NCBI GenBank assembly: GCA_965153355.1
Contig: OZ231126.1
Coordinates: 34,658,001 to 34,722,000, forward strand
From: Flaccisagitta enflata
Lineage: Eukaryota
Length of the DNA stretch: 64,000 nucleotides
Direction of reading: 5' to 3'
The position numbers and the translations under genes are program-made. The number at the start of each line of letters is the position of its first letter. Position 1 is the first letter of the stretch. The notes beneath the pieces are model-generated. The model searched no databases. It saw nothing but the letters and a program-made list of their open reading frames with translations, and was not told where the DNA came from. Shown in pieces: positions 1 to 64,000 of the stretch.

Positions 1-385
1 CTACCCCCCGTGCCCTAAATCTGCCCTCTTGGGCTCTAAATCTATCCCATAGGCCCTAAATCTACACCCATTAGCCTTAAATCCACCCTAGGCCCAAAAT
101 CTATCCTCTTATGCCATAAATCTACCCATTAGGCCATAAATCTACCCCCTACATCTCAATTCTGCCTTATCAGGCCCAAATCTACCCTCTTATACCTCAA
201 ATTTACCCTCCTGCGCCTTAAATCTATCCTCTAACTCTCTAAATCTACCCCCACAGGCCTTAAATCTACACCCACAAGCTCTAAATCTACCCTTAAGCTC
301 TAAATATATCCTCTTATGCCCTAAATCTACCCCTTAGGTCATAAATGTATCCCTTAAACCTCAATTCTACCAATTAAAACATTAT
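1..385. repeat. Degenerate ~25-bp tandem repeat (core CCCTAAATCTACCC)
   Basis: AAATCTACCC/AAATCTATCC recurs about every 24-26 bp. Confidence 0.85.
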
Positions 386-410
386 ATCTATTCTATCAGA
401 TCTAATTTTT

Positions 411-454
<44 letters not shown>

Positions 455-458
455 TCAG

Positions 459-729
459 GAGCCAAATAATCGTTGATGGCCCACCGTGCACGATTACGGG
501 GATGAGTGTCCTCGTATTATGGACAACGTTATTCGAAAACTTCCATTGTTTCCCCGAATTGCCGGAGCCGGGCGCCATGCAACCAAAGTTGCCAGTGTTT
601 TTTGCCACCATGGCATACTCGAGGGAAACTAAACGCAAGAAGACAAAGAAGACGCGTCAGCGGAAAATCGTCGTGGCAGTTCCTACATCGGATGAAGACG
701 ATGACGGCAACGAGAGCAATGCCGACTAA
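459..729 (+). CDS. Probable terminal exon of an unknown + strand gene (basic then acidic C-terminus)
   Basis: (TTTC)n-AG acceptor-like site at ~458 opens into the frame of ORF 502-729 (..KRKKTKKTRQRK..SDEDDDGNESNAD*). No family recognised; may be viral. Confidence 0.3.
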
Positions 730-805
730 AAGCGTCCGTGCTTAGGGACAGCACAAAACTATCCCATTATATTCTCAAAGGCGCATATGGTTTAATCTCA
801 TTTTC

Positions 806-1011
806 AAACCAGTAACAATTGATTGTGGTTGAGTAATTATAAACTTTGCAATTGTACAGCCGAAATGGTTAAAAATTGGTGGCTTATCTTCTCAGGTCAG
901 AAGGTTTAACTAATTTGAACCCCTCGTTCAGATATGAGTAGAGCCTCATTGATTTTGATTTTATACTTTTTATGTTTTGAATTGCATTGATTCATTGCTG
1001 TCATGGTTTAT
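806..1011 (+). repeat. 206-bp intra-viral repeat, copy 1 (inverted copy at 11697-11902; partial tandem copy at 1117-1272)
   Basis: Manual alignment with the reverse complement of 11697-11902 shows 2 mismatches. Confidence 0.95.
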
Positions 1012-1116
1012 TTCTCATCATTTTCTATTCACACGTTACTCAATTCAAAAGAATAAAAGATGAGTTAAAAGAAATTTTGACAGGACCTCTACATTACTTT
1101 ACTCAGTTTGTTCATC

Positions 1117-1272
1117 TGGCTTATATTCTCAGGTCAGAAGGTTTAACTAATTTGAACTCCTCGTTCAGACATGAGTAGAGCCTCATTGATTTGAATTGTT
1201 TTGAATTGCATCGATTCATTGCTGTCATGGTTTATTTCTCATCATTTTCTATTCACACGTTACTCAATTCAA
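1117..1272 (+). repeat. Partial tandem copy of the 880-1047 segment
   Basis: TGGCTTATATTCTCAGGTCAGAAGG...GTTACTCAATTCAA matches 880-1047 with a short deletion. Confidence 0.9.
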
Positions 1273-1444
1273 TCGTCGCCATTTTTCTCGACACCATTTC
1301 TTTAATCACATTTTTAATGTTCTATCATCACAATTAACATGTTAATGAGGGCATTGTTTATATTTACTCCTCAAAGCGAGATCCAATCTAAATGCATCGT
1401 CGTGCCTTTCACCTAATGAAACAATAAATAGCGTTGATCAATCA

Positions 1445-1450
1445 TTTATT
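1445..1450 (-). terminator. Putative poly(A) signal of the pPolB transcript
   Basis: AATAAA on the minus strand ~36 nt after the pPolB stop. Confidence 0.5.
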
Positions 1451-1485
1451 TTTAATCACATAATAAATAAATCATCCATATTCAA

Positions 1486-3846
1486 TTACATAAACAATGT
1501 CAAATCTTTGCCACTTTTCTCACAAAGATCTTCAATGGATAAATGCTTAAAACTAGAACCTTTGACATAAACAGATTTGTCTAGTGTATTACCCATCACA
1601 AGACTGTTTACTGACTTGAAGATTCCGACATCCGCTACAAATTCAATCACTAATTGATACAGTGCATTATTGTTTATGTAGCTCATACAACACTGGCCAG
1701 GCGAGAAACGCATCCTTTCATCAGCTAAACAGTTTAGATACAATTGTTCATGCAAGTCGCAAAATCCGAGATTCTTGAAAAACCGCTTTTTCCAATCGAC
1801 ATAGTTTCTTAGATATTCAGGACTTGAATCAGTTCGCACCAAAAAACCATCAAACGCAAGTGATACTCGCTTGAATTTGCACAAAGATGTAGATAAATGT
1901 CCAGTTTTAAACTTGACTATAATCCCGTCAGTATTTATCCTTTGAACCGAACACGACTGGTCGCCAAAATATGTTTTTGCACCGGCAACAAAGTTTAGCA
2001 TCACGGCGACTCCAGTTGCGATAACATTCAAATGCATATGTGACAAATTGCAAACCGGCCTATCGTCTCTCATGTGCAATAGCACTTTTGTATCATTTAC
2101 TCTCGTGCAATGACTAAGTGTACTCGGTGAATTTAGATGGGCTAGATCAGATTCGTTGATGAGTAGGCTTTTTTTATGATTTTTTGGATTGAAATTCATA
2201 CATCCAATTTGTCCATTTAGACTTATTTTCAAGATAGATGAGAAAAGTGAACTCCCTTCTTCATTTAGTGCACCCTGTACGGGCCCACGCAAGCGAGAAA
2301 ATGGATTTTCCCGCGCAGTAGCATACTCATATACGTGAAAAATCTTAGTCACTGAAAAGTCTTTGAATGAACCATTGTTAAGCATTTCTCGTAATAAGCA
2401 CGTAGGGATACACTTCTTCTCGACGTCAAATGTCTGACGGGCGTCACCATTTTCATCTTTAAAGAATAGGGGCTTTACCGAGTCTAACAAACTTTGACAT
2501 ACTGGCCCAAAATCACAGGACACTACTGCGTAGCCGTTCAATTTGCCATTCTTTATGCACTCTAAAACTTGCCTCTCTGTCAAATAGGGGAACTTAGAGA
2601 GTGGGAAGGCATTTTCACAAATTTCTGCCATAAGGTTTCCCAGTATCCTGTCCTCATATGGTTTATCAACAGATAGTTTCCACTGCGCGAAAAACTCTCT
2701 TACAGTGCGACTCCAAAATTTCAATATAGTACATTCCCAAATAACAATGACGTTTAGACCAGCCTCTTTCATATTTGCTATCTTTTGTTTTGTTGATTCA
2801 TAAATTTCCCCGTAGGATCGTGTTTTGTGATAAAAGTGCTGTGAGTCAACAGTCTCACCCTCCCTAAATCGCCACAGTCTCGGTCGTACAAAACTGTACT
2901 CCCTTGAGTTATCCGCCACACAAACGTCACATGTCCGTGAATGCCCGGGGTATTCTGCATCTATCACCTTCTTAGGTAAGTGACAGATACCATTGTGTAC
3001 CTTAGTTGCCTCGTCTGGATCTGGGTCTGTATCCGTGTCACTTTTTAACCCATGTATTCCACACCCCTCAATTTCTACCACATAGGCATTACCATCTTTT
3101 GTGAAATACCCATCCACAGGCTTCCCATCAAAAGACAATTCCTTTGAGTGTAGCAAAGAGACAGTTGATGTGCCAAACACAGTTTCAATTAGTTCCAAAA
3201 CAACATTTGAAATAGTTTTCCTCCTTCTCGTTCGTTCTGGCACAAAAATTCCATTTTTCTTATCTTCTCTGTACTCAACTGGAATCCCCACACACAACTT
3301 AGCAGTAGGGTTGCTTAGAATATTGAAGTAAAAACGCTGGAAATCAGATGATATTGCACTCTTGAAGCCACATTGTGGCGCTATTACGTCACTGCCCCCA
3401 AATGACAGCAAACCAAATCGCACATTCTTGTTAAAGGTATCCTTCTGAAAAGCTACAGGCGACGTTATAAACATCCTCTTCTCGGGACCTGTCATGCTAT
3501 TGGCCAAAAGCTGGTGCCCAATTTGACCTACACTCAATCCTGTTATGTTTAAGCCGAAGTAATGTTCAAATTTCTCAATTGCTGTAGCCCACTCCACCAC
3601 GTGACTGTCTCTGGCCACAGGCTCCTTAAATCTTGGTGAAAATTCACCCAAAGACATATATCTCACTGGACTCCCTTTTATCGATATTCCTTGTAACACA
3701 TTCTTTCCAAATCTCACACCAAACGAATCACACTCATAGTCGCCACTCAACGTCGACAAAAAACAGTGCATCACGTCAGTGGGCGTAAATCCATCCTCAC
3801 ATCCCACCTGTATGTAGCATGCAAACGTTGACAAGAATTCTATCAT
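1486..3846 (-). CDS. pPolB: Protein-primed family B DNA polymerase, C-terminal part, with inserted Vsr-like nuclease domain
   Basis: Motif A-like SSDFQRFY, motif B-like LKISLNGQIG, motif C-like INTDGII. PVDGYF..VVEIEGCGIHG..GLNVIVIWEC matches the Vsr-like insertion of Maverick pPolBs. Confidence 0.85.
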   Translation of the reverse strand: MIEFLSTFACYIQVGCEDGFTPTDVMHCFLSTLSGDYECDSFGVRFGKNVLQGISIKGSPVRYMSLGEFSPRFKEPVARDSHVVEWATAIEKFEHYFGLNITGLSVGQIGHQLLANSMTGPEKRMFITSPVAFQKDTFNKNVRFGLLSFGGSDVIAPQCGFKSAISSDFQRFYFNILSNPTAKLCVGIPVEYREDKKNGIFVPERTRRRKTISNVVLELIETVFGTSTVSLLHSKELSFDGKPVDGYFTKDGNAYVVEIEGCGIHGLKSDTDTDPDPDEATKVHNGICHLPKKVIDAEYPGHSRTCDVCVADNSREYSFVRPRLWRFREGETVDSQHFYHKTRSYGEIYESTKQKIANMKEAGLNVIVIWECTILKFWSRTVREFFAQWKLSVDKPYEDRILGNLMAEICENAFPLSKFPYLTERQVLECIKNGKLNGYAVVSCDFGPVCQSLLDSVKPLFFKDENGDARQTFDVEKKCIPTCLLREMLNNGSFKDFSVTKIFHVYEYATARENPFSRLRGPVQGALNEEGSSLFSSILKISLNGQIGCMNFNPKNHKKSLLINESDLAHLNSPSTLSHCTRVNDTKVLLHMRDDRPVCNLSHMHLNVIATGVAVMLNFVAGAKTYFGDQSCSVQRINTDGIIVKFKTGHLSTSLCKFKRVSLAFDGFLVRTDSSPEYLRNYVDWKKRFFKNLGFCDLHEQLYLNCLADERMRFSPGQCCMSYINNNALYQLVIEFVADVGIFKSVNSLVMGNTLDKSVYVKGSSFKHLSIEDLCEKSGKDLTLFM

Positions 3847-5405
3847 CCTTTTTTAACATTTAGCAAATTTTCAACTCTAATCGGATCAGTTTTGGAGGTT
3901 ACTAAGTTGCATTCAGTTTCAACCCTTTTCATCAATGAATAGTTCTGTTTTAATCTCTCACCCAACACAAATAGTGCCGCTTTTGTGCAATTTTCAGCTA
4001 CAATTTTTGTTGCACAACGCAAATCCGGGGCAGTGACACTTTTCACCAAATAGTCGCTGTTCAATAAGCTAAATGACATTTTTACACCAATGCCAGTCCC
4101 GTCTTCTAGTCTATTCATTTGAACATGCATGAATTTTGTGTCGCTTTTTAACAAGTTATCCATGCCAAAGGTCCGTTCAACACCAGTCGATAACGAATAG
4201 TTCCACTTTTGCAAAGTACCCCCTCTGGATCTTATGTGCTTACACTTGTGATTCTTCAATTCATGTGCATATCTATAGCACTTGGAACATGTGTTGCATA
4301 TGTATTTGTGTGCGAACGTGGGTAGATTTGTGACGGACCATATGTGACGGCGGCCGTCCGTAGCCAAAAATATAGTATTTGGTCTTCGTTCTTTAGAGGC
4401 AAACTTCACTCTTAAACAGCGTGCCATTTTCGTGGTATCCTTTAATCCATAGAACCCCACTTGCTTTTTGACCAGTTTTACTTGTTCAACCAAAACTATT
4501 CCCACTTTCAGAAACCTCTCCAGTACACACATGAGTCGAGAATCATATCCTTGATCATTCACCGGGTCGACAAAGTAATCGTTGTTGAAATTTCGCTTGT
4601 ACCATTTTAAAAACTGCACTTTAAGTCTTCTTGCAATTTTCTGATTTGTCCGTTTTCTCACACCATTTCGCAACACTGGCCGGTTTTCAGCGTCCATGGT
4701 AATTACGGCACTAATTGCTCTCCATATGCAATTGTTTCTATCACACATACCAGAGCTGTCACAGTTGTTGTCACTTAGAGACCGCGGTGCGTAGTTTTGT
4801 GAGGCGCCAAAAACGGTGGCCGTGTTTAATGTCAGATAAAAATTAACTGTTACAGGCACCAAAAATCCTTCATACTTATTCTCCAGATTTTCCATTGATC
4901 GTAGAAGCCACCCTTCCACCGAAAACTCAGACACAATGTTGTCGACGAAGTGGTTTAAACTGGAGACACTTTCGATGCTATGCGCACTGTCCAGACAGGC
5001 AAAGTTCCCACGACTTGCCCAAATGAACGTACCGGACGTGTTGAATGGGTCCTTGTCGTCCAAAACTAGCAAAGACATGCTGAAGTTAATATGCACACAA
5101 GTCCTTTGAGCGGCGAACTGTGTCATCAATATTGATTTTAAGAGTCGAAGAAAGTTTGGATGATCTCCGAATTTTGAACACCAGTAATCCACGTTCCCAG
5201 CATATTCCGTCGGTCTCAGATTTGCTATCCTTATTGCAATTTCTGAGCAAAAGCGTCCAGGCGCCGTCACTAAACTAGACTTCACATTGTGGTAATTGTG
5301 CTCCAGAGTCGGACGAATCGTGGCAGAATAGTCACGAGGCAATACAGTTTGCATGTCCTGTTCCTCACGCAAGATTGCATTTATCTCACCCTCAGAGAAA
5401 GTCAT
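3843..5405 (-). CDS. N-terminal part of pPolB (terminal-protein region, zinc finger)
   Basis: Overlaps the downstream ORF by ATGA next to an A6 run. Contains NNCIWRAIS and YICNTCSKCYRYAHELKNHKC, as in Maverick pPolB N-termini. Confidence 0.75.
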   Translation of the reverse strand: MTFSEGEINAILREEQDMQTVLPRDYSATIRPTLEHNYHNVKSSLVTAPGRFCSEIAIRIANLRPTEYAGNVDYWCSKFGDHPNFLRLLKSILMTQFAAQRTCVHINFSMSLLVLDDKDPFNTSGTFIWASRGNFACLDSAHSIESVSSLNHFVDNIVSEFSVEGWLLRSMENLENKYEGFLVPVTVNFYLTLNTATVFGASQNYAPRSLSDNNCDSSGMCDRNNCIWRAISAVITMDAENRPVLRNGVRKRTNQKIARRLKVQFLKWYKRNFNNDYFVDPVNDQGYDSRLMCVLERFLKVGIVLVEQVKLVKKQVGFYGLKDTTKMARCLRVKFASKERRPNTIFLATDGRRHIWSVTNLPTFAHKYICNTCSKCYRYAHELKNHKCKHIRSRGGTLQKWNYSLSTGVERTFGMDNLLKSDTKFMHVQMNRLEDGTGIGVKMSFSLLNSDYLVKSVTAPDLRCATKIVAENCTKAALFVLGERLKQNYSLMKRVETECNLVTSKTDPIRVENLLNVKKG

Positions 5406-5779
5406 TTTCGTGTCAAGCTCATAGGCATTTCATCATAATCAATCTGAAATAAACAACATCAAAATCTATAACATGACATTGAGTAACCAATGCATCACCA
5501 ATGACCAATTTTAATGAGATTTCATATGCAGTCTATTTATACAATTCAGAATAACGAGCAAAATCTATGCAAATCAGTCACTTATTCGTTGATCATGCCA
5601 CAACGCTCCACCGTTGCACCAAAGTCAATTTATTTGTCCAAGGTCACGGGAGTCATGAATGTCACGATGTAGAAATTGTCACTTCTTTATATATGTGATT
5701 CGAATGCGCGATTCGCCTTACGCTTAAGAAAGGCTCTCTCGTCTTCCGTCAGACTCTCCAACCTGGAACACATGTAATT

Positions 5780-6058
5780 TTAATCACATTTCTTCTTCTG
5801 TTGCACTTGCGACACCACTAACCCATCGGATATGACGCACCCGTGACTCGAAATGGGCCTCGGTTTGGGCATAGAGTAGCGATGACGCCGTTTTCTCCGT
5901 CCACCTCTCATCCTCTTCTTTCCATGTCTCCTCCTCCTCCTCCTTCTCTTTCTCCCTTTCTTCCGCCGCCTTCTTCCTCGCTTCCTTACTCCACGCAACT
6001 GTTTCTTGAGACAGGAAACGTATCGACCTTTCGCGTCGCGCTTGACCTTCACCATCAT
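5780..6058 (-). CDS. Arg/Lys-rich protamine-like virion core protein
   Basis: 92 aa with RKRGRRRRKKGRKRRRRRRRHGKKRMRGGRRKRR; lies directly downstream of the MCP. Confidence 0.7.
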   Translation of the reverse strand: MMVKVKRDAKGRYVSCLKKQLRGVRKRGRRRRKKGRKRRRRRRRHGKKRMRGGRRKRRHRYSMPKPRPISSHGCVISDGLVVSQVQQKKKCD

Positions 6059-6154
6059 TAATGATTCACTGCCAAATTAGAAAAAAATGCAACTACACAT
6101 AAACCAACTCAAATCATCAATTTTTATCCAGTAGCAATCAAATTGTACAAATGG

Positions 6155-9340
<3,186 letters not shown>

Positions 9341-9472
9341 CTTTGTTGTATTGTCACAACCTCCACCTTGTCGCCAATCAGATCTTGCCTCTTTTTTTTT
9401 TCCTTACTGCAATATCAAATAACCACGACATTTAATCATGTCAAAGTGTCCATTTCAATGAAAAAAAAAGAA

Positions 9473-10072
9473 TCATTTCACATTAACACTGTAGAGCGAA
9501 TCGTTGAACGAATATTCCTTTGACATCAATTTTTTTTTCAGTAGCAAGCCTAATTTCTTCTGAAAATAACGCGAATTTTCCTGATTATACTCAGAGCAAA
9601 TAAATCGGGTGATGTAACTGCGACTCACTCCATATTTCATTCCAGATGACATGGCCGCATCCAACATCTTCTCGAATTCGGCAGAAGTAACCACATTTCG
9701 CCCGTCATTCCCAGGCTGGATCGTCATCCCGTTCTGCACCTCGATTACGTCTTTAACACGGGACTTGATTTTTTCCACATCAACGCAGACCATCCGCAGC
9801 TGCCCCTCCAAGTACGCAACTCTCTCCTCCATGGTCAAAGTGAGCAGTTGCTCATATCCCATGCTCTCAACCTCTGCACCTCGCACCCCGACGATGCCAT
9901 CAGTACATTCTTCATCCACAGCCGCGGCGCACATGAAATCGTCGTTGTCAATCGCCAAAGTTCCACATTCCAGTGGCGCGTCAGCTTGCGCATCGTCTTC
10001 TGCGCAACCGAAACCATCCTCTCCCAAATTCTTAACTTTTAATCCATCCAACACGTCATTCGAATCCGCCAT
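9473..10072 (-). CDS. Viral protein with acidic N-terminus, coiled coil and C-terminal linker-histone H1/H5-like winged helix
   Basis: FEKMLDAAMSSGMKYGVSRSYITRFICSEY..FQKKLGLLLKKKL parallels the H15 pattern YSEMI.AAI....RGGSSRQSI.KYI..HY....IKLSIRRL. First ATG is at 10072. Confidence 0.6.
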   Translation of the reverse strand: MADSNDVLDGLKVKNLGEDGFGCAEDDAQADAPLECGTLAIDNDDFMCAAAVDEECTDGIVGVRGAEVESMGYEQLLTLTMEERVAYLEGQLRMVCVDVEKIKSRVKDVIEVQNGMTIQPGNDGRNVVTSAEFEKMLDAAMSSGMKYGVSRSYITRFICSEYNQENSRYFQKKLGLLLKKKLMSKEYSFNDSLYSVNVK

Positions 10073-10340
10073 CTTCACTCCCTTTTCCAACGCCAGTCAA
10101 TTTTTAGGTAACGAGTAGCGTCTATTTCAAATCCAAATGACCAAAATCTTCCAAAATTTTAATAGTAATCCAACAATCCTTTTTTTTTCACAACGTCTAT
10201 TTTTGGCAAACTCAATCTGAGAAAAAGGTATTTACATCATATTACGATCTCAATTTACAACAAATACACATATCAATACAATTTTTTTCCAACACTCATC
10301 ACCAAGGATATACAATTCTTTCGGTATTGCAATGTAAACA

Positions 10341-11033
10341 TTACATAAGCGGTTCAGGCCAGCCCTTCTCATCTCCATCAACCCCTTCACCACTTTCATC
10401 TCCTTCATTCCCATCAACAAACAAAGTCTTTCTCACGTCTTTCCAGGCAATTCTCTCCCGTTGGATGCAAAAATCGCATATATCGACGTCCATGTTCATC
10501 CCAACGGGCACGCAGTAGCAGGGGTTACTCATTCTCCATTCCCTCTCCATGCAAACGTCGCAATAATCCGGAAAGTCGCAGGGGCAGGGGTCACGCGACG
10601 GAGTGTCCTGCAAAACAGCAGTGGCGGTCTTCTCTGCCACCATCTTCATTCGCGCTTCTACCACATCCGGCGTCACGGTTGAATTTCTTGGACTGAACGT
10701 CTCCATCCACGCCTTCTTTGCTTCGCTACTCATCATCGGCGTAACGATCAACGCACTCGTCGCCTCCACGGATGCGTCGCCCACCTTACTGCCTCCTTCG
10801 GCGCCGACGCCAAGTGGAATGGAATGGCATGCCAAATCGGGTAGATCGGGTAAGCCGGCGCCAATGATCATTGTCTCAGTTTGTTCTGATTTTCCATCGT
10901 CGTCTATCACCACTCGCAACACCCACTCCTCCAAACCATCTGCATCCCCAAACCAAGCACCACATGACCCAAGTCCAGCTACACCAACTTTGCAGTTGCA
11001 TTTACAACTACAATTGCATTTATTGGCATCCAT
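10341..11033 (-). CDS. Orphan viral protein with two CxC..CxxC motifs
   Basis: 230-aa ATG ORF co-oriented within the cluster. Confidence 0.6.
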   Translation of the reverse strand: MDANKCNCSCKCNCKVGVAGLGSCGAWFGDADGLEEWVLRVVIDDDGKSEQTETMIIGAGLPDLPDLACHSIPLGVGAEGGSKVGDASVEATSALIVTPMMSSEAKKAWMETFSPRNSTVTPDVVEARMKMVAEKTATAVLQDTPSRDPCPCDFPDYCDVCMEREWRMSNPCYCVPVGMNMDVDICDFCIQRERIAWKDVRKTLFVDGNEGDESGEGVDGDEKGWPEPLM

Positions 11034-11249
11034 TTTGATATGTACTATGCGTCATTCACTGTCAATCCAATGATATCTTTCAATCTGCAAATCAACAAAT
11101 CACAGCCACATTTAGCAACACAATTTTGAAGTAATTAACCATTTTCATCAATTATTAATTGCGACTACAAATCACAAAACAAATACTGATTCTGTATGCA
11201 TATTTGTATGTGAGCGTGGTAGATTGTTCCGTCTCTCCTCCAACTCAAT

Positions 11250-11681
11250 TTATGTACGTGGTACAGCGTTCCATCTCTCCCCCATCCATTTTGCCACGAC
11301 TTCCCTTCTTTCCTCACTAACCTTCGCCAGTCTCTCCTGAAAAATCTTCTCCTCCCTCATCATCCTCCTCTCCTCTCTCTCCTCCTCTTTCCGCTCCTCA
11401 TATGCCTCTCTCGCTCGCCACCTACAACTGCGGACACAAAGTTCACACAAATCGTGTATGTGCCTGATCTTGAAACAGCTACAGTTTTCATAGTTGTATC
11501 GCTTCCTCGGCGGTCTCTGATGATCCCCAAACTTGTCGTCAAGCGCCATCTTCTCCTTACTCCACGCCAGCGATGTCGAATAATCCAAAGTCAACTTTTC
11601 TACTTCATTGGCCAACTGCATACCCTCGTCCATTCCATTGTTTTTCTCTGCATATACACAGTCACAAAGCATTTTCTTCAT
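11250..11681 (-). CDS. Orphan viral protein (CxC..CxxC plus charged helix)
   Basis: Co-oriented ORF. The ATG at 11681 follows a TTTCAG acceptor-like site; an upstream in-frame ATG is at 11705. Confidence 0.55.
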   Translation of the reverse strand: MKKMLCDCVYAEKNNGMDEGMQLANEVEKLTLDYSTSLAWSKEKMALDDKFGDHQRPPRKRYNYENCSCFKIRHIHDLCELCVRSCRWRAREAYEERKEEEREERRMMREEKIFQERLAKVSEERREVVAKWMGERWNAVPRT

Positions 11682-11696
11682 TGAATATCTGAAACC

Positions 11697-11902
11697 ATAA
11701 ACCATGACAGCAATGAATCAATGCAATTCAAAACATAAAAAGTATAAAATCAAAATCAATGAGGCTCTACTCATGTCTGAACGAGGGGTTCAAATTAGTT
11801 AAACCTTCTGACCTGAGAAGATAAGCCACCAATTTTTAACCATTTCGGCTGTACAATTGCAAAGTTTATAATTACTCAACCACAATCAATTGTTACAGGT
11901 TT
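11697..11902 (-). repeat. 206-bp intra-viral repeat, inverted copy
   Basis: Reverse complement of 806-1011. Confidence 0.95.
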
Positions 11903-11918
11903 TCTACCATTCAAGTTA

Positions 11919-13064
11919 TCACGCCTGCAACAAATCTTCGCCACTGACACCAACGTTGTTGTTGTCGACGTTGCCGTTGTCACCATTTTCACCACCAGCA
12001 TCGGCGTTGTCGTTGTTAACGCCACCACCATCGCCACCGACGTTGTTGTCGCTAGGGACCAACAGATTCATCGCCATCTCCCATGTTTCCGCCGACATCG
12101 CCACCCACACCTCATTACCATCGTTAACATATGCCAGCGCCTTCTCCATCAATCTGTTACCAATGTCTTTGTCGCCATTCTCACCACCGGTGTCGACGCC
12201 ATCGACGACGTTGTTGCCATCGTCGCCGCTGGCGCCGTTAATGCCGTCGTCGTCATTCTCGCCACTGACGTCGGCGCCGTTGACATCGTTGTTGCCATCT
12301 TCACCACCGGCGTCGTTGACGCCACCGTCGGCATCCGCGCCACCCACGTCGGCGTCATTCACACCGTCGTCGTTGTCGTCGACATCTTCATCGCCGACGT
12401 AAATGGCGTCGTCATTGTTGTCACTGACATCGCCGACATAGTCGCCATCATCGTCGACATCATCGTCGTTGCCGTTGTCGCTATTGCCTACACCACCAAT
12501 CGCACCACTACCACAGACCTTCACCGACCTCCACTTCTCGAAAAGCCTCTGGCATTTCCGCTTTTCGCGTTGCCAGTCATCCATGTGCGCATGCCACTGC
12601 TGATCAATCCTCCTCCTTTTGAACCTTTCAGGTTCATCGCTCTCGTTCATCACCTGGCCCTCTACTTCAAACTCCGCCGACTTCAACTCCCACTCCTTGT
12701 CAATCCTCCTCTTCCTGCCCGCAACACGGACGCACTCGCTGTAAACCTTCGAACCAACCGCCATCACCCCCTTCACGTACGCCGCCATCTTCGCCAATGA
12801 GTACGACGTCCCCTCGGGCGCCGCAACACCAGATGCATTCGGGTCCTCCAATGACGATAACGGAGCACGCGTCAAGGCAACCGAGTTTTCAGAGTCTTTC
12901 CTCTCATATCTCCACACGGCGCCACCATAATCATCCAATGCGATTTTCGGTGGCTTTCTGCGATCCTCGCCTTCCTTGCCGTCGGCGCCATCCTTCAACG
13001 GTACGCATATCAGCCTGTAATGTTCTAAACAGTTGTTGTTCAGCCCATTTATGAAAGCCTCCAC
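11919..13064 (-). CDS. Orphan viral protein with duplicated KRRID.W motif and D/N/G-rich tail
   Basis: 381-aa ORF with RKRRIDKEW and KRRRIDQQW; TATA-like TATATAAATA upstream at ~13242-13251. Confidence 0.65.
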   Translation of the reverse strand: MEAFINGLNNNCLEHYRLICVPLKDGADGKEGEDRRKPPKIALDDYGGAVWRYERKDSENSVALTRAPLSSLEDPNASGVAAPEGTSYSLAKMAAYVKGVMAVGSKVYSECVRVAGRKRRIDKEWELKSAEFEVEGQVMNESDEPERFKRRRIDQQWHAHMDDWQREKRKCQRLFEKWRSVKVCGSGAIGGVGNSDNGNDDDVDDDGDYVGDVSDNNDDAIYVGDEDVDDNDDGVNDADVGGADADGGVNDAGGEDGNNDVNGADVSGENDDDGINGASGDDGNNVVDGVDTGGENGDKDIGNRLMEKALAYVNDGNEVWVAMSAETWEMAMNLLVPSDNNVGGDGGGVNNDNADAGGENGDNGNVDNNNVGVSGEDLLQA

Positions 13065-13314
13065 TTCGTCGATCCGGGCGGTTCATGACTCTTCCCGGGG
13101 TATTTCCCTCTTGCCCACGCTTCTAGCAGCACACAAAACCAGAAATTTTTTTTGCACATTGACGCGTGCACGTGAGTGGTAGGCAAACCGGCAAACATTT
13201 TCTTGTATTGATGGGTAAACCTGTAAACATGATATATACAATATTTATATACATTCACAAATGACGTGACTTACAAATTCAATCAATGCATCATCGACTC
13301 TTTACATCAAATTA

Positions 13315-13752
13315 CTAATCAGAGTCACTTGTATCACCACTTTCACTTTCACTGCTCGAGTCAGAAGACGAATCACTCGACGACGACTCTGAAGTACTAC
13401 TTGAGTCCTCGGACATCTCCTCTTTTTCCTTCTTCTTTACAGACTTCGATTTTTTGCTCTTTTTTTTCCGCTTACTACCAGTTTTTATTCCAGGTTTCTT
13501 TACCACGCTGCCCTTCTCGGTCTTTTTTTTCACAGCTTCCTTTCTTCCCCTTTTCTTCGGATTAGTCTTTTTTGCTCCACCATTTGATTTTTTTTTCGTG
13601 TCTTCTTTTCCATTTTTTTCGATAGTTTTCATATCCTCCTTGTATGTTTCCAAAGCGTCACTAACTTCAGTTGAAGTCGACATAACTGCAGCATTGCTAC
13701 TTCCACGCATTTTAGCAGCAATTGCTGATAGGGCATCACTGCTTATCGCCAT
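13315..13752 (-). CDS. Lys-rich / Ser-acidic low-complexity viral protein
   Basis: 145 aa; starts 5 nt after the minor capsid stop. Confidence 0.6.
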   Translation of the reverse strand: MAISSDALSAIAAKMRGSSNAAVMSTSTEVSDALETYKEDMKTIEKNGKEDTKKKSNGGAKKTNPKKRGRKEAVKKKTEKGSVVKKPGIKTGSKRKKKSKKSKSVKKKEKEEMSEDSSSTSESSSSDSSSDSSSESESGDTSDSD

Positions 13753-13756
13753 CTAA

Positions 13757-14629
13757 TCAAATTTTTTGAACAATATTCAATACAAATCTCAATGATTGGG
13801 TTTTCAAACAACAGCCAAAATCAAATGCTTTGAAATCATTATTTAACAAAGAAAAACTTATGTTTCGCATACCCACAGCATCGAAGCTTTTGTACGGCGA
13901 TGTAATTTTCTTCTCCAACAAATCATAACTACACACAACGCCATACTTGCCACCATTAAAATACATAGTGGGTTCTACACATCGATCGATTACCAAATGA
14001 CACATCCTTTCATCTTCTCTGAAAAATTGTACGGGTACACTGCAATTTAAGGGCTTACATATCTTCATAGATTCAACATCACACGTGGGCGCCAAAACTT
14101 TGTCTTCATTTTTTCTATTTTTAGCATCAGTTACTTCATCTTTAAAGCCCATGAACTCAAAAAGATTCATTGTAGCAAAAAATGCAAAATATTCATCCAA
14201 AATTAACTCGAACATGCCATCTACATAACGCACCGAAAATATGTCCATTACTTCATCCCTTTCCGCTTTATTGTCATCAAATGATTCGTCATCCTTTTTA
14301 ACACACTTACTCTTATACACAAAGTCATTATAAACGGCACATCTTAGTTGCTGAGCAAATTGGGTTAGGCTACTAAACACAAAAGTGTACTCCTTAACAG
14401 ATTCCCTGCATATATCAGCGGTATCAATCCCATAATGCATCGCAAAAGTAATACTCTTTTCAATAGGTGGTAATGTAAAATCTGTAACGCTCACATACAA
14501 TCCTTTTTTGCCACCAGAGTTAATGTGTAATCCAGGAAGATTCATGTGAAAACTGCTTGTTTCTTTCAGGAAACATCCATTAGAGCGTGTGTCGATTTGG
14601 ACCTCCGTCACGCTCTCCATCGCGGCCAT
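13757..14629 (-). CDS. mCP: Minor capsid (penton, single jelly-roll) protein
   Basis: N-terminal VQIDTRSN..TSSFHMNLP..LYVSVTDFTLP and C-terminal YKSF..RNISFSLLNNDFKAFDF..LRFVLNI fit the Maverick penton pattern. First ATG is at 14629. Confidence 0.7.
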   Translation of the reverse strand: MAAMESVTEVQIDTRSNGCFLKETSSFHMNLPGLHINSGGKKGLYVSVTDFTLPPIEKSITFAMHYGIDTADICRESVKEYTFVFSSLTQFAQQLRCAVYNDFVYKSKCVKKDDESFDDNKAERDEVMDIFSVRYVDGMFELILDEYFAFFATMNLFEFMGFKDEVTDAKNRKNEDKVLAPTCDVESMKICKPLNCSVPVQFFREDERMCHLVIDRCVEPTMYFNGGKYGVVCSYDLLEKKITSPYKSFDAVGMRNISFSLLNNDFKAFDFGCCLKTQSLRFVLNIVQKI

Positions 14630-15119
14630 GGCATCGATCGTCGATTCCAGCAACCACGACACGATCAACTTCTTCACTCCTCGCACCCAAATTGAATGCG
14701 ATCTCAGGACCACTGCGTCGATTCAGGCTAATTCTGACCTTCCCCGACACGCACCTACAGACGACTGCAATGGTCAAAACAGCCGCGGCGACGAACACCA
14801 GAAAATTCACGCATACGCCAACAGCCTTCAACAATCCGGGATCCGGCCCAAACTTCACAGTTGGGATGTCTCCAATCGCCCCTTCCTCCTCCCACCAAAA
14901 ACCACCACTAACGTCACCACCGCCGCGAACGTCGTCACTACCTTCTAGGTTAGTAACTGTCCAATTCACAACACTCTCCACAGTGACTTTGTCAACGTCG
15001 CCTCTTCCCTTGTCCACGCCTCCCACAGTCCCGTTTGGTACGTCCAAAGCAACCCAATAAGCGTCCCGAAGAGACGTTCCATTCACCGGCATAGTTTTTG
15101 ATTTTTTTTTGGCAAACAC
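14580..15119 (-). CDS. Single-pass membrane protein of unknown function
   Basis: Hydrophobic segment AVGVCVNFLVFVAAAVLTIAVVC; lies between integrase and penton. Start codon uncertain. Confidence 0.55.
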   Translation of the reverse strand: MFAKKKSKTMPVNGTSLRDAYWVALDVPNGTVGGVDKGRGDVDKVTVESVVNWTVTNLEGSDDVRGGGDVSGGFWWEEEGAIGDIPTVKFGPDPGLLKAVGVCVNFLVFVAAAVLTIAVVCRCVSGKVRISLNRRSGPEIAFNLGARSEEVDRVVVAGIDDRCHGRDGERDGGPNRHTL

Positions 15120-15148
15120 CTAAATTTTGTATCACAATATATACAGCA

Positions 15149-16324
15149 TCAATTTAAAGCATTTTTAGTGCAGTAAAATGTTTCATCACAATTTTGAGGC
15201 TTCAAATATACATAAACATCATCACGCTTAACAACCTCAGAACTATAAAGTACATTCAGATATCTCGCCTTGGGTAAACTCAATTCGGCATAATATTTCA
15301 ATTCCGCACAACTAAATCTCGAATCACTCACTGGTGCCAAATTAAAAACTGACGATAACAAATGATAATTCACAAATTCAATATTTACAATGTCTGTAAC
15401 ACAATAGTAATTAGTCGAAATTGACCCATACGATTCCTTTGCAAACATGCCATCTTTGGGTGCAAATTTTCTCACTTTCACTATGGCAAACAATGGTAAT
15501 TTAGTCGGCCTTATCATATTGTTCCTTGAAGACTTCCTCCTTCGAAACCGATTTCCAGCCTTTATGTTCCTTATGTGCCGTGGGTCTTGATTCAATGCTT
15601 CCTTGCTTGACATGAAATTTAAACTCGACCTTGGCTTCGAGTTGACAGCATTTTCAATTTCAAGCAATTTTTGTGCAAATGGCACATCATTCCCAATGTC
15701 ACGCATGTAAACTTCTAGATACGATCTGAATAAGCGTATACTTTGTTCGCAAACCACGTTTCCTTTACCCTTCCGTTCAAGCCTTCTTTGCCTGATGCCA
15801 TAAAATTTCAGGCCCTTGCTTTTAAAATACTGAGTTATTGTGTTGCTAAGCCATTCCACGCCTAAATCTCCCCAAATCTTCCTCGCACGTTCTGGCAGAT
15901 AAGGACTTCTCCGAAATATATCTTCAAAGGATTTTATCACCGAGTTACTTTTTGTGCTATAGCAACAAGAAAAATAACTATACAGAGAAAGGCCACATAC
16001 CATAACAAGGACGTATCGCGGACTTGAGCTTCCATAACTCCGGTTTTTGCTCAAATGACACAAATCCACATTGAGCCATTCAATGTAGTTGGGCGGAAGT
16101 ATCCACGGTCGTGACAATTCACTGGCTTTCCGTTTACTGTCATTTTTTATCAATATATCATTGCTTTTTTGCTCCGCAAGGTACTCCTTTATCTCACTCT
16201 GCCCCACGTCGAATCCCTTCTTCTTTAAATATTTTCCAATCTGCCTCGCATTCTTAGACAGAAACAACGGGGAACCTTTACCCCTAATGGCCTTTTCCAA
16301 TATTTCTCTTGACTCTACTCTCAT
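15149..16324 (-). CDS. INT: Retroviral-like (rve) DDE integrase of Maverick type
   Basis: WLNVDLCHL (D), KIWGDLGVEW (D), VVCEQSIRLFRSYL (E), plus RYVLVMVC..S.Y and VNSKPRSSL. Confidence 0.9.
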   Translation of the reverse strand: MRVESREILEKAIRGKGSPLFLSKNARQIGKYLKKKGFDVGQSEIKEYLAEQKSNDILIKNDSKRKASELSRPWILPPNYIEWLNVDLCHLSKNRSYGSSSPRYVLVMVCGLSLYSYFSCCYSTKSNSVIKSFEDIFRRSPYLPERARKIWGDLGVEWLSNTITQYFKSKGLKFYGIRQRRLERKGKGNVVCEQSIRLFRSYLEVYMRDIGNDVPFAQKLLEIENAVNSKPRSSLNFMSSKEALNQDPRHIRNIKAGNRFRRRKSSRNNMIRPTKLPLFAIVKVRKFAPKDGMFAKESYGSISTNYYCVTDIVNIEFVNYHLLSSVFNLAPVSDSRFSCAELKYYAELSLPKARYLNVLYSSEVVKRDDVYVYLKPQNCDETFYCTKNALN

Positions 16325-16347
16325 TTCTCATAATTAAATGTCGCGCT

Positions 16348-17358
16348 CTACTCTCTCCGTTTTCTCTTCCCCCTCCCCAACTCCTCCTCCTCACCCACAA
16401 AGTCAACTGTCACCTTCTTCCTCTTCGACCTTGACGTGGGATTAGCCTCCGTATCCCACTCGTGTAAAGCCTCTTCTTCCGCTTGTGGGGTTTCCAATGT
16501 TACCTTTCTCTTCCTTGGATTACTACCACTCACGGCATCTCGCCATGTCGAAGAAATCTGTTCGCGTAATTTCGGTGCTGTGCGAATTTTGTTAAGAGAT
16601 CCACTAGAGAGACCATACGATTTTTTAACTGGGTTTAATATACTTTCTTCAGCGTCATCGTCGTCGTCCTGCTCCAACCCTCTTTTCGTTCCACGCCCAC
16701 CGATTCCCGCTGATTCACCAACTCTTTCGTCACTCGCCTGCTGGGCTCCTTCCGACACAGTCTCAGTTGCAGGCGATGTATTTTCAACACTAGACAATCC
16801 TTTACTCTTTATCTCTTCAATTTTTAAAAGGGATTCGCGGATCCCCAACGCGTCGCCGTGTCTCAACAACTCAAGGGGAATCTTAATCTTGATTAAGCTG
16901 TCCAAAAACAGCGCAATTGCCAAGGGAATTTGAGATGGACTTGCCGATATGCAATATTGCACCAAATTTTTTATATTAGAAAATTTGATGTTTTCACCAT
17001 TCACAATAATCTCCAGTGTATCCGGATCAAAAGTTATGTAGTCACTTCTATCAATCTCATTCAGCAAACTCTCATTCAGCAAACTCATTGCCAACTGCTT
17101 CTCTTTTACGCCACTTATTTCATTTACAATTCGATGTATTGCCGCTTGAATTGGACTCTGAATTGGCACCGAGTTAGACTCCACTGGTGCCTCGGTAGTA
17201 TTGCTCGGCAGTTCCTCGCCAGATGGCAACACTTTCAATCTTTTTCCGTCTATTAGATTTCTGATGCTATCCAACTTCTCTTCACAGGTAACGTCTGCTT
17301 TGTTTATAATTTTTAACACATGTGGGGTTTTTAAATAATTGGTCTGATGTTCACTCAT
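16348..17358 (-). CDS. Maverick-like conserved accessory protein
   Basis: YITFDPDTLEIIVNGENIKFSNIKNLV..FLDSLIKIKIPLELL resembles, from memory, the conserved protein next to the ATPase and integrase in Mavericks; basic NLS-like C-terminus. Confidence 0.65.
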   Translation of the reverse strand: MSEHQTNYLKTPHVLKIINKADVTCEEKLDSIRNLIDGKRLKVLPSGEELPSNTTEAPVESNSVPIQSPIQAAIHRIVNEISGVKEKQLAMSLLNESLLNEIDRSDYITFDPDTLEIIVNGENIKFSNIKNLVQYCISASPSQIPLAIALFLDSLIKIKIPLELLRHGDALGIRESLLKIEEIKSKGLSSVENTSPATETVSEGAQQASDERVGESAGIGGRGTKRGLEQDDDDDAEESILNPVKKSYGLSSGSLNKIRTAPKLREQISSTWRDAVSGSNPRKRKVTLETPQAEEEALHEWDTEANPTSRSKRKKVTVDFVGEEEELGRGKRKRRE

Positions 17359-17680
17359 GGTGTAGGCAGTTTTTCAGAAAATCGGCAATGATGTAGGAAT
17401 TAAACAGTTTCCTTTCATTCTTCTTCAATTTCAAAAACTTTTTTTTTCTTTTTTTCAACGAAATGCGACTGTTTTTCAAAAAAGACAGAAGCTTCTTACT
17501 TCTTTTCATCTTCTTTCTCGTTTTTGAAGAAAAGCACTTGTCAAATCTCCGCTTGGATGCATTTTTAACTATTTCAACTACGCATTCAAACACACTAGTT
17601 TTGAGTTTTTTTTCAAAAAGAGCGTCTTCCACACACACATTCACTAAATTCTTCAGTTTTTGGGGTGATCTACAAGCCAT
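17351..17680 (-). CDS. Small basic Maverick-like accessory protein
   Basis: FECVVEIVKN..KKMKRSKKLLSFLKNSRISLKKRKKKFL resembles, from memory, the small basic ORF that follows the Maverick ATPase. Confidence 0.65.
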   Translation of the reverse strand: MACRSPQKLKNLVNVCVEDALFEKKLKTSVFECVVEIVKNASKRRFDKCFSSKTRKKMKRSKKLLSFLKNSRISLKKRKKKFLKLKKNERKLFNSYIIADFLKNCLHHE

Positions 17681-17691
17681 CCGTATGCCAT

Positions 17692-18786
17692 CTAATCCTC
17701 CTCCTCACTACTTTCATGGTAACTTGTCATCGGACCGTCCTCGGCAAGTAAAACCCGTCCCCAGAGCGTCGGTTTTGTGCACATAGGACTGACACAAGCT
17801 ATCACGTAATTAAAATTTTTTCCAAGTACTTCCCGCTTATAGACATCAAAGAGGGTCTGTCCCGCTTTTAAATTGATTTCGTAATTATTCATATGACGCT
17901 TAGCCGCGCGACGCTTAGCCGCGCGGGCGTCGTGCGAACTTTTAAAAAACACAAGATGACTTGAGTTCATGAGTATCACATTTAACTTCAACGATTTCAA
18001 AAAGATGTCGTAGCTGTGAAGGCAGATTATTGATACACACCCCACGTGATGAGTCCATATGCCAGCCAGGGAAATCAAATCCTTTCTTATCTTTTCATCA
18101 ATATTCGCATCAAAAAAGTAGTCATCTATCACTATAATTGTCGAATCTTGCACAGGTTTGCAAAAATCTAAAAAATTTCCATCTGGAAATTTTTTCGAAA
18201 ACACGGCTTCCACGCCACGCTCCGTTGCCAAATGCGTCCTCAGTCTTTCTATACTTTCACAATTTTCCTTGTAGAAATATATTATTTTCTTTATTTTCTG
18301 TCGGAAGTGATATTCATGCTCAATTAACAAGTTTGTAATCCAGGTTGTCTTGCCTTTAATTAACTTGGTCACAAAAAATAAACATTTCTAATTTTAAGTA
18401 ATTGGTAGCCCCTAATCAAAGCCCATTCAAACAAAAAATTGCCCAAAATCCTAGGCAGCTCACTCAAACAAATCTTAAGTAATCAGTAACCCCTAATCAA
18501 AGCCCAATCCAATGAAAAATGGTCAAATATTACAGGCAGCTCAAATCTTCGGTAATCGGTAACCCGTAATCAAGACCCACTGAGCTAAAAAAATGCCCCA
18601 AAAATCCTAGGCATCTTACTCAAACAATTTTTATATAATCAGTAGTCCCTACTTCTACATAAATTATTAGCTAATATTTTTTTGTGACCAACGACCAGAG
18701 GACGACTGTCCAAATACGCAAACAAAGTTGCCCGGAAAAAATTGATGACTTTTTGCAGAATAAATTTCACTTTTTTTTCCAGCCAT
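17692..18786 (-). CDS. A32/FtsK-like DNA packaging ATPase, 2 exons
   Basis: Exon 1 18786-18696 (MAGKK..FVCVFGQSSS G) plus exon 2 18353-17692 (KTTW..) rebuilds Walker A GQSSSGKT. Walker B is IIVIDDY; THH.G and MNSSHLVFFKS motifs also present. Confidence 0.9.
18365..18691. mobile_element. TIR-bounded element filling the ATPase intron
   Basis: TTGGTCACAAAAAA..TTTTTTGTGACCAA; three internal ~80-bp degenerate repeats (..CCCTAATCAAAGCCCA..). Confidence 0.7.
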
Positions 18787-18934
18787 GATTGTGATCAATT
18801 TTCAAAATGCAACTGCATATATATTAATTTCTTTTTCTTTTGCTCATCTTGCTCTTCCTTATCCATATATCTTTCTGTTTAAATAAATTTTAATTGCTCT
18901 TCCCCATTTCCTCTTCCTCCTTTCCTCCCTTTAC

Positions 18935-21900
18935 CGAGATGAGGTGCTTTAGGGCATGGTGCTCGCCGTGAGCTGTCCGAAGAGTTTCTTCCGTCGAGTT
19001 AAAATGTGTCTGAAATCAAACGTCACGGCGCCGAAAAATAACGCCCCGCATTCATGTTGAATGAATGAAGCATTTGATGAAATGAGCACAATTGCGATTC
19101 GAAAAGGATTGGCGAATAGCGAATTTAACAAGACCGACGAGAATGAAGATTTTCACGTGATGCTACATCAGCCATGCCAAACGTTTTTCTGTCGTTTGCT
19201 CGCATTCTTACCTTGTAGAGTTCTTTTTCCTTTTGAAGACCTCGGGCTAAGCCTTGCGCCTTATCTAGTTCTTCTTGTAGCTCTTTTAAGGCCGTTTTAG
19301 CAGCTGAAAGCTCGCGGTCGGTCTCATCCTTGTGACGCTGCAGCGATGTAACTTCCTGTTTGCCTCGCAATGACTCTGTCTCTCTATCAACGGCGGCATC
19401 CTTAAGGGCTTCAATCTTCTCTTGTTTCGTTTGCACGGTCTTCTCCAAATCGGCAACCTGACAGTGTCAAAGATTATCAAGCGACGATGGTACACGCTAC
19501 ACAGACCTGGGCAGATGCTAACTATACTACCCTACATGAGGAGTGGCGAGTGGGGCGTGGGGAGTGGGGAGTGGCAAGTGCCTTTTTTTGGTTTTCTCTT
19601 TTCAAACTCCTGAATCCTTTTCAATAAATGCCAAAAACAGTGTAAATGAAAGTATTGGGCGTCTCCTATAGGGAACGCGACGAGTGGGGAGTGGGAAAAA
19701 CAAAAACACGCAAAAATACAGAAACCTGAGTGGGGAGTGGGGAGTGGAGAGTGGGGAGTGGCAAGTGATTTTTTTTGGTTTTCTCTTTCCCAACTCCTGA
19801 ATCCTTTTCAATAAACGCCAAAAACAGTGTAAATGAAAGTATCGCGTGTCTCCTATAGGGAACGCGACGAGTGGCGAGTGGGAAAAACAAAAACACTCAA
19901 AAATTAGGGACCGGGTTGAGTTTAGGGTTAGGGACCGGGTTGAGTTTAGGGTTAGGGACCGGGTTGAGTTTAGGGACAGGGACCGGGTTGAGTTTAGGGA
20001 CAGGGACCGGGTTGAGTTTAGGGACAGGGACTGGGTTGAGTTTAGGGTTAGGGACTGGGTTGAGTTTAGGGTTAGGGACCGGGTTGAGTTTAGGGTTAAG
20101 AACCACATTTCAAAAAAAGTTGGCTTTAAAGTTGAAAAACTTTGCCAAACGCTGGTGTGATATTTATTAACTTTGCCGAAGGCAAAGCAAAGTTTTCAAT
20201 TTTGCTGACTTAGCCTTAGAAATACATGCTATTTCCAAGTGGGAAAATTTTGTTTTGCCTTCGGCAAAAGCGAAAAAACTTTGCTTTAGTCAAAAGTGAA
20301 AAACCTTGCCTTCAGCAAAGTTTTTCAACTTGATAAGTAAGGTAAATACTAACATCTCAACTCTAAAATTCAACCCAGTTAGAGTTGGTTAGGATTGAAT
20401 AAGGGTATGGTAAGAGTTGAGTGTTTAAGGTTTGGGTTGTTTGAATGTATGTTGCTAATCAAGTTGAAAAACTTTGCCGCAAATGAATAAATTTTTTCAA
20501 CTTTGCCGAAGGCAAAGCCAAGTCTTTCCACATCACATGTCATTTCTACTACCTTGGGGATGATTTTAACAAAACTGCTGGTTTTATTTTTGTTTTGTAT
20601 AGCCTGTAGGTGCAAGAAATGGAATCTACCAGCTTTTAAATCATCCTAAGGCCGGATTTTGAGAAAAAACACTTTTTTCCCATCCTGAGGTACAGGTCAT
20701 TGAATTTTCCCATGTTTATCTTGTTTTGCTCATATCTTTTGAACGAAAAGAGCTAGAAATGCCAGATTGGTCCCATTTTAAAGATCTGCTCAAGATCTTT
20801 CCAACCGTCACCAATTTTTTGTAAATCCGTTGAAAAATGCCCGAGATATAAGCACTCAAACATAGGGTATGTTATGAGGAATATTGACTATCTTCCTGGT
20901 CATTGATTTCTTGTCATAATTCTACTTGTTTTGCTCATAACTTTTGAACGAATAAGGCTAGAAATGCCAGATTGGTCTCATTTTAAAGATTTTTTCAAGA
21001 TCTTTTTAACCGTCACCAATTTTTTGTAAATCTAATAAAAAATGCTTGAGTTATGACTTGTCAAACATAGGTAATGTCATGGGAATCATGGAGGATTTTC
21101 CCTACTATGCGAATTAAAAAAAAAGACGCACCTTTTTATTTGATGATAAAACTGACTTGAGAATTGTTTAAAAAATTTATTAAAGAAAGTGATTTTGAAG
21201 ATTTTAAAGTTATCTTTCATTCTAGACCAATCCCAGATCTGTATCTTTAACGGTTTAGGAGCTAGAGCTCTCTAAAGTGAGACACCATTTTGGTGAATTG
21301 CATCTTTTTCAAAGGAACTGCAAAAACAAATTTGGCAACATTTTCATCAAACTAATGCCATTTCTAAATGAAAAAAGATAGAGATACCAGATTGGCGCCA
21401 AATGAAAGAGTTTTTCAAGGGCTTCAAAATGATCTATGATTTTAATTAGTTTCTATGATTGTCAATGGCGCAATCAACCATTCAAAAGTGCGTCTTTTTT
21501 TTAAATTTGTATAGTACTCTTATTCTCGCTTTGTCTATTGGTTGGTCCATCAGTCAGTGGGTTTGTTGGTTGTTCAGTTGGTCCATCAGTTTGTAACACT
21601 TAGCTTTTTTGAAGTTTACAGGCATTTTTTGCATTACTGCGACTGCCAAAATGTTTCCTCACCTGTAGAACACAGGAGGAATTCCCATATCTCAAACCTG
21701 AAATCATTCCTCTCAGTCCTCAAATCAGTGCTTTCAGGCTTTGATTGGCCCTTCAAATCCTCAAAACAACTCCCTCAAACCTCAAATTAGCCCTCACAGG
21801 CTTCAAATTAGCAGGGGTGTATATAGTTGCACGACCTTTGATTTCTCTCCCCCCCTGGTCCTTTGATTTTCTTCCCCGCGGGGTCGAAATACATTTGTTT

Positions 21901-24900
21901 TTCTTCCCCATATACCCCCTATATAGTAATATTTTTGTTTAAATAGTATTTAATAGTGTTGTGGTGACTTAGTATTACATTTTAGTACTGCCAAAAGTGT
22001 AATATCTTTTATATTTTCGTGTTTTTGCTTTTTCTACCCTTTGATTTTCTTCCCCATTTCCAAATCCTTTGATTTTATTCCCCCCCTTGCTGGGGGGGGG
22101 GGAAATATGCAACTATATACAGGCCTGCAAATTAGTCCTAGGCTTCATGTCAGCCCTCTGTCTATCCACTCATCCTCCCCTCTTAGGTCTGAACTCTACT
22201 CTCTCCAGTCTCAAAATGACCCCCTCAGCCCCCCAATCAGCCCTGTCATGCCTCAAATCAGCCCTCTCAATCCACATAACACATGCGCCACATTTAGGCG
22301 GAAAATGTGGGAACATAGTTACCATAGCAAAAACTACTCTAGTACCATGAAATTTGAACTGGAGGTAGCATTTTAGCAGAATTTTTATTAAGTATCATGA
22401 TTCAATCATAATTCAATTATTAAATGGGGTATTTCAGCAAAGATGTTGAAATTTCAATATCAAAATGTTGCTGATTTTTCCCGCACTGAAATCAAATGAA
22501 ATTGATAATCTTTAGAATACTATTACAGGACCCTGAGTAACAGGGTGTGCAAAAAAATCCGCACTCATCATCATGTCTACTAGAAAGACACCTAGAATTG
22601 GAAAAACTCTCTCTAATTAAAGTTCAAAGTTGAAAATTAGGTTATTTTTATGGTTAAGATAGGAAAAAATGTAAGTATAGTGGACAGCTGAATATATTCT
22701 TAGACCAACAATGACATAACCAGAATGTTGCAAACATTCTTTTTCTGTGAATAAATGTTTATCTTTCATCTTAATTCAATTGATGAAATCTTTTTTGTGC
22801 ACTGAAACCCCTCCTTCTTGGCCCATCCATCTCTCGCTGATGTACTTCATTTTAAACAATCCATCTAAAAACCAATGAGGTAGCTAAAATCTTTTTTTAG
22901 AAAATACTGCTCTGCCAATAAAATCATGTCAAAATCTTAATTTTTGTTTCTTTTTAGGTACATATCATGGCCATGTATAGAAATTGTATCAGCTGTTCTT
23001 GATTTCTTCTTTTGTTATGACCAACTGAGATACTCTGGTTCAAATTTTAGCTCATAACTCCTATAAGAAGCATGGATTTAAAGCAATATACTGAGTGCGA
23101 ATTTTTTTGCACACCCTGTTAGAAGAAAGTGACCAAAATTGACTAACAATCATGCACATGAGCATTTCTTAGTAATTGGATTGAATATTGTACAGTTTTT
23201 GATGATAAAACTGACTTAAGAATTGTTTTTTACCTTGAAGCTGGGATTTAGGCCTCAAAATATAGATCTGGGCCTTGAGGCTAGGATTTGGGCCTCAATG
23301 ATATGATTTAGGTTTTAAGAATTTGGGTTTTAGGCTAGGATTTTAGCCTGAAGATAAGGATTTGGGCATAGAGACTTGGATGTGGACCTTGAGGCTGGGG
23401 TTTTGGCCACTAGGCTGGAATATGGGCCTTAAGGCTGGGATTTGGGCCTCTATGCTGGGATGTCCTCCAGGTTGGGGTTTTGGCCTTGAGGCTGAGGGTG
23501 GGTACAAACTAGTCATCCAAGGATCGCACATGGTCAGCGGTACCCGATGCCCTGCTGGGAGTGATCCAGTAAATAAGTGGAGTGAGAGCAGGGCAGCGGC
23601 CCCAAAGGGCCGATGTCCTGTAGAACACAGGGGGGAATTTTGTCACGTCCATCCTTCCATCTGTCCTAAGGGGGCTCTAGATGGCTGATTTAGGCCACTG
23701 AAGGCATATTTGAGGGCTGGAGGGTATAATTAAGGTTTGGAGGGCTGGTTTCATGCTTGGAGGGCTGATTGAAGGTCTGGAGGGCAGATTTGAGGTCTGA
23801 AGGACAGTTTTGAGGCATGGGGGGCTGATTTGAAGCCAAGAGGGCTGATTTGAGGCCTCGAGGACTAAATTGAGGCCTGGGAGGGCTAATTTGAGGCCTT
23901 GATGGGGACGGAAGGACGGACAAAAGGATGGACGGACGTAACAAAATTCCCCCTGGTGTTCTACAGGACATCGGCCCTTTGGGGCCGCTGCCCAAAAAGG
24001 AGGAAGAGAAGAAGGACAAGTTTCTGCATATGTGAAAGCATAGGTCATCAGCCCTTTTGGGGTGCTGCCCAAAAGGGAAGATTTGAGACATGGGAGGGGT
24101 TCTAAGATCTGCGAGTACTGATTTGTGGCTTGAAAGGGCTGATTGGAGGGATTCGGGGCCATTTCGAGACTTTAGAGGGTGGAGTTCAGGCCTGAGAGGG
24201 GAGGATGAATGGATAGACAGGGGGCTGACATGAAATCTAGGACTAATTTGAAGCCTGAGATGGCTAATTTGAAGTTTGAGGGACTTGTTTTGAAGGGCCA
24301 ATCAAAGCCTGAAAGGACTGATTTGAGGACTGAGAGGGATGATTTTGGGTTTGAGATATGGGAATTCCTCCTGTGTTCTACAGGTGAGTAAACATTTTGG
24401 CAGTGGCAGTGATGCAAAAAATGCCTGTAAACTTCAAAAAAGCTAAGTGTTACAAACTGATGGACCAACTGAACCACCAATCAACCCACTGACTGATGGA
24501 CAAAACCAATAGACAAAGCGAGAAGAAGAGTTGGGAAAATCCTCCAAGATTCCCATGACATTACCTATGTTCAACAAGTCATAACTCAAGCATTTTTTAT
24601 CGGATATACAAAAAATTGGTGACGGTTAGAAAGATCTTGAAAAAATCTTTAAAATGAGACCAATCTAGCATTTCTAGCTTTATTCGTTCAAAAGTTATGA
24701 GCAAAACAAGTAGAATTATGACAAAAAATCAATGACCAGAAAAATAGTCAATATTCCTCATGATATACCCTATGTTTGAGTGCTTATATCTCAGGCATTT
24801 TTTAATGGATTTACAAAAAATTGGTGACGGTTGGAAAGATCTTGAGCAGATCTTTAAAATGGGACCAATCTGGCATTTCTAGCTTTTTTTGTTCAAAAGA

Positions 24901-27900
24901 TATGAGCAAAACAAGATAAACATGGGAAAATTCAATGACCTGTACCTCAGGATGGTAAAAAAGTGTTTTTTCTCAAAATCCGGCCCTAGGATGATTTAAA
25001 AGCTGGTGGATTCCATTTCTTGCACCTACAGGCTATACAAAACAGTAATAAAACCAGCAGTTTTGTTAAAATCATCCCCAAGGTAGTAGAAATGACATGT
25101 GACATGAAAACCGCAGGTATTTTCTAAGCAAAGTTAGCAAAATTGATAACTATGTTTTGCCTTCGGCAAAGTTGCAAAAATGTCACATCAAAGGAAATAA
25201 AAAACTTTGCCTTCCGCAAAGTTTTTTAACTTTTCAAAATTGAACTTGGCCCAGTCCCAAACCCTTAACTCCAGACTGCGTGTTTTGCAAGATCCCAGCC
25301 AGAAACAAAAAGTGATTTGGCAAATTGACAACCTTGTTTTATCAAGGACATTTACTCCGAAATTCACTCACTCGCCGTTTCTAAGGTAAGCAAAATGATT
25401 GAAATATAATGCAAAAGCTCTGATTTGTATTCTCTAGTTTTAACTCAACCCGGTCCCTAACCCTAAACTCAACCCAGTCGCTAACCCTAAACTCAACCCA
25501 GTCGCTAACCCTAAACTCAACCCAGTTGCTAACCCCAAACTCAACCCAGTCCCTAACCCTACCTAAACTCAACCCGGTCCCTAACCCTAAACTCAACCCG
25601 GTCCTTATCTCTAAACTCAACCCGTCCCTATCCTAAACTCAACCCGTTCCCTAAACTCAAACCTGTCCCTAAAAACTCAGTCCCTAACCTAAACTCAACC
25701 CGGTCCTAACCCTAACTCAACCCGTCTCTAACCCTATACCCGGTCCCTAACCCTATACTCAACCGGTCTAACCTAAACAACCTGTCCTAAAACTTCAACC
25801 CGGTCCCTATCCTTAAACTCAACCTGCTCCCTATCCCTAAACTCAACCCGGTCCCTAACCCTAAACTCAACCCGGTCCCTAACCTTAAACTCAACCCGGT
25901 TTCTGTATTTGAGTGTTTTTGTTTTTCCCACTACCCACTCATCGCGTTCCCTATAGGAGACGCGCGATACTTTCATTTACACAGTTTTTGGCATTTATTG
26001 ATAAAGATTCAGGAGTTGGGAAAGAGAAAACCAAAAAAAATCACTTGCCACTCCCCACTCGCCACTCGCCACTCGCCACTCGGGTTTCTGTATTTTTGAG
26101 TGTTTGGTTTTCCCACTCCCCACTTGTTGCGTTCCCTATAGGAGATGCGCGATACTTTCATTTACACTGTTTTTGGCATTTATTGAAAAGCATTCAGAGT
26201 TGGAAAAGAGAACACCAAAAAAAATTACTTGCCACTCCCCACTCCCTAACCCTAAACTCAACCCGGTCCCTAACCCTAAACTCAACCCGGTCCCTAATCC
26301 TAAACTCAACCCGGTCCCTAACCCTAAACTCAACCCGGTCCCTAACCCTAAACTCAACCCGGTCCCTAACCCTAAACTCAACCCGGTCTCTAACCCTAAA
26401 CTCAACCCGGTCCCTAACCCTAAACTCAACCTGGTCCCTAACCCTAAACTAAACTCAGCTCGGTCCCTAACCCTAAACTAAACTCAACCGGTCCTAACCC
26501 TAAACTAAACTCAACCCGGTCCTTATCCTAAACTCAACCCGGTCCTATCTCTAAACTCAATTCCCTATCCTTAAACTCAACCTGTCCATCCTAACTCAAC
26601 CGGTCCTCAATCAACCAGTCCCTAACCTAAACTCAACGGTCTTAACCTAAACTCAACCGGTCCTTAACCCTATACTCAACCTGTCCTAACCCTAACTCAA
26701 CCTGGTCCTAACCCTAAACTCAACCTGTCCCTATCTAAACTCAACCTGGCCCTTATCCCCAAACTCAACCCGGTCCCTAACCCTAAACTCAACCCGGTCC
26801 CTAACCTTAAACTCAACCCGGTTTCTGTATTTGAGTGTTTTTGTTTTTCCCACTCCCCACTCATCGCGTTCCCTATAGGAGACGCGCGATACTTTCATTT
26901 ACACAGTTTTTGGCATTTATTGATAAAGATTCAGGAGTTGGGAAAGAGAAAACCAAAAAAAATCACTCGCCACTCGCCACTCGCCACTCGCCACTCGCCA
27001 CTCGCCACTCGCCACTCGCCACTCAGGTTTCTGTATTTTTGAGTGTTTGGTTTTCCCACTCCCCACTTGTTGCGTTCCCTATAGGAGATGCGCGATACTT
27101 TCATTTACACTGTTTTTGGCATTTATTGAAAAGCATTCAGAGTTGGAAAAGAGAACACCAAAAAAAATTACTTGCCACTCCCCACTCGCCACGCCCCACG
27201 CCATTGAGGGTAGTATAGTTAACACCTGCCCAGACCTGCCCTGGTGTAACCGTCCGCGCATCAAGACTTAGTGCACAGAATCATTCCTAATGAAAACGGT
27301 AATGCTGTTGTTTAGACGACGTGTACCCAGGGACTGACAGAGGCCTATACAACCTATACAAAATAACAGGGGCCGGGGCCAGAGAAGGCCTGAAGATACC
27401 CTAAATTTAATACAGAGAAGAAAGAGGAAAAGGGAGGAAAAAAAAAGAAAGAATACAAATAGAAAGATGAATAAGAATAAGTCCTGAGCCCTACATTCAC
27501 TTATTCTGATGATTGGTTACCATATTTTGTTCTTATTTGCAACAGATCAAAGAGCCTTGTTTATCACTTGTGTGGATTTCACTCTTTATAATGACTGAAT
27601 GCGCGTCAATTGCCAAGAAAGTAAAACTTATTTGGGAAGACGTGCCTTTTACACCAGAAATAGACTTACCTTGATGGACTGCTCCTCTTGCGATTCTTTT
27701 GCGCGATGAAGTAGAGCAGCCAACTCTTCGAGCTCTTTTTCTCTTGCCTCCAACAATCTCTCCGCGTCGTTGACCTAAGAGCGCAAACGACATGACCAAC
27801 CGTTACGCTTCACATTATTTTTTTACTACATAAAGTAAGCATTCTAGAAATAGGCGGCATTGGATGGCCACCAGGACTTAATCAAAATACTGCCTAGTTG

Positions 27901-30900
27901 ACCCACCCTCGCTAAGATTGTACCTGCTCATTTTTATCAACCATACAGGAGTCCAATTCTTTTATCTTGGCTTCCAGGATCAACTTTTCGGATTCTAGCT
28001 TCTTTTTATCGTCCATCAATTGTTTTTCTTTTTTGTTTGCCACATCGAGGTTTTCCTTTAAAAAAAACAAAGATAAGTACAGACGAAAGTGAATTACAAT
28101 AAGTTAACCCCCCAAAAACTGTAGCACCCCCCCCTACAGCCTCAACAGCAGATTGAAGAAAGACGTATAAGATGGGGAATGGAAGCTTATATCAATACAA
28201 TTAGCCTCATCAGAGCGATTTTGGAATTTCATTCCCAGTAAAAAGTTATAGCTAAAAAACTAGTAAAAAATTGCATTTTTAGCATAATTCAAAAAATGTT
28301 AATTTTAGTTAGTTTTTAAGCTGTAACTCTTTACTGGGAATGAAATTCCAAAATCGCTCTGATGAGGCTAATTGTATTGATATAAGCTACTATTCTCCAT
28401 CTCACATGCAAATCTTCATTCAGCGGTTGCAGCTGTAGGGGGGGTGCTACAGTTTTTGGGGGGTTAACTTCTTGTATTTCACTTTTGTCTGTATACGAAG
28501 AGGTAACTGAGATAATTGTGGCACATGGATAACTACTACTAACTAGCTTGGGATGTCGTGACAGGACTTATTGTAACAAGCCCGACCGGTACCGGGCAAC
28601 AATTCGCGCGTATTGAACGTGTGACGCATAAACAGGCCTGAAATTAGTATTTTTTCTGAGCGTGCACGCCGGGCACGCCCCCCAAAATTTTAGCGTGCCC
28701 GACAGGAAGACATCGTGCCCGGTAAAATAGATGGTTTTACCATACTTCCAATAACACATTTTATTTCTGAAGCCCTCAAAAGAGATAGAGATAGCTACTA
28801 GTGAAATAACTACAACGTTCTTAATTTTTGAGTGTTTTGATGCTTTGTTAAAAAAAACTAGGTTAGGCTAAGCTTTATTTGACTTCATTTTTATGTGTGT
28901 ATAAGAAGTCATGCCTGTCCCTCAGTTAGTTGGTCGGTTGGTCTGTCAGTTGATCGCGCATATATCAAAACCGCGCAAAACTGCCTACCCTGGCGTCAAT
29001 CTTTATTCTTGTAACCTTCCCACTTTCATTCACCTTCATTCACTTTCATTCACCTTCATTCATTTTCATTCACCTTCATTCACTTTCTATTTTCATCCAT
29101 TCATGCAAGCATTCATTAAAAATGTTCCTTCCTCAAAAACGTTCATTCATATATTCTTAGTCAGCCAGGCACACATATCGGCCTTTTTTCTCAGTTGAAA
29201 AGAGTAACATTGATTCAACAAATAAGGCTGAAATTCCATTGTCACACTTTTGGAAAAGATAAAGGAAAAGGCCGAGTTTACGCCAATACTTGTGCCTCGC
29301 GATCTAAGAAAGAATGAAAGAAAGAATGAATGAATGAATAAATGAATGAATGAATGAATGAATGGATGAATGCTTAAATGAATGAGTGATTGGTTGAATG
29401 ATTTAGAGCGAGAAGGTGAAAAGAAGGCTTAGAACTCATTTTGCTCATTTTTTCCCCTTTTTCTTGAAAGCATGAGAGATTAAAAAAATAAAAGACACAC
29501 AGGAGCGTGCACGCCGGGCATGCAGCTAGCAAAAGCTGCGTGCCCGACAGCGAAACTGCGTGCGCCGGGCACGCGGGCACGCTCTATTTTCAGGCCTGCC
29601 GGCATAAAGAGTGGCGAACTGACAGTTGAGACGACAATAGTAAACGAGGCGCCAAAAACATTGTTTGTCAATCATTTGAATTCAGTGTGGGATCTTACGG
29701 TGGCCAAAAACGGCCGAGAAACGCCGTTTAGCACAGACTTAATGGACAGACAGACGGACCAACCGACCGCCGGTCACACGGACAAACCCTCTTGTAGAGA
29801 TTCGTTCCTGACGGACACGTCTAAAAACGCAACCTACTTTCAAAGATGCTTGGTTTCCGACATGAAAAGCTTGCAAAGGGATTAAAAGGTTATGCATGTA
29901 ATTTTCAGTCGCGTGCACGCGACTGCACAACCCACTCTGTCCGTCGGCCGGTCCGTCCATAACACTTTGCTTTTTCGCCGTATTTGGGCGGTTTTAGGTT
30001 TAGAGCTCCTGCCTAACAGCTTGGTTGATCTATTTCATCACTGCCCCTGCCCTTCCGCACGCGACTTGGGCAGCCGTGTATCCAGCCTTGTTGGATATAG
30101 AAAAGCTACTGGTCGACCAATAACCACGTGGCTAACAATTAGAGAAACCTGAAGAACCGCAGTTTTTGTCCGGACGATCATAAGATCCTCATCTCCCTCG
30201 ATCTCGACGAAATCCTCTCCCCTTGGACTCTTAAACTGAAACGGAACCGATGCTCCACGCACTTGTCCACCGCCAACATAGCAAAATTGATAAAACTCTC
30301 CGTCATCCTCTGGTAGTACGTGAGCTGTAAAGAAAAGTAAAACATGTACCGTAGTTATGCCATTGATAACGCCATACCTGCTTGCTTCGAGTCCAATAAT
30401 TGAAGGAAGTACGTAAAAAACTGAGGAGCGCTGCTCATTCAAGAGACTAGCAACATTTATTGTCATCTGATCCCCGTAAAAGTAAGCGTACACGTTGTCA
30501 AACACGAACAATCCTCATTCTGGACGAAATCACGAAGCCATTTCCGTCAATTAATGGAAACCACAAACCTTGAAATAAAACCTTTGCGACATTGTTCTCG
30601 TGTATTTTGTAATCATTTGGAATAACCACCCATTGGTACGTCTTGTAGTCTCGAGGAGAGCTCCAACCAACCTATAAACGAAAGATCAAGTGAATAGGTT
30701 TTAATAGGATGTTGAACCTGCGCATATGGATTGAAAACCCAGATGTAAAAAATCTGAACAGTAGTTGGGTCCGCCACGGAAGGGGTTTAAAGACCACAAA
30801 TTCCATAAGATTGCTATAAGCAAAAGATTAAAAAACCCACAAAATGCATATAAATCTGGTACATATGTTGAGTCTTTCCATTTTGAGCCTCTATATCAAG

Positions 30901-33386
30901 ATTCAAGCAAATTGGTCAAGAAATGACAAAGTTATACTCGTCTTTCACTTCTAGGCCGGTGAGATAATTAGGTGGTAGGCTGGTAAGATAGGTAGTAGGC
31001 TGGTTTGACAGAATTAATAGTGTGCATATATCGAGATCCTCCATTTAGAGACTCTTTACCAGGTTTCAACCACATTGGTTGAAAAATATCAAAGTTAGGC
31101 AAGTTTTTCACTTTTGGGCCATGGGTGATATGGTGGTGATAAGGGGGTGATAGGGGGTTGACGGGTACTTATTTTTTGTGGTGGTGGGATCCGGGGCACT
31201 GTGGGCCAGTAGGCTGGTTGGGTGGTGGGCTGGCTTGACAGAATAAATAGTCTGCATATGTTGAGTGATTCCATTTAGAGACTCCATACCAACTTTTAAC
31301 CCAATTGGTTGAAAAATGTCGAAGTTATGCAAGTTTTTCACTTTAAGGCTGGTTGGGTGGTAGGTAAGTTTGGCCGGTCAGCATACTAAAATGCATATAA
31401 ATTACATACATATCAGAGACTCCATAACAAATTTCAACCAAATCAATTGAAAAATACCAAAGATACGCACGTTTTTCACTTTTAAGCTGGTTGGGTGGTA
31501 AGCTGGCTTGACAGGATAAATAGTTTGCATATGTTGAATTCTTCCATTTATAGAGTCCATACCAAGTTTTAACCCAATCGGTTGAAAAATGTCAAAGTTA
31601 TGCAAGTTTTTCACTTTTAGACCCAGAAGCTGATTGGGTGGTAGGTCAGTTTGGCCGGTTAGCATACTCAAATGCATATAAAGCACTTACAAATGTTGAG
31701 TCTTTCCATTTGGAGACTCCATACCAAATTTAAACCAAATTGGTTAAAAAATGCAAGTTGTTCAATTTTAGGTCAATAGGCTGGTTGGGCCAGTTGGGAG
31801 GGTCAGATCACAAAAACTGGATAGGATGTAAAGCGCCTTACCCTAAAACAACTTCCCACTAAATATGAACCATATCGGTCCTAGCACAAAAAAGTAATCC
31901 ATATTTCAAATGAACACAACGTTGACGACACCCACCCGCCTTGAATTATAGTACGCGTCTGAATTTTTAGACATTTTTAAGTGCGGACACGCAATTCTAT
32001 AACAGGTCGCCCAAGGGCAATATGTGGTCAGCGTTGCCCTGCTTTGAGTTATTGTGAATCGGAGGGAGGGGAAGCAGGGCAGCGGCCCCGAAGGGGACAA
32101 AGTCCTGTAGAACACAGGGGGACTTTCGTTCGTCCGGGCTGGAGAAGTTGATGAGATGCTACAGAGGGCTGACTGAAGGCCTTTAAGAGCCTAAACTGAG
32201 GTCTAAGACGGCTGATGTAAGGCCTGAGAATGCCAATTGGAAGCTTGAGAGGGCTGACTTGAGGCTTGGGAGAGCTGGATTAAGGCTGAGGACTGATTTG
32301 AAGCCTGAGAGCAATAAATTAAGGCTGAGAGGCCAGGTTTGAGGCCTGAGAGGCCAGGTTTGAGGCCTGAGAGGCCAGGTTGGAGGCCTGAGAGGCCAGG
32401 TTTGAGGCCTGAGAGGCAAGATTTGAGGCCTGAGAGGCAAGATTTGAGGCTTGAGAGGGCGGGTTGGAGACCTGAGAGGTTGAATTTCAGGCCTGAGAGG
32501 CAAGATTTGAGGCCTGAGAGGCCAGATTTGAAGCCTGAGAGGCCAGATTTAAGGCCTGAGGGGCCTGATGAGGGGGGGGACGAACAAAAGAACGGACGGA
32601 CGGACGGACGAACAAATGGACGAATGAACAAACAAAAGTCCCCCTGTGTTCTACAGGACTTTGTCCCCTTCGGGGCCGCTGCCCAAAAGGCTTTTTCTGT
32701 CAGTCCATCCATTGGTTGGTCAGTCAGTCCATCCGTCTGTTGGTCCGTGAGCATTTTAGAAGCTTTTTGTGAATGTGTGTTGGGAGGGGGCTTGGGTGTG
32801 GATAAGGGTTGGCTGCCCCTGCCCACCCATCCGCAACAATATTGTGACCCCCCCGTCACTTGCTTTCTTTGTACAATTGTTCAACACGCATGTTGGAGCA
32901 TTGATCAGTAAGCAAGACTTTCATCAATTCACAGATCAAAAGACGTGAATAATCTTTAGTTTATTTCTAGTTGCGGACACGGCTTTGCCCGTTAGTCCAT
33001 CCGTCCATCCGTCTGTCTGTCTGTCTGTCCATCACCCACAAGTCGAAAAGTGGAAAAACGAGCGTTTTAGACTTTTTTGGGAGTTTTTTTTGAGTGTATT
33101 AGTGGGGGGGGGCATAGGGTATGGATGAGAGTTGGATGCCCCTGCCCATCCGTCTGCAACGATATTGTAACCCCGCGTCACTTGTTACTCAAACAGCGCA
33201 TGTAAGTCACAGTCGAGCATTCATACTGACCTTGTATAGACCGATCCAATCACGCGCATTTGGCTGGTACGACCGCGTCAGGGTGTACTTGCATTCAATG
33301 TGGGCGTTAACGTGGTACTTCTCCGCAAGATTCTGGAAGATAACTGTCATAAAGGGATAATTTGAAAAACCGCTTACTTGGTCCAT
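18935..33386 (-). CDS. TAX1BP1: Host TAX1BP1/CALCOCO-family autophagy receptor (SKICH + coiled coil), 7 exons visible, 3' end not found
   Basis: Exons 33386-33231, 30671-30569, 30324-30149, 28055-27924, 27774-27670, 19457-19212, 19009-18935; all GT-AG and in phase. VIFQN..HIECKYTLT..DWIGLYK|VGWSSPRDY..LPEDDGEFYQFCYV..RGASVPFQF is SKICH; KELYK|THFNSTE resembles TAX1BP1. Start codon and orthology uncertain. Confidence 0.85.
19904..20098 (+). repeat. Telomere-like 24-bp satellite (TTAGGG TTAGGG ACCGGG TTGAGT)n
   Basis: About 8 units. Confidence 0.9.
21104..21513. mobile_element. Tc1/mariner-type MITE (TA target)
   Basis: TA-CTATGCGAATTAAAAAAAAGACGCAC..GTGCGTCTTTTTTTTAAATTTGTATAG-TA; absent from the opposite foldback arm at ~24530. 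Confidence 0.85.
21812..22127. mobile_element. hAT-type MITE (same family as 8946-9275)
   Basis: TIR CAGGGGTGTATATAGTTGC / GCAACTATATACAGGCCTG; TSD CAAATTAG; empty site in the opposite arm. Confidence 0.93.
22540..23119. mobile_element. Tc1/mariner-like MITE (second copy at 38553-39149)
   Basis: TIR ACAGGGTGTGCAAAAAAATCCGCACTCA flanked by TA. Confidence 0.8.
23545..24080. repeat. Dispersed host repeat with GGCAGCGGCCCC..TCCTGTAGAACACAGGGGG ends and a GAGGCCTGA-rich interior (copies near 32020-32690, 36970-37400, 60800-61600)
   Basis: The same motifs recur across the window in both orientations. Confidence 0.7.
25440..26820 (-). repeat. Expanded 24-bp telomere-like satellite in the right foldback arm
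   Basis: (CCCTAACCCTAAACTCAACCCGGT)n in two blocks, partly degraded. Confidence 0.9.
28080..28491. mobile_element. Palindromic TA-flanked MITE
   Basis: CAGACGAAAGTGAA..TTCACTTTTGTCTG with ~190-bp inverted arms. Confidence 0.8.
28633..29598. mobile_element. hAT-like non-autonomous element with nested repeats
   Basis: TIR CAGGCCTGAAA.TAG; internal GTGCACGCCGGGCA motifs; imperfect GCATAAA flanks. Confidence 0.55.
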
Positions 33387-36300
33387 AAATTCTTCTACTA
33401 TCCGGCAAAAATCCGACGGAAGGGGGCCCGGGGTTAAAGTAGTGGGGGGACCGTGGAGCCCCAAATGGGTAAATAAGAGAGATACACCACCCAGTATGCG
33501 ACCAATGTCTGGCGGAACATCTTTCTCAACAATCCCAAACATCAGATGAACTTTAAAATGTTGAAAAAATCGCCCTCATCCAGCATCTTTTTCATCTATG
33601 TGAATTATCGAAATTCCCATTAAAATTGCTGCATTTTTAGGGCTTTTCGCCACAAAAAGTTTTAATTTCGAATCACTTTCAACAATACCAAGCATTTTCT
33701 ATGTGATTGCTTATGTGGTATGTAACAGGTGATTGATTAGTAAAACAAAACTCTTTATTGCTGCAAGTTGCAGCATATTGCTGCAGGCACCGTGGCTACC
33801 CAAGTCACATGCGGGAAGGCAGGGCCCGTAATTGAAGTCACTTGATCATTTGGGCAGGTGCAGTGAGGCAAAAACAAAAAAAGTAAACAAAAACAAAAAA
33901 AGTAAAGGGTGACAGTCCAACTGATGGACTGTCAGATGGACCTACAGACCAACAAAGCAGGGTGTTGAGTCGCATAGCACATGACTAAAAATGTTGCAAA
34001 TCTGAGAACACTCAGATACTAGCAACTCTATCAGGAGCTTTAACCATCTGTCAGTCTGTCTTTTGGACACTTTGTCCATCAATCCATCCATCAGCATATC
34101 TGTCCCTCCATCCCTACATTTACAATACACTGGTACATTCGTAAGTAAAGATCTTCATCATTTGTGCCCCTGCCAGTATTTTTGTAACATGTTGAAATGG
34201 CCAATGTAGGTCCTTCAAGTGTAAACTTTCAACTAGCCCTTGCATCTGTCTGTTTGTCTATCTGTCTGTTAATCCAACTGTCCATTCAACCCTCTGTCCA
34301 TTCAACCATTCACCCATTACATCCAGATCCGTAAGCATTGTTTAAAAGCAAACATGGCCGGGTACACAGCTACCAAAGTCGCATGTAGGTAAGCAGGGGC
34401 AGTGATTGAAAAGGCTTACTTGAGCAAAAGATGCCCAAAAACACTGAAAATGCTAATGGCATCAGACCAACCAATAGACCGACCGACTGACAGAGGGGGT
34501 TATTGAGTCGTGTAGCATGTAACCAGAAATTGTGAAGGTTAAAAATGTACATCACCGTTTTCTATCATGTTCATTTAGTGGTGAATATAGTTCCATGACC
34601 TTTGATCTATTCCCCCCCCCAACCTTTGATTTCGTTTCCTGTAACTCATCCTGTTGTGTCATCAAATTGATGACTTTCCATGATAAAGCAATAAAACTAT
34701 GTTTAAGATTTAAATAGTGTTAAATTGTGTTTTACAGGTTACCTGTTACTCGTTACTTGTTACTACCAAAAAATTCCTAAAATTTTCTTTCATTCCCTTT
34801 TGTCGGTCTGTTGGTTGGTTGGTTAGTTAGTCCCCTTTACGGGCAGCGGGCCCAAGGGGTCAATGACCTATGCTTTCACACATGGGGAATTTTTTCTTTG
34901 TACCCCCCTCCTCCCCCCTCCCTCCAGGCCCATATCTCTGCAGACTGAGAGGAGGGGGGGGTGCAGAGGAGAAGAAAAAGGATAAAAATTCCCCATATGT
35001 GTGAAAGCATAGGTCATCAACCCCTTGGGGTTGCTGCCCTGCTCCCCTCTCAACTTCAACCACAACCTGCTAGCAGGGCACGGGTACCGCTGACCATATA
35101 ACGCTGTTGCAACTATTTCTTTTTAGGCATTTTTTTAGCTTTTTGAGCATACAGCTCCTGTCCAGATGCCCTAGTGATCTCTTCAGCACTCCTCCTGCCC
35201 ACCCCCATGCGACTAGGGTAGCCATGTATCGGGCCTTGTTTCCTCCTCCCTTTTCCCTCCCCATCTCCAAATCCTTTGCTTAATATGATTGATGTGGAAC
35301 TGCATACAGGCCCGAAGTGTATCAGGTGTTGAGACAGTTGTGTGATTTGTGATGATACAAGACGGTTTGTTTGTCTGTTTCCAGGCAAAATACTGCTGCT
35401 TGTGCATCAACCCAGCCCAGTTGTATGGGTGAGTCGCATTTTGAAGAGTTCCCCTCCCAACAGACAGCCCGACTAAGTGGCATATAGAATTGCATGGACG
35501 CAACTGATGATAGCATTCTATGCTCCTTACCTTAGGTCTTTGTAATCAAGACTCTTGGTCAAGAAATTATTTATACTGCATATCGATGTCAAGATTATTT
35601 CAACTGTCAAACTTGATCAACTGGTGGAGAGCAAGCCCAGCAGTCTCAGTGTTACAAGGCCATTAACATGCAACCTTGGTTATGGGCGGGAAAACCCTGA
35701 AAAGCAACTTTGTCACAGATTGAAGGACCAATGGACCAACGGACATAAAAGTGACTTAAAGAGTTGCATGTCTGCAACGAAAAATTTAGAAAACCGTATT
35801 TTTTCCATTTAGCGCCCCACTGTCATTACTAAGGGTAATATGTGGTCAGCGGTATCCAATGACTAACCACTCATGATTGTGATAGTGAGTCTGAGGAGGC
35901 AATGCAGCCACCCTGAGGGAGATGAAGTACTGTACAACACAGAAGACCTTTGTTCATACTGCTATACTTGTGGCCACTACAGCATTAGAGCAGGAGCAGT
36001 GAGGCAGTGTGAAAAACTGACCGATGAATGGACAGACATGTGGTGTATACCGTCGCATAGCAGGTGACTAAAACCCATCTTACTGAAAACAAGCCTCTCA
36101 TTGTAGTAATTTTTTTTGTCAAATCCCCTGGTATTCATCCCTCTGCACCTTTTTATCTACAGATGGAACCAATGACAGACTCACTTGAACGCGAATAAAA
36201 GAGTTACAGAGCATGCATCTAAAAATGGTAATGCCTTAAATTTTGAGGTCGGGTGTTTCTACTCAAGAACAAGCCCAATTGGGCGCTAAACACTTATGAC

Positions 36301-38552
36301 TTATATGGAGAGACAAATGGACGAACTGACAGATCAAATGACAGAGAAGAACAGGTCGCCCAAGGGCAATATGTCATGTTGTACAGGAACAGCAAATTTT
36401 GGTTTCATTTTACTTTTTGCTTGTGATATAGGTTTATGATTAAAAAATATCATTAGGATTTTAGTTGAATATTTTTTATATAATTTATAAGAAGTTTTAA
36501 CAATGTTTTTAAACCCAGTTTACTGACAATGACCTCATAACAATCAGAAATAGAAATTGAATGTTTGAATTCTTGAGAAAAATGGTGAACAAAATTTTAA
36601 AAACTTGTTGGGTGAAATTATATCACAGCCTCAAAAAAGAAAATTTTGCATTTCTAAGAACATGGCCCTTATCTTATGTGTTTTTAAAAAGAGGCCATGT
36701 TTTTGGAAATGCAAATTTCTTTATTTTCATGCAATGATATAATTTCACCTAACAGGAGTCAGATGACAAAATATAATTGTCTGCAAAAAATCTTTTTTTT
36801 TTTTACCTTTTCAGTACTTTATTTACATCAAGTCTGTATTTTAGTTATTATCTATGCAAAAATATCTTGTTCAACACTTAAAAAATGTTTTTTCAACAAA
36901 GGAAATTATAGAAAAATAATCTAAAAAATATCTAAAAAATTGTAATGACGCATGAAATTTCTTCTTCCCGCCCAAGGGCAATATGTGGTCAGCGATACCC
37001 GTTGCCCTGCTTTGCATGATTGTAAATCGGAGTGAAAGGAAGCAGGGCAGGGGCCCCAAAGGGGACAAAGTCCTGTAGAACACAGGGGGACTTTTGTTTG
37101 TTCGTCCGCTTGTTCATCTGCCTGTCCATCCATCTCCCCCAGGCCCTTTCAGGCCTAAAATCTACCCTCTCGGGCCTGAAACCTGCCCTATCAGGCCTGA
37201 AATGCACCCACTAAGGCCTGAAATCTGCCCTCTCAAGCCTTGAATCTGACTGAAAGGGCAGATTTAGGGCATGAGAGGACAGATTGCCGGCCTGAGGGCA
37301 GATTTCAGGTCTGAAAGGGGGGATTCAAAGCTTGAGAAGGCAGATTTCAGGTCTGAGAGGGTGGATTTCATTGCCCATGCAGATTTCACGCCTGAAAGGG
37401 AAGCGTTCTGGTCTTATTGGGCACAATTTCAGTTGGGCATGGGCCTGTTTGTCTGTCCATCAATTGCCTGTCAGTCCATAATGATTGCCCAGGAATGTGT
37501 GAGTGTGTGGGGAGGGGGGGGAAGTATGTGCCCCTGTACTAATGTATGTTGTTGCACAGGTAATGAAATAGAATATCCCAAACCGCTTGCCTTATGCTTC
37601 CCTGTGTCAATCTGTAGCAAGGAAAAAATATCCCAAGCAGCTTACTTGTTGTAGCCCGCAGCAGCGTGCAGCATTTTGTAGCAAAAGAAAATGTTTTCCA
37701 GCAGACATTCAACAAATTAAAACTGACTTTATTCAAATTTTGGACCAAATTTTCAAAAGCAATGAAAGCTGGAATGGTAAAATATCACAAGGAGCTTGAT
37801 TGCTTGCTGCAACTTACTGCAGCTTTCTGCTTACTGACTGCAGCTTGCTGCAGCTTGCTACAAAAGTAGAATATACCCAGTAGTAATATACTTACAAAGT
37901 TCTAACTGAGATCATTCAGTAAATCAAGTCCACTAAATTGTGATCTCGATCGTCTTTTTGATCAAATTTCAAAATCTATAGGACAATTAGGACATTGCTG
38001 CAAACCAGAAAAGCTTCAGCACCTTATTCTCTTGCTGCAGGTAGGGCTTTGAAAAAGATAGAATTCCTAAGCAAGCATCAATTCACAAATTAAAAACTGC
38101 AATCACTCAGTAAATCATTACCTTTAAATCATGTTCTGCATTGCATTTTTCATCAAATTCTCAAACGAGGGGAACTTGCGGTAATTCATCACCCAAAGTG
38201 CAGCAATTTGCAGCAACCGCTCTACTCTATAATGTTCTACTGTCTTTTGCACACAGCTACACTAAGCAGCATTACCAACTGTCATTTATGGTTACAATCA
38301 AAGCATTTATCATGTAACATGAGACTTAGAGGATCTAAGAGACATGACAAACTTGAGTTTTGGCCAAAAATTCTTAGGTTTTATATAGATGACAAACATA
38401 GTGGGTGAGGGCGATTTTTTCAGCAACTTTGGGCACTGGAAATGATGCAGATTGTTCAGGATGTTACTTCACCAGAGTTTGGTCGCCTACTGGGAAAGAA
38501 ATTGGTTCTCTCCCGTCCCTAGTTAAAGATCACTAATTCCATAAAATCGGTA

Positions 38553-39149
38553 ACAGGGTGTGCAAAAAAATCCGCACTCATCATTTCTACTGAAAAACCA
38601 CACGGAATTGGAAAAACTTTCCAATAAATGCTCAAAGTTTAAAATTAAGTTATTTTTATAGAAAAGATAAAAAAAATGTAAGTATATACATCAGCTGAAT
38701 ATATCATTAAACTAGCTAAATATATTTTTTAACCTACAATGACTTAACTAGAATATTAAAAAAATTTTTTTTCTGTGAATAAATATTTATTTTTCATTTA
38801 AATTCAATTGATGACATTTTTTTTGTGCACTGAAACCCCTCCTTCCTGGCCGATCCATCTCTCCCAGATGTATTTCATCTCAAACAATCCATCTAAGGAC
38901 CAATGAGGTAGCAAAATTTTTTTTTTGTTAATAAATACTGCTCTGCCAATAAAATCATGTCCAAATCATGTTTTCTGTTTCTTCTTTGATACATATCATG
39001 GCTATGTATAAAAACTGTATCAGCTGTTTTTGATTTCTACTTTTAGTATGACCAACTGAGATACTCTGGTTCAAATTTTAGCTCATAACTCCCATAAGAA
39101 GCATGGTTTTAAACCAATATAGTGAGAGCAAAATTTTTTGCACACCCTA
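38553..39149. mobile_element. Copy of the MITE at 22540-23119
   Basis: Shared TIR and interior. Confidence 0.8.
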
Positions 39150-40217
39150 TTATGACTAAAAAATCACCTTTTCAAATCAACTAGCTTAAAAGGTTTTATC
39201 TATAGTACTCATCACTTTTAAAGTTTTTGGTTAGAAGTCTCCAAACCGAGTTAAAAACGCCAAAATTAAGCACATTTTTTGTTCATATAGGCCAGTCAAT
39301 AGGCCGGTTGGGTAGTAACAGCTAAGCCAGCTCGCATACTTCATGCAAATAAATCAGATGAATGTGTGGAGTTTCCATAACCAGTTTTAGGCAAATTGGC
39401 TAAAAAATGAAGAATTTTAGGCAAATCGGCTAAAAAATGAAGAAATTAACGGCTAAAAAATGAAGTTATGCATGTTTTTAGACGCGCGCACGCAACTCTG
39501 ACCCGCTCTGTCCATCTGTCGGTCGTTCGGTCAGTCCGTCAGTTGGTCCGTCAGTTGGTCCGTCCGTCGGTCACACTTAGCTTTTTTTCGTCGTTTATGT
39601 CATTTTTCGTCGTTTATGTCATTTTTTGTTATGTCATTTTAAGTCATTTTTAGTAGTCTTTTGGTCTTTTGGTCTTAACAACCACACGCAACTGTAAGGT
39701 GTTGGCCTTGTTCACTTTTAGGCTGGTAGGCTAGCTAAGTGGTATGCTTATGTGACAGGATAAGTTGTGTGCATATCTTAAGTTCTCCCATTTAGAGAAT
39801 CCATACCCAGTTTCAACAAAACTAATTGAAAAATATAAAAGTTATGTAAATTTTTCACTTTTAGGCCAATAGGCTGGTTGGTTGGTAGGCCGGTTGAATC
39901 AATTAGCATGTTTAAATGCATATAAATCAAATACATAAGCGGAGTCCATTTAGGAACTCCATTCAAAATTTCAACCAAATTGGTTGAAAATGCTTGAGAC
40001 GGCTTCCCTCCGAAGGCAACATTTGCGTTTCAAAGACGGTCAAAATAGAAAAAATGTATAAATTAAAATGTAAAGATAAATGAATAAAAGTGATTAAGAT
40101 AGCTCAGACATATTTAAAAGAAAAATTTGCATTTACTTAAAGTACGGTGGGAGCAATAAGGGCAGTACAAAGAGGGCCTTCTATATTCTTATTGTTTGAA
40201 TGAAAAACCTAATGCTA

Positions 40218-40984
40218 CAGGGAATACCCCGCAAAGTGCCACCAAAGAAAACGTCATATTTTAGCTTCTAGAAGAGATATTCAAATTCTGAAAAAAGTTC
40301 TAAAAAGTTTTTTTAAACCGATTTTATGAGATACAAAAATAATGGACACAACTTCAAAACTTGTGTCTGTACTGTAGCATTGAAAGAAAGTTTGAAAATG
40401 GCGAGGCACGCATTTTCCTTATTGGGGGTTTTGGAGTGGTTATACTGATTTTGATAAAATTTCTCAACCTAGTGAGCAAAAACTCTAGGGTTGGGCTTGA
40501 ATGAAAGATATTTGGAAGTAGTTTATGAATGCACAAAATGATCAGGCTGTAAATCTATATTTGATCAGAAATTTGCCTACCACAGGCTAAAAACAACACT
40601 TTTGCTCTAAAAAACCCTGTGAAAAATGTACTAATTTGATAGAAATTTGATGGGAAACTCACAAAACTTTTCAGATACCAATTTTTTAAAAAGATATCTT
40701 CAATTAGAGACCGTTTCCAGCAGTATGGCACAATTTGTTGATAAATGGCAGAGAAAAAATGAACAACTCAAACTTATTTTTTGAGAAAAACAGTGATTTC
40801 TCGCAAAAATTGAGCATTTTTCACTTATTCCGGGTCGGTTATTTTTTCAAAACCCAATTTGTTAGTTTAATACAGACAAAATCGGTTTAAATGATCTTTC
40901 AGGAACTTTTTTTAGAATTAGATTATCATTTCTTGAAGCAGAAATATGACGTTTTCTTTGGTGGCACTTTGTGGGGTATTCCTG
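40218..40984. mobile_element. MITE-like element with inverted ends
   Basis: GGAATACCCCGCAAAGTGCCACCAAAGAAAACGTCATATTT and its near reverse complement at ~40941-40982. Confidence 0.7.
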
Positions 40985-41067
40985 ACGGTCCAAGGTAGTG
41001 AGTGAACATAAAATTCCACATCAAGTGATTCAAAACAAAACTGAGAATTGAATTGTTTTCATTGCAT

Positions 41068-41160
41068 GTGGTGCGATAGCTCTGTTGGTAGAGTGCTGAC
41101 CTTAAGAGAAACAGTTTCTTCCCTTCAGAGTCACAGGTTTGATTCCAGAGAGGTGCTGCA
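41068..41160 (+). pseudogene. tRNA-like sequence (pseudo-tRNA or SINE head)
   Basis: A-box TAGCTCTGTTGGTAGAG, B-box GGTTTGATTCC, G-U-rich acceptor pairing and a downstream T-run; anticodon arm irregular. Confidence 0.5.
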
Positions 41161-42087
41161 CTTTTTTTCTTTTTGGTCAAGACTTACAGCTAGAGGTATG
41201 GAACTATATTCACTCAAAGCTCTTGCCCATCAGCTTTCAGAAAAACCATAGTTCAAACTACTTCATTAAGATAGTGCAGCAGGAAATGACCCTCCATCTG
41301 AGGTCCTTATTGCTCCCATCGTACTGTAGCAAGAGGACCAAGTTTAGCCAATGTTACCAAAAAAATTGTTTAGAAAATCTATACTATCTTATTTTTAGTC
41401 ACTGACGAGTAGCTGGTCAAAATTTTAAATTTGCATAGGAAATAAAAAAATAAAAAAACAAAGAACATACTTCTCTTCCCAAATTGATTACAGAGAGAAC
41501 TATGTTCTTTAAAATGCAAAATTTCCCTATGTTTGGCTTTCTTAGAATTTCGACCTCAGAAAATGAAAAAAAGTGTAAACAGAAATTCACTAAAAAACAT
41601 CATTTTCATTCTTATTTTCATGTGGAACGCATAGTTCAAATTACATTTTAAGTCAGAATATGATAAGAATGTATGCATCAAGTGTCCTTAGAGACAATTT
41701 GTCCACTTAAAGCATTCCAGCTTCATTATTGTCCTGATAATAATGCAAAAAGTATGGTGAAACACTTCATTTTTCTTCATAAATTTTCTGTCTTTAGGTT
41801 CTTCATTTTTTGGCTGATTAGCCGGGGTAGTGGGATCACAAAAATTGGACGGGGTGTAAGACACCTCACCCTAGTAAAACTTCTCATTAAATACACTTTT
41901 TTTTTTTTATAAGAGACAAGATTTTTAAACTCAGCCTGGATGTTCTTAAATTTTTTGCTGTTTTGAGGCTCAAATTCTCTTAAATTGTTCTTATTTTTTT
42001 CGACGCGTGAAATATGGAAAATTATGTTTAAATACACTATTTACATGGAAAACAATGTATAAATACACTATTTCGTAGTGTTCTATG

Positions 42088-42390
42088 CAGGGGTGTATAT
42101 TCTTGAGTCGCTTTTGATTTTTTTCCCCCCCTGCCTTCGATTTTCTTCTTTTTTTTATCTATGATTTTCTTCCCCATAGAGCAATAAAACTATGTAGCTA
42201 AGGTTTAGATAGTGTTAAATTTTGTTTTACTAATTGGGTTTCATGATTTAGTACTGTCAAAAGTTATATTTTCCCCAAATTTTCTTTTTTTCTCTTTTTT
42301 CCCCCTTTGGTTTCCTTCCCCATCTCCAGACCCTTTGATTTTCCCCCCCCCCCCACCAGGGGGGGGAAAACTCAATAATATACAGGCCTG
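42088..42390. mobile_element. hAT-type MITE (third copy)
   Basis: CAGGGGTGTATA..TATACAGGCCTG with TSD GTTCTATG. Confidence 0.92.
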
Positions 42391-42689
42391 GTTCTATGTA
42401 TTTTCAATTGAAAACTTGTTAGTTACTATAAAACTTTAAATATCTTGTTCAATGTGACAAACAAAACCAAAAAAGAAAGTCTTTTTCTGAAAAATTTACA
42501 AATTTCGAAAAAAGTTTTAGGATTGTCATATGTTTTATCAAGAGACTCAAAAAAAACTTCCTAAAAAATTTCCAAAATTGAATCTCAGCCTGGGCATTCT
42601 CTTATTTTGTTCTTAAAATTTCATCAAATCTCAGCCTCATGTCTCTTATAAACTGGTCTCTTATAAAATAAAAAAAGTGTATTGTCTCA

Positions 42690-43100
42690 AATCCTACCTT
42701 TTCTTTTACAGCTGAGCCTGATCTTCGATCTTTCTATCGCGCATCAAATTTGGTCTTGAATGTACTAGCAAAGCCCGATGAAGCTGTACAAATGCAACTT
42801 CTATTTACTAATTGTGTGCCTACACTCAGTTATGGCTGCTCAATTAAGGATTATTCTTCTAGACAAATGAGTGATTGCAACATTGCTGTAAACAATGCGA
42901 TACGGAGAATTTTCTCGTTTAACAAAAATGGGAGAGTACAAGAACCTTACGTGAGCAATTTGGTTACCCATCTCTGTACGAAATTTTTTCAAAGGCTAAG
43001 GACAAATTTAGACTTTCGATTGCAAATCATAGTAACACGGTCCTTTCCTCGTTGTCTCTGATAAAAATCACCAATCAAGACGAAGACGAATTGCCTTAAA
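42690..43100 (+). mobile_element. 5'-truncated LINE, degraded ORF2 C-terminus
   Basis: SFYRASN..QLLFTNCVPTLSYGC..AVNNAIRRIF is typical of the region downstream of RT in CR1/L2-clade LINEs. Confidence 0.7.
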
Positions 43101-43619
43101 AGATAATTGTTACGGCTTCTAGTTTGTAGTTGTAGTTTTTAGTTTTTTGTATGAAATCTGTCGCTTTTACATGCTGACGAATTAAAATACCTCATATCAA
43201 TCATTGGACATTGTCGTTATAGAGGTGCTTTGTCGCACCTAAAAAGAAAAAAACAATTTTCAAAATTCTTGGCTCGAGTTTCGAACGGTGAAATTTGCTA
43301 AAAGTATAGGAAATTGAAAATTTTAAAATGAAAATTTTTAAAATCTGATTGCAGATTCTTATTCTCCATGAAAAAGTATGTACGCAAGGTATAATTCATT
43401 TTTTAAAATTCTTATAGGAACATGACAAAAATTCCAATTTTAGTTGAAAAAAGCTAACAAAAGATCACTGTGCTTTTGTTATTTTTAATATTTGACAGGC
43501 TTCTTGTAAAAATATCAAAAAAGAAGAGCACTTTTCATTTATACTTTTTCATGAAGAATCTGAATCTGCAATCAGATTAAGTTTACAAATGCAAAAAAAA
43601 GTTTATTCGCAAATGATCT

Positions 43620-43856
<237 letters not shown>

Positions 43857-44312
43857 AAATTGGTTTACGTGAATTTGTTGCTTAAGATTATTGATTCTTT
43901 GATTTTCTAGTTCCTTACTTTTACTGATTCCTAAAAAAAACAGATCATGAGTTTTGTCCTTTAAATAGATATATATTTGTTGTCATAATATTCTGAAATG
44001 TTACATTGTATTTTATGATTTTTATTGCTCTGAGGCATTTGATATTTATAAGTTGCGTGCACGCGACTCTACAACCCACTTCGGTTGGTTGGTTGGTCGG
44101 TTGGTCACATTTTACTTTTTTTTATGATTTTATTTTTTGACTGCTCCTGCCAAAATGGTCTGGTGACCTCAAATATGGCCCCTGCCCACCCATACGCGAC
44201 TTTGATAGCCATGTATCTGGCCTTGTTTTTGGTAAAAAGTGATGATAGCAATAGAGCTCAGCAATATTTGTATAAATCTACAAGCATCTATCTGCCTTTG
44301 TCTTTGTCTCTG

Positions 44313-44387
<75 letters not shown>

Positions 44388-44855
44388 ACAGAAAAATCGG
44401 GCGGCAAAATATTCACTGAAGGGTCTTGTGTTCTGAAAGGACAAAAGATGCTTCGAAATTGCTAAAAATATGCCATTTTCAGCTAGTCCACAGTATTTTC
44501 GACGAGGAATCCGAAAATCATGGTCACAAAGAGCTCCGGAAACCATTTCAGTATCTTATGCTAATACTTAGATAAAGTATTTTTCCATAATATAATTGAA
44601 CTTTTTGCATGATAAGATAGATTTTAATATGATATGCGTATGAGAAGTAAAAATAAAGGGTGCAAAATTTAAGGATATTCATAAAAAATCTGATTTTGTG
44701 TAGTGAACATGTCTCGCGTAAAATTCTAAAACTGTCTCTGAATGCAAGAATTTGCATTTTGAAAAACATGGCGTCAGTGTTAATACTTTAAAGAAAAGGG
44801 CCATGTTTTTAGAAATGCAAATTTTTATGTTTAGAAAGTCTTAGAATTTTACGTA

Positions 44856-45396
44856 CCCTGCCATCAATTACAACTGTAACGAAAGAAACCTTTATTGCGC
44901 CTAAAGTATTTACATTGAAGAATTCTGCTTCGCATCTTCTGACAGCATATGATCTACAGTTTTTTCATGCAGAATTTCAAAACTCCAGCTCAAATGGTTT
45001 GGCCACAATACCCATTTGAATGAAAAAGTTGCTAGGCAAGTTTAAACAAATTTTGATTTTGAAAATACTTGAATATTTGCTCAAATTTTTTTAATTGGAA
45101 ACAATTTTTGCAAAATGCAAAACAATTTCTTGATTAATCTGGTTATTTTTATTCAATTTGCATAAATCTAGAACAGTCTTTGCGTGAAAAATTGCTTAGA
45201 AATGATGTTTTTGAGGAAAATCTTGTTAAATTTGAAAATCATGTGGAAACAAAACCGCTCAAGCCAGTGCTTTAAAATTTTGCATGAACAAATGGTAGGT
45301 TATGTGCTTTTAGATGAAACAAAGCAGAATTCCTCAATATTGATTCTATAAGTGTAATAAAGATTTCTTTCGTTACAGTTGTATTTGATGACAGGG
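44856..45396. mobile_element. TA-flanked MITE
   Basis: CCCTGCCATCAATTACAACTGTAACGAAAGAAA / TTTCTTTCGTTACAGTTGTATTTGATGACAGGG. Confidence 0.75.
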
Positions 45397-45659
45397 TAGC
45401 AATATCTAATGTTCTCTGTGCAATTCTCTTCGAAGAAATCTATTGTTTTAGTGAGTATGCTAAGACCTTACCGATGCGAGATCAATACCATTGATCAGTT
45501 AATGTTTTGGTTATATTTCCGCAGAAAAGCAGCGTATTCCACGACATAAGAGAATGATTTGTCTAATTTGACGCAGTTCTGCACCACGACATAAGTCAAT
45601 CTGATCAAAAGAACATGTACAAACGTGAGCAATTTGACATACAAGAGCGTTCTTTCTAC

Positions 45660-46270
45660 ATTTCTTTTTTTCCCTCTCTCCTTTCTCCCTCCCTTCCATC
45701 CTTCCTTCCATCCTTCCTTCCATTCTCACTTCCATCCATTCTTTCATCCTTCCTTCCTTTCATCCATTCATCCTTCCATCCTTCCCTCTATCCCTCCTTA
45801 CATGCTTGCTACCATTCTTCTTTCATTCTTCCCTCCTACCTTCCTTCCTTTCTTCTCTCTTTTCTTTTCTCTCTTCTTCTTCTTCTTCTTCTTTTTCTTC
45901 TTCGTCTTCTTCTTCTTCTTCTTTTTCTTCTTCGTCTTCTTCTTCTTCTTCTTCTTCTTATTTGTCTTCTTCTTCTTCTTCTTCTTCTTCTTCTTCTTCA
46001 TGAGAGATTGGTTAGTGATATCCAACCCCAGCTCCCACCCAACCACTTTATCTTGAGCCCAAATCTAGCAATGATACATGACCAATGTTTAGAATTTACC
46101 AAAAATAATGTTGACCACGTGACAGATCTTCCAGACAAAAATTTCAGAAATAATAATAACAATAAAATAATAAAATAATAACAATAATAACAACAATAAC
46201 AATAACTAAATAACAATAACAATAACAATAACAATAATGTAATAACAATAACAATAACAGCAACAATAAC
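45660..46270. repeat. (TTCC)n, (CTT)n and (AACAAT)n simple repeats
   Basis: Directly visible. Confidence 0.9.
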
Positions 46271-46784
46271 ACCCTTGGGACAAAAACTTTATCCCCTTCC
46301 ACACACACCTACAGCTACACACAAAACCACACACACACACCAACACACACTGCACTCAATAATAACTGCGTGTTTATTGCACTTTCAACTCAAAACGTGA
46401 TCAGCCAACAGATGGACCAACAGATGGACAGACAGAGCCCCTTATATAGAGCTGCATGTCCTCAACAAAAAAGGAAATGTTTCAGCAGATAAGGAAGCTA
46501 TAGGTTTCATGACAATGTTATTAACACATTGTGGCTAAAGAAATAATTGGTATACAATAAAAATGATGTGCTAAAAACAAATGGTCGATCCGCCTCCCCA
46601 CTGGCCATGGGCTTTTCTTCCTCCTTGGCGAAAAGGCTGAATCCAAGGGCAGGGGCAAGGGTCTCGCTAGGTAGGTTCCCAACTATTTTGATGGGGTTTC
46701 TGGGTTTAAACCTCTAGATTAGTTCACTTAGACAGCCTGTACAAACCGGTTCAAGAATCCCTGCATAAGTTTCATCCTTATTAT

Positions 46785-47360
46785 GATGAGACGAATGGTA
46801 AGATTTATTTTCTCAATGCACCATATGGACCATGTTGGTACAAGGGAGTTTAGGAACCTTGGTTGGCTCACGCTTTCTGATCGCGTTAAATACTTCAAAC
46901 TGTGTCACGTTTTCAAAGTCCGGTCAGGGAAAGCCCCCCCTAATGTGTCACAGTCCTTTACTTTCCTTATTGATTCTCACTCATACGCTACCAGAGGTAG
47001 CCCTTCAGGCAACTTTTTTGTTTCGAAACAGGCATCACTTAAAACCACGAGTTTTTCATACACAGCGATGATGGCTTGGAATAATCTGCCTCCATCCTTG
47101 AAGAGTGTAAAGTCGGAGTCCGCCTTCAAAGGGCGACTCAAAGAGTATCTTCTTTCCCAGTATTGATTTTTATTAGACTCTGTTTTGGATTTGTCTAACG
47201 GAATTTGGTTCTCGAACACGCTTTAGTCTAACGTTTTATGACTTTTTTATTCTTTTATGATTTTTTAATGTTTTCAATGGACCCTGATGGAAACAAGTCA
47301 CACCAACTTTTTCAGGCTATCCACGATCAAAGCTTTTATACAATTTAATATGAGATTGTA
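46785..47360 (+). mobile_element. 3' end of a CR1/L2/Crack-like LINE
   Basis: LGWLTLSDRVKYFKLCHVFK..GKAP..HSYATR..SFSY..WNNLPPSLK..FKGRLKEYL is a classic LINE ORF2 C-terminus. Confidence 0.8.
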
Positions 47361-47540
47361 CTTTACCTTTGAATCGAAATACATACTACTACTACTACTT
47401 CTTTTTCTTCTTTTTCTTCTTAATCTTACTTTTTCTTCTTCTTCTTCTTTATGGGCAGCGGCCTCGGACAAAAATCTGACAATATCCCTCACTATACCCA
47501 AACTGAAAAGTATGGAAGAGGGCCTTGAGAGTCCTCACTG

Positions 47541-48268
47541 ACTAGTTACGGTATGATTCATCTTGTTTGCAACATTCGATACAATGTAACTCTTAAAGTA
47601 ATAAAGATAATCAAATTCTGAAAAAAGTCTTTGAAGGATAAATGTCTGGCATTTTCTCATGAACGATTCTTAAAGATTTTTCAAAGAAAGTGACTTTCAT
47701 TTCACATTCACACTGAAATCTTTGCAATTTAAAAAAAAAAACATTTTGTCATGCTGTCAGGAAAACTGATTTTTAGTCACGGACTCGCGACTCTTGAACC
47801 CGCCATGTCGTTTTGTCCATCTGTCGGTCCGTCGGTCCGTTGGTAACCAAAACAAAATGTGAGCGTCTTTTTTTGCTATTCCGCTCCTGCTCACCCGTCC
47901 GCGACTTGGGGGGAGTGTATACGGCCTTGTTTAAGATTTGTCTCATTGCTGAAAATTTGAGTTTTTGACACCAGATTGGCTGTAAATTGAAGATGCTTAA
48001 TATAATTCATGGAAACAAAGAGAGAAAAATACCTTTTTGTTATTTCTAGTGAAAAACAGGCAGAAAAAAGAGTTTTTTTTTTGCCAAAAATTGTTATCTT
48101 TTCATTATAGCATCAGATTTTTCTCAAAAATCTCTAAGAATTGTACATGAAAAAATGCCAAACATTAATCTTTCAAAAACTTTTTTTTCAGAATTTGATT
48201 ATCTTTATTTCTTTTTGAGTTATATCATCATCAAATGTTGCAAACAAGATAAATCATACTGTACTAGT
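47541..48268. mobile_element. MITE with long inverted arms and a nested repeat
   Basis: ACTAGTTACGGTATGATTCATCTTGTTTGCAACATT versus AATGTTGCAAACAAGATAAATCATACTGTACTAGT. Confidence 0.7.
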
Positions 48269-49479
48269 TACACTAACCTAACAAAGAACCATTCTGAGTC
48301 TAACCAATAACACTAATGCCTACCAAATAGATGAGGGCATATGATAGTTACTTGTTTAGCCGAAATTCAATAGATCACCCGAGGTCAACATTGTACCACG
48401 CGGATAAAAAGAAAGACGCACTTTTAAATGGGTTATTCAGCTGCCTAGCCACACAGATCTTCAAAAACACAAAATACGTGCAGATCATTCTTAGAAGCAT
48501 CTTTGAACACACTTTCATTTGGCGCCAATCTGGTATTGCTATCTTTTTTCGTTAAGAAATGGCATTAGTTTGAGTAATAACATTGCCTATTTCAGTTTCG
48601 CAATCCCTATAAAAGAAGTGCATTTTAGAAATCTAGTGCTTCTCTTTGCAGCGCTCTAGCTCCTAAACCGTTTGAGATAAAGACCAAGGATTGGTCTAGA
48701 ATGAAAGATTTTTTGGAAATCTTTTAAAATGTCTTTCTTAAAAATAGCTTGAATTATTTCATATATGACAGAAAATTTTGCATCATTACGAGGACAATAA
48801 TGAAGCTGGATTGGTTTTTTTAAACAAATTGTCTCTAAAGACATATATTTGTATTGTATTTTATTTTGACTTAAAATGCAGTTTGAACTATAATTAACAT
48901 GAAAACAAGCATGAAAATGATTTTTTTTTGGTGAATTTCTGCTTTTACATTTTTTTCATTTTCTGAGGTCAAAGAAATTCCCTAAGAAAGCCAAACACAG
49001 GAAATTTTGCATTTTGAAAAACATAGTTCTCTCTGTAGTCGAATTGGGAAGAGAACTTTTTTTTTTTTTTTTTGTTTTTTTCATTTTTTCATTTCCTATG
49101 CAGATTTAGAATTTCGGCCAGCCCCCTGTCAGTGATCAAAAATAGAATAAGCACAATTTTTCAAAACTATTTTTTTGCTAACTTTGGCTAAACTTGGTCC
49201 TCTTGCTAAACAAATGCAAATTTTTCTTTTGAATATCATGTCTGAGCCATCTCAATCACTTTTATTCACTCTTTTTTGCATTATAATAGTAATAATAATA
49301 TAAAGTATCGCAACCAAAGCAGACCCCGGAGAGTCCATAATTACTATCTTGTTTTCAGCAAGATAGTAATGGCTGCTACCAGTACAAAAAATTGAATGAA
49401 ATTAATATGTTTTTCTAAACGCATTCACAAGTTGAAAGTATTTGGTTTATTTGTAGATCCTAATTGTCACAAAATAACT

Positions 49480-50260
49480 CCACTGAGCTGATGTTGTCAT
49501 TGTCGTTGTCATTGTCGTTGTCATTGTCGTCGTTGCTGATATTGATATTGTTGTCGTTGTCATTGTCATTGTTGAAAGAGTTGTTGCTGAAAACATCAGT
49601 GTTTTTGGCGTCAACGCAGCTATCGCCGTTACTGTTGCTGCATGTAACTCCGCAGCTGTCGCTGCAGCTGTTACCGCAGCTGTCGCCGCAGCTGTTGCCA
49701 CAGCCGTCGCCGCAGCTGCCGCCGCAGCCGTCATCGCAGCTGTCGCCGTAACTGTCACCGCAGCTGTCAACGCGGCTGTCGCCATCATTGATGCAGTCGT
49801 TGATACTTTTGTTGATGTCCTTGTTGTATGCTGCTGTTTCTGATGTTAGCGCTGCCCAGTTCAAACGTATTGGAACCCATCGGCAACGGCCTGAGAGAAA
49901 CAGGCCGTTAAAGATGAATTGCCCGATAGTTTCAAGGTGAATTATTTCCTTGTAGCAAGTTGGTTAGAACGTTTGTATTGCCGACATGTGGAATCTTTCT
50001 TTTGATTGGTGTTGTTGCTGCTAAGATTGTTGTTGGTGCTGTTGATGTTATTGTGGTTGTTGTTGTTGTTGCTGTTGTTACTGTCGTCAATGCTGTGGTT
50101 CATGTTGTCGTTGCTACTGTTGTTGATGCTACCAGAGATGCCGTTGCTTTGATGCTATGTTGTTGTTGCTGTTGTTGTTGTTGCTGTTGCTGTTGTTGCT
50201 GCTGCAGCAGCTGCTGTTGTTGCTGTTGTTGTTGTTGTTGTTGTTGTTGCTGATATCGCT
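49480..50260. repeat. Trinucleotide / 12-bp low-complexity repeats (TGT, GCAGCTGTCGCC)
   Basis: Directly visible. Confidence 0.8.
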
Positions 50261-50782
50261 GATGTCGATTGCCCCATCTGCAAAAGGGATAGCAAACAGC
50301 GACAGACAAACCCCAACAAAATTCCTTCCACTGGTGATGGCTGCATACTTTTTGAAACAGACATAGATAGAAACATACCTGCAACGGCCTGAAAGAAACA
50401 GGCCGTTAACGTTGAATCGCCCGTTGGTTCCAAGGTAGTAATTTCCTTTCTTCACAGTTCATTACGTTGTTGCAGAAATATTCACAGTGGGATGGCTTTT
50501 TCGAATCAAGTTATGTCATTGAGGTGTACCACAATTCAAATTTTTGTCTCTGTTTCCCTTTCAGTTTCTTCCGTTTTTCTTTGTTTTTTTTTTTTTTTTT
50601 TCTAATTTTCATGATTTTTAATTGATTTCTTTTGATTGGTGTTGTTATTATTTTTTGTCATTTGTTTTTTTAGACATGCACTATGGGATGGCCTTTTCCT
50701 TTTATGAATTTCTGTTATTGTTGCTATTGTCGCTAAATAAGGGCCAATTCAGTAAAGTTGGAAAAAAATTTTTTTTTTGTAA

Positions 50783-51190
50783 TTAGCGAGGCCGAAAAGC
50801 CAGAGCTCTTGATCCACGTCCACCAACAACTTTCCAAATTTTTGAAAGTTTCTCCTCTGATGATAGGCCTTCATTCCTTTTGAAAGCTTCTTGTCGGAGA
50901 AGAAGCTCATTTGTTTTCTCCTCAGCACACTGCATTTTGGTCAAATCATGGGTGATGCTCACTCCTTTCCATTTTTCGTTGCCTTTTGCCCATTTTTGCT
51001 TTGGCTAAGATATCATTTTTGATAATGGCATTTGGTGCAGTTTGATGACATATTTGTAATTCTGACTGTTGTACTTTTCCAACTTGAAGCTACTTGATAT
51101 ATTTTTTTCATTTCGATTCCTTGAAACACAAATGTTGCTTCGGAGGGCGTCAATCTGTTAACACCGATAGTGCCCTTTTTTTTCCAAGTA
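50783..51190 (-). pseudogene. Frameshifted LINE ORF1-like fragment
   Basis: Manual translation KNDILAKAK/GNEKWKGVSITHDLTKMQCAEEK..WKVVGGRG resembles LINE ORF1 C-termini. Confidence 0.45.
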
Positions 51191-51364
51191 AGAAAATCAT
51201 GCCCTAAGGATACAGTAGATGCCGTCTATATTTGATGTGGCTGGGGTCTTATCCTAAATACACATTCATATTTTGAAGGCAGCATGCTGCCCTGCCTTAA
51301 TGAGAGCATGTCAAATGAAGGAAAGGAAGAAATGTAGCCTCTTATAGAGTTGCGTGTCCACAAC

Positions 51365-51456
51365 TTAAAAATGGAAGGGAGAAAAAAGAAAAGGAAGAAA
51401 AAGAAAGAAAGAGAGAGAAAGAAAGAAAGAAAGAAGGAAAGAAAGAAAGAAAGAAA

Positions 51457-51504
<48 letters not shown>

Positions 51505-51520
51505 AAAGAAAAGAAAAAAA

Positions 51521-51600
<80 letters not shown>
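51365..51600. repeat. (GAAA)n-(GA)n microsatellite
   Basis: Directly visible. Confidence 0.95.
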
Positions 51601-51606
<6 letters not shown>

Positions 51607-53217
51607 AGAGCGACAGGTCAAGGGGAAGAAACTTTAAAGGGAATTATGATTTTTGGTAACACCAAAACATGAGACATAATTAGTATAATACAATTCAACA
51701 CAATTTGAACCTACTAAGTGTGTTGTGCTTTGTGGGGAAGAAAATCTAAGACAGAGGAAGGGTGAGGGGGGGGGGGGCTCTATATCATTCCTGAGAAATC
51801 GATTAGCTTGTCGGAAACTTGATAAGAGAAAATTATGCACCTCGGAAGATTTTCAAAACATGAACGCCTAATTAATACAGTAGGAACCCGATTTAACGAC
51901 CCTGAAGGGACTGGGAACATTTGGTTGTTAAATCCGAATGTTGTTAAATCGAATTTCTTATTTTCTTCAATTACTTGTTCTAAGTCGTGGTGCGGAACAG
52001 CGTCAAATTTGACAAATCATTCTGTTCTGTGATGGAATATGCTGCTATGCAGCGGAAATAAAACAAAAACTAAAGTCTTATGCATGCTTGATACTCCCTA
52101 AATTAATCAAAAAACGGTTAACTGACCAATGGTATTGATCTCCCATCGGTAAAGTCGCAGCATACTTAGTGAAACAACAAAATTCTTTAAAAAGAATTGC
52201 ACGGAAAATGAATCTGTCTCTGAATACAAAATTTTGTAGCTCTAAACACATGGCCTGTTTCTTAAAAGTTTTTAGACTGATGCCATGTTTTTCAAAATGC
52301 AAAATTTTAAATTTAGAGACAGATTTGGTTTTTTACGCGAGACATGTCAATGCACAAGAATCAATTTTTATTAAAAATCCATCAATTTCGCATACTTTTT
52401 TCTAACATTTCCTAAGCATATGGTACAGAAAAACGTTTTCCTATGCAAAAAATTGATGATTACCAACTACAAATCCTTTATCTCAATAAAAAATCTTTGA
52501 ATATATAAAATAAAAAATATCGTATAAATCGTCTTGACATGTCAAATTTTGTATTCGTTTGCACTGTGACCTAAATAGGTGCAGGCTAACATCAGTGCCA
52601 AATCAATTATATATATGTTCTTTTAATTCCTCAGCATATATGGCGACAGAGACAAACAAATCATACATGAGTTACTAATCTAAACAATGTATAAATCTAA
52701 AAATCCTTGTTCTAAGGCCAAGTAACGAGCGAGTTTAGAAATGATGATAATGATGAGATGCAGGAATGACCAAGCCACATGTCTCTGATGGCCTGGGCCT
52801 GGGCCTGGGCCCGGGCCATAAACGAACCTTTTCTTCTAATCTTTGAATTCTTGCTGCTCCTAGGCTAATGAGTATTCATGATTACTAAACCCCAATATGT
52901 GACATTCAATTCTAAAAAAAAAAAATGATTAGAAATGGTTTTTAAACATTTTTTTAAAGATTCTGTCATATATGTTGGATAACCAGTTATTGTCCTTGTC
53001 GGTGATCAAGTGTTGATAACGTAACTTCGTTGAATTAAATGAAACTGCCAGGCCCTGGCATCATGAATCCGCTCAGAGAAAGAAAAAATTCGAAGAAACT
53101 GGAGGTGGCGCAACCCGTAACTAGTCCCTTCAGCTATTCTGTAACTAGATAAAACCAGTTGCTTTTCGCCAATGATTCTCTGATTTCGACGTCCACAACC
53201 TTACCATTAGCCAACTA

Positions 53218-53431
53218 ACACCTGTTAAAGTATTATTGTCACAGCAACACTTACAGTAAAACTATAAAAAGCGCACTTTTAGTTGGCCTAGTAAGATGAA
53301 ATTTTTACTGAAGTGTCTTGATACCTTTGAGCTACTATGGTTCAAATTTCATCCAACTGGGCCAACTAGAAGTATGCTTTTCATGGAATAGATTTATTTG
53401 CCGCTGTGACAATAATTGTTGAACAGGTGTT
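53218..53431. mobile_element. Short TA-flanked MITE
   Basis: ACACCTGTTAAAGTATTATTGTCACAGC / GCTGTGACAATAATTGTTGAACAGGTGT. Confidence 0.65.
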
Positions 53432-53567
53432 ACAATTCCAAATTAAGTTGCACCTTTTCATTAAGTCTACCTTGGTCTGAAGATGAGTCTCAAGATGTCT
53501 CAAGATGTAGAAGCCATAAATCTTGAGACTCTTGTGGGGAAATTTTAAATGTCTTCATGTCTCTCCT

Positions 53568-53616
<49 letters not shown>

Positions 53617-54699
53617 CGGCTGTAATCTATGAAATGTAACCACCATTATTTTTGGGTGCAATTAACATGACTTCTTTTTCCTTGATGTCTATCATAAATT
53701 GCGTCAGGAATGAAGAACCATAATTGTTTTTCAATGCGCAATGTGATTTTTTCTTAGATGAATTTTCTTGCCAACGAAGAAGAGGAAAATGATAAAGAGA
53801 CTGGCAACAAATAATGACTTGTCCAATCAATCTTTTTATGGAGCAATTAAGTGTCTTCCCTCTGAAGAGCATGTGTCTTATTGCGCAGTAAAATGTTTCT
53901 CTCTCTGATAGAAGGCCCCAAAGGATGCCAGTAAATTGATTTAAAACAAGGCCGGATACACGGCTACCCCAGTCGCGTGCGGGTGGGCAGGGGCTGTATT
54001 CAAGGTCACTCAAGCATTTGGGCAGGAGCAAAATTCAACTTGATGCATGAGAGGGCCGACTTAAAACTGATTAATTATCCATTAACTGGTTGATATGGGC
54101 TTGGAAATGTTGAGGGTAAATCCTGATTAAATCGGTTTCACCCTTTCTCAGAACAACATTGAAGCCGCTACTTTAGCTGAACAATGGTCAAGCTCAAGGC
54201 GGGCGATTTAAAACGGCACCATAAAGATTTCCAATCACTCACTTGTACACACCGGATTACTACTAACATGAACATTTCGAAGCAATTTTATCCACTCTTC
54301 ATTTCCTCTCAAAATTTCTGGCTAAATGGGGGAAAAGTCGCTAATTTCAGCAACTTCAGAACCAGGGTGTCACAAAATTTTTTGCTTCCTACGAGCAAAA
54401 TTTCTCCAACTGTACCTTCCTACTGAAATGTGTATGATTATCAGGAAGATAACCTCTCAGACCCCTTTATATAGATAGTCAAAAAAGCAAAAGTGGTTCT
54501 GGATGCTCCAAGAATAGTAAGTGAAGGGATGAGATGGTGAAAGGAGCAGCAGCCTCGGGGGGACCAATGACCTATGTTTGTGCTGATAATGAATCGTGGA
54601 ATTTTTAGAATTCTTTTACCTTTGTGAAAGCACAGGTCCTGGACACTGTGCTTTTAAAACAATTCTGGGTGAAAAGTCATATAACTGTGGGTTTTTCTG

Positions 54700-55802
54700 C
54701 ATTTTTGAGCAGTATTGGGGTGTAAGAGCCTGTAACTAGCAAAAACAAAATCATTCCCCGAGCGCTTTTTGAGTAACCTTCAAAAACAAAAAAAAATAAA
54801 CCTAATTTCAATGCAGATTCTTCTGGGATGTGTTGATCAAATTTCTGATTCTATATTGTTAATCTATGCTAAATTCCCTTTCACTTGAAGCCAAGTAATT
54901 CAGCTTCTATAATATTTTGAAAAGTACTACAAATTCAGTAAAATATTGGGATTTTGACCTGGAATAAAGGAGTTTAGCCTCTTTGATCTTGTAAAAATAG
55001 AGCAAATATTGATACAAAATTTTTAAGCTGATCCCAATGAAGGTTCTTTCAATTTTTTTTCTTTTTTCAAATTACATACAATTTTAATAAATTCCTAACA
55101 TATAAAAAGAATTTTTAACATGAAAAGTTAGCGAAACATAAAAAATCTTGGAAAAACAATGAAAAAACATATTGAATTTTGTTCTTTTTGCTTTTTTTTT
55201 AAATCTAGCATGATCCCCTGCAAAAAATCTTTAATTTGAGTCCAATCCCAGAATTCTAGTCTGCTAGAAATTATAAAGGTTTAGCGCGGAAGACTCCTTT
55301 CCAGTCTGAAAATGAAAAACTGTCATGATATGAGTTTACTTGAAATCAGCACAGAAGCTAAACCATTTGACTAAAGGTGCTGAAATTTCGCATGAAAAAA
55401 CTGCAGGTAATTTGCTACTAGATAGAACAAATCCAAATGAACAGATGTGAATAGTTTTTGCGCAATACATCTTTTGTTGGTTGCAGTTGATTTTGAAGAC
55501 AGGGTAGGTCGCACTATATACTTTTGCAAAGAGTCACCATTACCAAAAAATAATGGTGGCTCAAAATATGAAAACCTAATTTCTATATAAAACCATATAG
55601 TGTGACCAATCAAATGAAAGGAAATTTTGTATAAAATAACAATATGGAAACAAAAAATGAGCCAACACAATTCATTAGAATCTGCATTACAAATAGGTTT
55701 AATTTTTTTCTATTTTTTGAAGATTACGCAAAAAGCGCTCGGGGAATGATTTTATTTTTGCTAGTTACATGCTCTTCCATATCCTAATACTGCTCAAAAA
55801 TG
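54700..55802. mobile_element. Element with ~120-bp inverted ends
   Basis: ..GTAACTAGCAAAAACAAAATCATTCCCCGAGCGCTTTTTG.. is mirrored at 55680-55802. Confidence 0.7.
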
Positions 55803-56203
55803 AAAACCTATAACGGCATACAGTGGAACTGCATATAACGGTCCTGAAGGGACTGGGGAATTTTGGTTGTTAAATCCGAATGTTGTTAAATCGAATTACC
55901 TATTTTTGGTATTTTTCTTAAAAAAAGATTGTAGCAAAATCAAATACAAAAACATATGTGCTTGATGAATTACAGTGGGTAGGTATTTGTGCAATTAGAC
56001 AACAGAGTAACAGATTTACAGATATAACCTCCAAAAGGTCTGTATTGAAATATTCATGAAATTATCTAGTGAGGTAAAAAATACCACAACAATTAAAGAA
56101 AAATTGATTTTGATTCAAATCTCTCTAAGCAAAAATGATTACAGATGTTCATTTGTGTTCCACTATTTATATATCTTTATTATTCTAATTCTACACACTT
56201 ATA

Positions 56204-56730
56204 CAGTCAGCGGCCATAACACAATAGGTATATATATCACTCTGTTGATTTTGATCCTACCTGCTGAAGTTGAACAGAATGCTGTAAATAATAACTGGTT
56301 GTTGACATTACAGCCGGCTGTTCAGTTACAAAATTGGCAAAAATCCAATTTTCACCAAAAAGAATGAGACCTGCAGATTCATAATCCTGATGAAATTCTG
56401 AGAAGTTTGACATGTCACACTTATCACTTTTTATAAGAAATATTTATTTTAACATTGCATTATATTTAAATTAAACATTTATAGAAAAAAAAAATTTCAT
56501 ATAAAAATATATGTTGTGACATATCAAACTTCTCAGAATGTCATCAGGATTATGAATCTGCAGGTCTCATTCTATTTGGTGAAAGTTGGATTTTTGCCAA
56601 CTTTGTAATTTAACAGCCGGCTGTAATTTCAACAACCAGTTGTTGTTTACAGCATTCTGTTCAACATCAGTGGGTTGGATCAAAACCAACAGAGTGATAT
56701 ATATACCTATTGTGTTTTGTCCGCTGACTG
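56204..56730. mobile_element. Nearly fully palindromic Tc1/mariner-type MITE
   Basis: TA-CAGTCAGCGG..CCGCTGACTG-TA with ~220-bp arms. Confidence 0.85.
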
Positions 56731-57884
56731 TATGTGATCTTTTAGTTAAAATTTTCTTTGATGTTTATGATATTAAGTATTGGCTGAATGATAGATGTTT
56801 AAAAAGAAAACTATTATCAAATTTGTCAAATTATATATCAATGTCTTTAAATAAGGTTTAAATTTTCCATAGGACCTAAAAATAAATAGTCAAAAAAGCA
56901 AAAGTGGTTCTGGATGCTCCTAGAATAGTAAGTGAAGGGATGAGATCGTGAGAGGAGCAGCAGCCTCGGGAGGACCAATGACCTATGCTTGTGCTGATAA
57001 TAAATCATGGAATTTTAAGAATTTTTTTACCTTTGTGAAAGCACAGGTCCTGGGGCTCAAATATAAGCCTTAAGACTCACATTTGAGCCTTAAGGCTTGG
57101 TATTGAGCCTCTAGACTGGAATTTGGGACTTTTTCATCACTGCCCCTGCCCACCCGCATGCGACTTGGGTAGCCGTGTATAAGGCTTTGTTTTGATAAGT
57201 ATGATGATTGATGAAGTTCATGGAAGAGAAAATGTAGTATTTTAAAGTTACTTGTACACAACTTTACACCTTGTTCTGTCAGTCTGTCTTTCAGCAAGAG
57301 TGAATGTAGCTACATAACATTTCTGAATTTTGGGTTTTTAGTCGCGTGCTACGGGACTCTTCATCCCGCTTTGTCGGTCCATTAGTTGGTTGGTTGCTTG
57401 GTCGGTCCCCTTATTTTTTTTAGGGGTTTTTGAACTTTTTGAACCTACTGCTCCTGCCCAGCTCAAATGCTCTAGTGACCTTCTCCAGCACTGCTTCTTC
57501 CCACCTGCACGCGACCAGGGTAGCCGTGTATCCGGCCTTGTTTAGTCCTTTATAAGGTTAGGAAGGAAGGGAGGGAGGAAGGAAGGAAGCAATGGTCGGA
57601 AGGAAGGAATTGAATGAAGGTAGGGATGTGGACAAAAAGGGAAGAAGGGATAAGAAGAAAATAAAAGTATGCTGGAAGGATAGAAGGAAGGGAGGAAGGA
57701 GGGAAAGGATGAAGGAAGGAAAGAAGGAAGGAAAAAAGGAAGAAAGGAGGGGAGGAAGGAAGGAAGGAATGAAGGAAGGAAGGTAGGGAGGAAAACAGAA
57801 TCAAAGGAATAGGAAGAAAAAAAAGAAGGTAGGAGGGAAGCATAGAAAGAAGAAAGGAAGGAAAGAAGTGAGGAAGGAAGAGAG

Positions 57885-59880
57885 GTCCAGCAGACACCCA
57901 GCAGACACCTTCTACTAAGTTGGGGATGGGTCCAGCAGACACCCAGCAGACACCCAGCAGACACCTAATACTTAACTCTGTAACAACTCTATAATTGTCT
58001 AGCAGACACCTACTACTAAGTTGGGGATGGGTCCAGCAGACACCCAGCAGACACCTTCTACTAATGTGGGGATTGGTCCAGCAAACACCCAGTAGACGCC
58101 TTCTACTAAGTTGGGGATGGGTCCAGCAGGCACCCAGCAGACACATACTTCTAAGTTGGGGATGGGTCCAGCAGACACCAAATACTTAACTTTGTAACTA
58201 CTCTATAAATGTCTAGCACACACTTACTACTAAGTTGGGAATGGGTGCAGCAGACACTAAGCAGACACTCTACTCATGAGAGGGATTGTCCAGCAGACAC
58301 CCAGCAGACACCTTCTACTAAGTTTGGGATGGGTTCAGCAGGCACCCAGCAGAGTATACCACTGGGCTAAGTTATGTGATGGGCCCCACACCCAGACACC
58401 TTCTTACTAATGTGGGACTGTCCAGCAGACACCCAGCAGACACTCTTTCTACTAAGTTGTGGGTTAAACTGCAGGCACCCAGCAGACACCTACTACTAAG
58501 TTGGGGATGGGTCCAGAAGACACCCAGCAGACACCTACTACTAATGTGGGGATTGGTTCAGCAGACACCAGCAGACACCTTCTACTAATTACAAGTGATG
58601 GGTTAAACAGGCACACATCAGACACCCTCTACTAATGTGGGGATTGGTCCAGCAGACACCCAGCAGACAATTTCCAATATTTTAACTTTGTACCAACGCT
58701 AAATTTGTCTAGCAGGCACCTTCTACTAATGGGGATGTGTCTAGCAGACACCCAGCAGACACTTCACATGGTTGTGATGGGTCCAGCAGACACCCAGACA
58801 TTCCTAATAATGTGGGATTGGTTCAGCAGACACCTTCTACTAATGTGGGGATGTGTCCAGACACCAGCAGACACTCTAAAACATAATCTTGCACTGACTT
58901 TTAATATCTAGCAGGCATCTTCTACTAATGTGGGGATGTGTCCAGCAGACACCCAGCAGACACCTACTACTTAGTTTGGGATGGGTCCAGCAGACACCCC
59001 AGCAGACACCTTCTACTAATGTGGGGATTGGTCCAGCAGACACCCAGCAGACACCCAGCAGACACCTTCTACCAATGTGGGGATTGGTCCAGCAGTCACC
59101 CAGCAGACTCCTTCTACTAATGTGGGGATTGGTCCAGCAGACACTCAGCAGACACCTGATACTCAACTTTGTACTGACTCAAAATTTGTCTAACAGGCAC
59201 CTACTACTAATGTGGGGATGTGTCCACCAGACACCCAGCAGACACCCACTACTAAAATAGGGATAGGTCCAACAGACACCCAGCAGACACCTAATACTTA
59301 TCTTTGTACCAACTCTATAAATGTGTAGCAGGCATCTTCTAAATATGCAGATGTGATCAGCAGACACCCAGCAGACACACTACTAAGTTGGGGATGGTCC
59401 AAGACACCACAGACACCTACTAATAAATTAGGATGGGTCCAGCAGACACCCAGCAGACACCTTCTACCAATGTGGGGATGGGTTAAACAGGCACCCAGCA
59501 GACACCTTCTACTAAGTTAGGGATGGGTCCAGCAGACACCCAGCACACACCTAATACTTAACTTTGTAACGACTCTATAAATGTCTAGCAGACACCTACT
59601 TCTAAGTTGGGGATGGGTCCAGCAGACACCCAGCAGACACCTTCTACTAAAATGGGGATGGGTCCAGCAGACACCCAGAAGACACCTAATACTTAACTTT
59701 GTACTGACTCTATAAATGTCTAGCAGGCATTTTCTACTAATGTGGGAATGTGTCAAGCAGACAACCAGCAGACACCTACTACTGTGTTGGGGATTTGGTC
59801 CAGCAGACACCTAATACTTAACTTTGTACTGTCTAGCAGGCACCTCCTATTGTGGGGATGGGTCCAGCAGACACCCAGCA
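57885..59880. repeat. ~45-bp minisatellite (CCAGCAGACAC x2 + CTTCTACTAA GTTGGGGATGGGT) with higher-order units
   Basis: Dozens of tandem units, with a periodic CTAATACTTAACTTTGTA..CTCTATAAATG variant. Confidence 0.92.
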
Positions 59881-61804
59881 GGTTCCCATCAGGCACCTTT
59901 TATTACTGCACTAAGTCCAGTCTAGCAGCCACCAATTAATCATTTATGCTCATATTTGGACACCTGTATCCCTGCTGCCATATTGCGTATGTCTCAGTTT
60001 CTCCATAACTAACTTGAAAATGATTGAGGCATAATCTTATGTGGTTCCTAAAATTCATGCAGTTGGGCTCAGAAATCTTGTAAATAAACAGCTGCCGTTT
60101 GTAACTTGTGATAAATAAAAAATATTTGGGGAACAATCAATGATGATCGAAGATAATTTGGATGGGTATATGGTAAGTTAAAAATGGGTAAAGAACTGGA
60201 AAATGAAGTGGGCTATGGAACATAATCTAAGTATATTACCACCCTTAGATTCTATGATTATTAATGAAATGCAACCCTCTTGCAAAGTTATTACTCATTT
60301 AGTTACCAATACATACTTTTTTTAAACCTCTTATAATTACTGATGTATTAAGTCATGATGAGAAAATTTCCCAGTTCCTTGAATCTGAGTTACAGCACAA
60401 AGTATTGAAATAATTATGACATTAACATACTATGTCTAGACAGGACAATGATATCAATCACCTGCTCATGTTGGATGTTGTTCCGCGCAGGATTGGTACC
60501 ATAAAAGAATGTGATAAGCATTGAAATAGCGGACCATCACTCATTAGGGCATGATCTAAAACAAAACAGAATGAAAAGATCAGCAGATCAAAATGAGAGC
60601 ATCACTTTAGACAAATCACGGCCATTGGCATTGGATGACATTATGCATCCTCTTCAGAAGGATTAGAGTCACGTCGAGGGAAATTCTTTATGGTCTTCAT
60701 TGTTGTTTGTTTTTGAAGAGCGTTTTTGAAGAGATTTCGAGAAAAGTCATGTAAGGAAAGAAGAACATAAATTGCCTTGAGAATGGGATTCAAGCCTCAA
60801 AGCTGGAACATGGAGTTGGAGACTGGGATTTGGACCCTGAGGCTAGGATTACAGACAGGGGGGGGGACGGACGTAGGCGTAGGAGGAGAATGAATAGGAG
60901 GGAAAAATTTCCCATAGAAGTGAAAGCACAGGTCATCGACCCCTTCTGGGTTGCCGCCCAAAAAGAATGGCACTCGCGATTACGACAGACAGAGACTGAA
61001 AGAGAGAGAAAGAAAGAAACAGAAAGAGAGAGAAAGAGAGATTCAGATAGAGAGAGAAAGAGAGACAGAGTCGGTTTGTTATTTTGTTGGTTGGTCAGTC
61101 CCTGTCTTACTTTTGGGCAGCGGCCCCAAAGGGGCTGATGACCTTTACTTTCACACATATGGGAAACTTTCTCCTTTTTCTCCTTCTCCTCCTCCATCTC
61201 CATCCCCCCACTTTGTAGCCTCCAGCTCAAATCCTAGCCTCAGGCCTCGTATTCAAGCCTCAAGCCTCCAATTTGATTGTCATGGGTCTTATCCCGGCCT
61301 TGTAGCGCAAATCCCAGCCTCAAGGCTCCAATTCCAGCTTTGAAGTTTAAAATCTAGCCTTGAGGCTCCACTTTCACCCATAAGGCTCCTAAACTAGCCA
61401 CAGGGCTTCAATCCTAGTCTTGAGGCTCTAATCCCATTGCTGTTGCTCCAATCCCAGTCTCAAGGCTCCAAACCAGGCGTCATAGCTGAAATCCCAGCAT
61501 TGAGGTTCAAATCTTAACCTCATGGCTTAAATCCTTACCTTACTGCTCAAATCCTAGCCCCAAGCATAGGTCAGCAGCCCCTTTGGGGCTGCTGCCCCAC
61601 TAACCACCACAAAATTTCATCAACTAACATAGGGGCAATGTGTACCGCTGACCATCTGATGCATTTGTGACTATTTGAGCTTGTATGAGCAAATACCTCC
61701 GCTCCTTCCCAAATGCCCAAATTATGTTTTCTATCTCTGCCCCTGCCAAATGCAGCAACCCGGTAGCAAAGTATAGCCTTGTTTTTCAATAATTTACATC
61801 AAAA

Positions 61805-62850
61805 TGCCAATTTGGTATATCATCTGCGGCGGAAAAGATACTAGAGAATTCCTTGTCCGATTCATTTGAAATTTTGTAGAACACTCCCTAAAGCCATATC
61901 TAACAAACGCAATATGTGCCATCATACTCAAATTAATCTATTATGTCAATTTGGCCCAAATAAGGCCAAATTTTGGCCTAAGAGTAAAAAAAATAAATAA
62001 CTTTGGTTATCTTTATCCGAGATTTTGCAAAACTTGCGTGATGTGAAATGGTCAAATCTTAACAAATAGTATGCATTTGTATAGATTTACCATTTCACGC
62101 ATCCACACCAAGTTTTAGCAAAATCGGATAAAGATAACCAACGTTATTTATTTTTTTTACTCTTAGGCCAAAATTTGGCCTTATTTGGGCCAAATTGACA
62201 TAATAGATTAATTTGAGTATGATGGCACATATTGCGTTTGTTAGATATGGCTTTAGGGAGTGTTCATACAAAATTTCAAATGAATCGGACAAGGAATTCT
62301 CGAGATATCTTGTCATATCGATTGCGGCGGACAAGGTTTTTCAACAATTTAATTGTCCCACCCATGTCTTACTAAAACAACTTATCAACCTTTTCCAGAA
62401 AATGTTCCTTATGTAATCGCAAAGGCCCCGCACATGTTGGTCCTACCTAGTGGTTCGGAACTAAGTTGAATTTGGAATGATTGCCCGAAGTTTTAACCAC
62501 CAAAGGGGTGAAGATTGAATTTCGGACAATTACGGTTTTTCAACAATTTACGCGCATAATGCCAATTTGGTATATCGTCTGCGGCGGACAAGATATCTCG
62601 AGAATTCCTTGTCCGATTCATTTGAAATTTTGTATGAACACTCCCTAAAGCCATATCTAACAAACGCAATATGTGCCATCATACTCAAATTAATCTATTA
62701 TGTCAATTTGGCCCAAATAAGGCCAAATTTTGGCCTAAGAGTAAAAAAAATAAATAACTTTGGTTATCTTTATCCGATTTTGCTAAAACTTGGTGTGGAT
62801 GCGTGAAATGGTAAATCTATACAAATGCATACTATTTGTTAAGATTTGAG
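61805..62850. repeat. Three near-identical ~240-280-bp copies in +,-,+ orientation
   Basis: Same translated sequence in ORFs 62095(-) and 62567(+); degraded copy at 61805-62085. Confidence 0.85.
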
Positions 62851-63251
62851 TCATACAGTTAGGCCCAACTGGCCAAAAATAGGCCAAAATCTGGTCAAAT
62901 TTAGTCAAAAACTGAAAAATTGTACAACTTCAGAATTCTTAATCCAATTTTGTTGAAATATGATGTGGATGCGCAAAACGGTGTATTCGTACAAATCAAT
63001 GCCATTACTAAGGATTTGAGTGATGCAGTTATATTAAACTGGCCAAAAACAGGTCAAAACTGGTCAAAACTGGTCAAATTTAGCCCGACAATGAAAAAAA
63101 GCATAATTGCACTGGTTATTGTTATCCAATCTTGATGTAACTTGTGTTGAGTCTCAGGATGGTAAACTTGGGTGGACATACATATTTTTGAGGATAAGTA
63201 TCACACAGAGGCTAAAAACTGGCCAAAATAAGCCCCCACCCAAAAAAAATA

Positions 63252-63726
63252 CAGTGGGACCTCGGTTTAAGGGATTTTTAGGGACTGACTATTTTTGTCT
63301 CTTTAATCCAAAATCCCTTAAATTGAATTCATCATTTTATTAAGGATTTTCATATTAGTTACTAAGGATTATCAAATTTAAAGTGTAACCACATCCTTTT
63401 GCCTTAAATATACAATGAATAATTTAGTTCATGGCGGGATTTTCATGGCACAAGAAATATTACATCATTTTGCAATAAAATTTTTTAAAGAATTATCTCA
63501 AAATCTAAATTTTTTTTCAAAATCCATCGAATTTACTTAAAATTTCCCTGATATAAGGGATATTTTCAAAAACTTGTCTCTTAAATCCGAATATCCCTTA
63601 AATAGAGGTTCCCTAATTAGAGGTTCTTTAACATTTCAAAAGCCTGAAAAAATCCGGGACCAGAGAGTGTTGTCTCTTAAATGCGAATATCCCAAATAGA
63701 GGTGCCACTAAGGTGGGATTCCACTG
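63252..63726. mobile_element. pogo/Tigger-like MITE
   Basis: TA-CAGTGGGACC..GATTCCACTG-TA. Confidence 0.65.
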
Positions 63727-64000
63727 TATATACATTCACCAGGCAATCCTTTTCCATTTTGAATGAAAGATGCCACGGTGTCTAGCAAAGGTAAAAATCG
63801 ATGAATGCCTTAAATTCTAGAGGATTCTTATATTGTGGATAAGCAGGCCTTTTCTTACTCAATTTTCTGAGCGGGCCAACCGGGCCCGCTCCTCTAAATT
63901 TCAGTGTGCCCGACAAAATATATTTTGCTCTGTTTCCCAATTGTTTTAGCTTTTTAGTCGCGGACAAGCGACTATAAGAGGCTTTGTCCGTTTGTCCATC

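Follow-up and report, generated by a model that had tools for sequence, protein, structure and literature searches.

Does a small transposon-like element in an animal genome carry a genuine linker-histone domain and, if so, what would such a domain do without a lysine-rich tail? The question is raised by a single gene in a stretch of 64,000 nucleotides from Flaccisagitta enflata (assembly GCA_965153355.1, contig OZ231126.1, positions 34,658,001 to 34,722,000 of the forward strand), referred to here as the window. A sequence-only reading had pointed to positions 9473-10072 and described the product as a virus-encoded protein with an H1-like C-terminal domain. The ORF list and translation contain an intact ORF of 199 aa exactly there, on the minus strand, with its ATG at 10072 and its stop codon at 9473-9475. 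Features of the gene, its protein and its surroundings are collected in Table 1.

Table 1. Features of the H15 gene and its neighbourhood, in window coordinates
Feature	Position	Strand	Basis
Acidic coiled-coil H15-domain protein (P0001), 199 aa, intact gene	9473..10072	-	ORF list, translation, homologues
C-terminal H15-type winged helix, residues 127-199	9476..9694	-	PF00538, relatives, PDB profile, AF2, VIA, Foldseek
Coiled-coil-like long helix, residues 81-117, about 4 heptads	9722..9832	-	AF2 and hydrophobic spacing
Acidic disordered N-terminal arm, residues 1-70, poorly conserved, net -16	9863..10072	-	Charge count, pLDDT, identity
ATTAAA, possible polyadenylation signal 37-42 nt past the H15 stop codon	9431..9436	-	Read from sequence; function putative
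pPolB-like gene, split in two ORFs: 3843-5405 (520 aa) and 1486-3846 (786 aa)	1486..5405	-	Homologues, ESM Atlas
Double-jelly-roll (DJR) major capsid protein, C-terminal remnant, 179 aa, read stop to stop	6155..6694	-	ESM Atlas lead
Repeat-filled stretch: CT microsatellite, 30/59-nt and TCAC repeats, hyper-abundant host repeat	6700..9400		Repeats and run X3 depth
Cys-rich ORF, 230 aa, upstream neighbour of the H15 gene	10341..11033	-	ORF list
Intergenic segment with inverted copy at 806-1011 (99% identical); second partial copy at 1117-1235	11697..11902		Repeat search
ORF of 145 aa, Lys-rich centre, Ser/Asp/Glu-rich C-terminus	13315..13752	-	Sequence
Divergent DDE (rve/IS481-type) integrase candidate, 391 aa	15149..16324	-	Weak NCBIfam match

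Evidence for the H15 domain

Taken singly, the window protein falls short of the Pfam Linker_histone family (PF00538): residues 136-185 align with positions 7-57 of the 74-position profile at 18.3 bits (E 0.0028), below the Pfam gathering score of 22.4 bits that serves as the membership threshold. The profile is matched at E<=1 by 24 of 31 diverse relatives, with a best E-value of 1.2e-07, and among ten relatives scanned singly, eight match at E<=0.01 and three exceed the cut-off (P0035 with 32.2, P0037 with 25.2 and P0029 with 23.8 bits). With the window protein sub-threshold and these three homologues above the cut-off, its membership of PF00538 follows by transitive homology and not from the single sequence. 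A broad family profile (A2) searched against the PDB returned H1.0/H5 in all of its 12 best rows (E 0.0031-0.022), which neither the window sequence alone nor a narrower close-family profile (A1) retrieved.

The family shares with H1.0/H5 a G-x-S-R/K motif ahead of helix 2 and a basic helix 3, which in the window protein is very basic (QKKLGLLLKKKL). In H1.0, the basic residues of the DNA-binding sites are K40, R42, K52 and R94, and K69, K73 and K85 (PMC11500106). In the HMMER alignment of the PDB profile search, the family positions facing H1.0 R42, R47, K52, K69 and K73/R74 are basic, and the window counterparts mapped from this alignment are K146, R151, R156, K173 and K179/K180. The counterpart of K40 is M145, which is not basic, K85 falls in a wing loop that is missing here, and R94 falls beyond the aligned stretch. 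Judged by family-level profiles, the C-terminal domain is a genuine H15 domain, homologous to the linker-histone globular domain.

The AF2 model used for structure searches was built with 48 sequences and gives pLDDT 89-97 over residues 131-199, with the topology a1-b-a2-a3-hairpin. Its helices at 130-143, 151-162 and 168-183 are followed by a beta hairpin of strands 187-190 and 193-196, which is the topology of a winged helix. In the VIA wide search of 48,161 chains, the H5 chain 1hst_A ranked first (Z 10.1, rmsd 1.9 A, 68 of 74 residues aligned) and the H1 chain 9j8o_n second (Z 9.5), with other winged helices at Z<=8.9. Foldseek against the PDB placed linker-histone H1/H5 chains in 19 of the first 22 rows (TM(target) 0.31-0.79, rmsd down to 1.6 A), the first row being the winged helix (WH) of MORF (E 0.023, 27% identity); in none of the Foldseek searches run was an E-value as low as 0.001 obtained. 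Against BFVD, the two best rows were H1/H5 proteins of the giant viruses Clandestinovirus (E 8.7e-03) and Pithovirus LCPAC102 (E 2.3e-02), each with probability 1.00. At 226 and 330 aa, these top viral matches exceed the window protein in length; identity is 16-20% across 85 columns, and no common architecture is apparent.

Family profile matches, together with a confident model, support an H1/H5-type globular winged-helix fold. The likeness of the C-terminal ~70 residues to the H1/H5 globular domain, originally noticed by eye, has thus been recovered through PF00538 relatives, PDB profile, AF2, VIA and Foldseek; the two observations whose absence would count against it, a winged-helix fold and an H15 match, were both looked for and found, the latter at the level of the family. 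The fold alone does not suffice to single out H15, since H5 and H1 lead other winged helices by about one Z unit. Additionally, the hairpin of the wing lacks about 5 residues relative to H1.0/H5, and its turn carries no basic residue; with this short wing, the non-basic turn and a Met as the counterpart of K40, an H1-like on-dyad mode of nucleosome binding is not assured.

An earlier AF2 model, made from 20 close sequences, had a mean pLDDT of 58 and drew the wing as a low-confidence helix; with it, Foldseek gave no match at E<=0.001, and the structure matches were tied winged helices at Z 5-6.5. Such ties, and the sub-threshold Pfam score of the single sequence, would suit an ORF that arose by chance, or else a generic winged helix without specific relation to H1. 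Against this stand a conserved family in which the domain is more conserved than the rest of the protein, H15 profile matches above the cut-off and a PDB profile search topped by H1/H5 alone, and the explanation is hardly credible, being effectively refuted.

Protein architecture and family

The remainder of the protein is unlike a linker histone. Residues 1-70 contain 19 D+E against 3 K+R, a net charge of -16, and the whole protein has a net charge of -13 and a pI of 4.50, so that the strong basicity typical of the H1/H5 class is absent; residues 1-69 are modelled at pLDDT <50. Between this arm and the domain, a regular 3-4 hydrophobic spacing can be read from M81 to V109, and AF2 draws residues 81-117 as one helix at pLDDT 93-97. 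Of 31 relatives, 15 lack exactly 7 residues in this helix. The acidic region and the heptad coiled coil that the sequence-only reading had put ahead of the domain therefore both stand. A two-copy complex prediction of residues 70-199, run without alignment or controls, scored 0.02 and is uninformative either way on oligomerisation. The protein ends 3 residues beyond the last beta strand and therefore has no Lys-rich tail, again as had been read, and the long Lys-rich C-terminal domain of the H1/H5 class is accordingly missing from the window protein. Lacking this tail, with a pI of 4.5 and a short wing, the protein as a whole is by its sequence not a linker histone. In H1.0/H5 (PF00538; PDB 1hst, 6hq1), which are alike in fold, topology and profile-level homology and give the best structural matches, the globular domain lies near the N-terminus and is followed by a Lys-rich C-terminal domain, whereas in the present family the domain is C-terminal, a coiled coil lies ahead of it, the wing is shorter and the protein is acidic.

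Homologues of the protein are numerous. There are 21 close ones, 98-41% identical and many of them 196-199 aa long, and an exhaustive search yielded 47 representatives that share the architecture of the window protein, all at E<=0.001 and 25 of them at <=1e-10. Conservation is greatest in the C-terminal 70 residues; P0006, for instance, has 83% identity there versus 45% in the N-terminus, and the N-terminal arm in general has low identity to relatives. Median net charges over 42 relatives are -16.5 (N-terminal part) and +5 (domain), and every full-length relative terminates just past the domain, at the same place as the window protein. Across the aligned family, the arrangement of acidic arm, coiled coil and C-terminal H15 domain is conserved, and no full-length member has a basic tail. 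None of the relatives looked up has a name or an NCBI/UniProt accession. With the assignment to H15, this unnamed metagenomic family of 47 representatives acquires a name and a fold.

The gene is multi-copy, and many intact variants, 50-98% identical, occur in several marine metagenome studies. In run X3, the interval 9388-13534 is likewise multi-copy with many variants, and depth is continuous from the H15 gene across the neighbouring ORFs. The longest contigs carrying family members measure 13-17 kb, namely 16,991 nt (P0088), 16,957 (P0092), 16,328 (P0073), 15,316 (P0071), 14,035 (P0055) and 13,063 (P0037), and no related loci for a synteny comparison were found in IMG/VR or JGI metagenomes. 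RNA run X18 reaches only 7 of 30 bins, the sole RNA-library contig lying at 10104-10330, outside the H15 CDS.

The surrounding element

The H15 gene is co-oriented with all 10 larger ORFs spanning 1486-17358, and is intronless and tightly packed among them. The polymerase-like gene at one end of this array corresponds in its 12 homologues to single proteins of 1292-1310 aa, the closest of which (1306 aa) is 99% identical. By language-model similarity, 24 of its 30 ESM Atlas matches are PF03175 clusters (score 0.94). Motifs D-x4-Y, K-x3-N-x3-G and N-T-D, which we take to be polymerase motifs, are invariant in the 12 homologues. No Pfam match was obtained for the window ORFs or for five full-length homologues, and no PDB polymerase was retrieved, even with a 12-sequence profile. 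The integrase candidate matches the NCBIfam IS481 transposase over residues 26-236 (E 5.7e-05, 22.8 bits, against a cut-off of 224), with no Pfam match, rve included, and no PDB match.

For the capsid remnant, language-model similarity in the ESM Atlas gave a score of 0.97 with 215 of 256 features, the clusters being PF21738 DJR-like, MCP_V20_C and Capsid_NCLDV; there was no Pfam match, and a search for longer relatives found none. The H15 gene had been described as lying next to the capsid gene. That holds only loosely: the nearest capsid-like ORF is a remnant of 179 aa, and about 2.8 kb of host repeats lie between the two, where summed depth in run X3 reaches 489,172 to 1,005,368 (at 8750-9387) versus 1,463-4,449 over 9388-13534.

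As an observation on this particular copy, the window is degraded around the H15 gene, with a split polymerase, a truncated capsid gene and inserted repeats.

On the other side of the H15 gene, the Cys-rich ORF has SWIRM-assoc_3 as its sole match (E 0.008, 16.8 bits, below the cut-off of 27), and the Lys-rich 145-aa ORF, which matches no family, may possibly encode a basic DNA-condensing partner. PHROGs and NCBIfam scans of the H15 neighbours gave sub-threshold matches only. Among the 14 other ORFs, neither a packaging ATPase (FtsK/HerA-type) nor an adenain-like protease was recognised against Pfam, and no penton gene was recognised in the element; ATPase and protease may have been lost in the 6700-9400 gap, or may be too divergent to detect. 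Flanking terminal inverted repeats are undefined, the sole inverted partner of the left end (806-1235) being the internal segment at 11697-11902. The pair 806-1011 and 11697-11902 was considered as the element termini and set aside, because summed depth remains high past 11902 and falls only around 13535.

The element resembles Maverick/Polinton elements and adintoviruses in its pPolB-like gene, DJR capsid remnant, DDE integrase candidate, intronless genes and multi-copy presence in an animal genome; it differs from them in having no recognised ATPase, protease or penton, no Pfam-level hallmark and no defined terminal inverted repeats. No Maverick hallmark gene has Pfam support, and the Maverick/Polinton-like identity is offered as a set of leads, namely polymerase and capsid by language-model similarity and a weak IS481-type DDE integrase. 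An H15 gene had been called foreign to the standard Maverick gene set, which agrees with the literature searches: these turned up no publication describing H15 genes in Mavericks/Polintons, although supplementary gene tables of surveys may list one. In the portions of the adintovirus gene lists that were available, SET, TRAF and others are mentioned, and no H1.

With such surroundings, the gene might belong to the host: a cellular H15 gene, or a recently captured fragment of host H1 amid transposon debris, would have no role in an element, and the degraded neighbourhood and hallmark genes that are leads would fit it. Against this origin, the gene is intronless, co-oriented and tightly packed with its neighbours; it is multi-copy, with many intact and divergent variants in marine metagenomes; and no cellular H1 occurs among the 47 significant representatives (E<=0.001), whose looked-up proteins are nameless and whose longest contigs stay at 13-17 kb. 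A host origin of this kind appears very unlikely.

Proposed function and known parallels

With some hesitation, we favour a functional gene of a Maverick/Polinton-like element whose product would be an oligomeric, acidic H15 binder, acting as an H1 antagonist or substitute rather than as a compactor. With an acidic arm and a coiled coil standing where H1 has its basic tail, the protein probably binds, but does not compact, DNA or chromatin; the description as a histone mimic or chromatin binder is plausible. The winged helix would contact DNA through basic helix 3 and the counterparts of H1.0 R42, R47, K52, K69 and K73, and the coiled coil would form a dimer or trimer able to hold at least 2 DNA segments. 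Since the remainder of the protein is strongly acidic (pI 4.5), neither neutralisation of DNA nor H1-style compaction would be expected. The protein may sit at H1-type sites on the element genome or on host chromatin and keep them open; alternatively, it may engage basic partners such as host histones, host H1 or the element's Lys-rich protein. Its net role would be that of an H1 antagonist or substitute, as with the acidic, non-compacting H1 of Medusavirus.

In the literature searched, virus-encoded linker-histone-like proteins were found reported only from giant viruses, and the single one studied biochemically, that of Medusavirus, is acidic and non-compacting (PMC11500106). This protein, Medusavirus medusae MM-H1, has a pI of ~5 and an H1-like winged helix in which K40/R42/K52/R94 are incompletely conserved; arrays are not compacted by it, nor is it packaged, and its authors propose a role in chromatin accessibility (PMC11500106). 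Set beside this description, the window protein likewise combines an H1-like winged helix with overall acidity, which would make the acidic Medusavirus H1 the nearest known parallel. MM-H1 differs in containing two winged-helix domains and lacking a coiled coil; its source is a giant virus (Nucleocytoviricota), and it is near the H1 of its amoeba host, whereas the family described here is distant from all cellular H1 and occurs in a small Maverick-like element.

Winged helices similar to H15 are also found in non-histone proteins. Those of MORF/KAT6B (Z 8.8 in VIA), KAT6A and SAMD1 bind DNA and, unlike that of the protein described here, belong to large cellular enzymes or readers with many domains; the MORF, KAT6A and SAMD1 winged helices read CpG-rich DNA. 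Forkhead domains (Fkh1, FOXM1, FOXN1 and FoxA1) score Z 7.8-8.9 in VIA, near H5/H1, and the H5 fold is common to forkhead. The gene could thus encode a sequence-specific transcription factor of the element, with an acidic activation domain, coiled-coil dimerisation and a forkhead-like winged-helix head, switching on the element's own promoters. The three-part layout is that of a classical activator, and the 8-mer CAGATTGA stands upstream of 3 ORFs out of 10, the H15 gene included. The window contains 9 occurrences of it where 3.4 are expected, a total that none of 100 shuffles attains. Sequence profiles nevertheless indicate H15 and not forkhead or other factor families, and CAGATTGA, being preceded by a pyrimidine tract and CAG, may mark a splice acceptor instead of a binding site. 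Motif mining yielded only this 8-mer, and neither palindromic nor repeated operators turned up ahead of the ORFs. A transcription factor is, on balance, a serious though unlikely alternative.

A different role would lie in the virion or in handling of the genome, as a core, packaging or genome-end-binding protein whose acidic arm chaperones a Lys-rich protein onto DNA while the winged helix tethers that complex to the genome or to its ends. That acidic chaperones assist basic DNA-condensing proteins is well established. The Lys-rich ORF lies in the same gene array, and the H15 gene comes after the capsid remnant in gene order, both of which would suit such a role; yet no terminal inverted repeats are defined as possible targets, and the acidic Medusavirus H1 is not packaged (PMC11500106). 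We regard a virion or genome-handling role as quite improbable.

The preferred reading of an H1 antagonist or substitute has one speculative extension, in which the Lys-rich 145-aa protein would supply in trans the basic tail of an oligomeric acidic H15 protein placed at H1 sites. Such a split, inverted linker histone would chromatinise the genome of the element itself, or remove host H1 to counter silencing; we find this version rather doubtful, and, if true, it would give the first example of a chromatin-architectural module beyond the giant viruses. If an independent and far more divergent acidic coiled-coil H15 family does reside in a ~17-kb animal Maverick-like element, manipulation of H1 sites would be a recurrent strategy of viruses and transposons, extending beyond giant viruses, and the protein would offer a small, tractable case for asking what H15 does once an acidic part replaces the basic tail.

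The H15 gene and its protein family

The H15 gene, running from 10072 to 9473 on the minus strand, has an unbroken reading frame of 199 codons counted from the ATG and lies exactly where the sequence-only reading had placed it; ATTAAA follows 37-42 nt past its stop codon. Its product comprises three parts: an acidic arm, a long helix and a basic C-terminal domain. Residues 1-70 contain 19 Asp and Glu against 3 Lys and Arg (net charge -16, pI 4.05), and residues 1-69 are predicted to be disordered (pLDDT <50). A single long helix is modelled at residues 81-117 (pLDDT 93-97), with hydrophobic residues at intervals of 3-4 from M81 to V109. Segment 119-199 is basic (net +5, pI 9.44), and in the model residues 127-199 form a helix, a short strand, two helices and a beta hairpin, the protein ending three residues beyond the final strand.

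A word-indexed search reduced 121 candidates to 21 relatives at E<=0.01, which are 98% to 41% identical to the window protein and mostly 196-199 aa in size. An exhaustive HMMER search, in which a profile from 20 close sequences was run against 1.84 billion representatives, matched 47 proteins at E<=0.001, including 25 at <=1e-10 and 7 at <=1e-30. The full-length relatives are built alike: a variable acidic N-terminus, the helix and, lastly, a conserved C-terminal domain with which the protein ends. Median net charge among 42 relatives is -16.5 ahead of the domain and +5 inside it. The domain is the best-conserved portion, as illustrated by two relatives, P0006 (83% identity to the window protein in the domain vs 45% in the N-terminus) and P0020 (66% vs 27%). 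Of 31 relatives, 15 lack exactly seven residues of the helix and 11 align there without gaps; a seven-residue indel is the kind of change that a coiled coil would tolerate. The ORF is thus a real gene, and a host gene or a chance ORF is an unlikely explanation. Its members have neither names nor accessions, and the longest contigs carrying them span 13-17 kb. Several marine metagenome studies contain DNA of the element, as do runs of one organism; relatives sought in IMG/VR and the JGI metagenomes were not found.

Assignment of the C-terminal domain

The window protein alone gives a borderline match to PF00538, the Pfam linker-histone profile (E 0.0028; 18.3 bits, below the cut-off of 22.4), with residues 136-185 aligned to profile positions 7-57 of 74, and neither single-sequence nor close-family searches of the PDB found H1. 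PF00538 was touched by only 6 of the 20 close relatives and matched at E<=1 by 24 of 31 diverse members (best 1.2e-07). When ten distant members were scanned one by one, eight matched at E<=0.01 and three exceeded the curated cut-off (P0035, 32.2 bits; P0037, 25.2; P0029, 23.8). The linker-histone HMM search proposed by the sequence-only reading thus cleared the cut-off for these three and stayed below it for the window protein itself. A 31-sequence profile searched against all PDB chains filled its top twelve places with H1.0/H5 entries (E 0.0031-0.022), followed by unrelated coiled-coil proteins aligned on the helix. In the H1.0/H5 alignments, the family stretch G-V/C-S-R/K-x-F-I-R-R-F-L is matched with G-S-S-R-Q-S-I-Q-K-Y-I of H1.0, and I-K-L-S-I-K-R-L-V is the counterpart of basic helix 3. 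At the level of profiles, it is the wider family, not the window protein alone, that decides H15 identity.

Modelling with 20 close sequences at first gave a poor structure (mean pLDDT 58) that yielded only tied winged-helix matches, though H5 was already top at Z 6.5. A model from 48 sequences was confident over the domain (ten-residue block means from residue 131: 95, 91, 96, 93, 97, 95, 89). Among 48,161 PDB representatives, its best match was the H5 globular domain (1hst_A; Z 10.1, rmsd 1.9 A, 68/74 residues), followed by a chromatosome H1 (9j8o_n; Z 9.5, rmsd 1.6 A, 67 residues) and, at Z 8.8-8.9, by forkhead, Fur, Hel308, H1.8 and MORF winged helices. Because this margin is about 1 Z unit, the fold alone would not set H15 apart from other winged helices. 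Foldseek returned nothing at E<=0.001 with this model, since the query includes the long disordered part; 19 of its top 22 rows were H1/H5 chains, the top row being an H15-like MORF domain. Among predicted viral structures, the top two rows were 'linker histone H1/H5' proteins of Clandestinovirus (E 8.7e-03) and a pithovirus (E 2.3e-02). Predicted fold and sequence profiles combined make the H15 assignment firm, bearing out the H1/H5-type winged helix first recognised by eye.

Comparison with linker histones and proposed role

Unlike a linker histone, the window protein lacks a Lys-rich tail, is acidic overall (pI 4.5) and carries its H15 domain at the C-terminal end. Basic residues were mapped from the HMMER alignment, where the K-x-R-(9)-K spacing in the H1.0 string anchors K40, R42 and K52, numbers quoted in PMC11500106. 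Counterparts of R42, R47, K52, K69 and K73/R74 are K146, R151, R156, K173 and K179/K180, basic throughout. K40 corresponds to M145, the hairpin is some five residues shorter and so lacks the K85-bearing loop, and R94 falls beyond the aligned stretch. DNA binding via helix 3 is therefore likely, but a position at the nucleosome dyad like that of H1 cannot be taken for granted.

By analogy, Medusavirus H1 is the closest precedent. PMC11500106 describes it as acidic, devoid of most compaction residues, unable to compact tri-nucleosomes and not packaged; its authors suggest that it regulates host chromatin accessibility.

Besides its H15 fold and basic recognition helix, the window protein has an acidic arm and a long helix that are both conserved, the helix varying by indels the size of a heptad. 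It may oligomerise through this long helix and bind DNA at H1-type sites, probably without much preference for sequence. With an acidic other half, it would not neutralise linker DNA, which points to a competitor or replacement of H1 that would keep chromatin open, or alternatively to an adaptor carrying basic proteins to DNA. Two rival readings fit the same three-part anatomy: the protein could be a dimer that activates promoters of the element, with acidic arm, zipper and forkhead-like head, or a genome-handling protein whose partner would be the Lys-rich ORF at 13315-13752.

A full-text literature search pairing Maverick/Polinton with linker histone, H1, H15 or histone-like found no such gene described, and in the accessible part of the adintovirus description H1 is absent from a long list of accessory genes. 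The H15 domain is known; the architecture is new, in an element class that has no known H15 carriers according to this search.

The surrounding element

All ten ORFs of at least 145 aa within 1486-17358 lie on the minus strand, two overlapping ORFs excepted, and a Pfam scan of these ORFs gave none at threshold. The evidence that the element is Maverick/Polinton-like consists of leads. In language-model space, the 786-aa ORF lies near PF03175 polymerases (24 of 30 matches, score 0.94). In each of 12 polymerase homologues the product is one protein of 1292-1310 aa (closest 1306 aa, 99% identical), so the window copy is split; Pfam and PDB sequence matches to this family are absent, even with a profile. 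Family B polymerases usually carry a D-T-D motif, at whose position all 12 homologues have N-T-D, and each has a Cys/His-rich insert and a C2H2-like finger. The capsid-like frame, which in language-model space lies near PF21738, MCP_V20_C and Capsid_NCLDV proteins, lacks its N-terminal part. The integrase candidate (391 aa) weakly matches IS481-type DDE transposases (E 5.7e-05); neither packaging ATPase nor protease was recognised among the element ORFs. The 2.8 kb separating the capsid remnant from the H15 gene consist of microsatellites and host repeats, one of them extremely abundant in run X3, a sequencing run of the organism mentioned above.

Features in and around the element (window coordinates)
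Position	Strand	Feature	Remarks
806-1272		Left-edge region with inverted copy (806-1011) of 206-nt segment	99% identical
1117-1235		Second copy of 206-nt segment	Partial, tandem
1486-5405	-	Polymerase-like gene	Two ORFs, 520 + 786 aa
6155-6694		Capsid-like frame, 179 aa	Language-model likeness to DJR capsid C-terminal jelly rolls, score 0.97
8750-9387		Host repeat	Summed depth 489,172 to 1,005,368 (run X3) vs few thousand alongside; copy at 21887-22127, 74% identical
9473-10072	-	H15 gene	
9651-10118	+	Overlaps longer ORF	Probably spurious
10341-11033	-	Cys-rich ORF, 230 aa	Directly upstream of H15 gene
11697-11902		206-nt intergenic segment	
11919-13064	-	Long acidic Asp/Asn/Gly-rich ORF	
12171-12358		78-nt tandem repeat in acidic ORF	Length varies between copies; joints 12203->12284, 12358->12284 (run X3 contigs)
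13315-13752	-	145-aa ORF	Centre Lys-rich, C-terminus Ser/Asp/Glu-rich
13876-15174		Segment omitted in contigs of other copies	1297 bases
14580-15092		Overlaps longer ORF	Probably spurious
15246-16212		Segment omitted in contigs of other copies	965 bases
19904-20098		8 tandem copies of 24-nt unit	TTAGGG-like motifs; just past element
46783-47166	+	127-aa ORF	Retrotransposon-like

The element forms a family with multiple copies, whose high-copy block holds the H15 gene together with its neighbours: summed contig depth in run X3 is 1,463-4,449 over 9388-13534 and 311-680 over 13854-18300. Contigs of this run show many variant letters and internally deleted forms. The two omitted segments cover most of a 290-aa ORF and the integrase candidate, so internally deleted derivatives exist. 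An RNA-library contig maps only to 10104-10330, upstream of the H15 coding sequence and outside it.

The Cys-rich ORF matches SWIRM-assoc_3, a domain of chromatin remodellers, below threshold (E 0.008; 16.8 bits, cut-off 27), probably by chance. In composition alone, the 145-aa ORF resembles the tail of H1 or the core protein of a virus, and Pfam, PHROGs and NCBIfam scans gave it no family match. The 206-nt segment has no counterpart at the right edge, and read depth is steady at 11902; its inverted copy could have arisen by rearrangement or through a mis-join, or could be a promoter or terminal module that was duplicated.

The window contains 9 copies of CAGATTGA vs 3.4 expected, and 0 of 100 shuffles attain that number. 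Four copies lie on the element's coding strand (5439, 10212, 11080 and 12149, minus), three of them upstream of the polymerase, the H15 gene and the Cys-rich ORF, each of these three preceded by a pyrimidine tract; the motif could be a shared acceptor for splicing or trans-splicing, or an element of the promoters. Farther along the window, the 127-aa ORF looks by eye like the C-terminal tail, a conserved part, of a protein from a non-LTR retrotransposon, in keeping with an animal host.

Follow-up and report, generated by a model that had tools for sequence, protein, structure and literature searches.

Bursts of intron gain are at present best explained by introns that transposons make, and it has been suggested that dsDNA virus-like elements carry such introns. 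Introners have been found to populate the Maverick/Polinton-like (eupolintoviral) proviruses of dinoflagellates, and the accessible part of that report describes them as members of curated host families with many copies; most are younger than the integration, and only ~25% lie in coding regions (Gozashti & Corbett-Detig, 2025, PMC12166617). The MITE-derived introns of Fritillaria borealis and the introner elements of Micromonas and Aureococcus have TIRs at the intron ends and a MITE-like size; in the text available to us, 3-5-nt TSDs supply a splice site, thousands of copies occupy species-specific positions, and splicing is proposed to render an insertion in an exon harmless (PMC11282704). 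The ends of the Fritillaria introns are non-GT-AG (PMC11282704). In the nonconventional and intermediate introns of euglenids, for which a MITE origin is suspected, the ends are drawn together by pairing just inside the borders (+4 to +6 with -8 to -6) around a variable interior; the excerpts at hand give a 3-bp stem with a CAG/CTG consensus, GT-AG ends for the intermediate subtype, and a removal that is non-spliceosomal and circular (PMC4770533, PMC11282704). The internally symmetrical (stw)introns of the Hypoxylaceae are, in the portion of the report consulted, canonical introns with terminal inverted repeats of 45-55 nt, double-stranded RNA potential, no flanking duplications, scores of sister copies in one fungal genome and a nested-intron donor (PMC8469720). 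Finally, intact Mavericks of vertebrates are reported, in the part of the source seen, to have intronless ORFs (Barreat & Katzourakis, 2021, PMC8097293).

The locus described here, which lies in a 64-kb stretch of DNA (the whole of which we call the window), shares features with each of these systems. Like the dinoflagellate provirus introners, it consists of a short non-autonomous TIR-type unit that sits in a Maverick-like element, comes from marine samples and occupies a coding region needing splicing; unlike those, as far as they are described in the text available, the unit has no known family, appears to predate the divergence of its element clade and has conserved ends (PMC12166617). Its terminal TIRs and size resemble those of the Fritillaria, Micromonas and Aureococcus introns, whereas the present intron has GT-AG ends, lacks a TSD and is known from one locus, at a conserved position (compared with PMC11282704 as available). 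The arrangement of pairing just inside the borders with a variable interior recalls the euglenid introns, the paired positions here being +5 to +18 with -25 to -12, but nothing at this locus shows the euglenid mechanism or a euglenid host. With the Hypoxylaceae introns it has in common the canonical borders, the terminal inverted repeats, the potential for double-stranded RNA and the lack of flanking duplications, the differences being repeats of 14 bp and one known locus. The vertebrate Mavericks are the same kind of element with the same packaging ATPase module (PMC8097293, in the part seen), whereas here a core gene bears a conserved interruption. A search of the literature did not find a conserved interruption of the Maverick ATPase P-loop described, which is no proof of absence.

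On the minus strand of the window, a 342-nt GT..AG interval (18354-18695) interrupts the Gly codon that precedes KT in the motif GQSSSGKT. Exon 1 (18786 to 18696, minus strand) is an ORF that encodes from its ATG the peptide MAGKKSEIYSAKSHQFFPGNFVCVFGQSSSG, plus the first G of the Gly codon (phase 1), and is 76-88% identical to P0020-P0024. The interval begins with GTCG (donor GTCGTT) and ends with AAAG (acceptor TTAATTAAAG). Exon 2 (17695-18353, minus strand) opens at 18353 with the last two Gly bases, GC AAG ACA ACC TGG, giving G-K-T-T-W, and its frame is open to 17695, through a Walker B motif, IIVIDD (18121-18138), to an acidic tail and a stop at 17692-17694. If the interval is not excised, the frame meets a stop 9 codons past the Gly. 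Excising exactly 342 nt restores GQSSSGKT, which parallels GQSRSGKST in the uninterrupted relative P0032. Borders, restored frame and restored conserved motif are thus those of a spliceosomal GT-AG intron, and the original prediction, which had placed a 342-nt GT-AG interval within this Gly codon, was correct in all its coordinates.

This putative intron contains a perfect 14-bp inverted repeat. Its 5' arm, TTGGTCACAAAAAA in transcript sense, occupies intron positions +5 to +18 (18678-18691, minus strand) and its 3' arm, TTTTTTGTGACCAA in transcript sense, positions -25 to -12 (18365-18378, minus strand); the arms are 100% complementary and 299 nt apart. The original prediction had also described a TIR-bounded element of 327 nt (18365-18691) with internal repeats of ~80 bp and 15 nt of intron outside it, and each part of this description was borne out. 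Outside the arms lie 4 nt on the donor side (GTCG) and 11 nt on the acceptor side. The interior is a tandem repeat core (18390-18651, minus strand) of three 73-nt units and a partial further unit; the three units (18390-18616) are 63-79% alike and spaced at 81 and 73 nt, and an additional repeat pair lies at 18433-18495 and 18589-18651. GC is 34% and no ORF exceeds 37 aa. Dinucleotide-preserving shuffling of the 342 nt, repeated 20,000 times, never gave the outermost 30 nt of the two ends a perfect complement longer than 11, vs the 14 observed. When the 14-mer was sought with at most one mismatch, just these two sites were found in the 64 kb, with 0.24 expected, and two or more sites appeared in 2 of 100 shuffles. 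In the predicted fold of the pre-mRNA the core of the stem has a pairing probability of ~1.0, the isolated duplex reaches -16.9 kcal/mol, and the fold of the whole intron has a z of -3.0. An Rfam search of 17500-19500 gave no group I/II match at E<=1 and, as its sole result, a chance snoRNA match (E 0.35) located in exon 2; a known RNA in the intron (group I/II intron, snoRNA, tRNA-like) was dismissed on this basis. DNA-level excision, as of a ciliate-type eliminated sequence, was also set aside: TA borders are absent, and no sign of a ciliate host was seen.

Next to the element's other candidate introns, this one has a weak donor (GTCGTT) and a weak acceptor (AAAG), and no obvious branch site or pyrimidine tract was seen between the stem and the AG. 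Those other candidates, picked by eye, have GTAAGT or GTGAGT donors and YAG acceptors and are far longer than 16 nt. No end-clamping repeats other than those of the present intron were listed in 1-19500. The original prediction had proposed that this intron suggests how the virus gained its introns; since the other candidates are ordinary and no other clamping repeat was listed in that range, one such intron does not account for the way in which the element came by its introns.

Searches of Pfam, PHROGs and PDB sequences with the window's own large ORFs returned no meaningful match, so the ATPase is recognisable only through its uninterrupted distant relatives. Run against 1.84 billion representatives, a profile built from 19 relatives of exon 2 retrieved 54 proteins with E<=1e-3. 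Three uninterrupted distant relatives exceed the Pfam Pox_A32 cut-off of 22.8 bits, i.e., P0056 (27.9), P0066 (23.4) and P0069 (28.6). The AlphaFold model of P0032 (pLDDT 93.4) has as its top Foldseek match the STIV B204 packaging ATPase (E 2.4e-7, TM 0.54/0.60), with RecA/Rad51-type folds ranking after it. The gene is an A32/B204-type packaging ATPase. By the Pox_A32 cut-off and the B204 fold, the element has the FtsK/HerA-type (A32-like) packaging ATPase that marks Mavericks/Polintons, which agrees with the original attribution of the gene to a Maverick-like element. Two further genes are leads only. Two abutting ORFs (1486-5429, minus strand) form a protein-primed B-family polymerase-like gene, the 788-aa ORF at 1486-3852 having DNA_pol_B_2 clusters as 27 of its 30 named language-model matches (score 0.94), and an integrase-like ORF (15149-16327, minus strand) is assigned to rve integrase clusters by language-model features only (score 0.97, 201 shared features); neither the pPolB-like nor the rve-like ORFs gave anything in the Pfam, PHROGs and PDB sequence searches. 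Given the packaging ATPase and the pPolB-like and rve-like leads, Maverick/Polinton-like is a fair label for the element. The polymerase-like gene of this copy is split over two frames. A 206-bp inverted pair (806-1011 and 11697-11902, 99%) does not enclose the ATPase.

To compare the interruption among sister elements, we examined 89 protein sequences of the close clade (19 plus 70 cluster members), 37 of which reach GKT; the bulk of the sister evidence lies in gene-caller ORFs that by chance extend into the intron. Exon 1 was joined before GKT in none of these 37. Seventeen extend to the position of the 3' arm, and all 17 read FFVT or FFCDH, which are two reading frames of one DNA string matching the 3' arm of the window. 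A further 15 of the 37 begin M-T-K, fitting a GTG start within the arm, and five start too late for the arm to be scored. FFVT or FFCDH is present in every subclade, to about 64% protein identity. On the donor side there are five ORFs that read through from exon 1; three of these (P0020, P0022 and P0024) reach the 5' arm and keep it (3/3, in two frames), while P0021 and P0023 end before it. The GT, the AG and the phase are kept in every readable sister, and the residue before the Gly is always compatible with a codon ending in A, i.e., ..AG/G.

The sequence around the arms behaves differently. Between the 3' arm and the acceptor the sisters vary in both letters and length (KLIK, KFIK, KLTKQ, IQFK, MQFK, HAVWI, HVVWI, HA), and the sequence upstream of the 3' arm also differs among them. 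In P0022, which reads G-W-S-Q-K, the 5' arm follows directly after the Gly codon, and in P0132 about 5 nt separate the 3' arm from the acceptor. Translated traces of the tandem unit can be recognised in the introns of P0092 (RGYQLL..), P0118 (..NYRLPNI..) and P0007 (..YWAIF..), and these traces together with the kept arms argue that the whole unit is ancestral to the clade. By these comparisons the interior drifts while the arms stay. As every close sister examined has the interruption, it is old and inherited rather than fresh. By alignment, no relatives were found among 96 pattern stretches from IMG/VR or among 261 from JGI metagenomes.

Contigs from sequencing runs extend this picture at the nucleotide level. 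Record 13 of X3, a marine metagenome, covers the entire intron (18218-18763) with 9 differences and one gap. In record 3 of X1 (depth 455), exon 1, the donor and the 5' arm are all retained; the contig has AAT inserted behind 18689 at the outer edge of the arm and diverges from the window beyond the 5' arm. Record 18 of X8, a sister with ~85% identity in exon 2, is exact over 18360-18378 and then unlike the window for 255 nt. Over the intron interior the DNA runs X1 and X3 showed a depth of 0 and a single contig, respectively, against up to 3777 and 44 over exon 1; no surplus depth was thus seen on the interior, although such holes prove nothing.

The deeper history of the position was traced in distant relatives. 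P0031, P0032, P0033, P0043 and all members of the outgroup have an uninterrupted P-loop; in P0032 and its cluster mate P0160, which occurs on 79 contigs, it reads ..LLFGQSRSGKSTW.. The residues immediately before GKS are non-P-loop in P0028, P0030, P0035 and P0037/P0148, which indicates that these lineages are interrupted at the same codon. No arm is visible in the 6-13 readable residues upstream of GKS in the distant interrupted lineages; in P0030, M-T-x-x-I-K has a spacing equal to that of the window's arm, so an arm could be hidden there. The close sisters keep the arms (3' 17/17, 5' 3/3), whereas the distant interrupted lineages have none that is visible. Intron-less copies of the ATPase, which the original prediction had suggested looking for in sister elements, did not turn up among the close sister ORFs and were seen in distant relatives.

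A careful ML tree was built from 47 rows, omitting rows of <185 aa, the five exon-1 peptides and the repetitive P0052; its bootstrap was not fully settled. Every interrupted row falls within one 29-row clade (100/100); its 18-row sister clade (100/100) is uninterrupted throughout, apart from rows with an N-terminus short of the P-loop. A 7-row subclade (98/96) of uninterrupted and unscorable rows is nested among the interrupted lineages. The shortest history is one old gain and one loss, the alternative being three or more gains at one codon, and the tree mildly favours an older intron. The recent, lineage-specific position that characterizes introners was not found here, given the absence of joined sisters, the interrupted distant lineages and the tree.

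No spliced RNA was seen. The 18353/18696 joint did not show up in any of the 4 runs examined, one of which, the polyA RNA run X18 with the same organism label, had 0 reads on the stretch and so is uninformative for splicing or expression. A joined Walker A motif was found in 0 of the 89 clade sequences, which come from a protein collection that includes assemblies of RNA runs. Record 18 of X8, the one RNA-library contig to reach the acceptor side, continues unspliced into the intron; it could be pre-mRNA or DNA carry-over. X8 contigs were also near-identical to the window over 17486-17999, and these may be RNA or DNA.

Good indirect evidence that the intron is used comes from the exons. Among the variant places listed, 22 of 33 over both exons are third codon positions (7 of the 8 in exon 1, 15 of the 25 in exon 2; hand arithmetic), with 31 further differences beyond those listed. 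Many diverged sisters have a full-length open exon 2, single ones being represented by as many as 42 contigs, and Walker B and other motifs are conserved. Both exons are thus under purifying selection. As two exons under such selection connect in frame only by exact excision of the interval, the latter is almost certainly removed from the RNA.

Taken together, these data point to an old, vertically inherited intron whose MITE-like ends have been kept as a stem that clamps its splice sites, which we hold to be, on balance, the probable reading. In this marine Maverick/Polinton-like lineage, a phase 1 intron would lie in the codon for the Gly of GK[ST] in Walker A. Its inverted repeat is conserved over 12-14 bp, starts 1-4 nt after the donor (up to about 10 in one sister) and ends 5-13 nt before the acceptor, with an interior of ~300 nt and spacers that drift freely. 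Pairing of the arms in the pre-mRNA (-17 kcal/mol) would leave the variable interior looped out and the weak donor held beside the weak acceptor. We infer this clamp because the arms are kept amid drift, pair strongly and bracket two weak splice sites, and the clamp role would in turn account for the conservation of the arms. No variation of the arms was seen in any sister, so there is no compensatory change to support the pairing. A stem beginning at +5 is also close to the donor and could therefore hinder the binding of U1/U6 instead of helping it. The arms and the repeat core would have originated as a MITE-like insertion, the remains of which the lineage has carried since.

The MITE-like character of the unit can be assessed directly. 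It has TIRs, in the form of the perfect 14-bp arms, is non-coding and AT-rich and at 327 bp falls below the 800 bp customary for MITEs, but neither a TSD nor multiple copies were found in the window and the searches. Around the arms there is no direct repeat of 2-10 nt with the boundary shifted by 0-2 nt (flanks GTCG and GTTAATTAAAG), and the exon junctions permit only a 1-nt slide, i.e., no TSD of the kind seen with introners. No second copy of the element was detected in the 64-kb window by blastn, and an exact-pattern scan of JGI metagenome contigs for the repeat unit gave 0 matches. By contrast, the same element contains at 8946-9275 a textbook MITE of 330 bp, whose 21-nt TIRs begin with CAGGG and which is flanked by a perfect 8-bp TSD (GGTAAATC). 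As this MITE, 9 kb away, shows its TSD, one would be visible at the intron if the insertion were fresh. Sisters also give signs of a possible direct repeat next to the arms: immediately 3' of its 3' arm the window carries AAGTTAAT, and the residues K-L-M that P0024 has immediately 5' of the 5' arm could be encoded by these same eight letters. The hint comes from back-translation and from one contig, record 3 of X1, whose insertion points in the same direction. If real, such a repeat would be non-exonic and would therefore speak for insertion into already non-coding sequence.

The insertion may itself have made the intron, or it may have entered an intron already present at this codon, which would then have shrunk around it. 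Each of the two origins needs an extra step because only ~16 nt of non-coding sequence would remain. For birth by insertion, the transposon would have to have brought or recruited the few terminal bases with GT and AG; for an older intron, shrinkage around the stem would be needed. The tiny remainder leans towards birth by insertion and the tree towards an older intron. A pre-existing intron of ~16 nt would be too short to stand alone; such a precursor was set aside on its length, the element's other candidate introns (by eye) being much longer.

That a transposon insertion created the intron, as the original prediction had it, is possible. The claim survives in part: a MITE-like unit is present, but clade-wide sharing and the lack of a TSD and of a second copy tell against an introner event in this copy. 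What could still be maintained is an introner-type birth further back, in which a TIR element inserted in an intact ancestral Walker A codon, supplied GT and AG with a few terminal bases and has been inherited since; we regard this as rather unlikely, while taking it seriously. No ordinary intron fits in the 4 and 11 nt outside the arms, and still less remains on the donor side of P0022 and on the acceptor side of P0132. Uninterrupted relatives exist (P0032/P0160), introners are known in Maverick-like proviruses (PMC12166617, as far as available), and the accessible part of the Hypoxylaceae report describes seamless, proliferating TIR introns without flanking duplication (PMC8469720). However, there is no duplication at the exon junctions and the repeat does not include the splice sites; a second copy was seen neither in the window nor in the runs or the JGI metagenome scan; the same codon is interrupted with no visible arm in P0028, P0035 and P0037/P0148, and the tree prefers one old gain; and the possible direct repeat at the arms (P0024 and record 3 of X1) would be non-exonic sequence.

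A bolder version of the clamp reading would have the Maverick lineage domesticate a MITE as an obligatory self-clamping intron, carried from host to host, with the terminal repeats forming the stem that enables removal by the host spliceosome or by a euglenid-like end-joining; we judge this unlikely. Less likely again, and in our estimate improbable, is an origin with no transposon, in which an ordinary old intron gained its terminal stem by a small inverted duplication under selection for splicing and its interior grew by tandem duplication. This would suit the conservation of the arms amid drift, the missing TSD and second copy, and an intron position that looks older than the visible arms on the tree; tandem repeats, moreover, also occupy another putative intron of the element, at about 7700-8120. 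Against it, a 300-nt AT-rich repeat core enclosed by a perfect 14-bp TIR is what a MITE typically looks like, a genuine MITE of near-equal size lies 9 kb off in the same element, and a mere 4 and 11 nt outside the stem are unexpected for an ordinary intron. Finally, that the interval is no intron and the insertion broke the P-loop, leaving dead copies, is very improbable, since the unspliced sister contig from an RNA library, the absence of spliced RNA, the weak donor and acceptor and the two-frame polymerase of this copy are outweighed by the third-position bias in both exons, the full-length open exon 2 of many diverged sisters, the conserved Walker B and other motifs, and the GT, AG and phase kept in all readable sisters.

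The old, inherited intron with clamping ends that we favour is a well-delimited case with more than one possible origin, and it is not proof of an introner mechanism. The locus represents a different stage from the published cases, i.e., a TIR unit in a core morphogenesis gene that seems to have been long inherited, with its ends kept and the rest decaying. If the stem were shown to drive splicing, the locus would clearly exemplify how, outside euglenids, transposon ends can be re-used to fold an intron, and some Mavericks would depend on nuclear splicing for their packaging motor. Should the reading as a domesticated MITE prove true, an element carrying a splice-ready transposon could seed intron-forming elements in new genomes.

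A putative intron in another gene of the Maverick-like element, on the minus strand (7560-8120), was observed to contain approximately eight tandem units (..AAAACTGGGTTGTGTGACACAC..) that lead into a long (GA)n stretch. The putative intron of the packaging ATPase gene is therefore not the only candidate intron of the element to be filled with tandem repeats. Within the coding sequence of the ATPase itself, a 15-nt tandem duplication at 17900-17930 adds five residues (..RAAKR..). None of the 19 aligned relatives carries the same duplication, and it is skipped in one RNA-library contig as well as in one metagenome contig.

The element that carries the ATPase also harbors a canonical MITE, a 330-bp unit at 8946-9275 (8938-9283 with its flanks). 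This unit is bounded by 21-nt TIRs, CAGGGGTG.. / ..CATGCCTG, with two mismatches, and has an inner G/C-run inverted pair. A perfect 8-bp target-site duplication, GGTAAATC, is present on both flanks, a length that would fit a hAT-like element.

A large palindromic structure adjoins the element (19507-21811 and 24243-27233), in which inverted segments of 300-616 bp share 85-95% identity and 24-nt-type tandem repeats occur around 19900-20100 and 25400-26700. Long inverted repeats of a hairpin or MITE-like type are plentiful in the flanking host DNA, as at 62052-62849, 56201-56733 and 28128-28444; examples include arms of 263 nt with 100% identity and a 272-nt spacer, and arms of 219 nt with 92% identity. 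A minus-strand ORF fragment at 30038-30514 matched the SKICH domain, a family linked to animals, just under threshold (22.9 bits vs. a cut-off of 23.4), and offers no more than a faint sign of an animal host.

In the polymerase half of the element, the two minus-strand polymerase-like ORFs (3843-5429 and 1486-3852) lie in different frames and meet at 3843-3852, where an A-run is followed by ATGA. Possible readings of this junction are a frameshift present in this copy, a stop-start overlap at the ATGA and a slip site. The same half is enclosed by a 206-bp inverted pair with 99% identity (806-1011 and 11697-11902), which leaves out the integrase/ATPase half; a second inverted match, between 1117-1235 and 11697-11828, shows 86% identity. 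The Maverick-like element may be composite or rearranged.

Follow-up and report, generated by a model that had tools for sequence, protein, structure and literature searches.

We interpret this locus, with slightly less than even confidence, as a non-fixed insertion allele in which a Maverick-like element disrupts a coding exon of a TAX1BP1-like gene. In the window (the whole stretch of DNA analysed here, 64,000 nt of the Flaccisagitta enflata contig OZ231126.1), the best reading is that an element of ~18.1–18.5 kb, or longer, is joined co-oriented to this gene at 18927/18928, and the element is itself best read as divergent and Maverick/Polinton/adintovirus-like.

The host gene

Residues 45–363 of P0001, a 963-aa TAX1BP1-like product on a 3817-nt Logan contig and hence without introns (i.e., an mRNA product), are spread over seven minus-strand exons between 33343 and 18928. 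Five were placed by tblastn and a GT-AG fit to P0001: three that carry the SKICH domain (part 1 at 33231–33343, residues ~45–82, with an approximate acceptor; part 2 at 30569–30671; part 3 with the linker at 30149–30324) and two coiled-coil exons (27924–28055 and 27670–27774). The next coiled-coil exon (19212–19457, 82 codons) is 100% identical to P0001, and the last host coding stretch (18928–19009) encodes THFNSTEE..HLIS, then VK plus the opening base of codon 364, where host sequence ends. All seven have GT-AG borders and agree with P0001 but for a single substitution (P55H, in the exon at 33231–33343), and the joint translation of 19457–19212 and 19009–18935, which have AG/GT borders, is exactly P0001 residues 255–361.

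That these exons are TAX1BP1-like, in line with the first-pass annotation, is borne out by domain and structure matches. SKICH (PF17751) is recognised in the exons carrying its first (E 2e-11) and third (1.3e-4) parts and in P0001 (4.2e-31), which also matches Zn-C2H2_12 (PF18112, 1.3e-5); the best solved-structure sequence matches of P0001 are to the TAX1BP1 SKICH domain (1.5e-37, with 5.2e-28 for that of CALCOCO2) and to TAX1BP1 UBZ chains (3.9e-6). At the level of sequence, P0001 and the window exons are thereby confirmed as a TAX1BP1-like host gene. TAX1BP1 is a selective-autophagy receptor, an innate-immune regulator and a brake on antiviral signalling. The C-terminal ubiquitin-binding zinc fingers present in P0001 are not encoded in the window; the 64 kb encode nothing of P0001 past residue 363, in agreement with the earlier remark that no further TAX1BP1 exon lies downstream, and the first coding exon (residues 1–44) is also missing from the window.

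The join between host and element

The window diverges from P0001 at 18928/18927: P0001 reads ..HLISVKESEIK.., whereas the window encodes HLISVK followed by GGKEEEE.., and reading through the junction adds GGKEEEEMGKSN before a stop at 18892–18890. VKESEIK is kept in all four products compared. Contigs of three DNA runs (X1, X2 and X3) were compared with the window over 8720–19500; those that leave it at 18928 come from X1 and X2, two runs of the same species. One X1 contig (record 8; 870 nt at depth 169) is identical to 18928–19500 (0 differences over 573 nt) and carries, beyond 18928, 258 letters with no match in 8720–19500; an X2 contig (record 16, 776 nt) matches 18928–19375 and then has 328 letters without a match in that interval. 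Both cross 18928 unbranched, the X1 contig at the single-copy host depth found there. Among the contigs listed from X1–X3 (24 of >12,700), none spans the window's own 18927/18928 join, contigs being prone to drop rare variants. The end of identity with both the mRNA product and the DNA contigs places the join most likely within a coding exon, between the first and second bases of codon 364 (of 963). The gene without the interruption, present in the mRNA products and in the DNA contigs of two other runs, is most likely the main form elsewhere in the species. The first-pass annotation had named a misassembly, seen in reads, or a host gene that splices cleanly over the element without chimeric transcripts as what would overturn its reading; the contigs of two DNA runs that continue otherwise at 18928 and the full-length 963-aa product go part of the way towards this, the comparison having been one of contigs.

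No repeat common to host and virus occurs at the join, and no target-site duplication was found at the single visible junction. The heptamer GTAAAGG at the join recurs in the window only at unrelated places. As for transcription, five RNA runs contain 0.37 of the sampled words, approximately the share that lies inside the two exons (268/731 positions), which is no more than consistent with an intact host gene. In RNA run X21, of which ~6% was read, a single read fell on the 10.8 kb covered, and the host exons received none.

Gene content of the element

The claim that a virus-like unit adjoins the TAX1BP1-like exons in the same orientation held up well: its genes start ~140 nt past the host exons and form a co-oriented minus-strand block from 18786 down to 1486. 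Between the host sequence and the first gene lies a purine-rich terminal non-coding stretch (18787–18927), of which 18800–18927 has a depth near viral depth in X2 and X3. The gene that follows encodes an ATPase, with exon 1 at 18696–18786 (MAGKK..GQSSS and the first base of a Gly codon), an apparent phase 1 GT..AG intron at 18354–18695 with 81-nt tandem repeats and a variable T-run, and exon 2 at 17692–18353 (Walker B, IIVIDD). Removing 18695–18354, which has GT..AG borders and a pyrimidine tract, joins GQSSS-G to KTTW in frame and restores the Walker A motif that it splits (GQSSSG|KTTW). In the relatives, whose proteins derive from unspliced contigs, conservation starts at or after GKTT and never upstream (in the products of 8 relatives, out of 19, that were read), and the gene has what appears to be a conserved spliceosomal intron splitting Walker A. 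The ATG at 18786, the CAG at 18815–18813 and the five codons (LHFEN) before a TGA were all as the first-pass annotation had described them.

Downstream of the ATPase gene the minus strand carries two ORFs of 117 (basic) and 336 aa without a family match (16348–17704), a 391-aa rve-like integrase candidate (15149–16324), a 290-aa ORF that is possibly a penton or minor capsid protein, a weak lead (13757–14629), and five co-oriented ORFs within 9473–13752 (13752–13315, 12788–11919, 11705–11250, 11033–10341 and 10072–9473) that are low-complexity or Cys-rich, the last with a sub-threshold H1-like match. Three short ORF pieces in three frames (6155–7328), without a family match, could be the parts of a single gene, broken or spliced. 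The block ends with a split gene for a protein-primed family B DNA polymerase (PolB; 1486–5405), made up of two ORFs, of 520 and 786 aa, with an overlap at 3843–3852. The left flank (1–805) contains a unique part with a small plus-strand ORF (457–805), (GAAA)12 (409–456) and a 21-nt satellite (12–371); it has no host exon, and simple repeat and satellite make up its first ~460 nt.

Two repeats interrupt this map. At 8943–9276 lies a host MITE-like insertion with 22-nt inverted ends, recognised from its copies (~72% identity, at 21812–22127 and 42085–42391), from its depth (~1e5 in X1) and from X1 and X2 contigs that skip 8938–9275. A 206-nt intergenic repeat (11697–11902, including the start of the ORF at 11705–11250) has inverted copies at 806–1011 (99%) and 1117–1235, and a depth ~10–13 times viral depth in X1–X3. 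We rejected the pair 806–1011/11697–11902 as terminal inverted repeats (TIRs) of an 11-kb element, as both halves together make up one complementary gene set and as the repeat occurs at ~ten times the level of the virus, suggesting that it is a dispersed one. We also considered whether the element might be a large dsDNA virus carrying hr-like repeats, an identity that has no further support. The absence of a TIR from the window, noted at the outset, was upheld: local alignment of the right end (18700–19010) with 1–1600 gave a best score of 24, within the range of 50 shuffles (mean 22.5, max 29), and an inverted-repeat seed search over 1–20500 found none linking the element ends; the left terminus may lie outside the window. 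Rfam and tRNA scans of the window gave no matches.

The window differs from the three DNA runs in detail. Two 15-nt duplications, at 17895–17925 (in frame, in the ATPase gene) and 17055–17086, are absent from the X1–X3 contigs, and the window also departs from the runs at several single-base indels, including one within a T-run. X1 contains two or more viral haplotypes (e.g., at 13402 and 13457). An X2 joint, 13074 to 16879, was set aside with a side of 29, below the guide value. The ratio of viral to host depth in the three runs (0.8–2.3 overall; 2.0 in X1, ~0.8 in X2 and ~2.2 in X3) would be expected of an element with one or two genomic copies, the number varying between samples. The copy in the window appears degraded, its PolB gene being split and a host MITE lying inside it, and on these two grounds we consider it to have resided in a genome.

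Proteins of the element

None of the larger viral ORFs scored above threshold in Pfam or PHROGs, and no capsid or protease family was matched by any ORF in the same searches. For PolB, sequence searches identified no Pfam or PDB match, and the family profile matched only C2H2 fingers in PDB. An early AF2 model from 13 sequences (pLDDT 52) gave no significant Foldseek matches and was replaced by a model from 49 sequences (pLDDT 91.4, pTM 0.90). With the latter, the top four Foldseek matches in PDB were all phi29 polymerase (E 1.9e-4 to 6.2e-4, prob 1.00) and all listed rows were family B polymerases; structure comparison gave Z 21.3–22.4 to phi29 polymerase and at most 12.4 to other PolBs; and a BFVD fold search gave 36 matches at E≤1e-3, the top ones being bidnavirus-like, adintovirus, MELD and adenovirus PolBs (best E 3.9e-11). 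The predicted structure thus shows a phi29-type protein-primed PolB fold. The protein is unusual in that its N terminus is extended by 520 aa, which include a C2H2 finger, and in that it has an insert of ~320 aa, and we take its NTDG to stand in place of the usual motif C. In the relatives PolB is a single ORF of ~1300 aa, and the split in the window adjoins short homopolymer runs. The family is small, with just 60 clusters in a set of 1.84 billion representative proteins.

The integrase candidate had no Pfam, PHROG or PDB sequence match; in an Atlas feature search its nearest clusters carried PF00665 rve (score 0.97, recognition 3387), with all 10 of the best family-bearing matches in agreement, and a D..D..E spacing was recognised by eye only. 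The 290-aa ORF was closest to unnamed viral and Parabasalia clusters (0.96), one cluster carrying PF21507 V18-19 on 10% of its members, at a recognition of 1916, below the guide of 2300. The ATPase, with 19 relatives, had no family or structure match (Pfam, PHROGs and PDB sequences); of the marks of a possible FtsK/HerA-type packaging ATPase it shows Walker B and, once the apparent intron is taken out, Walker A. The PolB and ATPase alignments found no relatives in IMG/VR, and no relatives were found among JGI metagenome contigs.

Comparison with known elements

In PMC8097293, vertebrate Mavericks are given a size of 12.7–24.6 kb and TIRs of 46–1447 bp, most genomic copies are degraded and without discernible TIRs, intact vertebrate copies are reported as intronless, and Xenopus tropicalis provides a precedent for a one-strand gene layout. 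The present element resembles Mavericks/Polintons in its size, which is in range, and in its protein-primed PolB fold, rve-like integrase candidate and P-loop ATPase; like most Maverick copies it is degraded and has no discernible TIR, like that of X. tropicalis it has its genes on one strand, and its purine-rich end loosely resembles the (AG)3 end motif described there (PMC8097293). Unlike Mavericks, it has no protein reaching the Pfam threshold (PF03175 and rve included), no recognised major capsid protein or protease, a PolB with the extension and insert described above, and neither a TIR nor a 6-bp target-site duplication found, and unlike intact vertebrate Mavericks it has an ATPase gene with an apparent conserved intron. 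Adintoviruses and MELD viruses are described in PMC8502044 as animal-associated and encoding PolB and integrase. The element's PolB fold matches theirs in BFVD (E 3.4e-9 and 3.9e-8), and its sequences co-occur with those of the host in environmental (marine) DNA runs; it differs from them in lacking sequence-level similarity, in showing neither a free viral genome nor capsid genes, and in being known here as a damaged integrated copy, or one so assembled.

Virus-derived DNA inside an animal TAX1BP1 locus has a counterpart in rodents, where, according to PMC4157239, a filovirus VP35-like endogenous element lies in the 3'-most intron as a fixed, orthologous RNA-virus fragment that left the gene intact. 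The present case differs in that a whole DNA element most likely lies in coding sequence, is apparently not fixed and has a putative join. That TAX1BP1 is common to both is most likely a coincidence, and no functional tie between the element and TAX1BP1 is indicated.

Origin of the join

Under the favoured reading, an insertion that is heterozygous, rare or recent would be present in the assembled material, the element's own integrase would have made it, and the remaining host exons would lie beyond the window's left edge. The allele would encode SKICH, a partial coiled coil and 12 virus-encoded residues before a stop, without the 600 C-terminal residues that include the ubiquitin-binding zinc fingers, and transcription of the host gene would continue into that for the viral ATPase. 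Several findings speak against an insertion: the host contigs of X1 and X2 are unbranched where an allele at 50% would normally break a de Bruijn contig, ESEIKTLQ.. is expected just past the element's other end and is absent from the window, no TIR or target-site duplication was found, and a degraded copy fits a recent insertion poorly, unless the damage predates mobilisation or is an assembly error. The fuller proposal that a still-mobile, integrase-bearing Maverick-like virus inserted in sense in the coding sequence of a TAX1BP1 orthologue and segregates as a truncating allele (one that would keep SKICH and part of the coiled coil, lose the UBZ fingers and place the viral ATPase under host transcription) is one we regard as possible but doubtful.

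Almost as likely as an insertion, and likewise to be held as a possibility only, is an assembly chimera, in which the host locus was joined, by an error in the assembly graph, by a read that was itself chimeric or by a jump from one viral copy to another 99% alike, to a viral copy really located elsewhere (e.g., near the left-edge satellite), so that no genome carries the junction, or not with the present left flank. The X1 and X2 contigs, which at precisely 18928 continue otherwise, unbranched and with the full depth of the host, suit a chimera, as do a left flank of satellite instead of the exon remainder and the presence of at least two viral haplotypes in X1; the two 15-nt duplications, the indels relative to all three runs and the homopolymer-side PolB split would fit an imperfectly polished long-read assembly. 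However, the join offers no shared repeat to mislead an assembler, modern assemblers seldom retain single-read chimeras mid-contig, and the join lies where the viral unit appears to have its outer end, 140 nt before the first gene, as integration would place it. We consider it improbable that an active virus at high load inserts at many sites during infection or in somatic tissue and that the assembly caught one of these. The integrase candidate, a viral depth that equals or exceeds host depth and varies by sample, and the absence of the junction from the other runs' listed contigs would all suit this, but the host MITE and split PolB point to long germline residence, the viral RNA in X21 comes to that single read, and no relatives were found in IMG/VR.

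Both explanations offered by the first-pass annotation fare worse. That of a fixed TAX1BP1 paralogue, truncated after codon 363 and fused with the viral unit while the intact gene lies elsewhere, is very improbable: the exon for residues 1–44 and everything after 363 are indeed missing from the window, and one amino-acid difference from P0001 (P55H) exists, but the X1 contig equals 18928–19500, intron included, over its 573 nt and passes the breakpoint unbranched at single-copy depth, whereas with a second copy the depth would be twice as high and the contig would have to branch, and missing outer exons are expected given introns of 2–8 kb. Less probable still is a provirus with a truncated end that lies in an intron, where the host gene would either splice over it or read through it. 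The exon end had been placed at 18935, and GTAAAG at 18934–18929 is donor-shaped, but TCG|GTAAAG is a weak donor whose six bases encode the V-K that follows HLIS in the mRNA, and identity with the mRNA product and with the X1 and X2 contigs runs to 18928, not 18935; the ~150 nt between donor and ATG, formerly taken as intron, thus become 7 nt of coding sequence and ~140 nt of viral terminal sequence. The break would then fall 7 nt past the proposed donor, in codon 364 or, less likely, in a donor G|T at 18928/18927, as in a variant with the exon end at 18929 (AAG|GT), where AAG|G at 18931–18928 also suits an exon end and the join would lie one base into the intron; a priori, the exon as a whole is a far likelier place for a join than the 1–7 nt next to a splice site.

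Implications

If the junction is real, it would represent a natural knockout or truncation of a gene of innate immunity and autophagy by a DNA virus-like element, and the element's lineage would still be inserting; if it is a chimera, the assembly should be flagged. The lineage to which the element belongs is poorly known, and it widens the range of animal Maverick/adintovirus-like elements.

Host exons and their identity

The window is eukaryotic and carries seven minus-strand exons with AG/GT borders which encode about residues 45–363 of P0001, a 963-aa TAX1BP1-like mRNA product of the same species. Five of these lie at about 33343–33231, 30671–30569, 30324–30149, 28055–27924 and 27774–27670; they are followed by an 82-codon exon at 19457–19212 (100% identity to P0001) and by the last host coding stretch at 19009–18928, which encodes P0001 up to residue 363. 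P0001 was retrieved by a query with the 82-codon exon, as one of five matches among 753 candidates, and was located on a Logan contig; as this contig spans just 3817 nt, P0001 is an intronless product. The sole amino-acid difference between the window and P0001 in 319 residues is P55H (His at window position 33314, Pro in P0001). Domain searches with P0001 identified a SKICH domain (4.2e-31) and the autophagy-receptor zinc finger PF18112 (1.3e-5), and among solved chains its best match was to the TAX1BP1 SKICH (1.5e-37), ahead of CALCOCO2 (5.2e-28), with a further match to the TAX1BP1 UBZ (3.9e-6). A SKICH match was also obtained directly from the window's own exons, and based on these domain and solved-chain matches the label "TAX1BP1 exons" given in the first-pass annotation is correct. 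Coding sequence for P0001 residues 1–44 and 364–963 was absent anywhere in the 64 kb, in agreement with the earlier claim that no further TAX1BP1 exon lies downstream in the window. The host intron carries long 24-nt and 187-nt tandem arrays with TTAGGG-like units, at 19541–20098 and about 25000–27100.

The host/virus junction

The last host exon had been assigned a splice donor at 18935 (TCG/GTAAAG); however, the "donor" bases GTA AAG encode a V-K that is found at this position in P0001, and P0001 and three fetched relatives all read ..LI(S/L)-VK-ESEIK.. at the junction site. The window departs from P0001 only past the next G (18928), after which it reads GGKEEEEMGKSN-stop. Four sequencing runs were compared with window positions 8720–19500. 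For X1 and X2, two DNA sequencing runs labelled with the same organism, the host contigs matched 18928–19500 with no difference (X1; 870 nt, depth 169) and 18928–19375 (X2; 776 nt), and their further 258 and 328 letters, respectively, matched nothing within 8720–19500. These two DNA runs diverge from the window at the same base as the mRNA product, which is independent evidence; most simply, the join falls within coding sequence, in codon 364, and X1 and X2 carry mainly the uninterrupted exon. We consider it highly probable that the breakpoint falls within coding sequence and that an intact gene exists. An intact exon ending at 18929 (AAG/GT), with the join inside the donor dinucleotide, would be compatible with the data, but an intron at precisely that base is unlikely a priori. 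Five RNA runs contain 0.37 of the sampled words, the share expected from exons alone, and by this measure are consistent with clean host mRNA. On the viral side, the ATG at 18786, the CAG at 18815–18813 and the LHFEN-stop reading are all present as described. The reported lack of a TIR also held, an inverted-repeat test of the right end against positions 1–1600 giving a local score of 24 (50 shuffles: mean 22.5, maximum 29).

Gene content of the viral unit

Between 18786 and 1486, every ORF of at least 100 aa with a likely function lies on the minus strand, and no viral ORF reached a match in Pfam, PHROG or PDB sequence searches. The largest gene, at 1486–5405 (minus strand), encodes the polymerase as 520-aa and 786-aa ORFs overlapping at 3843–3852; in 12 of 12 relatives from a search of 5.8 billion proteins it is a single ORF of 1292–1310 aa, the closest being 99% identical, and phmmer, run against all 1.84 billion representatives, gave 60 proteins at E ≤ 1e-3. 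An AlphaFold model of its C-terminal 788 aa, built from a 49-sequence alignment (pLDDT 91.4, pTM 0.90), had phi29 DNA polymerase as its top Foldseek match in the PDB (E 1.9e-4, probability 1.00), all listed matches being family B polymerases (PolBs). VIA structure comparison gave Z scores of 21.3–22.4 for phi29 (407–419 residues aligned, rmsd 3.6–4.7 Å) and at most 12.4 for other PolBs, and among 36 BFVD matches at E ≤ 1e-3 bidnavirus-like, adintovirus, MELD-virus and adenovirus PolBs led. The predicted fold thus identifies a PolB of the protein-primed type with three additions: a 520-aa N-terminal extension containing a C2H2 finger; an insert of ~320 aa, for which one BFVD match was to a type II restriction-endonuclease-like protein (8.2e-4); and NTDG at the motif C position, where DTDS is usual.

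The ATPase gene is split within Walker A on the minus strand, exon 1 (18786–18696) ending in GQSSS-G and exon 2 (18353–17692) beginning with KTTW, followed by Walker B (IIVIDD). Removal of the 342-nt GT..AG interval between them (18354–18695) restores GxxxxGKT in frame. In relatives the conserved part starts at or past GKTT, never upstream (8 of 19 products read), so the split characterises the family and the 342-nt stretch is probably an intron. It contains about three 81-nt tandem units, along with a T-run differing in length in X1, X2 and a third DNA run, X3. The ORF at 16324–15149 is an integrase candidate, a lead and not proof, as its nearest clusters by language-model features carry rve (0.97), and the ORF at 14629–13757 gave a weak penton-like lead; none of the unit's ORFs was recognised as a major capsid protein or a protease. 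For the viral ORF at 9473–10072, a match to linker histone H1 stayed below threshold (E 0.0028; 18.3 bits, cutoff 22.4).

State and copy number

Over the viral stretch, contigs of X1, X2 and X3 differ from the window by 0.4–1.4%, lack two in-frame 15-nt duplications (17055 and 17912) and have an intron T-run one letter longer. The unit contains, at 8943–9276, a 334-nt MITE-like host repeat whose inverted ends are 22 nt long; the repeat has ~72% copies in the host part (21812–22127 and 42085–42391), reaches a depth of ~1e5 in X1, and is bypassed by contigs of X1 and X2, i.e., is absent from some viral copies there. Because of this host repeat and the split polymerase, the viral copy resembles a genomic copy that is resident and decaying. 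Depths of virus and host were about 330 and 169 in X1, 117–150 and 151–176 in X2, and 12.7–15.4 and 5.8–6.8 in X3, corresponding to about one to two viral copies per host genome, depending on the sample; X1 contains at least two viral haplotypes. A 206-nt intergenic segment (11697–11902), which takes in the beginning of a viral ORF, has inverted copies at 806–1011 (99%) and 1117–1235, downstream of the polymerase gene, and in three runs its depth is ~tenfold that of the virus; it may be a dispersed regulatory repeat. In one contig of X2, position 13074 is followed by 16879, and the 3804 nt between them, which contain the integrase candidate, are missing; with only 29 letters on its shorter side, this join may be spurious or a deletion variant.

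Leftward from the polymerase stop there are 250 nt of unique sequence, the inverted repeat copies and 350 nt of unique sequence, then (GAAA)12 and a 21-nt satellite (12–371) up to the window edge. The satellite is unrelated to the host intron's tandem arrays, and the unique stretch contains a small plus-strand ORF (610–729; 39 aa, basic at first and acidic further on) whose start context is strong. Since the remainder of the interrupted exon is not present at this side of the window, either the element continues beyond the window edge, or the left flank belongs to a locus other than TAX1BP1.

Origin of the junction

We tentatively read the junction as a real, non-fixed germline insertion allele, at slightly under an even chance: the join is at the outer end of the unit, no repeat common to host and virus is there to mislead an assembler, the unit has an integrase candidate, and viral copy number differs among samples. 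Other observations point instead to an assembly chimera, which we think somewhat less likely. None of the displayed contigs supports the junction, those of X1 and X2 run past it unbranched, a satellite occupies the left flank, there are indels private to the window, and recent insertion fits poorly with a decayed copy. A somatic or infection-stage event appears improbable, and a fixed truncated paralogue, one of two interpretations offered in the first-pass annotation, more so. The other, an intronic provirus, is the least credible; the ~150 nt that separate the claimed donor from the ATG are not intronic, whether the exon ends at 18929 or continues. The original interpretation is partly supported, and the observation behind it is partly confirmed.

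Relationship to known elements

Based on the combination of PolB, integrase candidate, ATPase and size, we put the unit with the Maverick/Polinton/adintovirus-like elements (PMC8097293; PMC8502044). Virus-derived DNA in TAX1BP1 has one precedent, a fixed filovirus VP35-like fragment in the 3' intron in cricetid rodents (PMC4157239), which is unrelated to the present case in virus, place and state. A literature search of limited reach found neither this lineage nor such a TAX1BP1 insertion described, and searches of IMG/VR and of JGI metagenome contigs gave no relatives. In contrast to the apparent conserved ATPase intron here, vertebrate Mavericks that are intact are reported to lack introns (PMC8097293). 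The unit is a very divergent lineage of an element kind already known, and what is new is this lineage, with its orphan sequences, apparent conserved intron and extended PolB.
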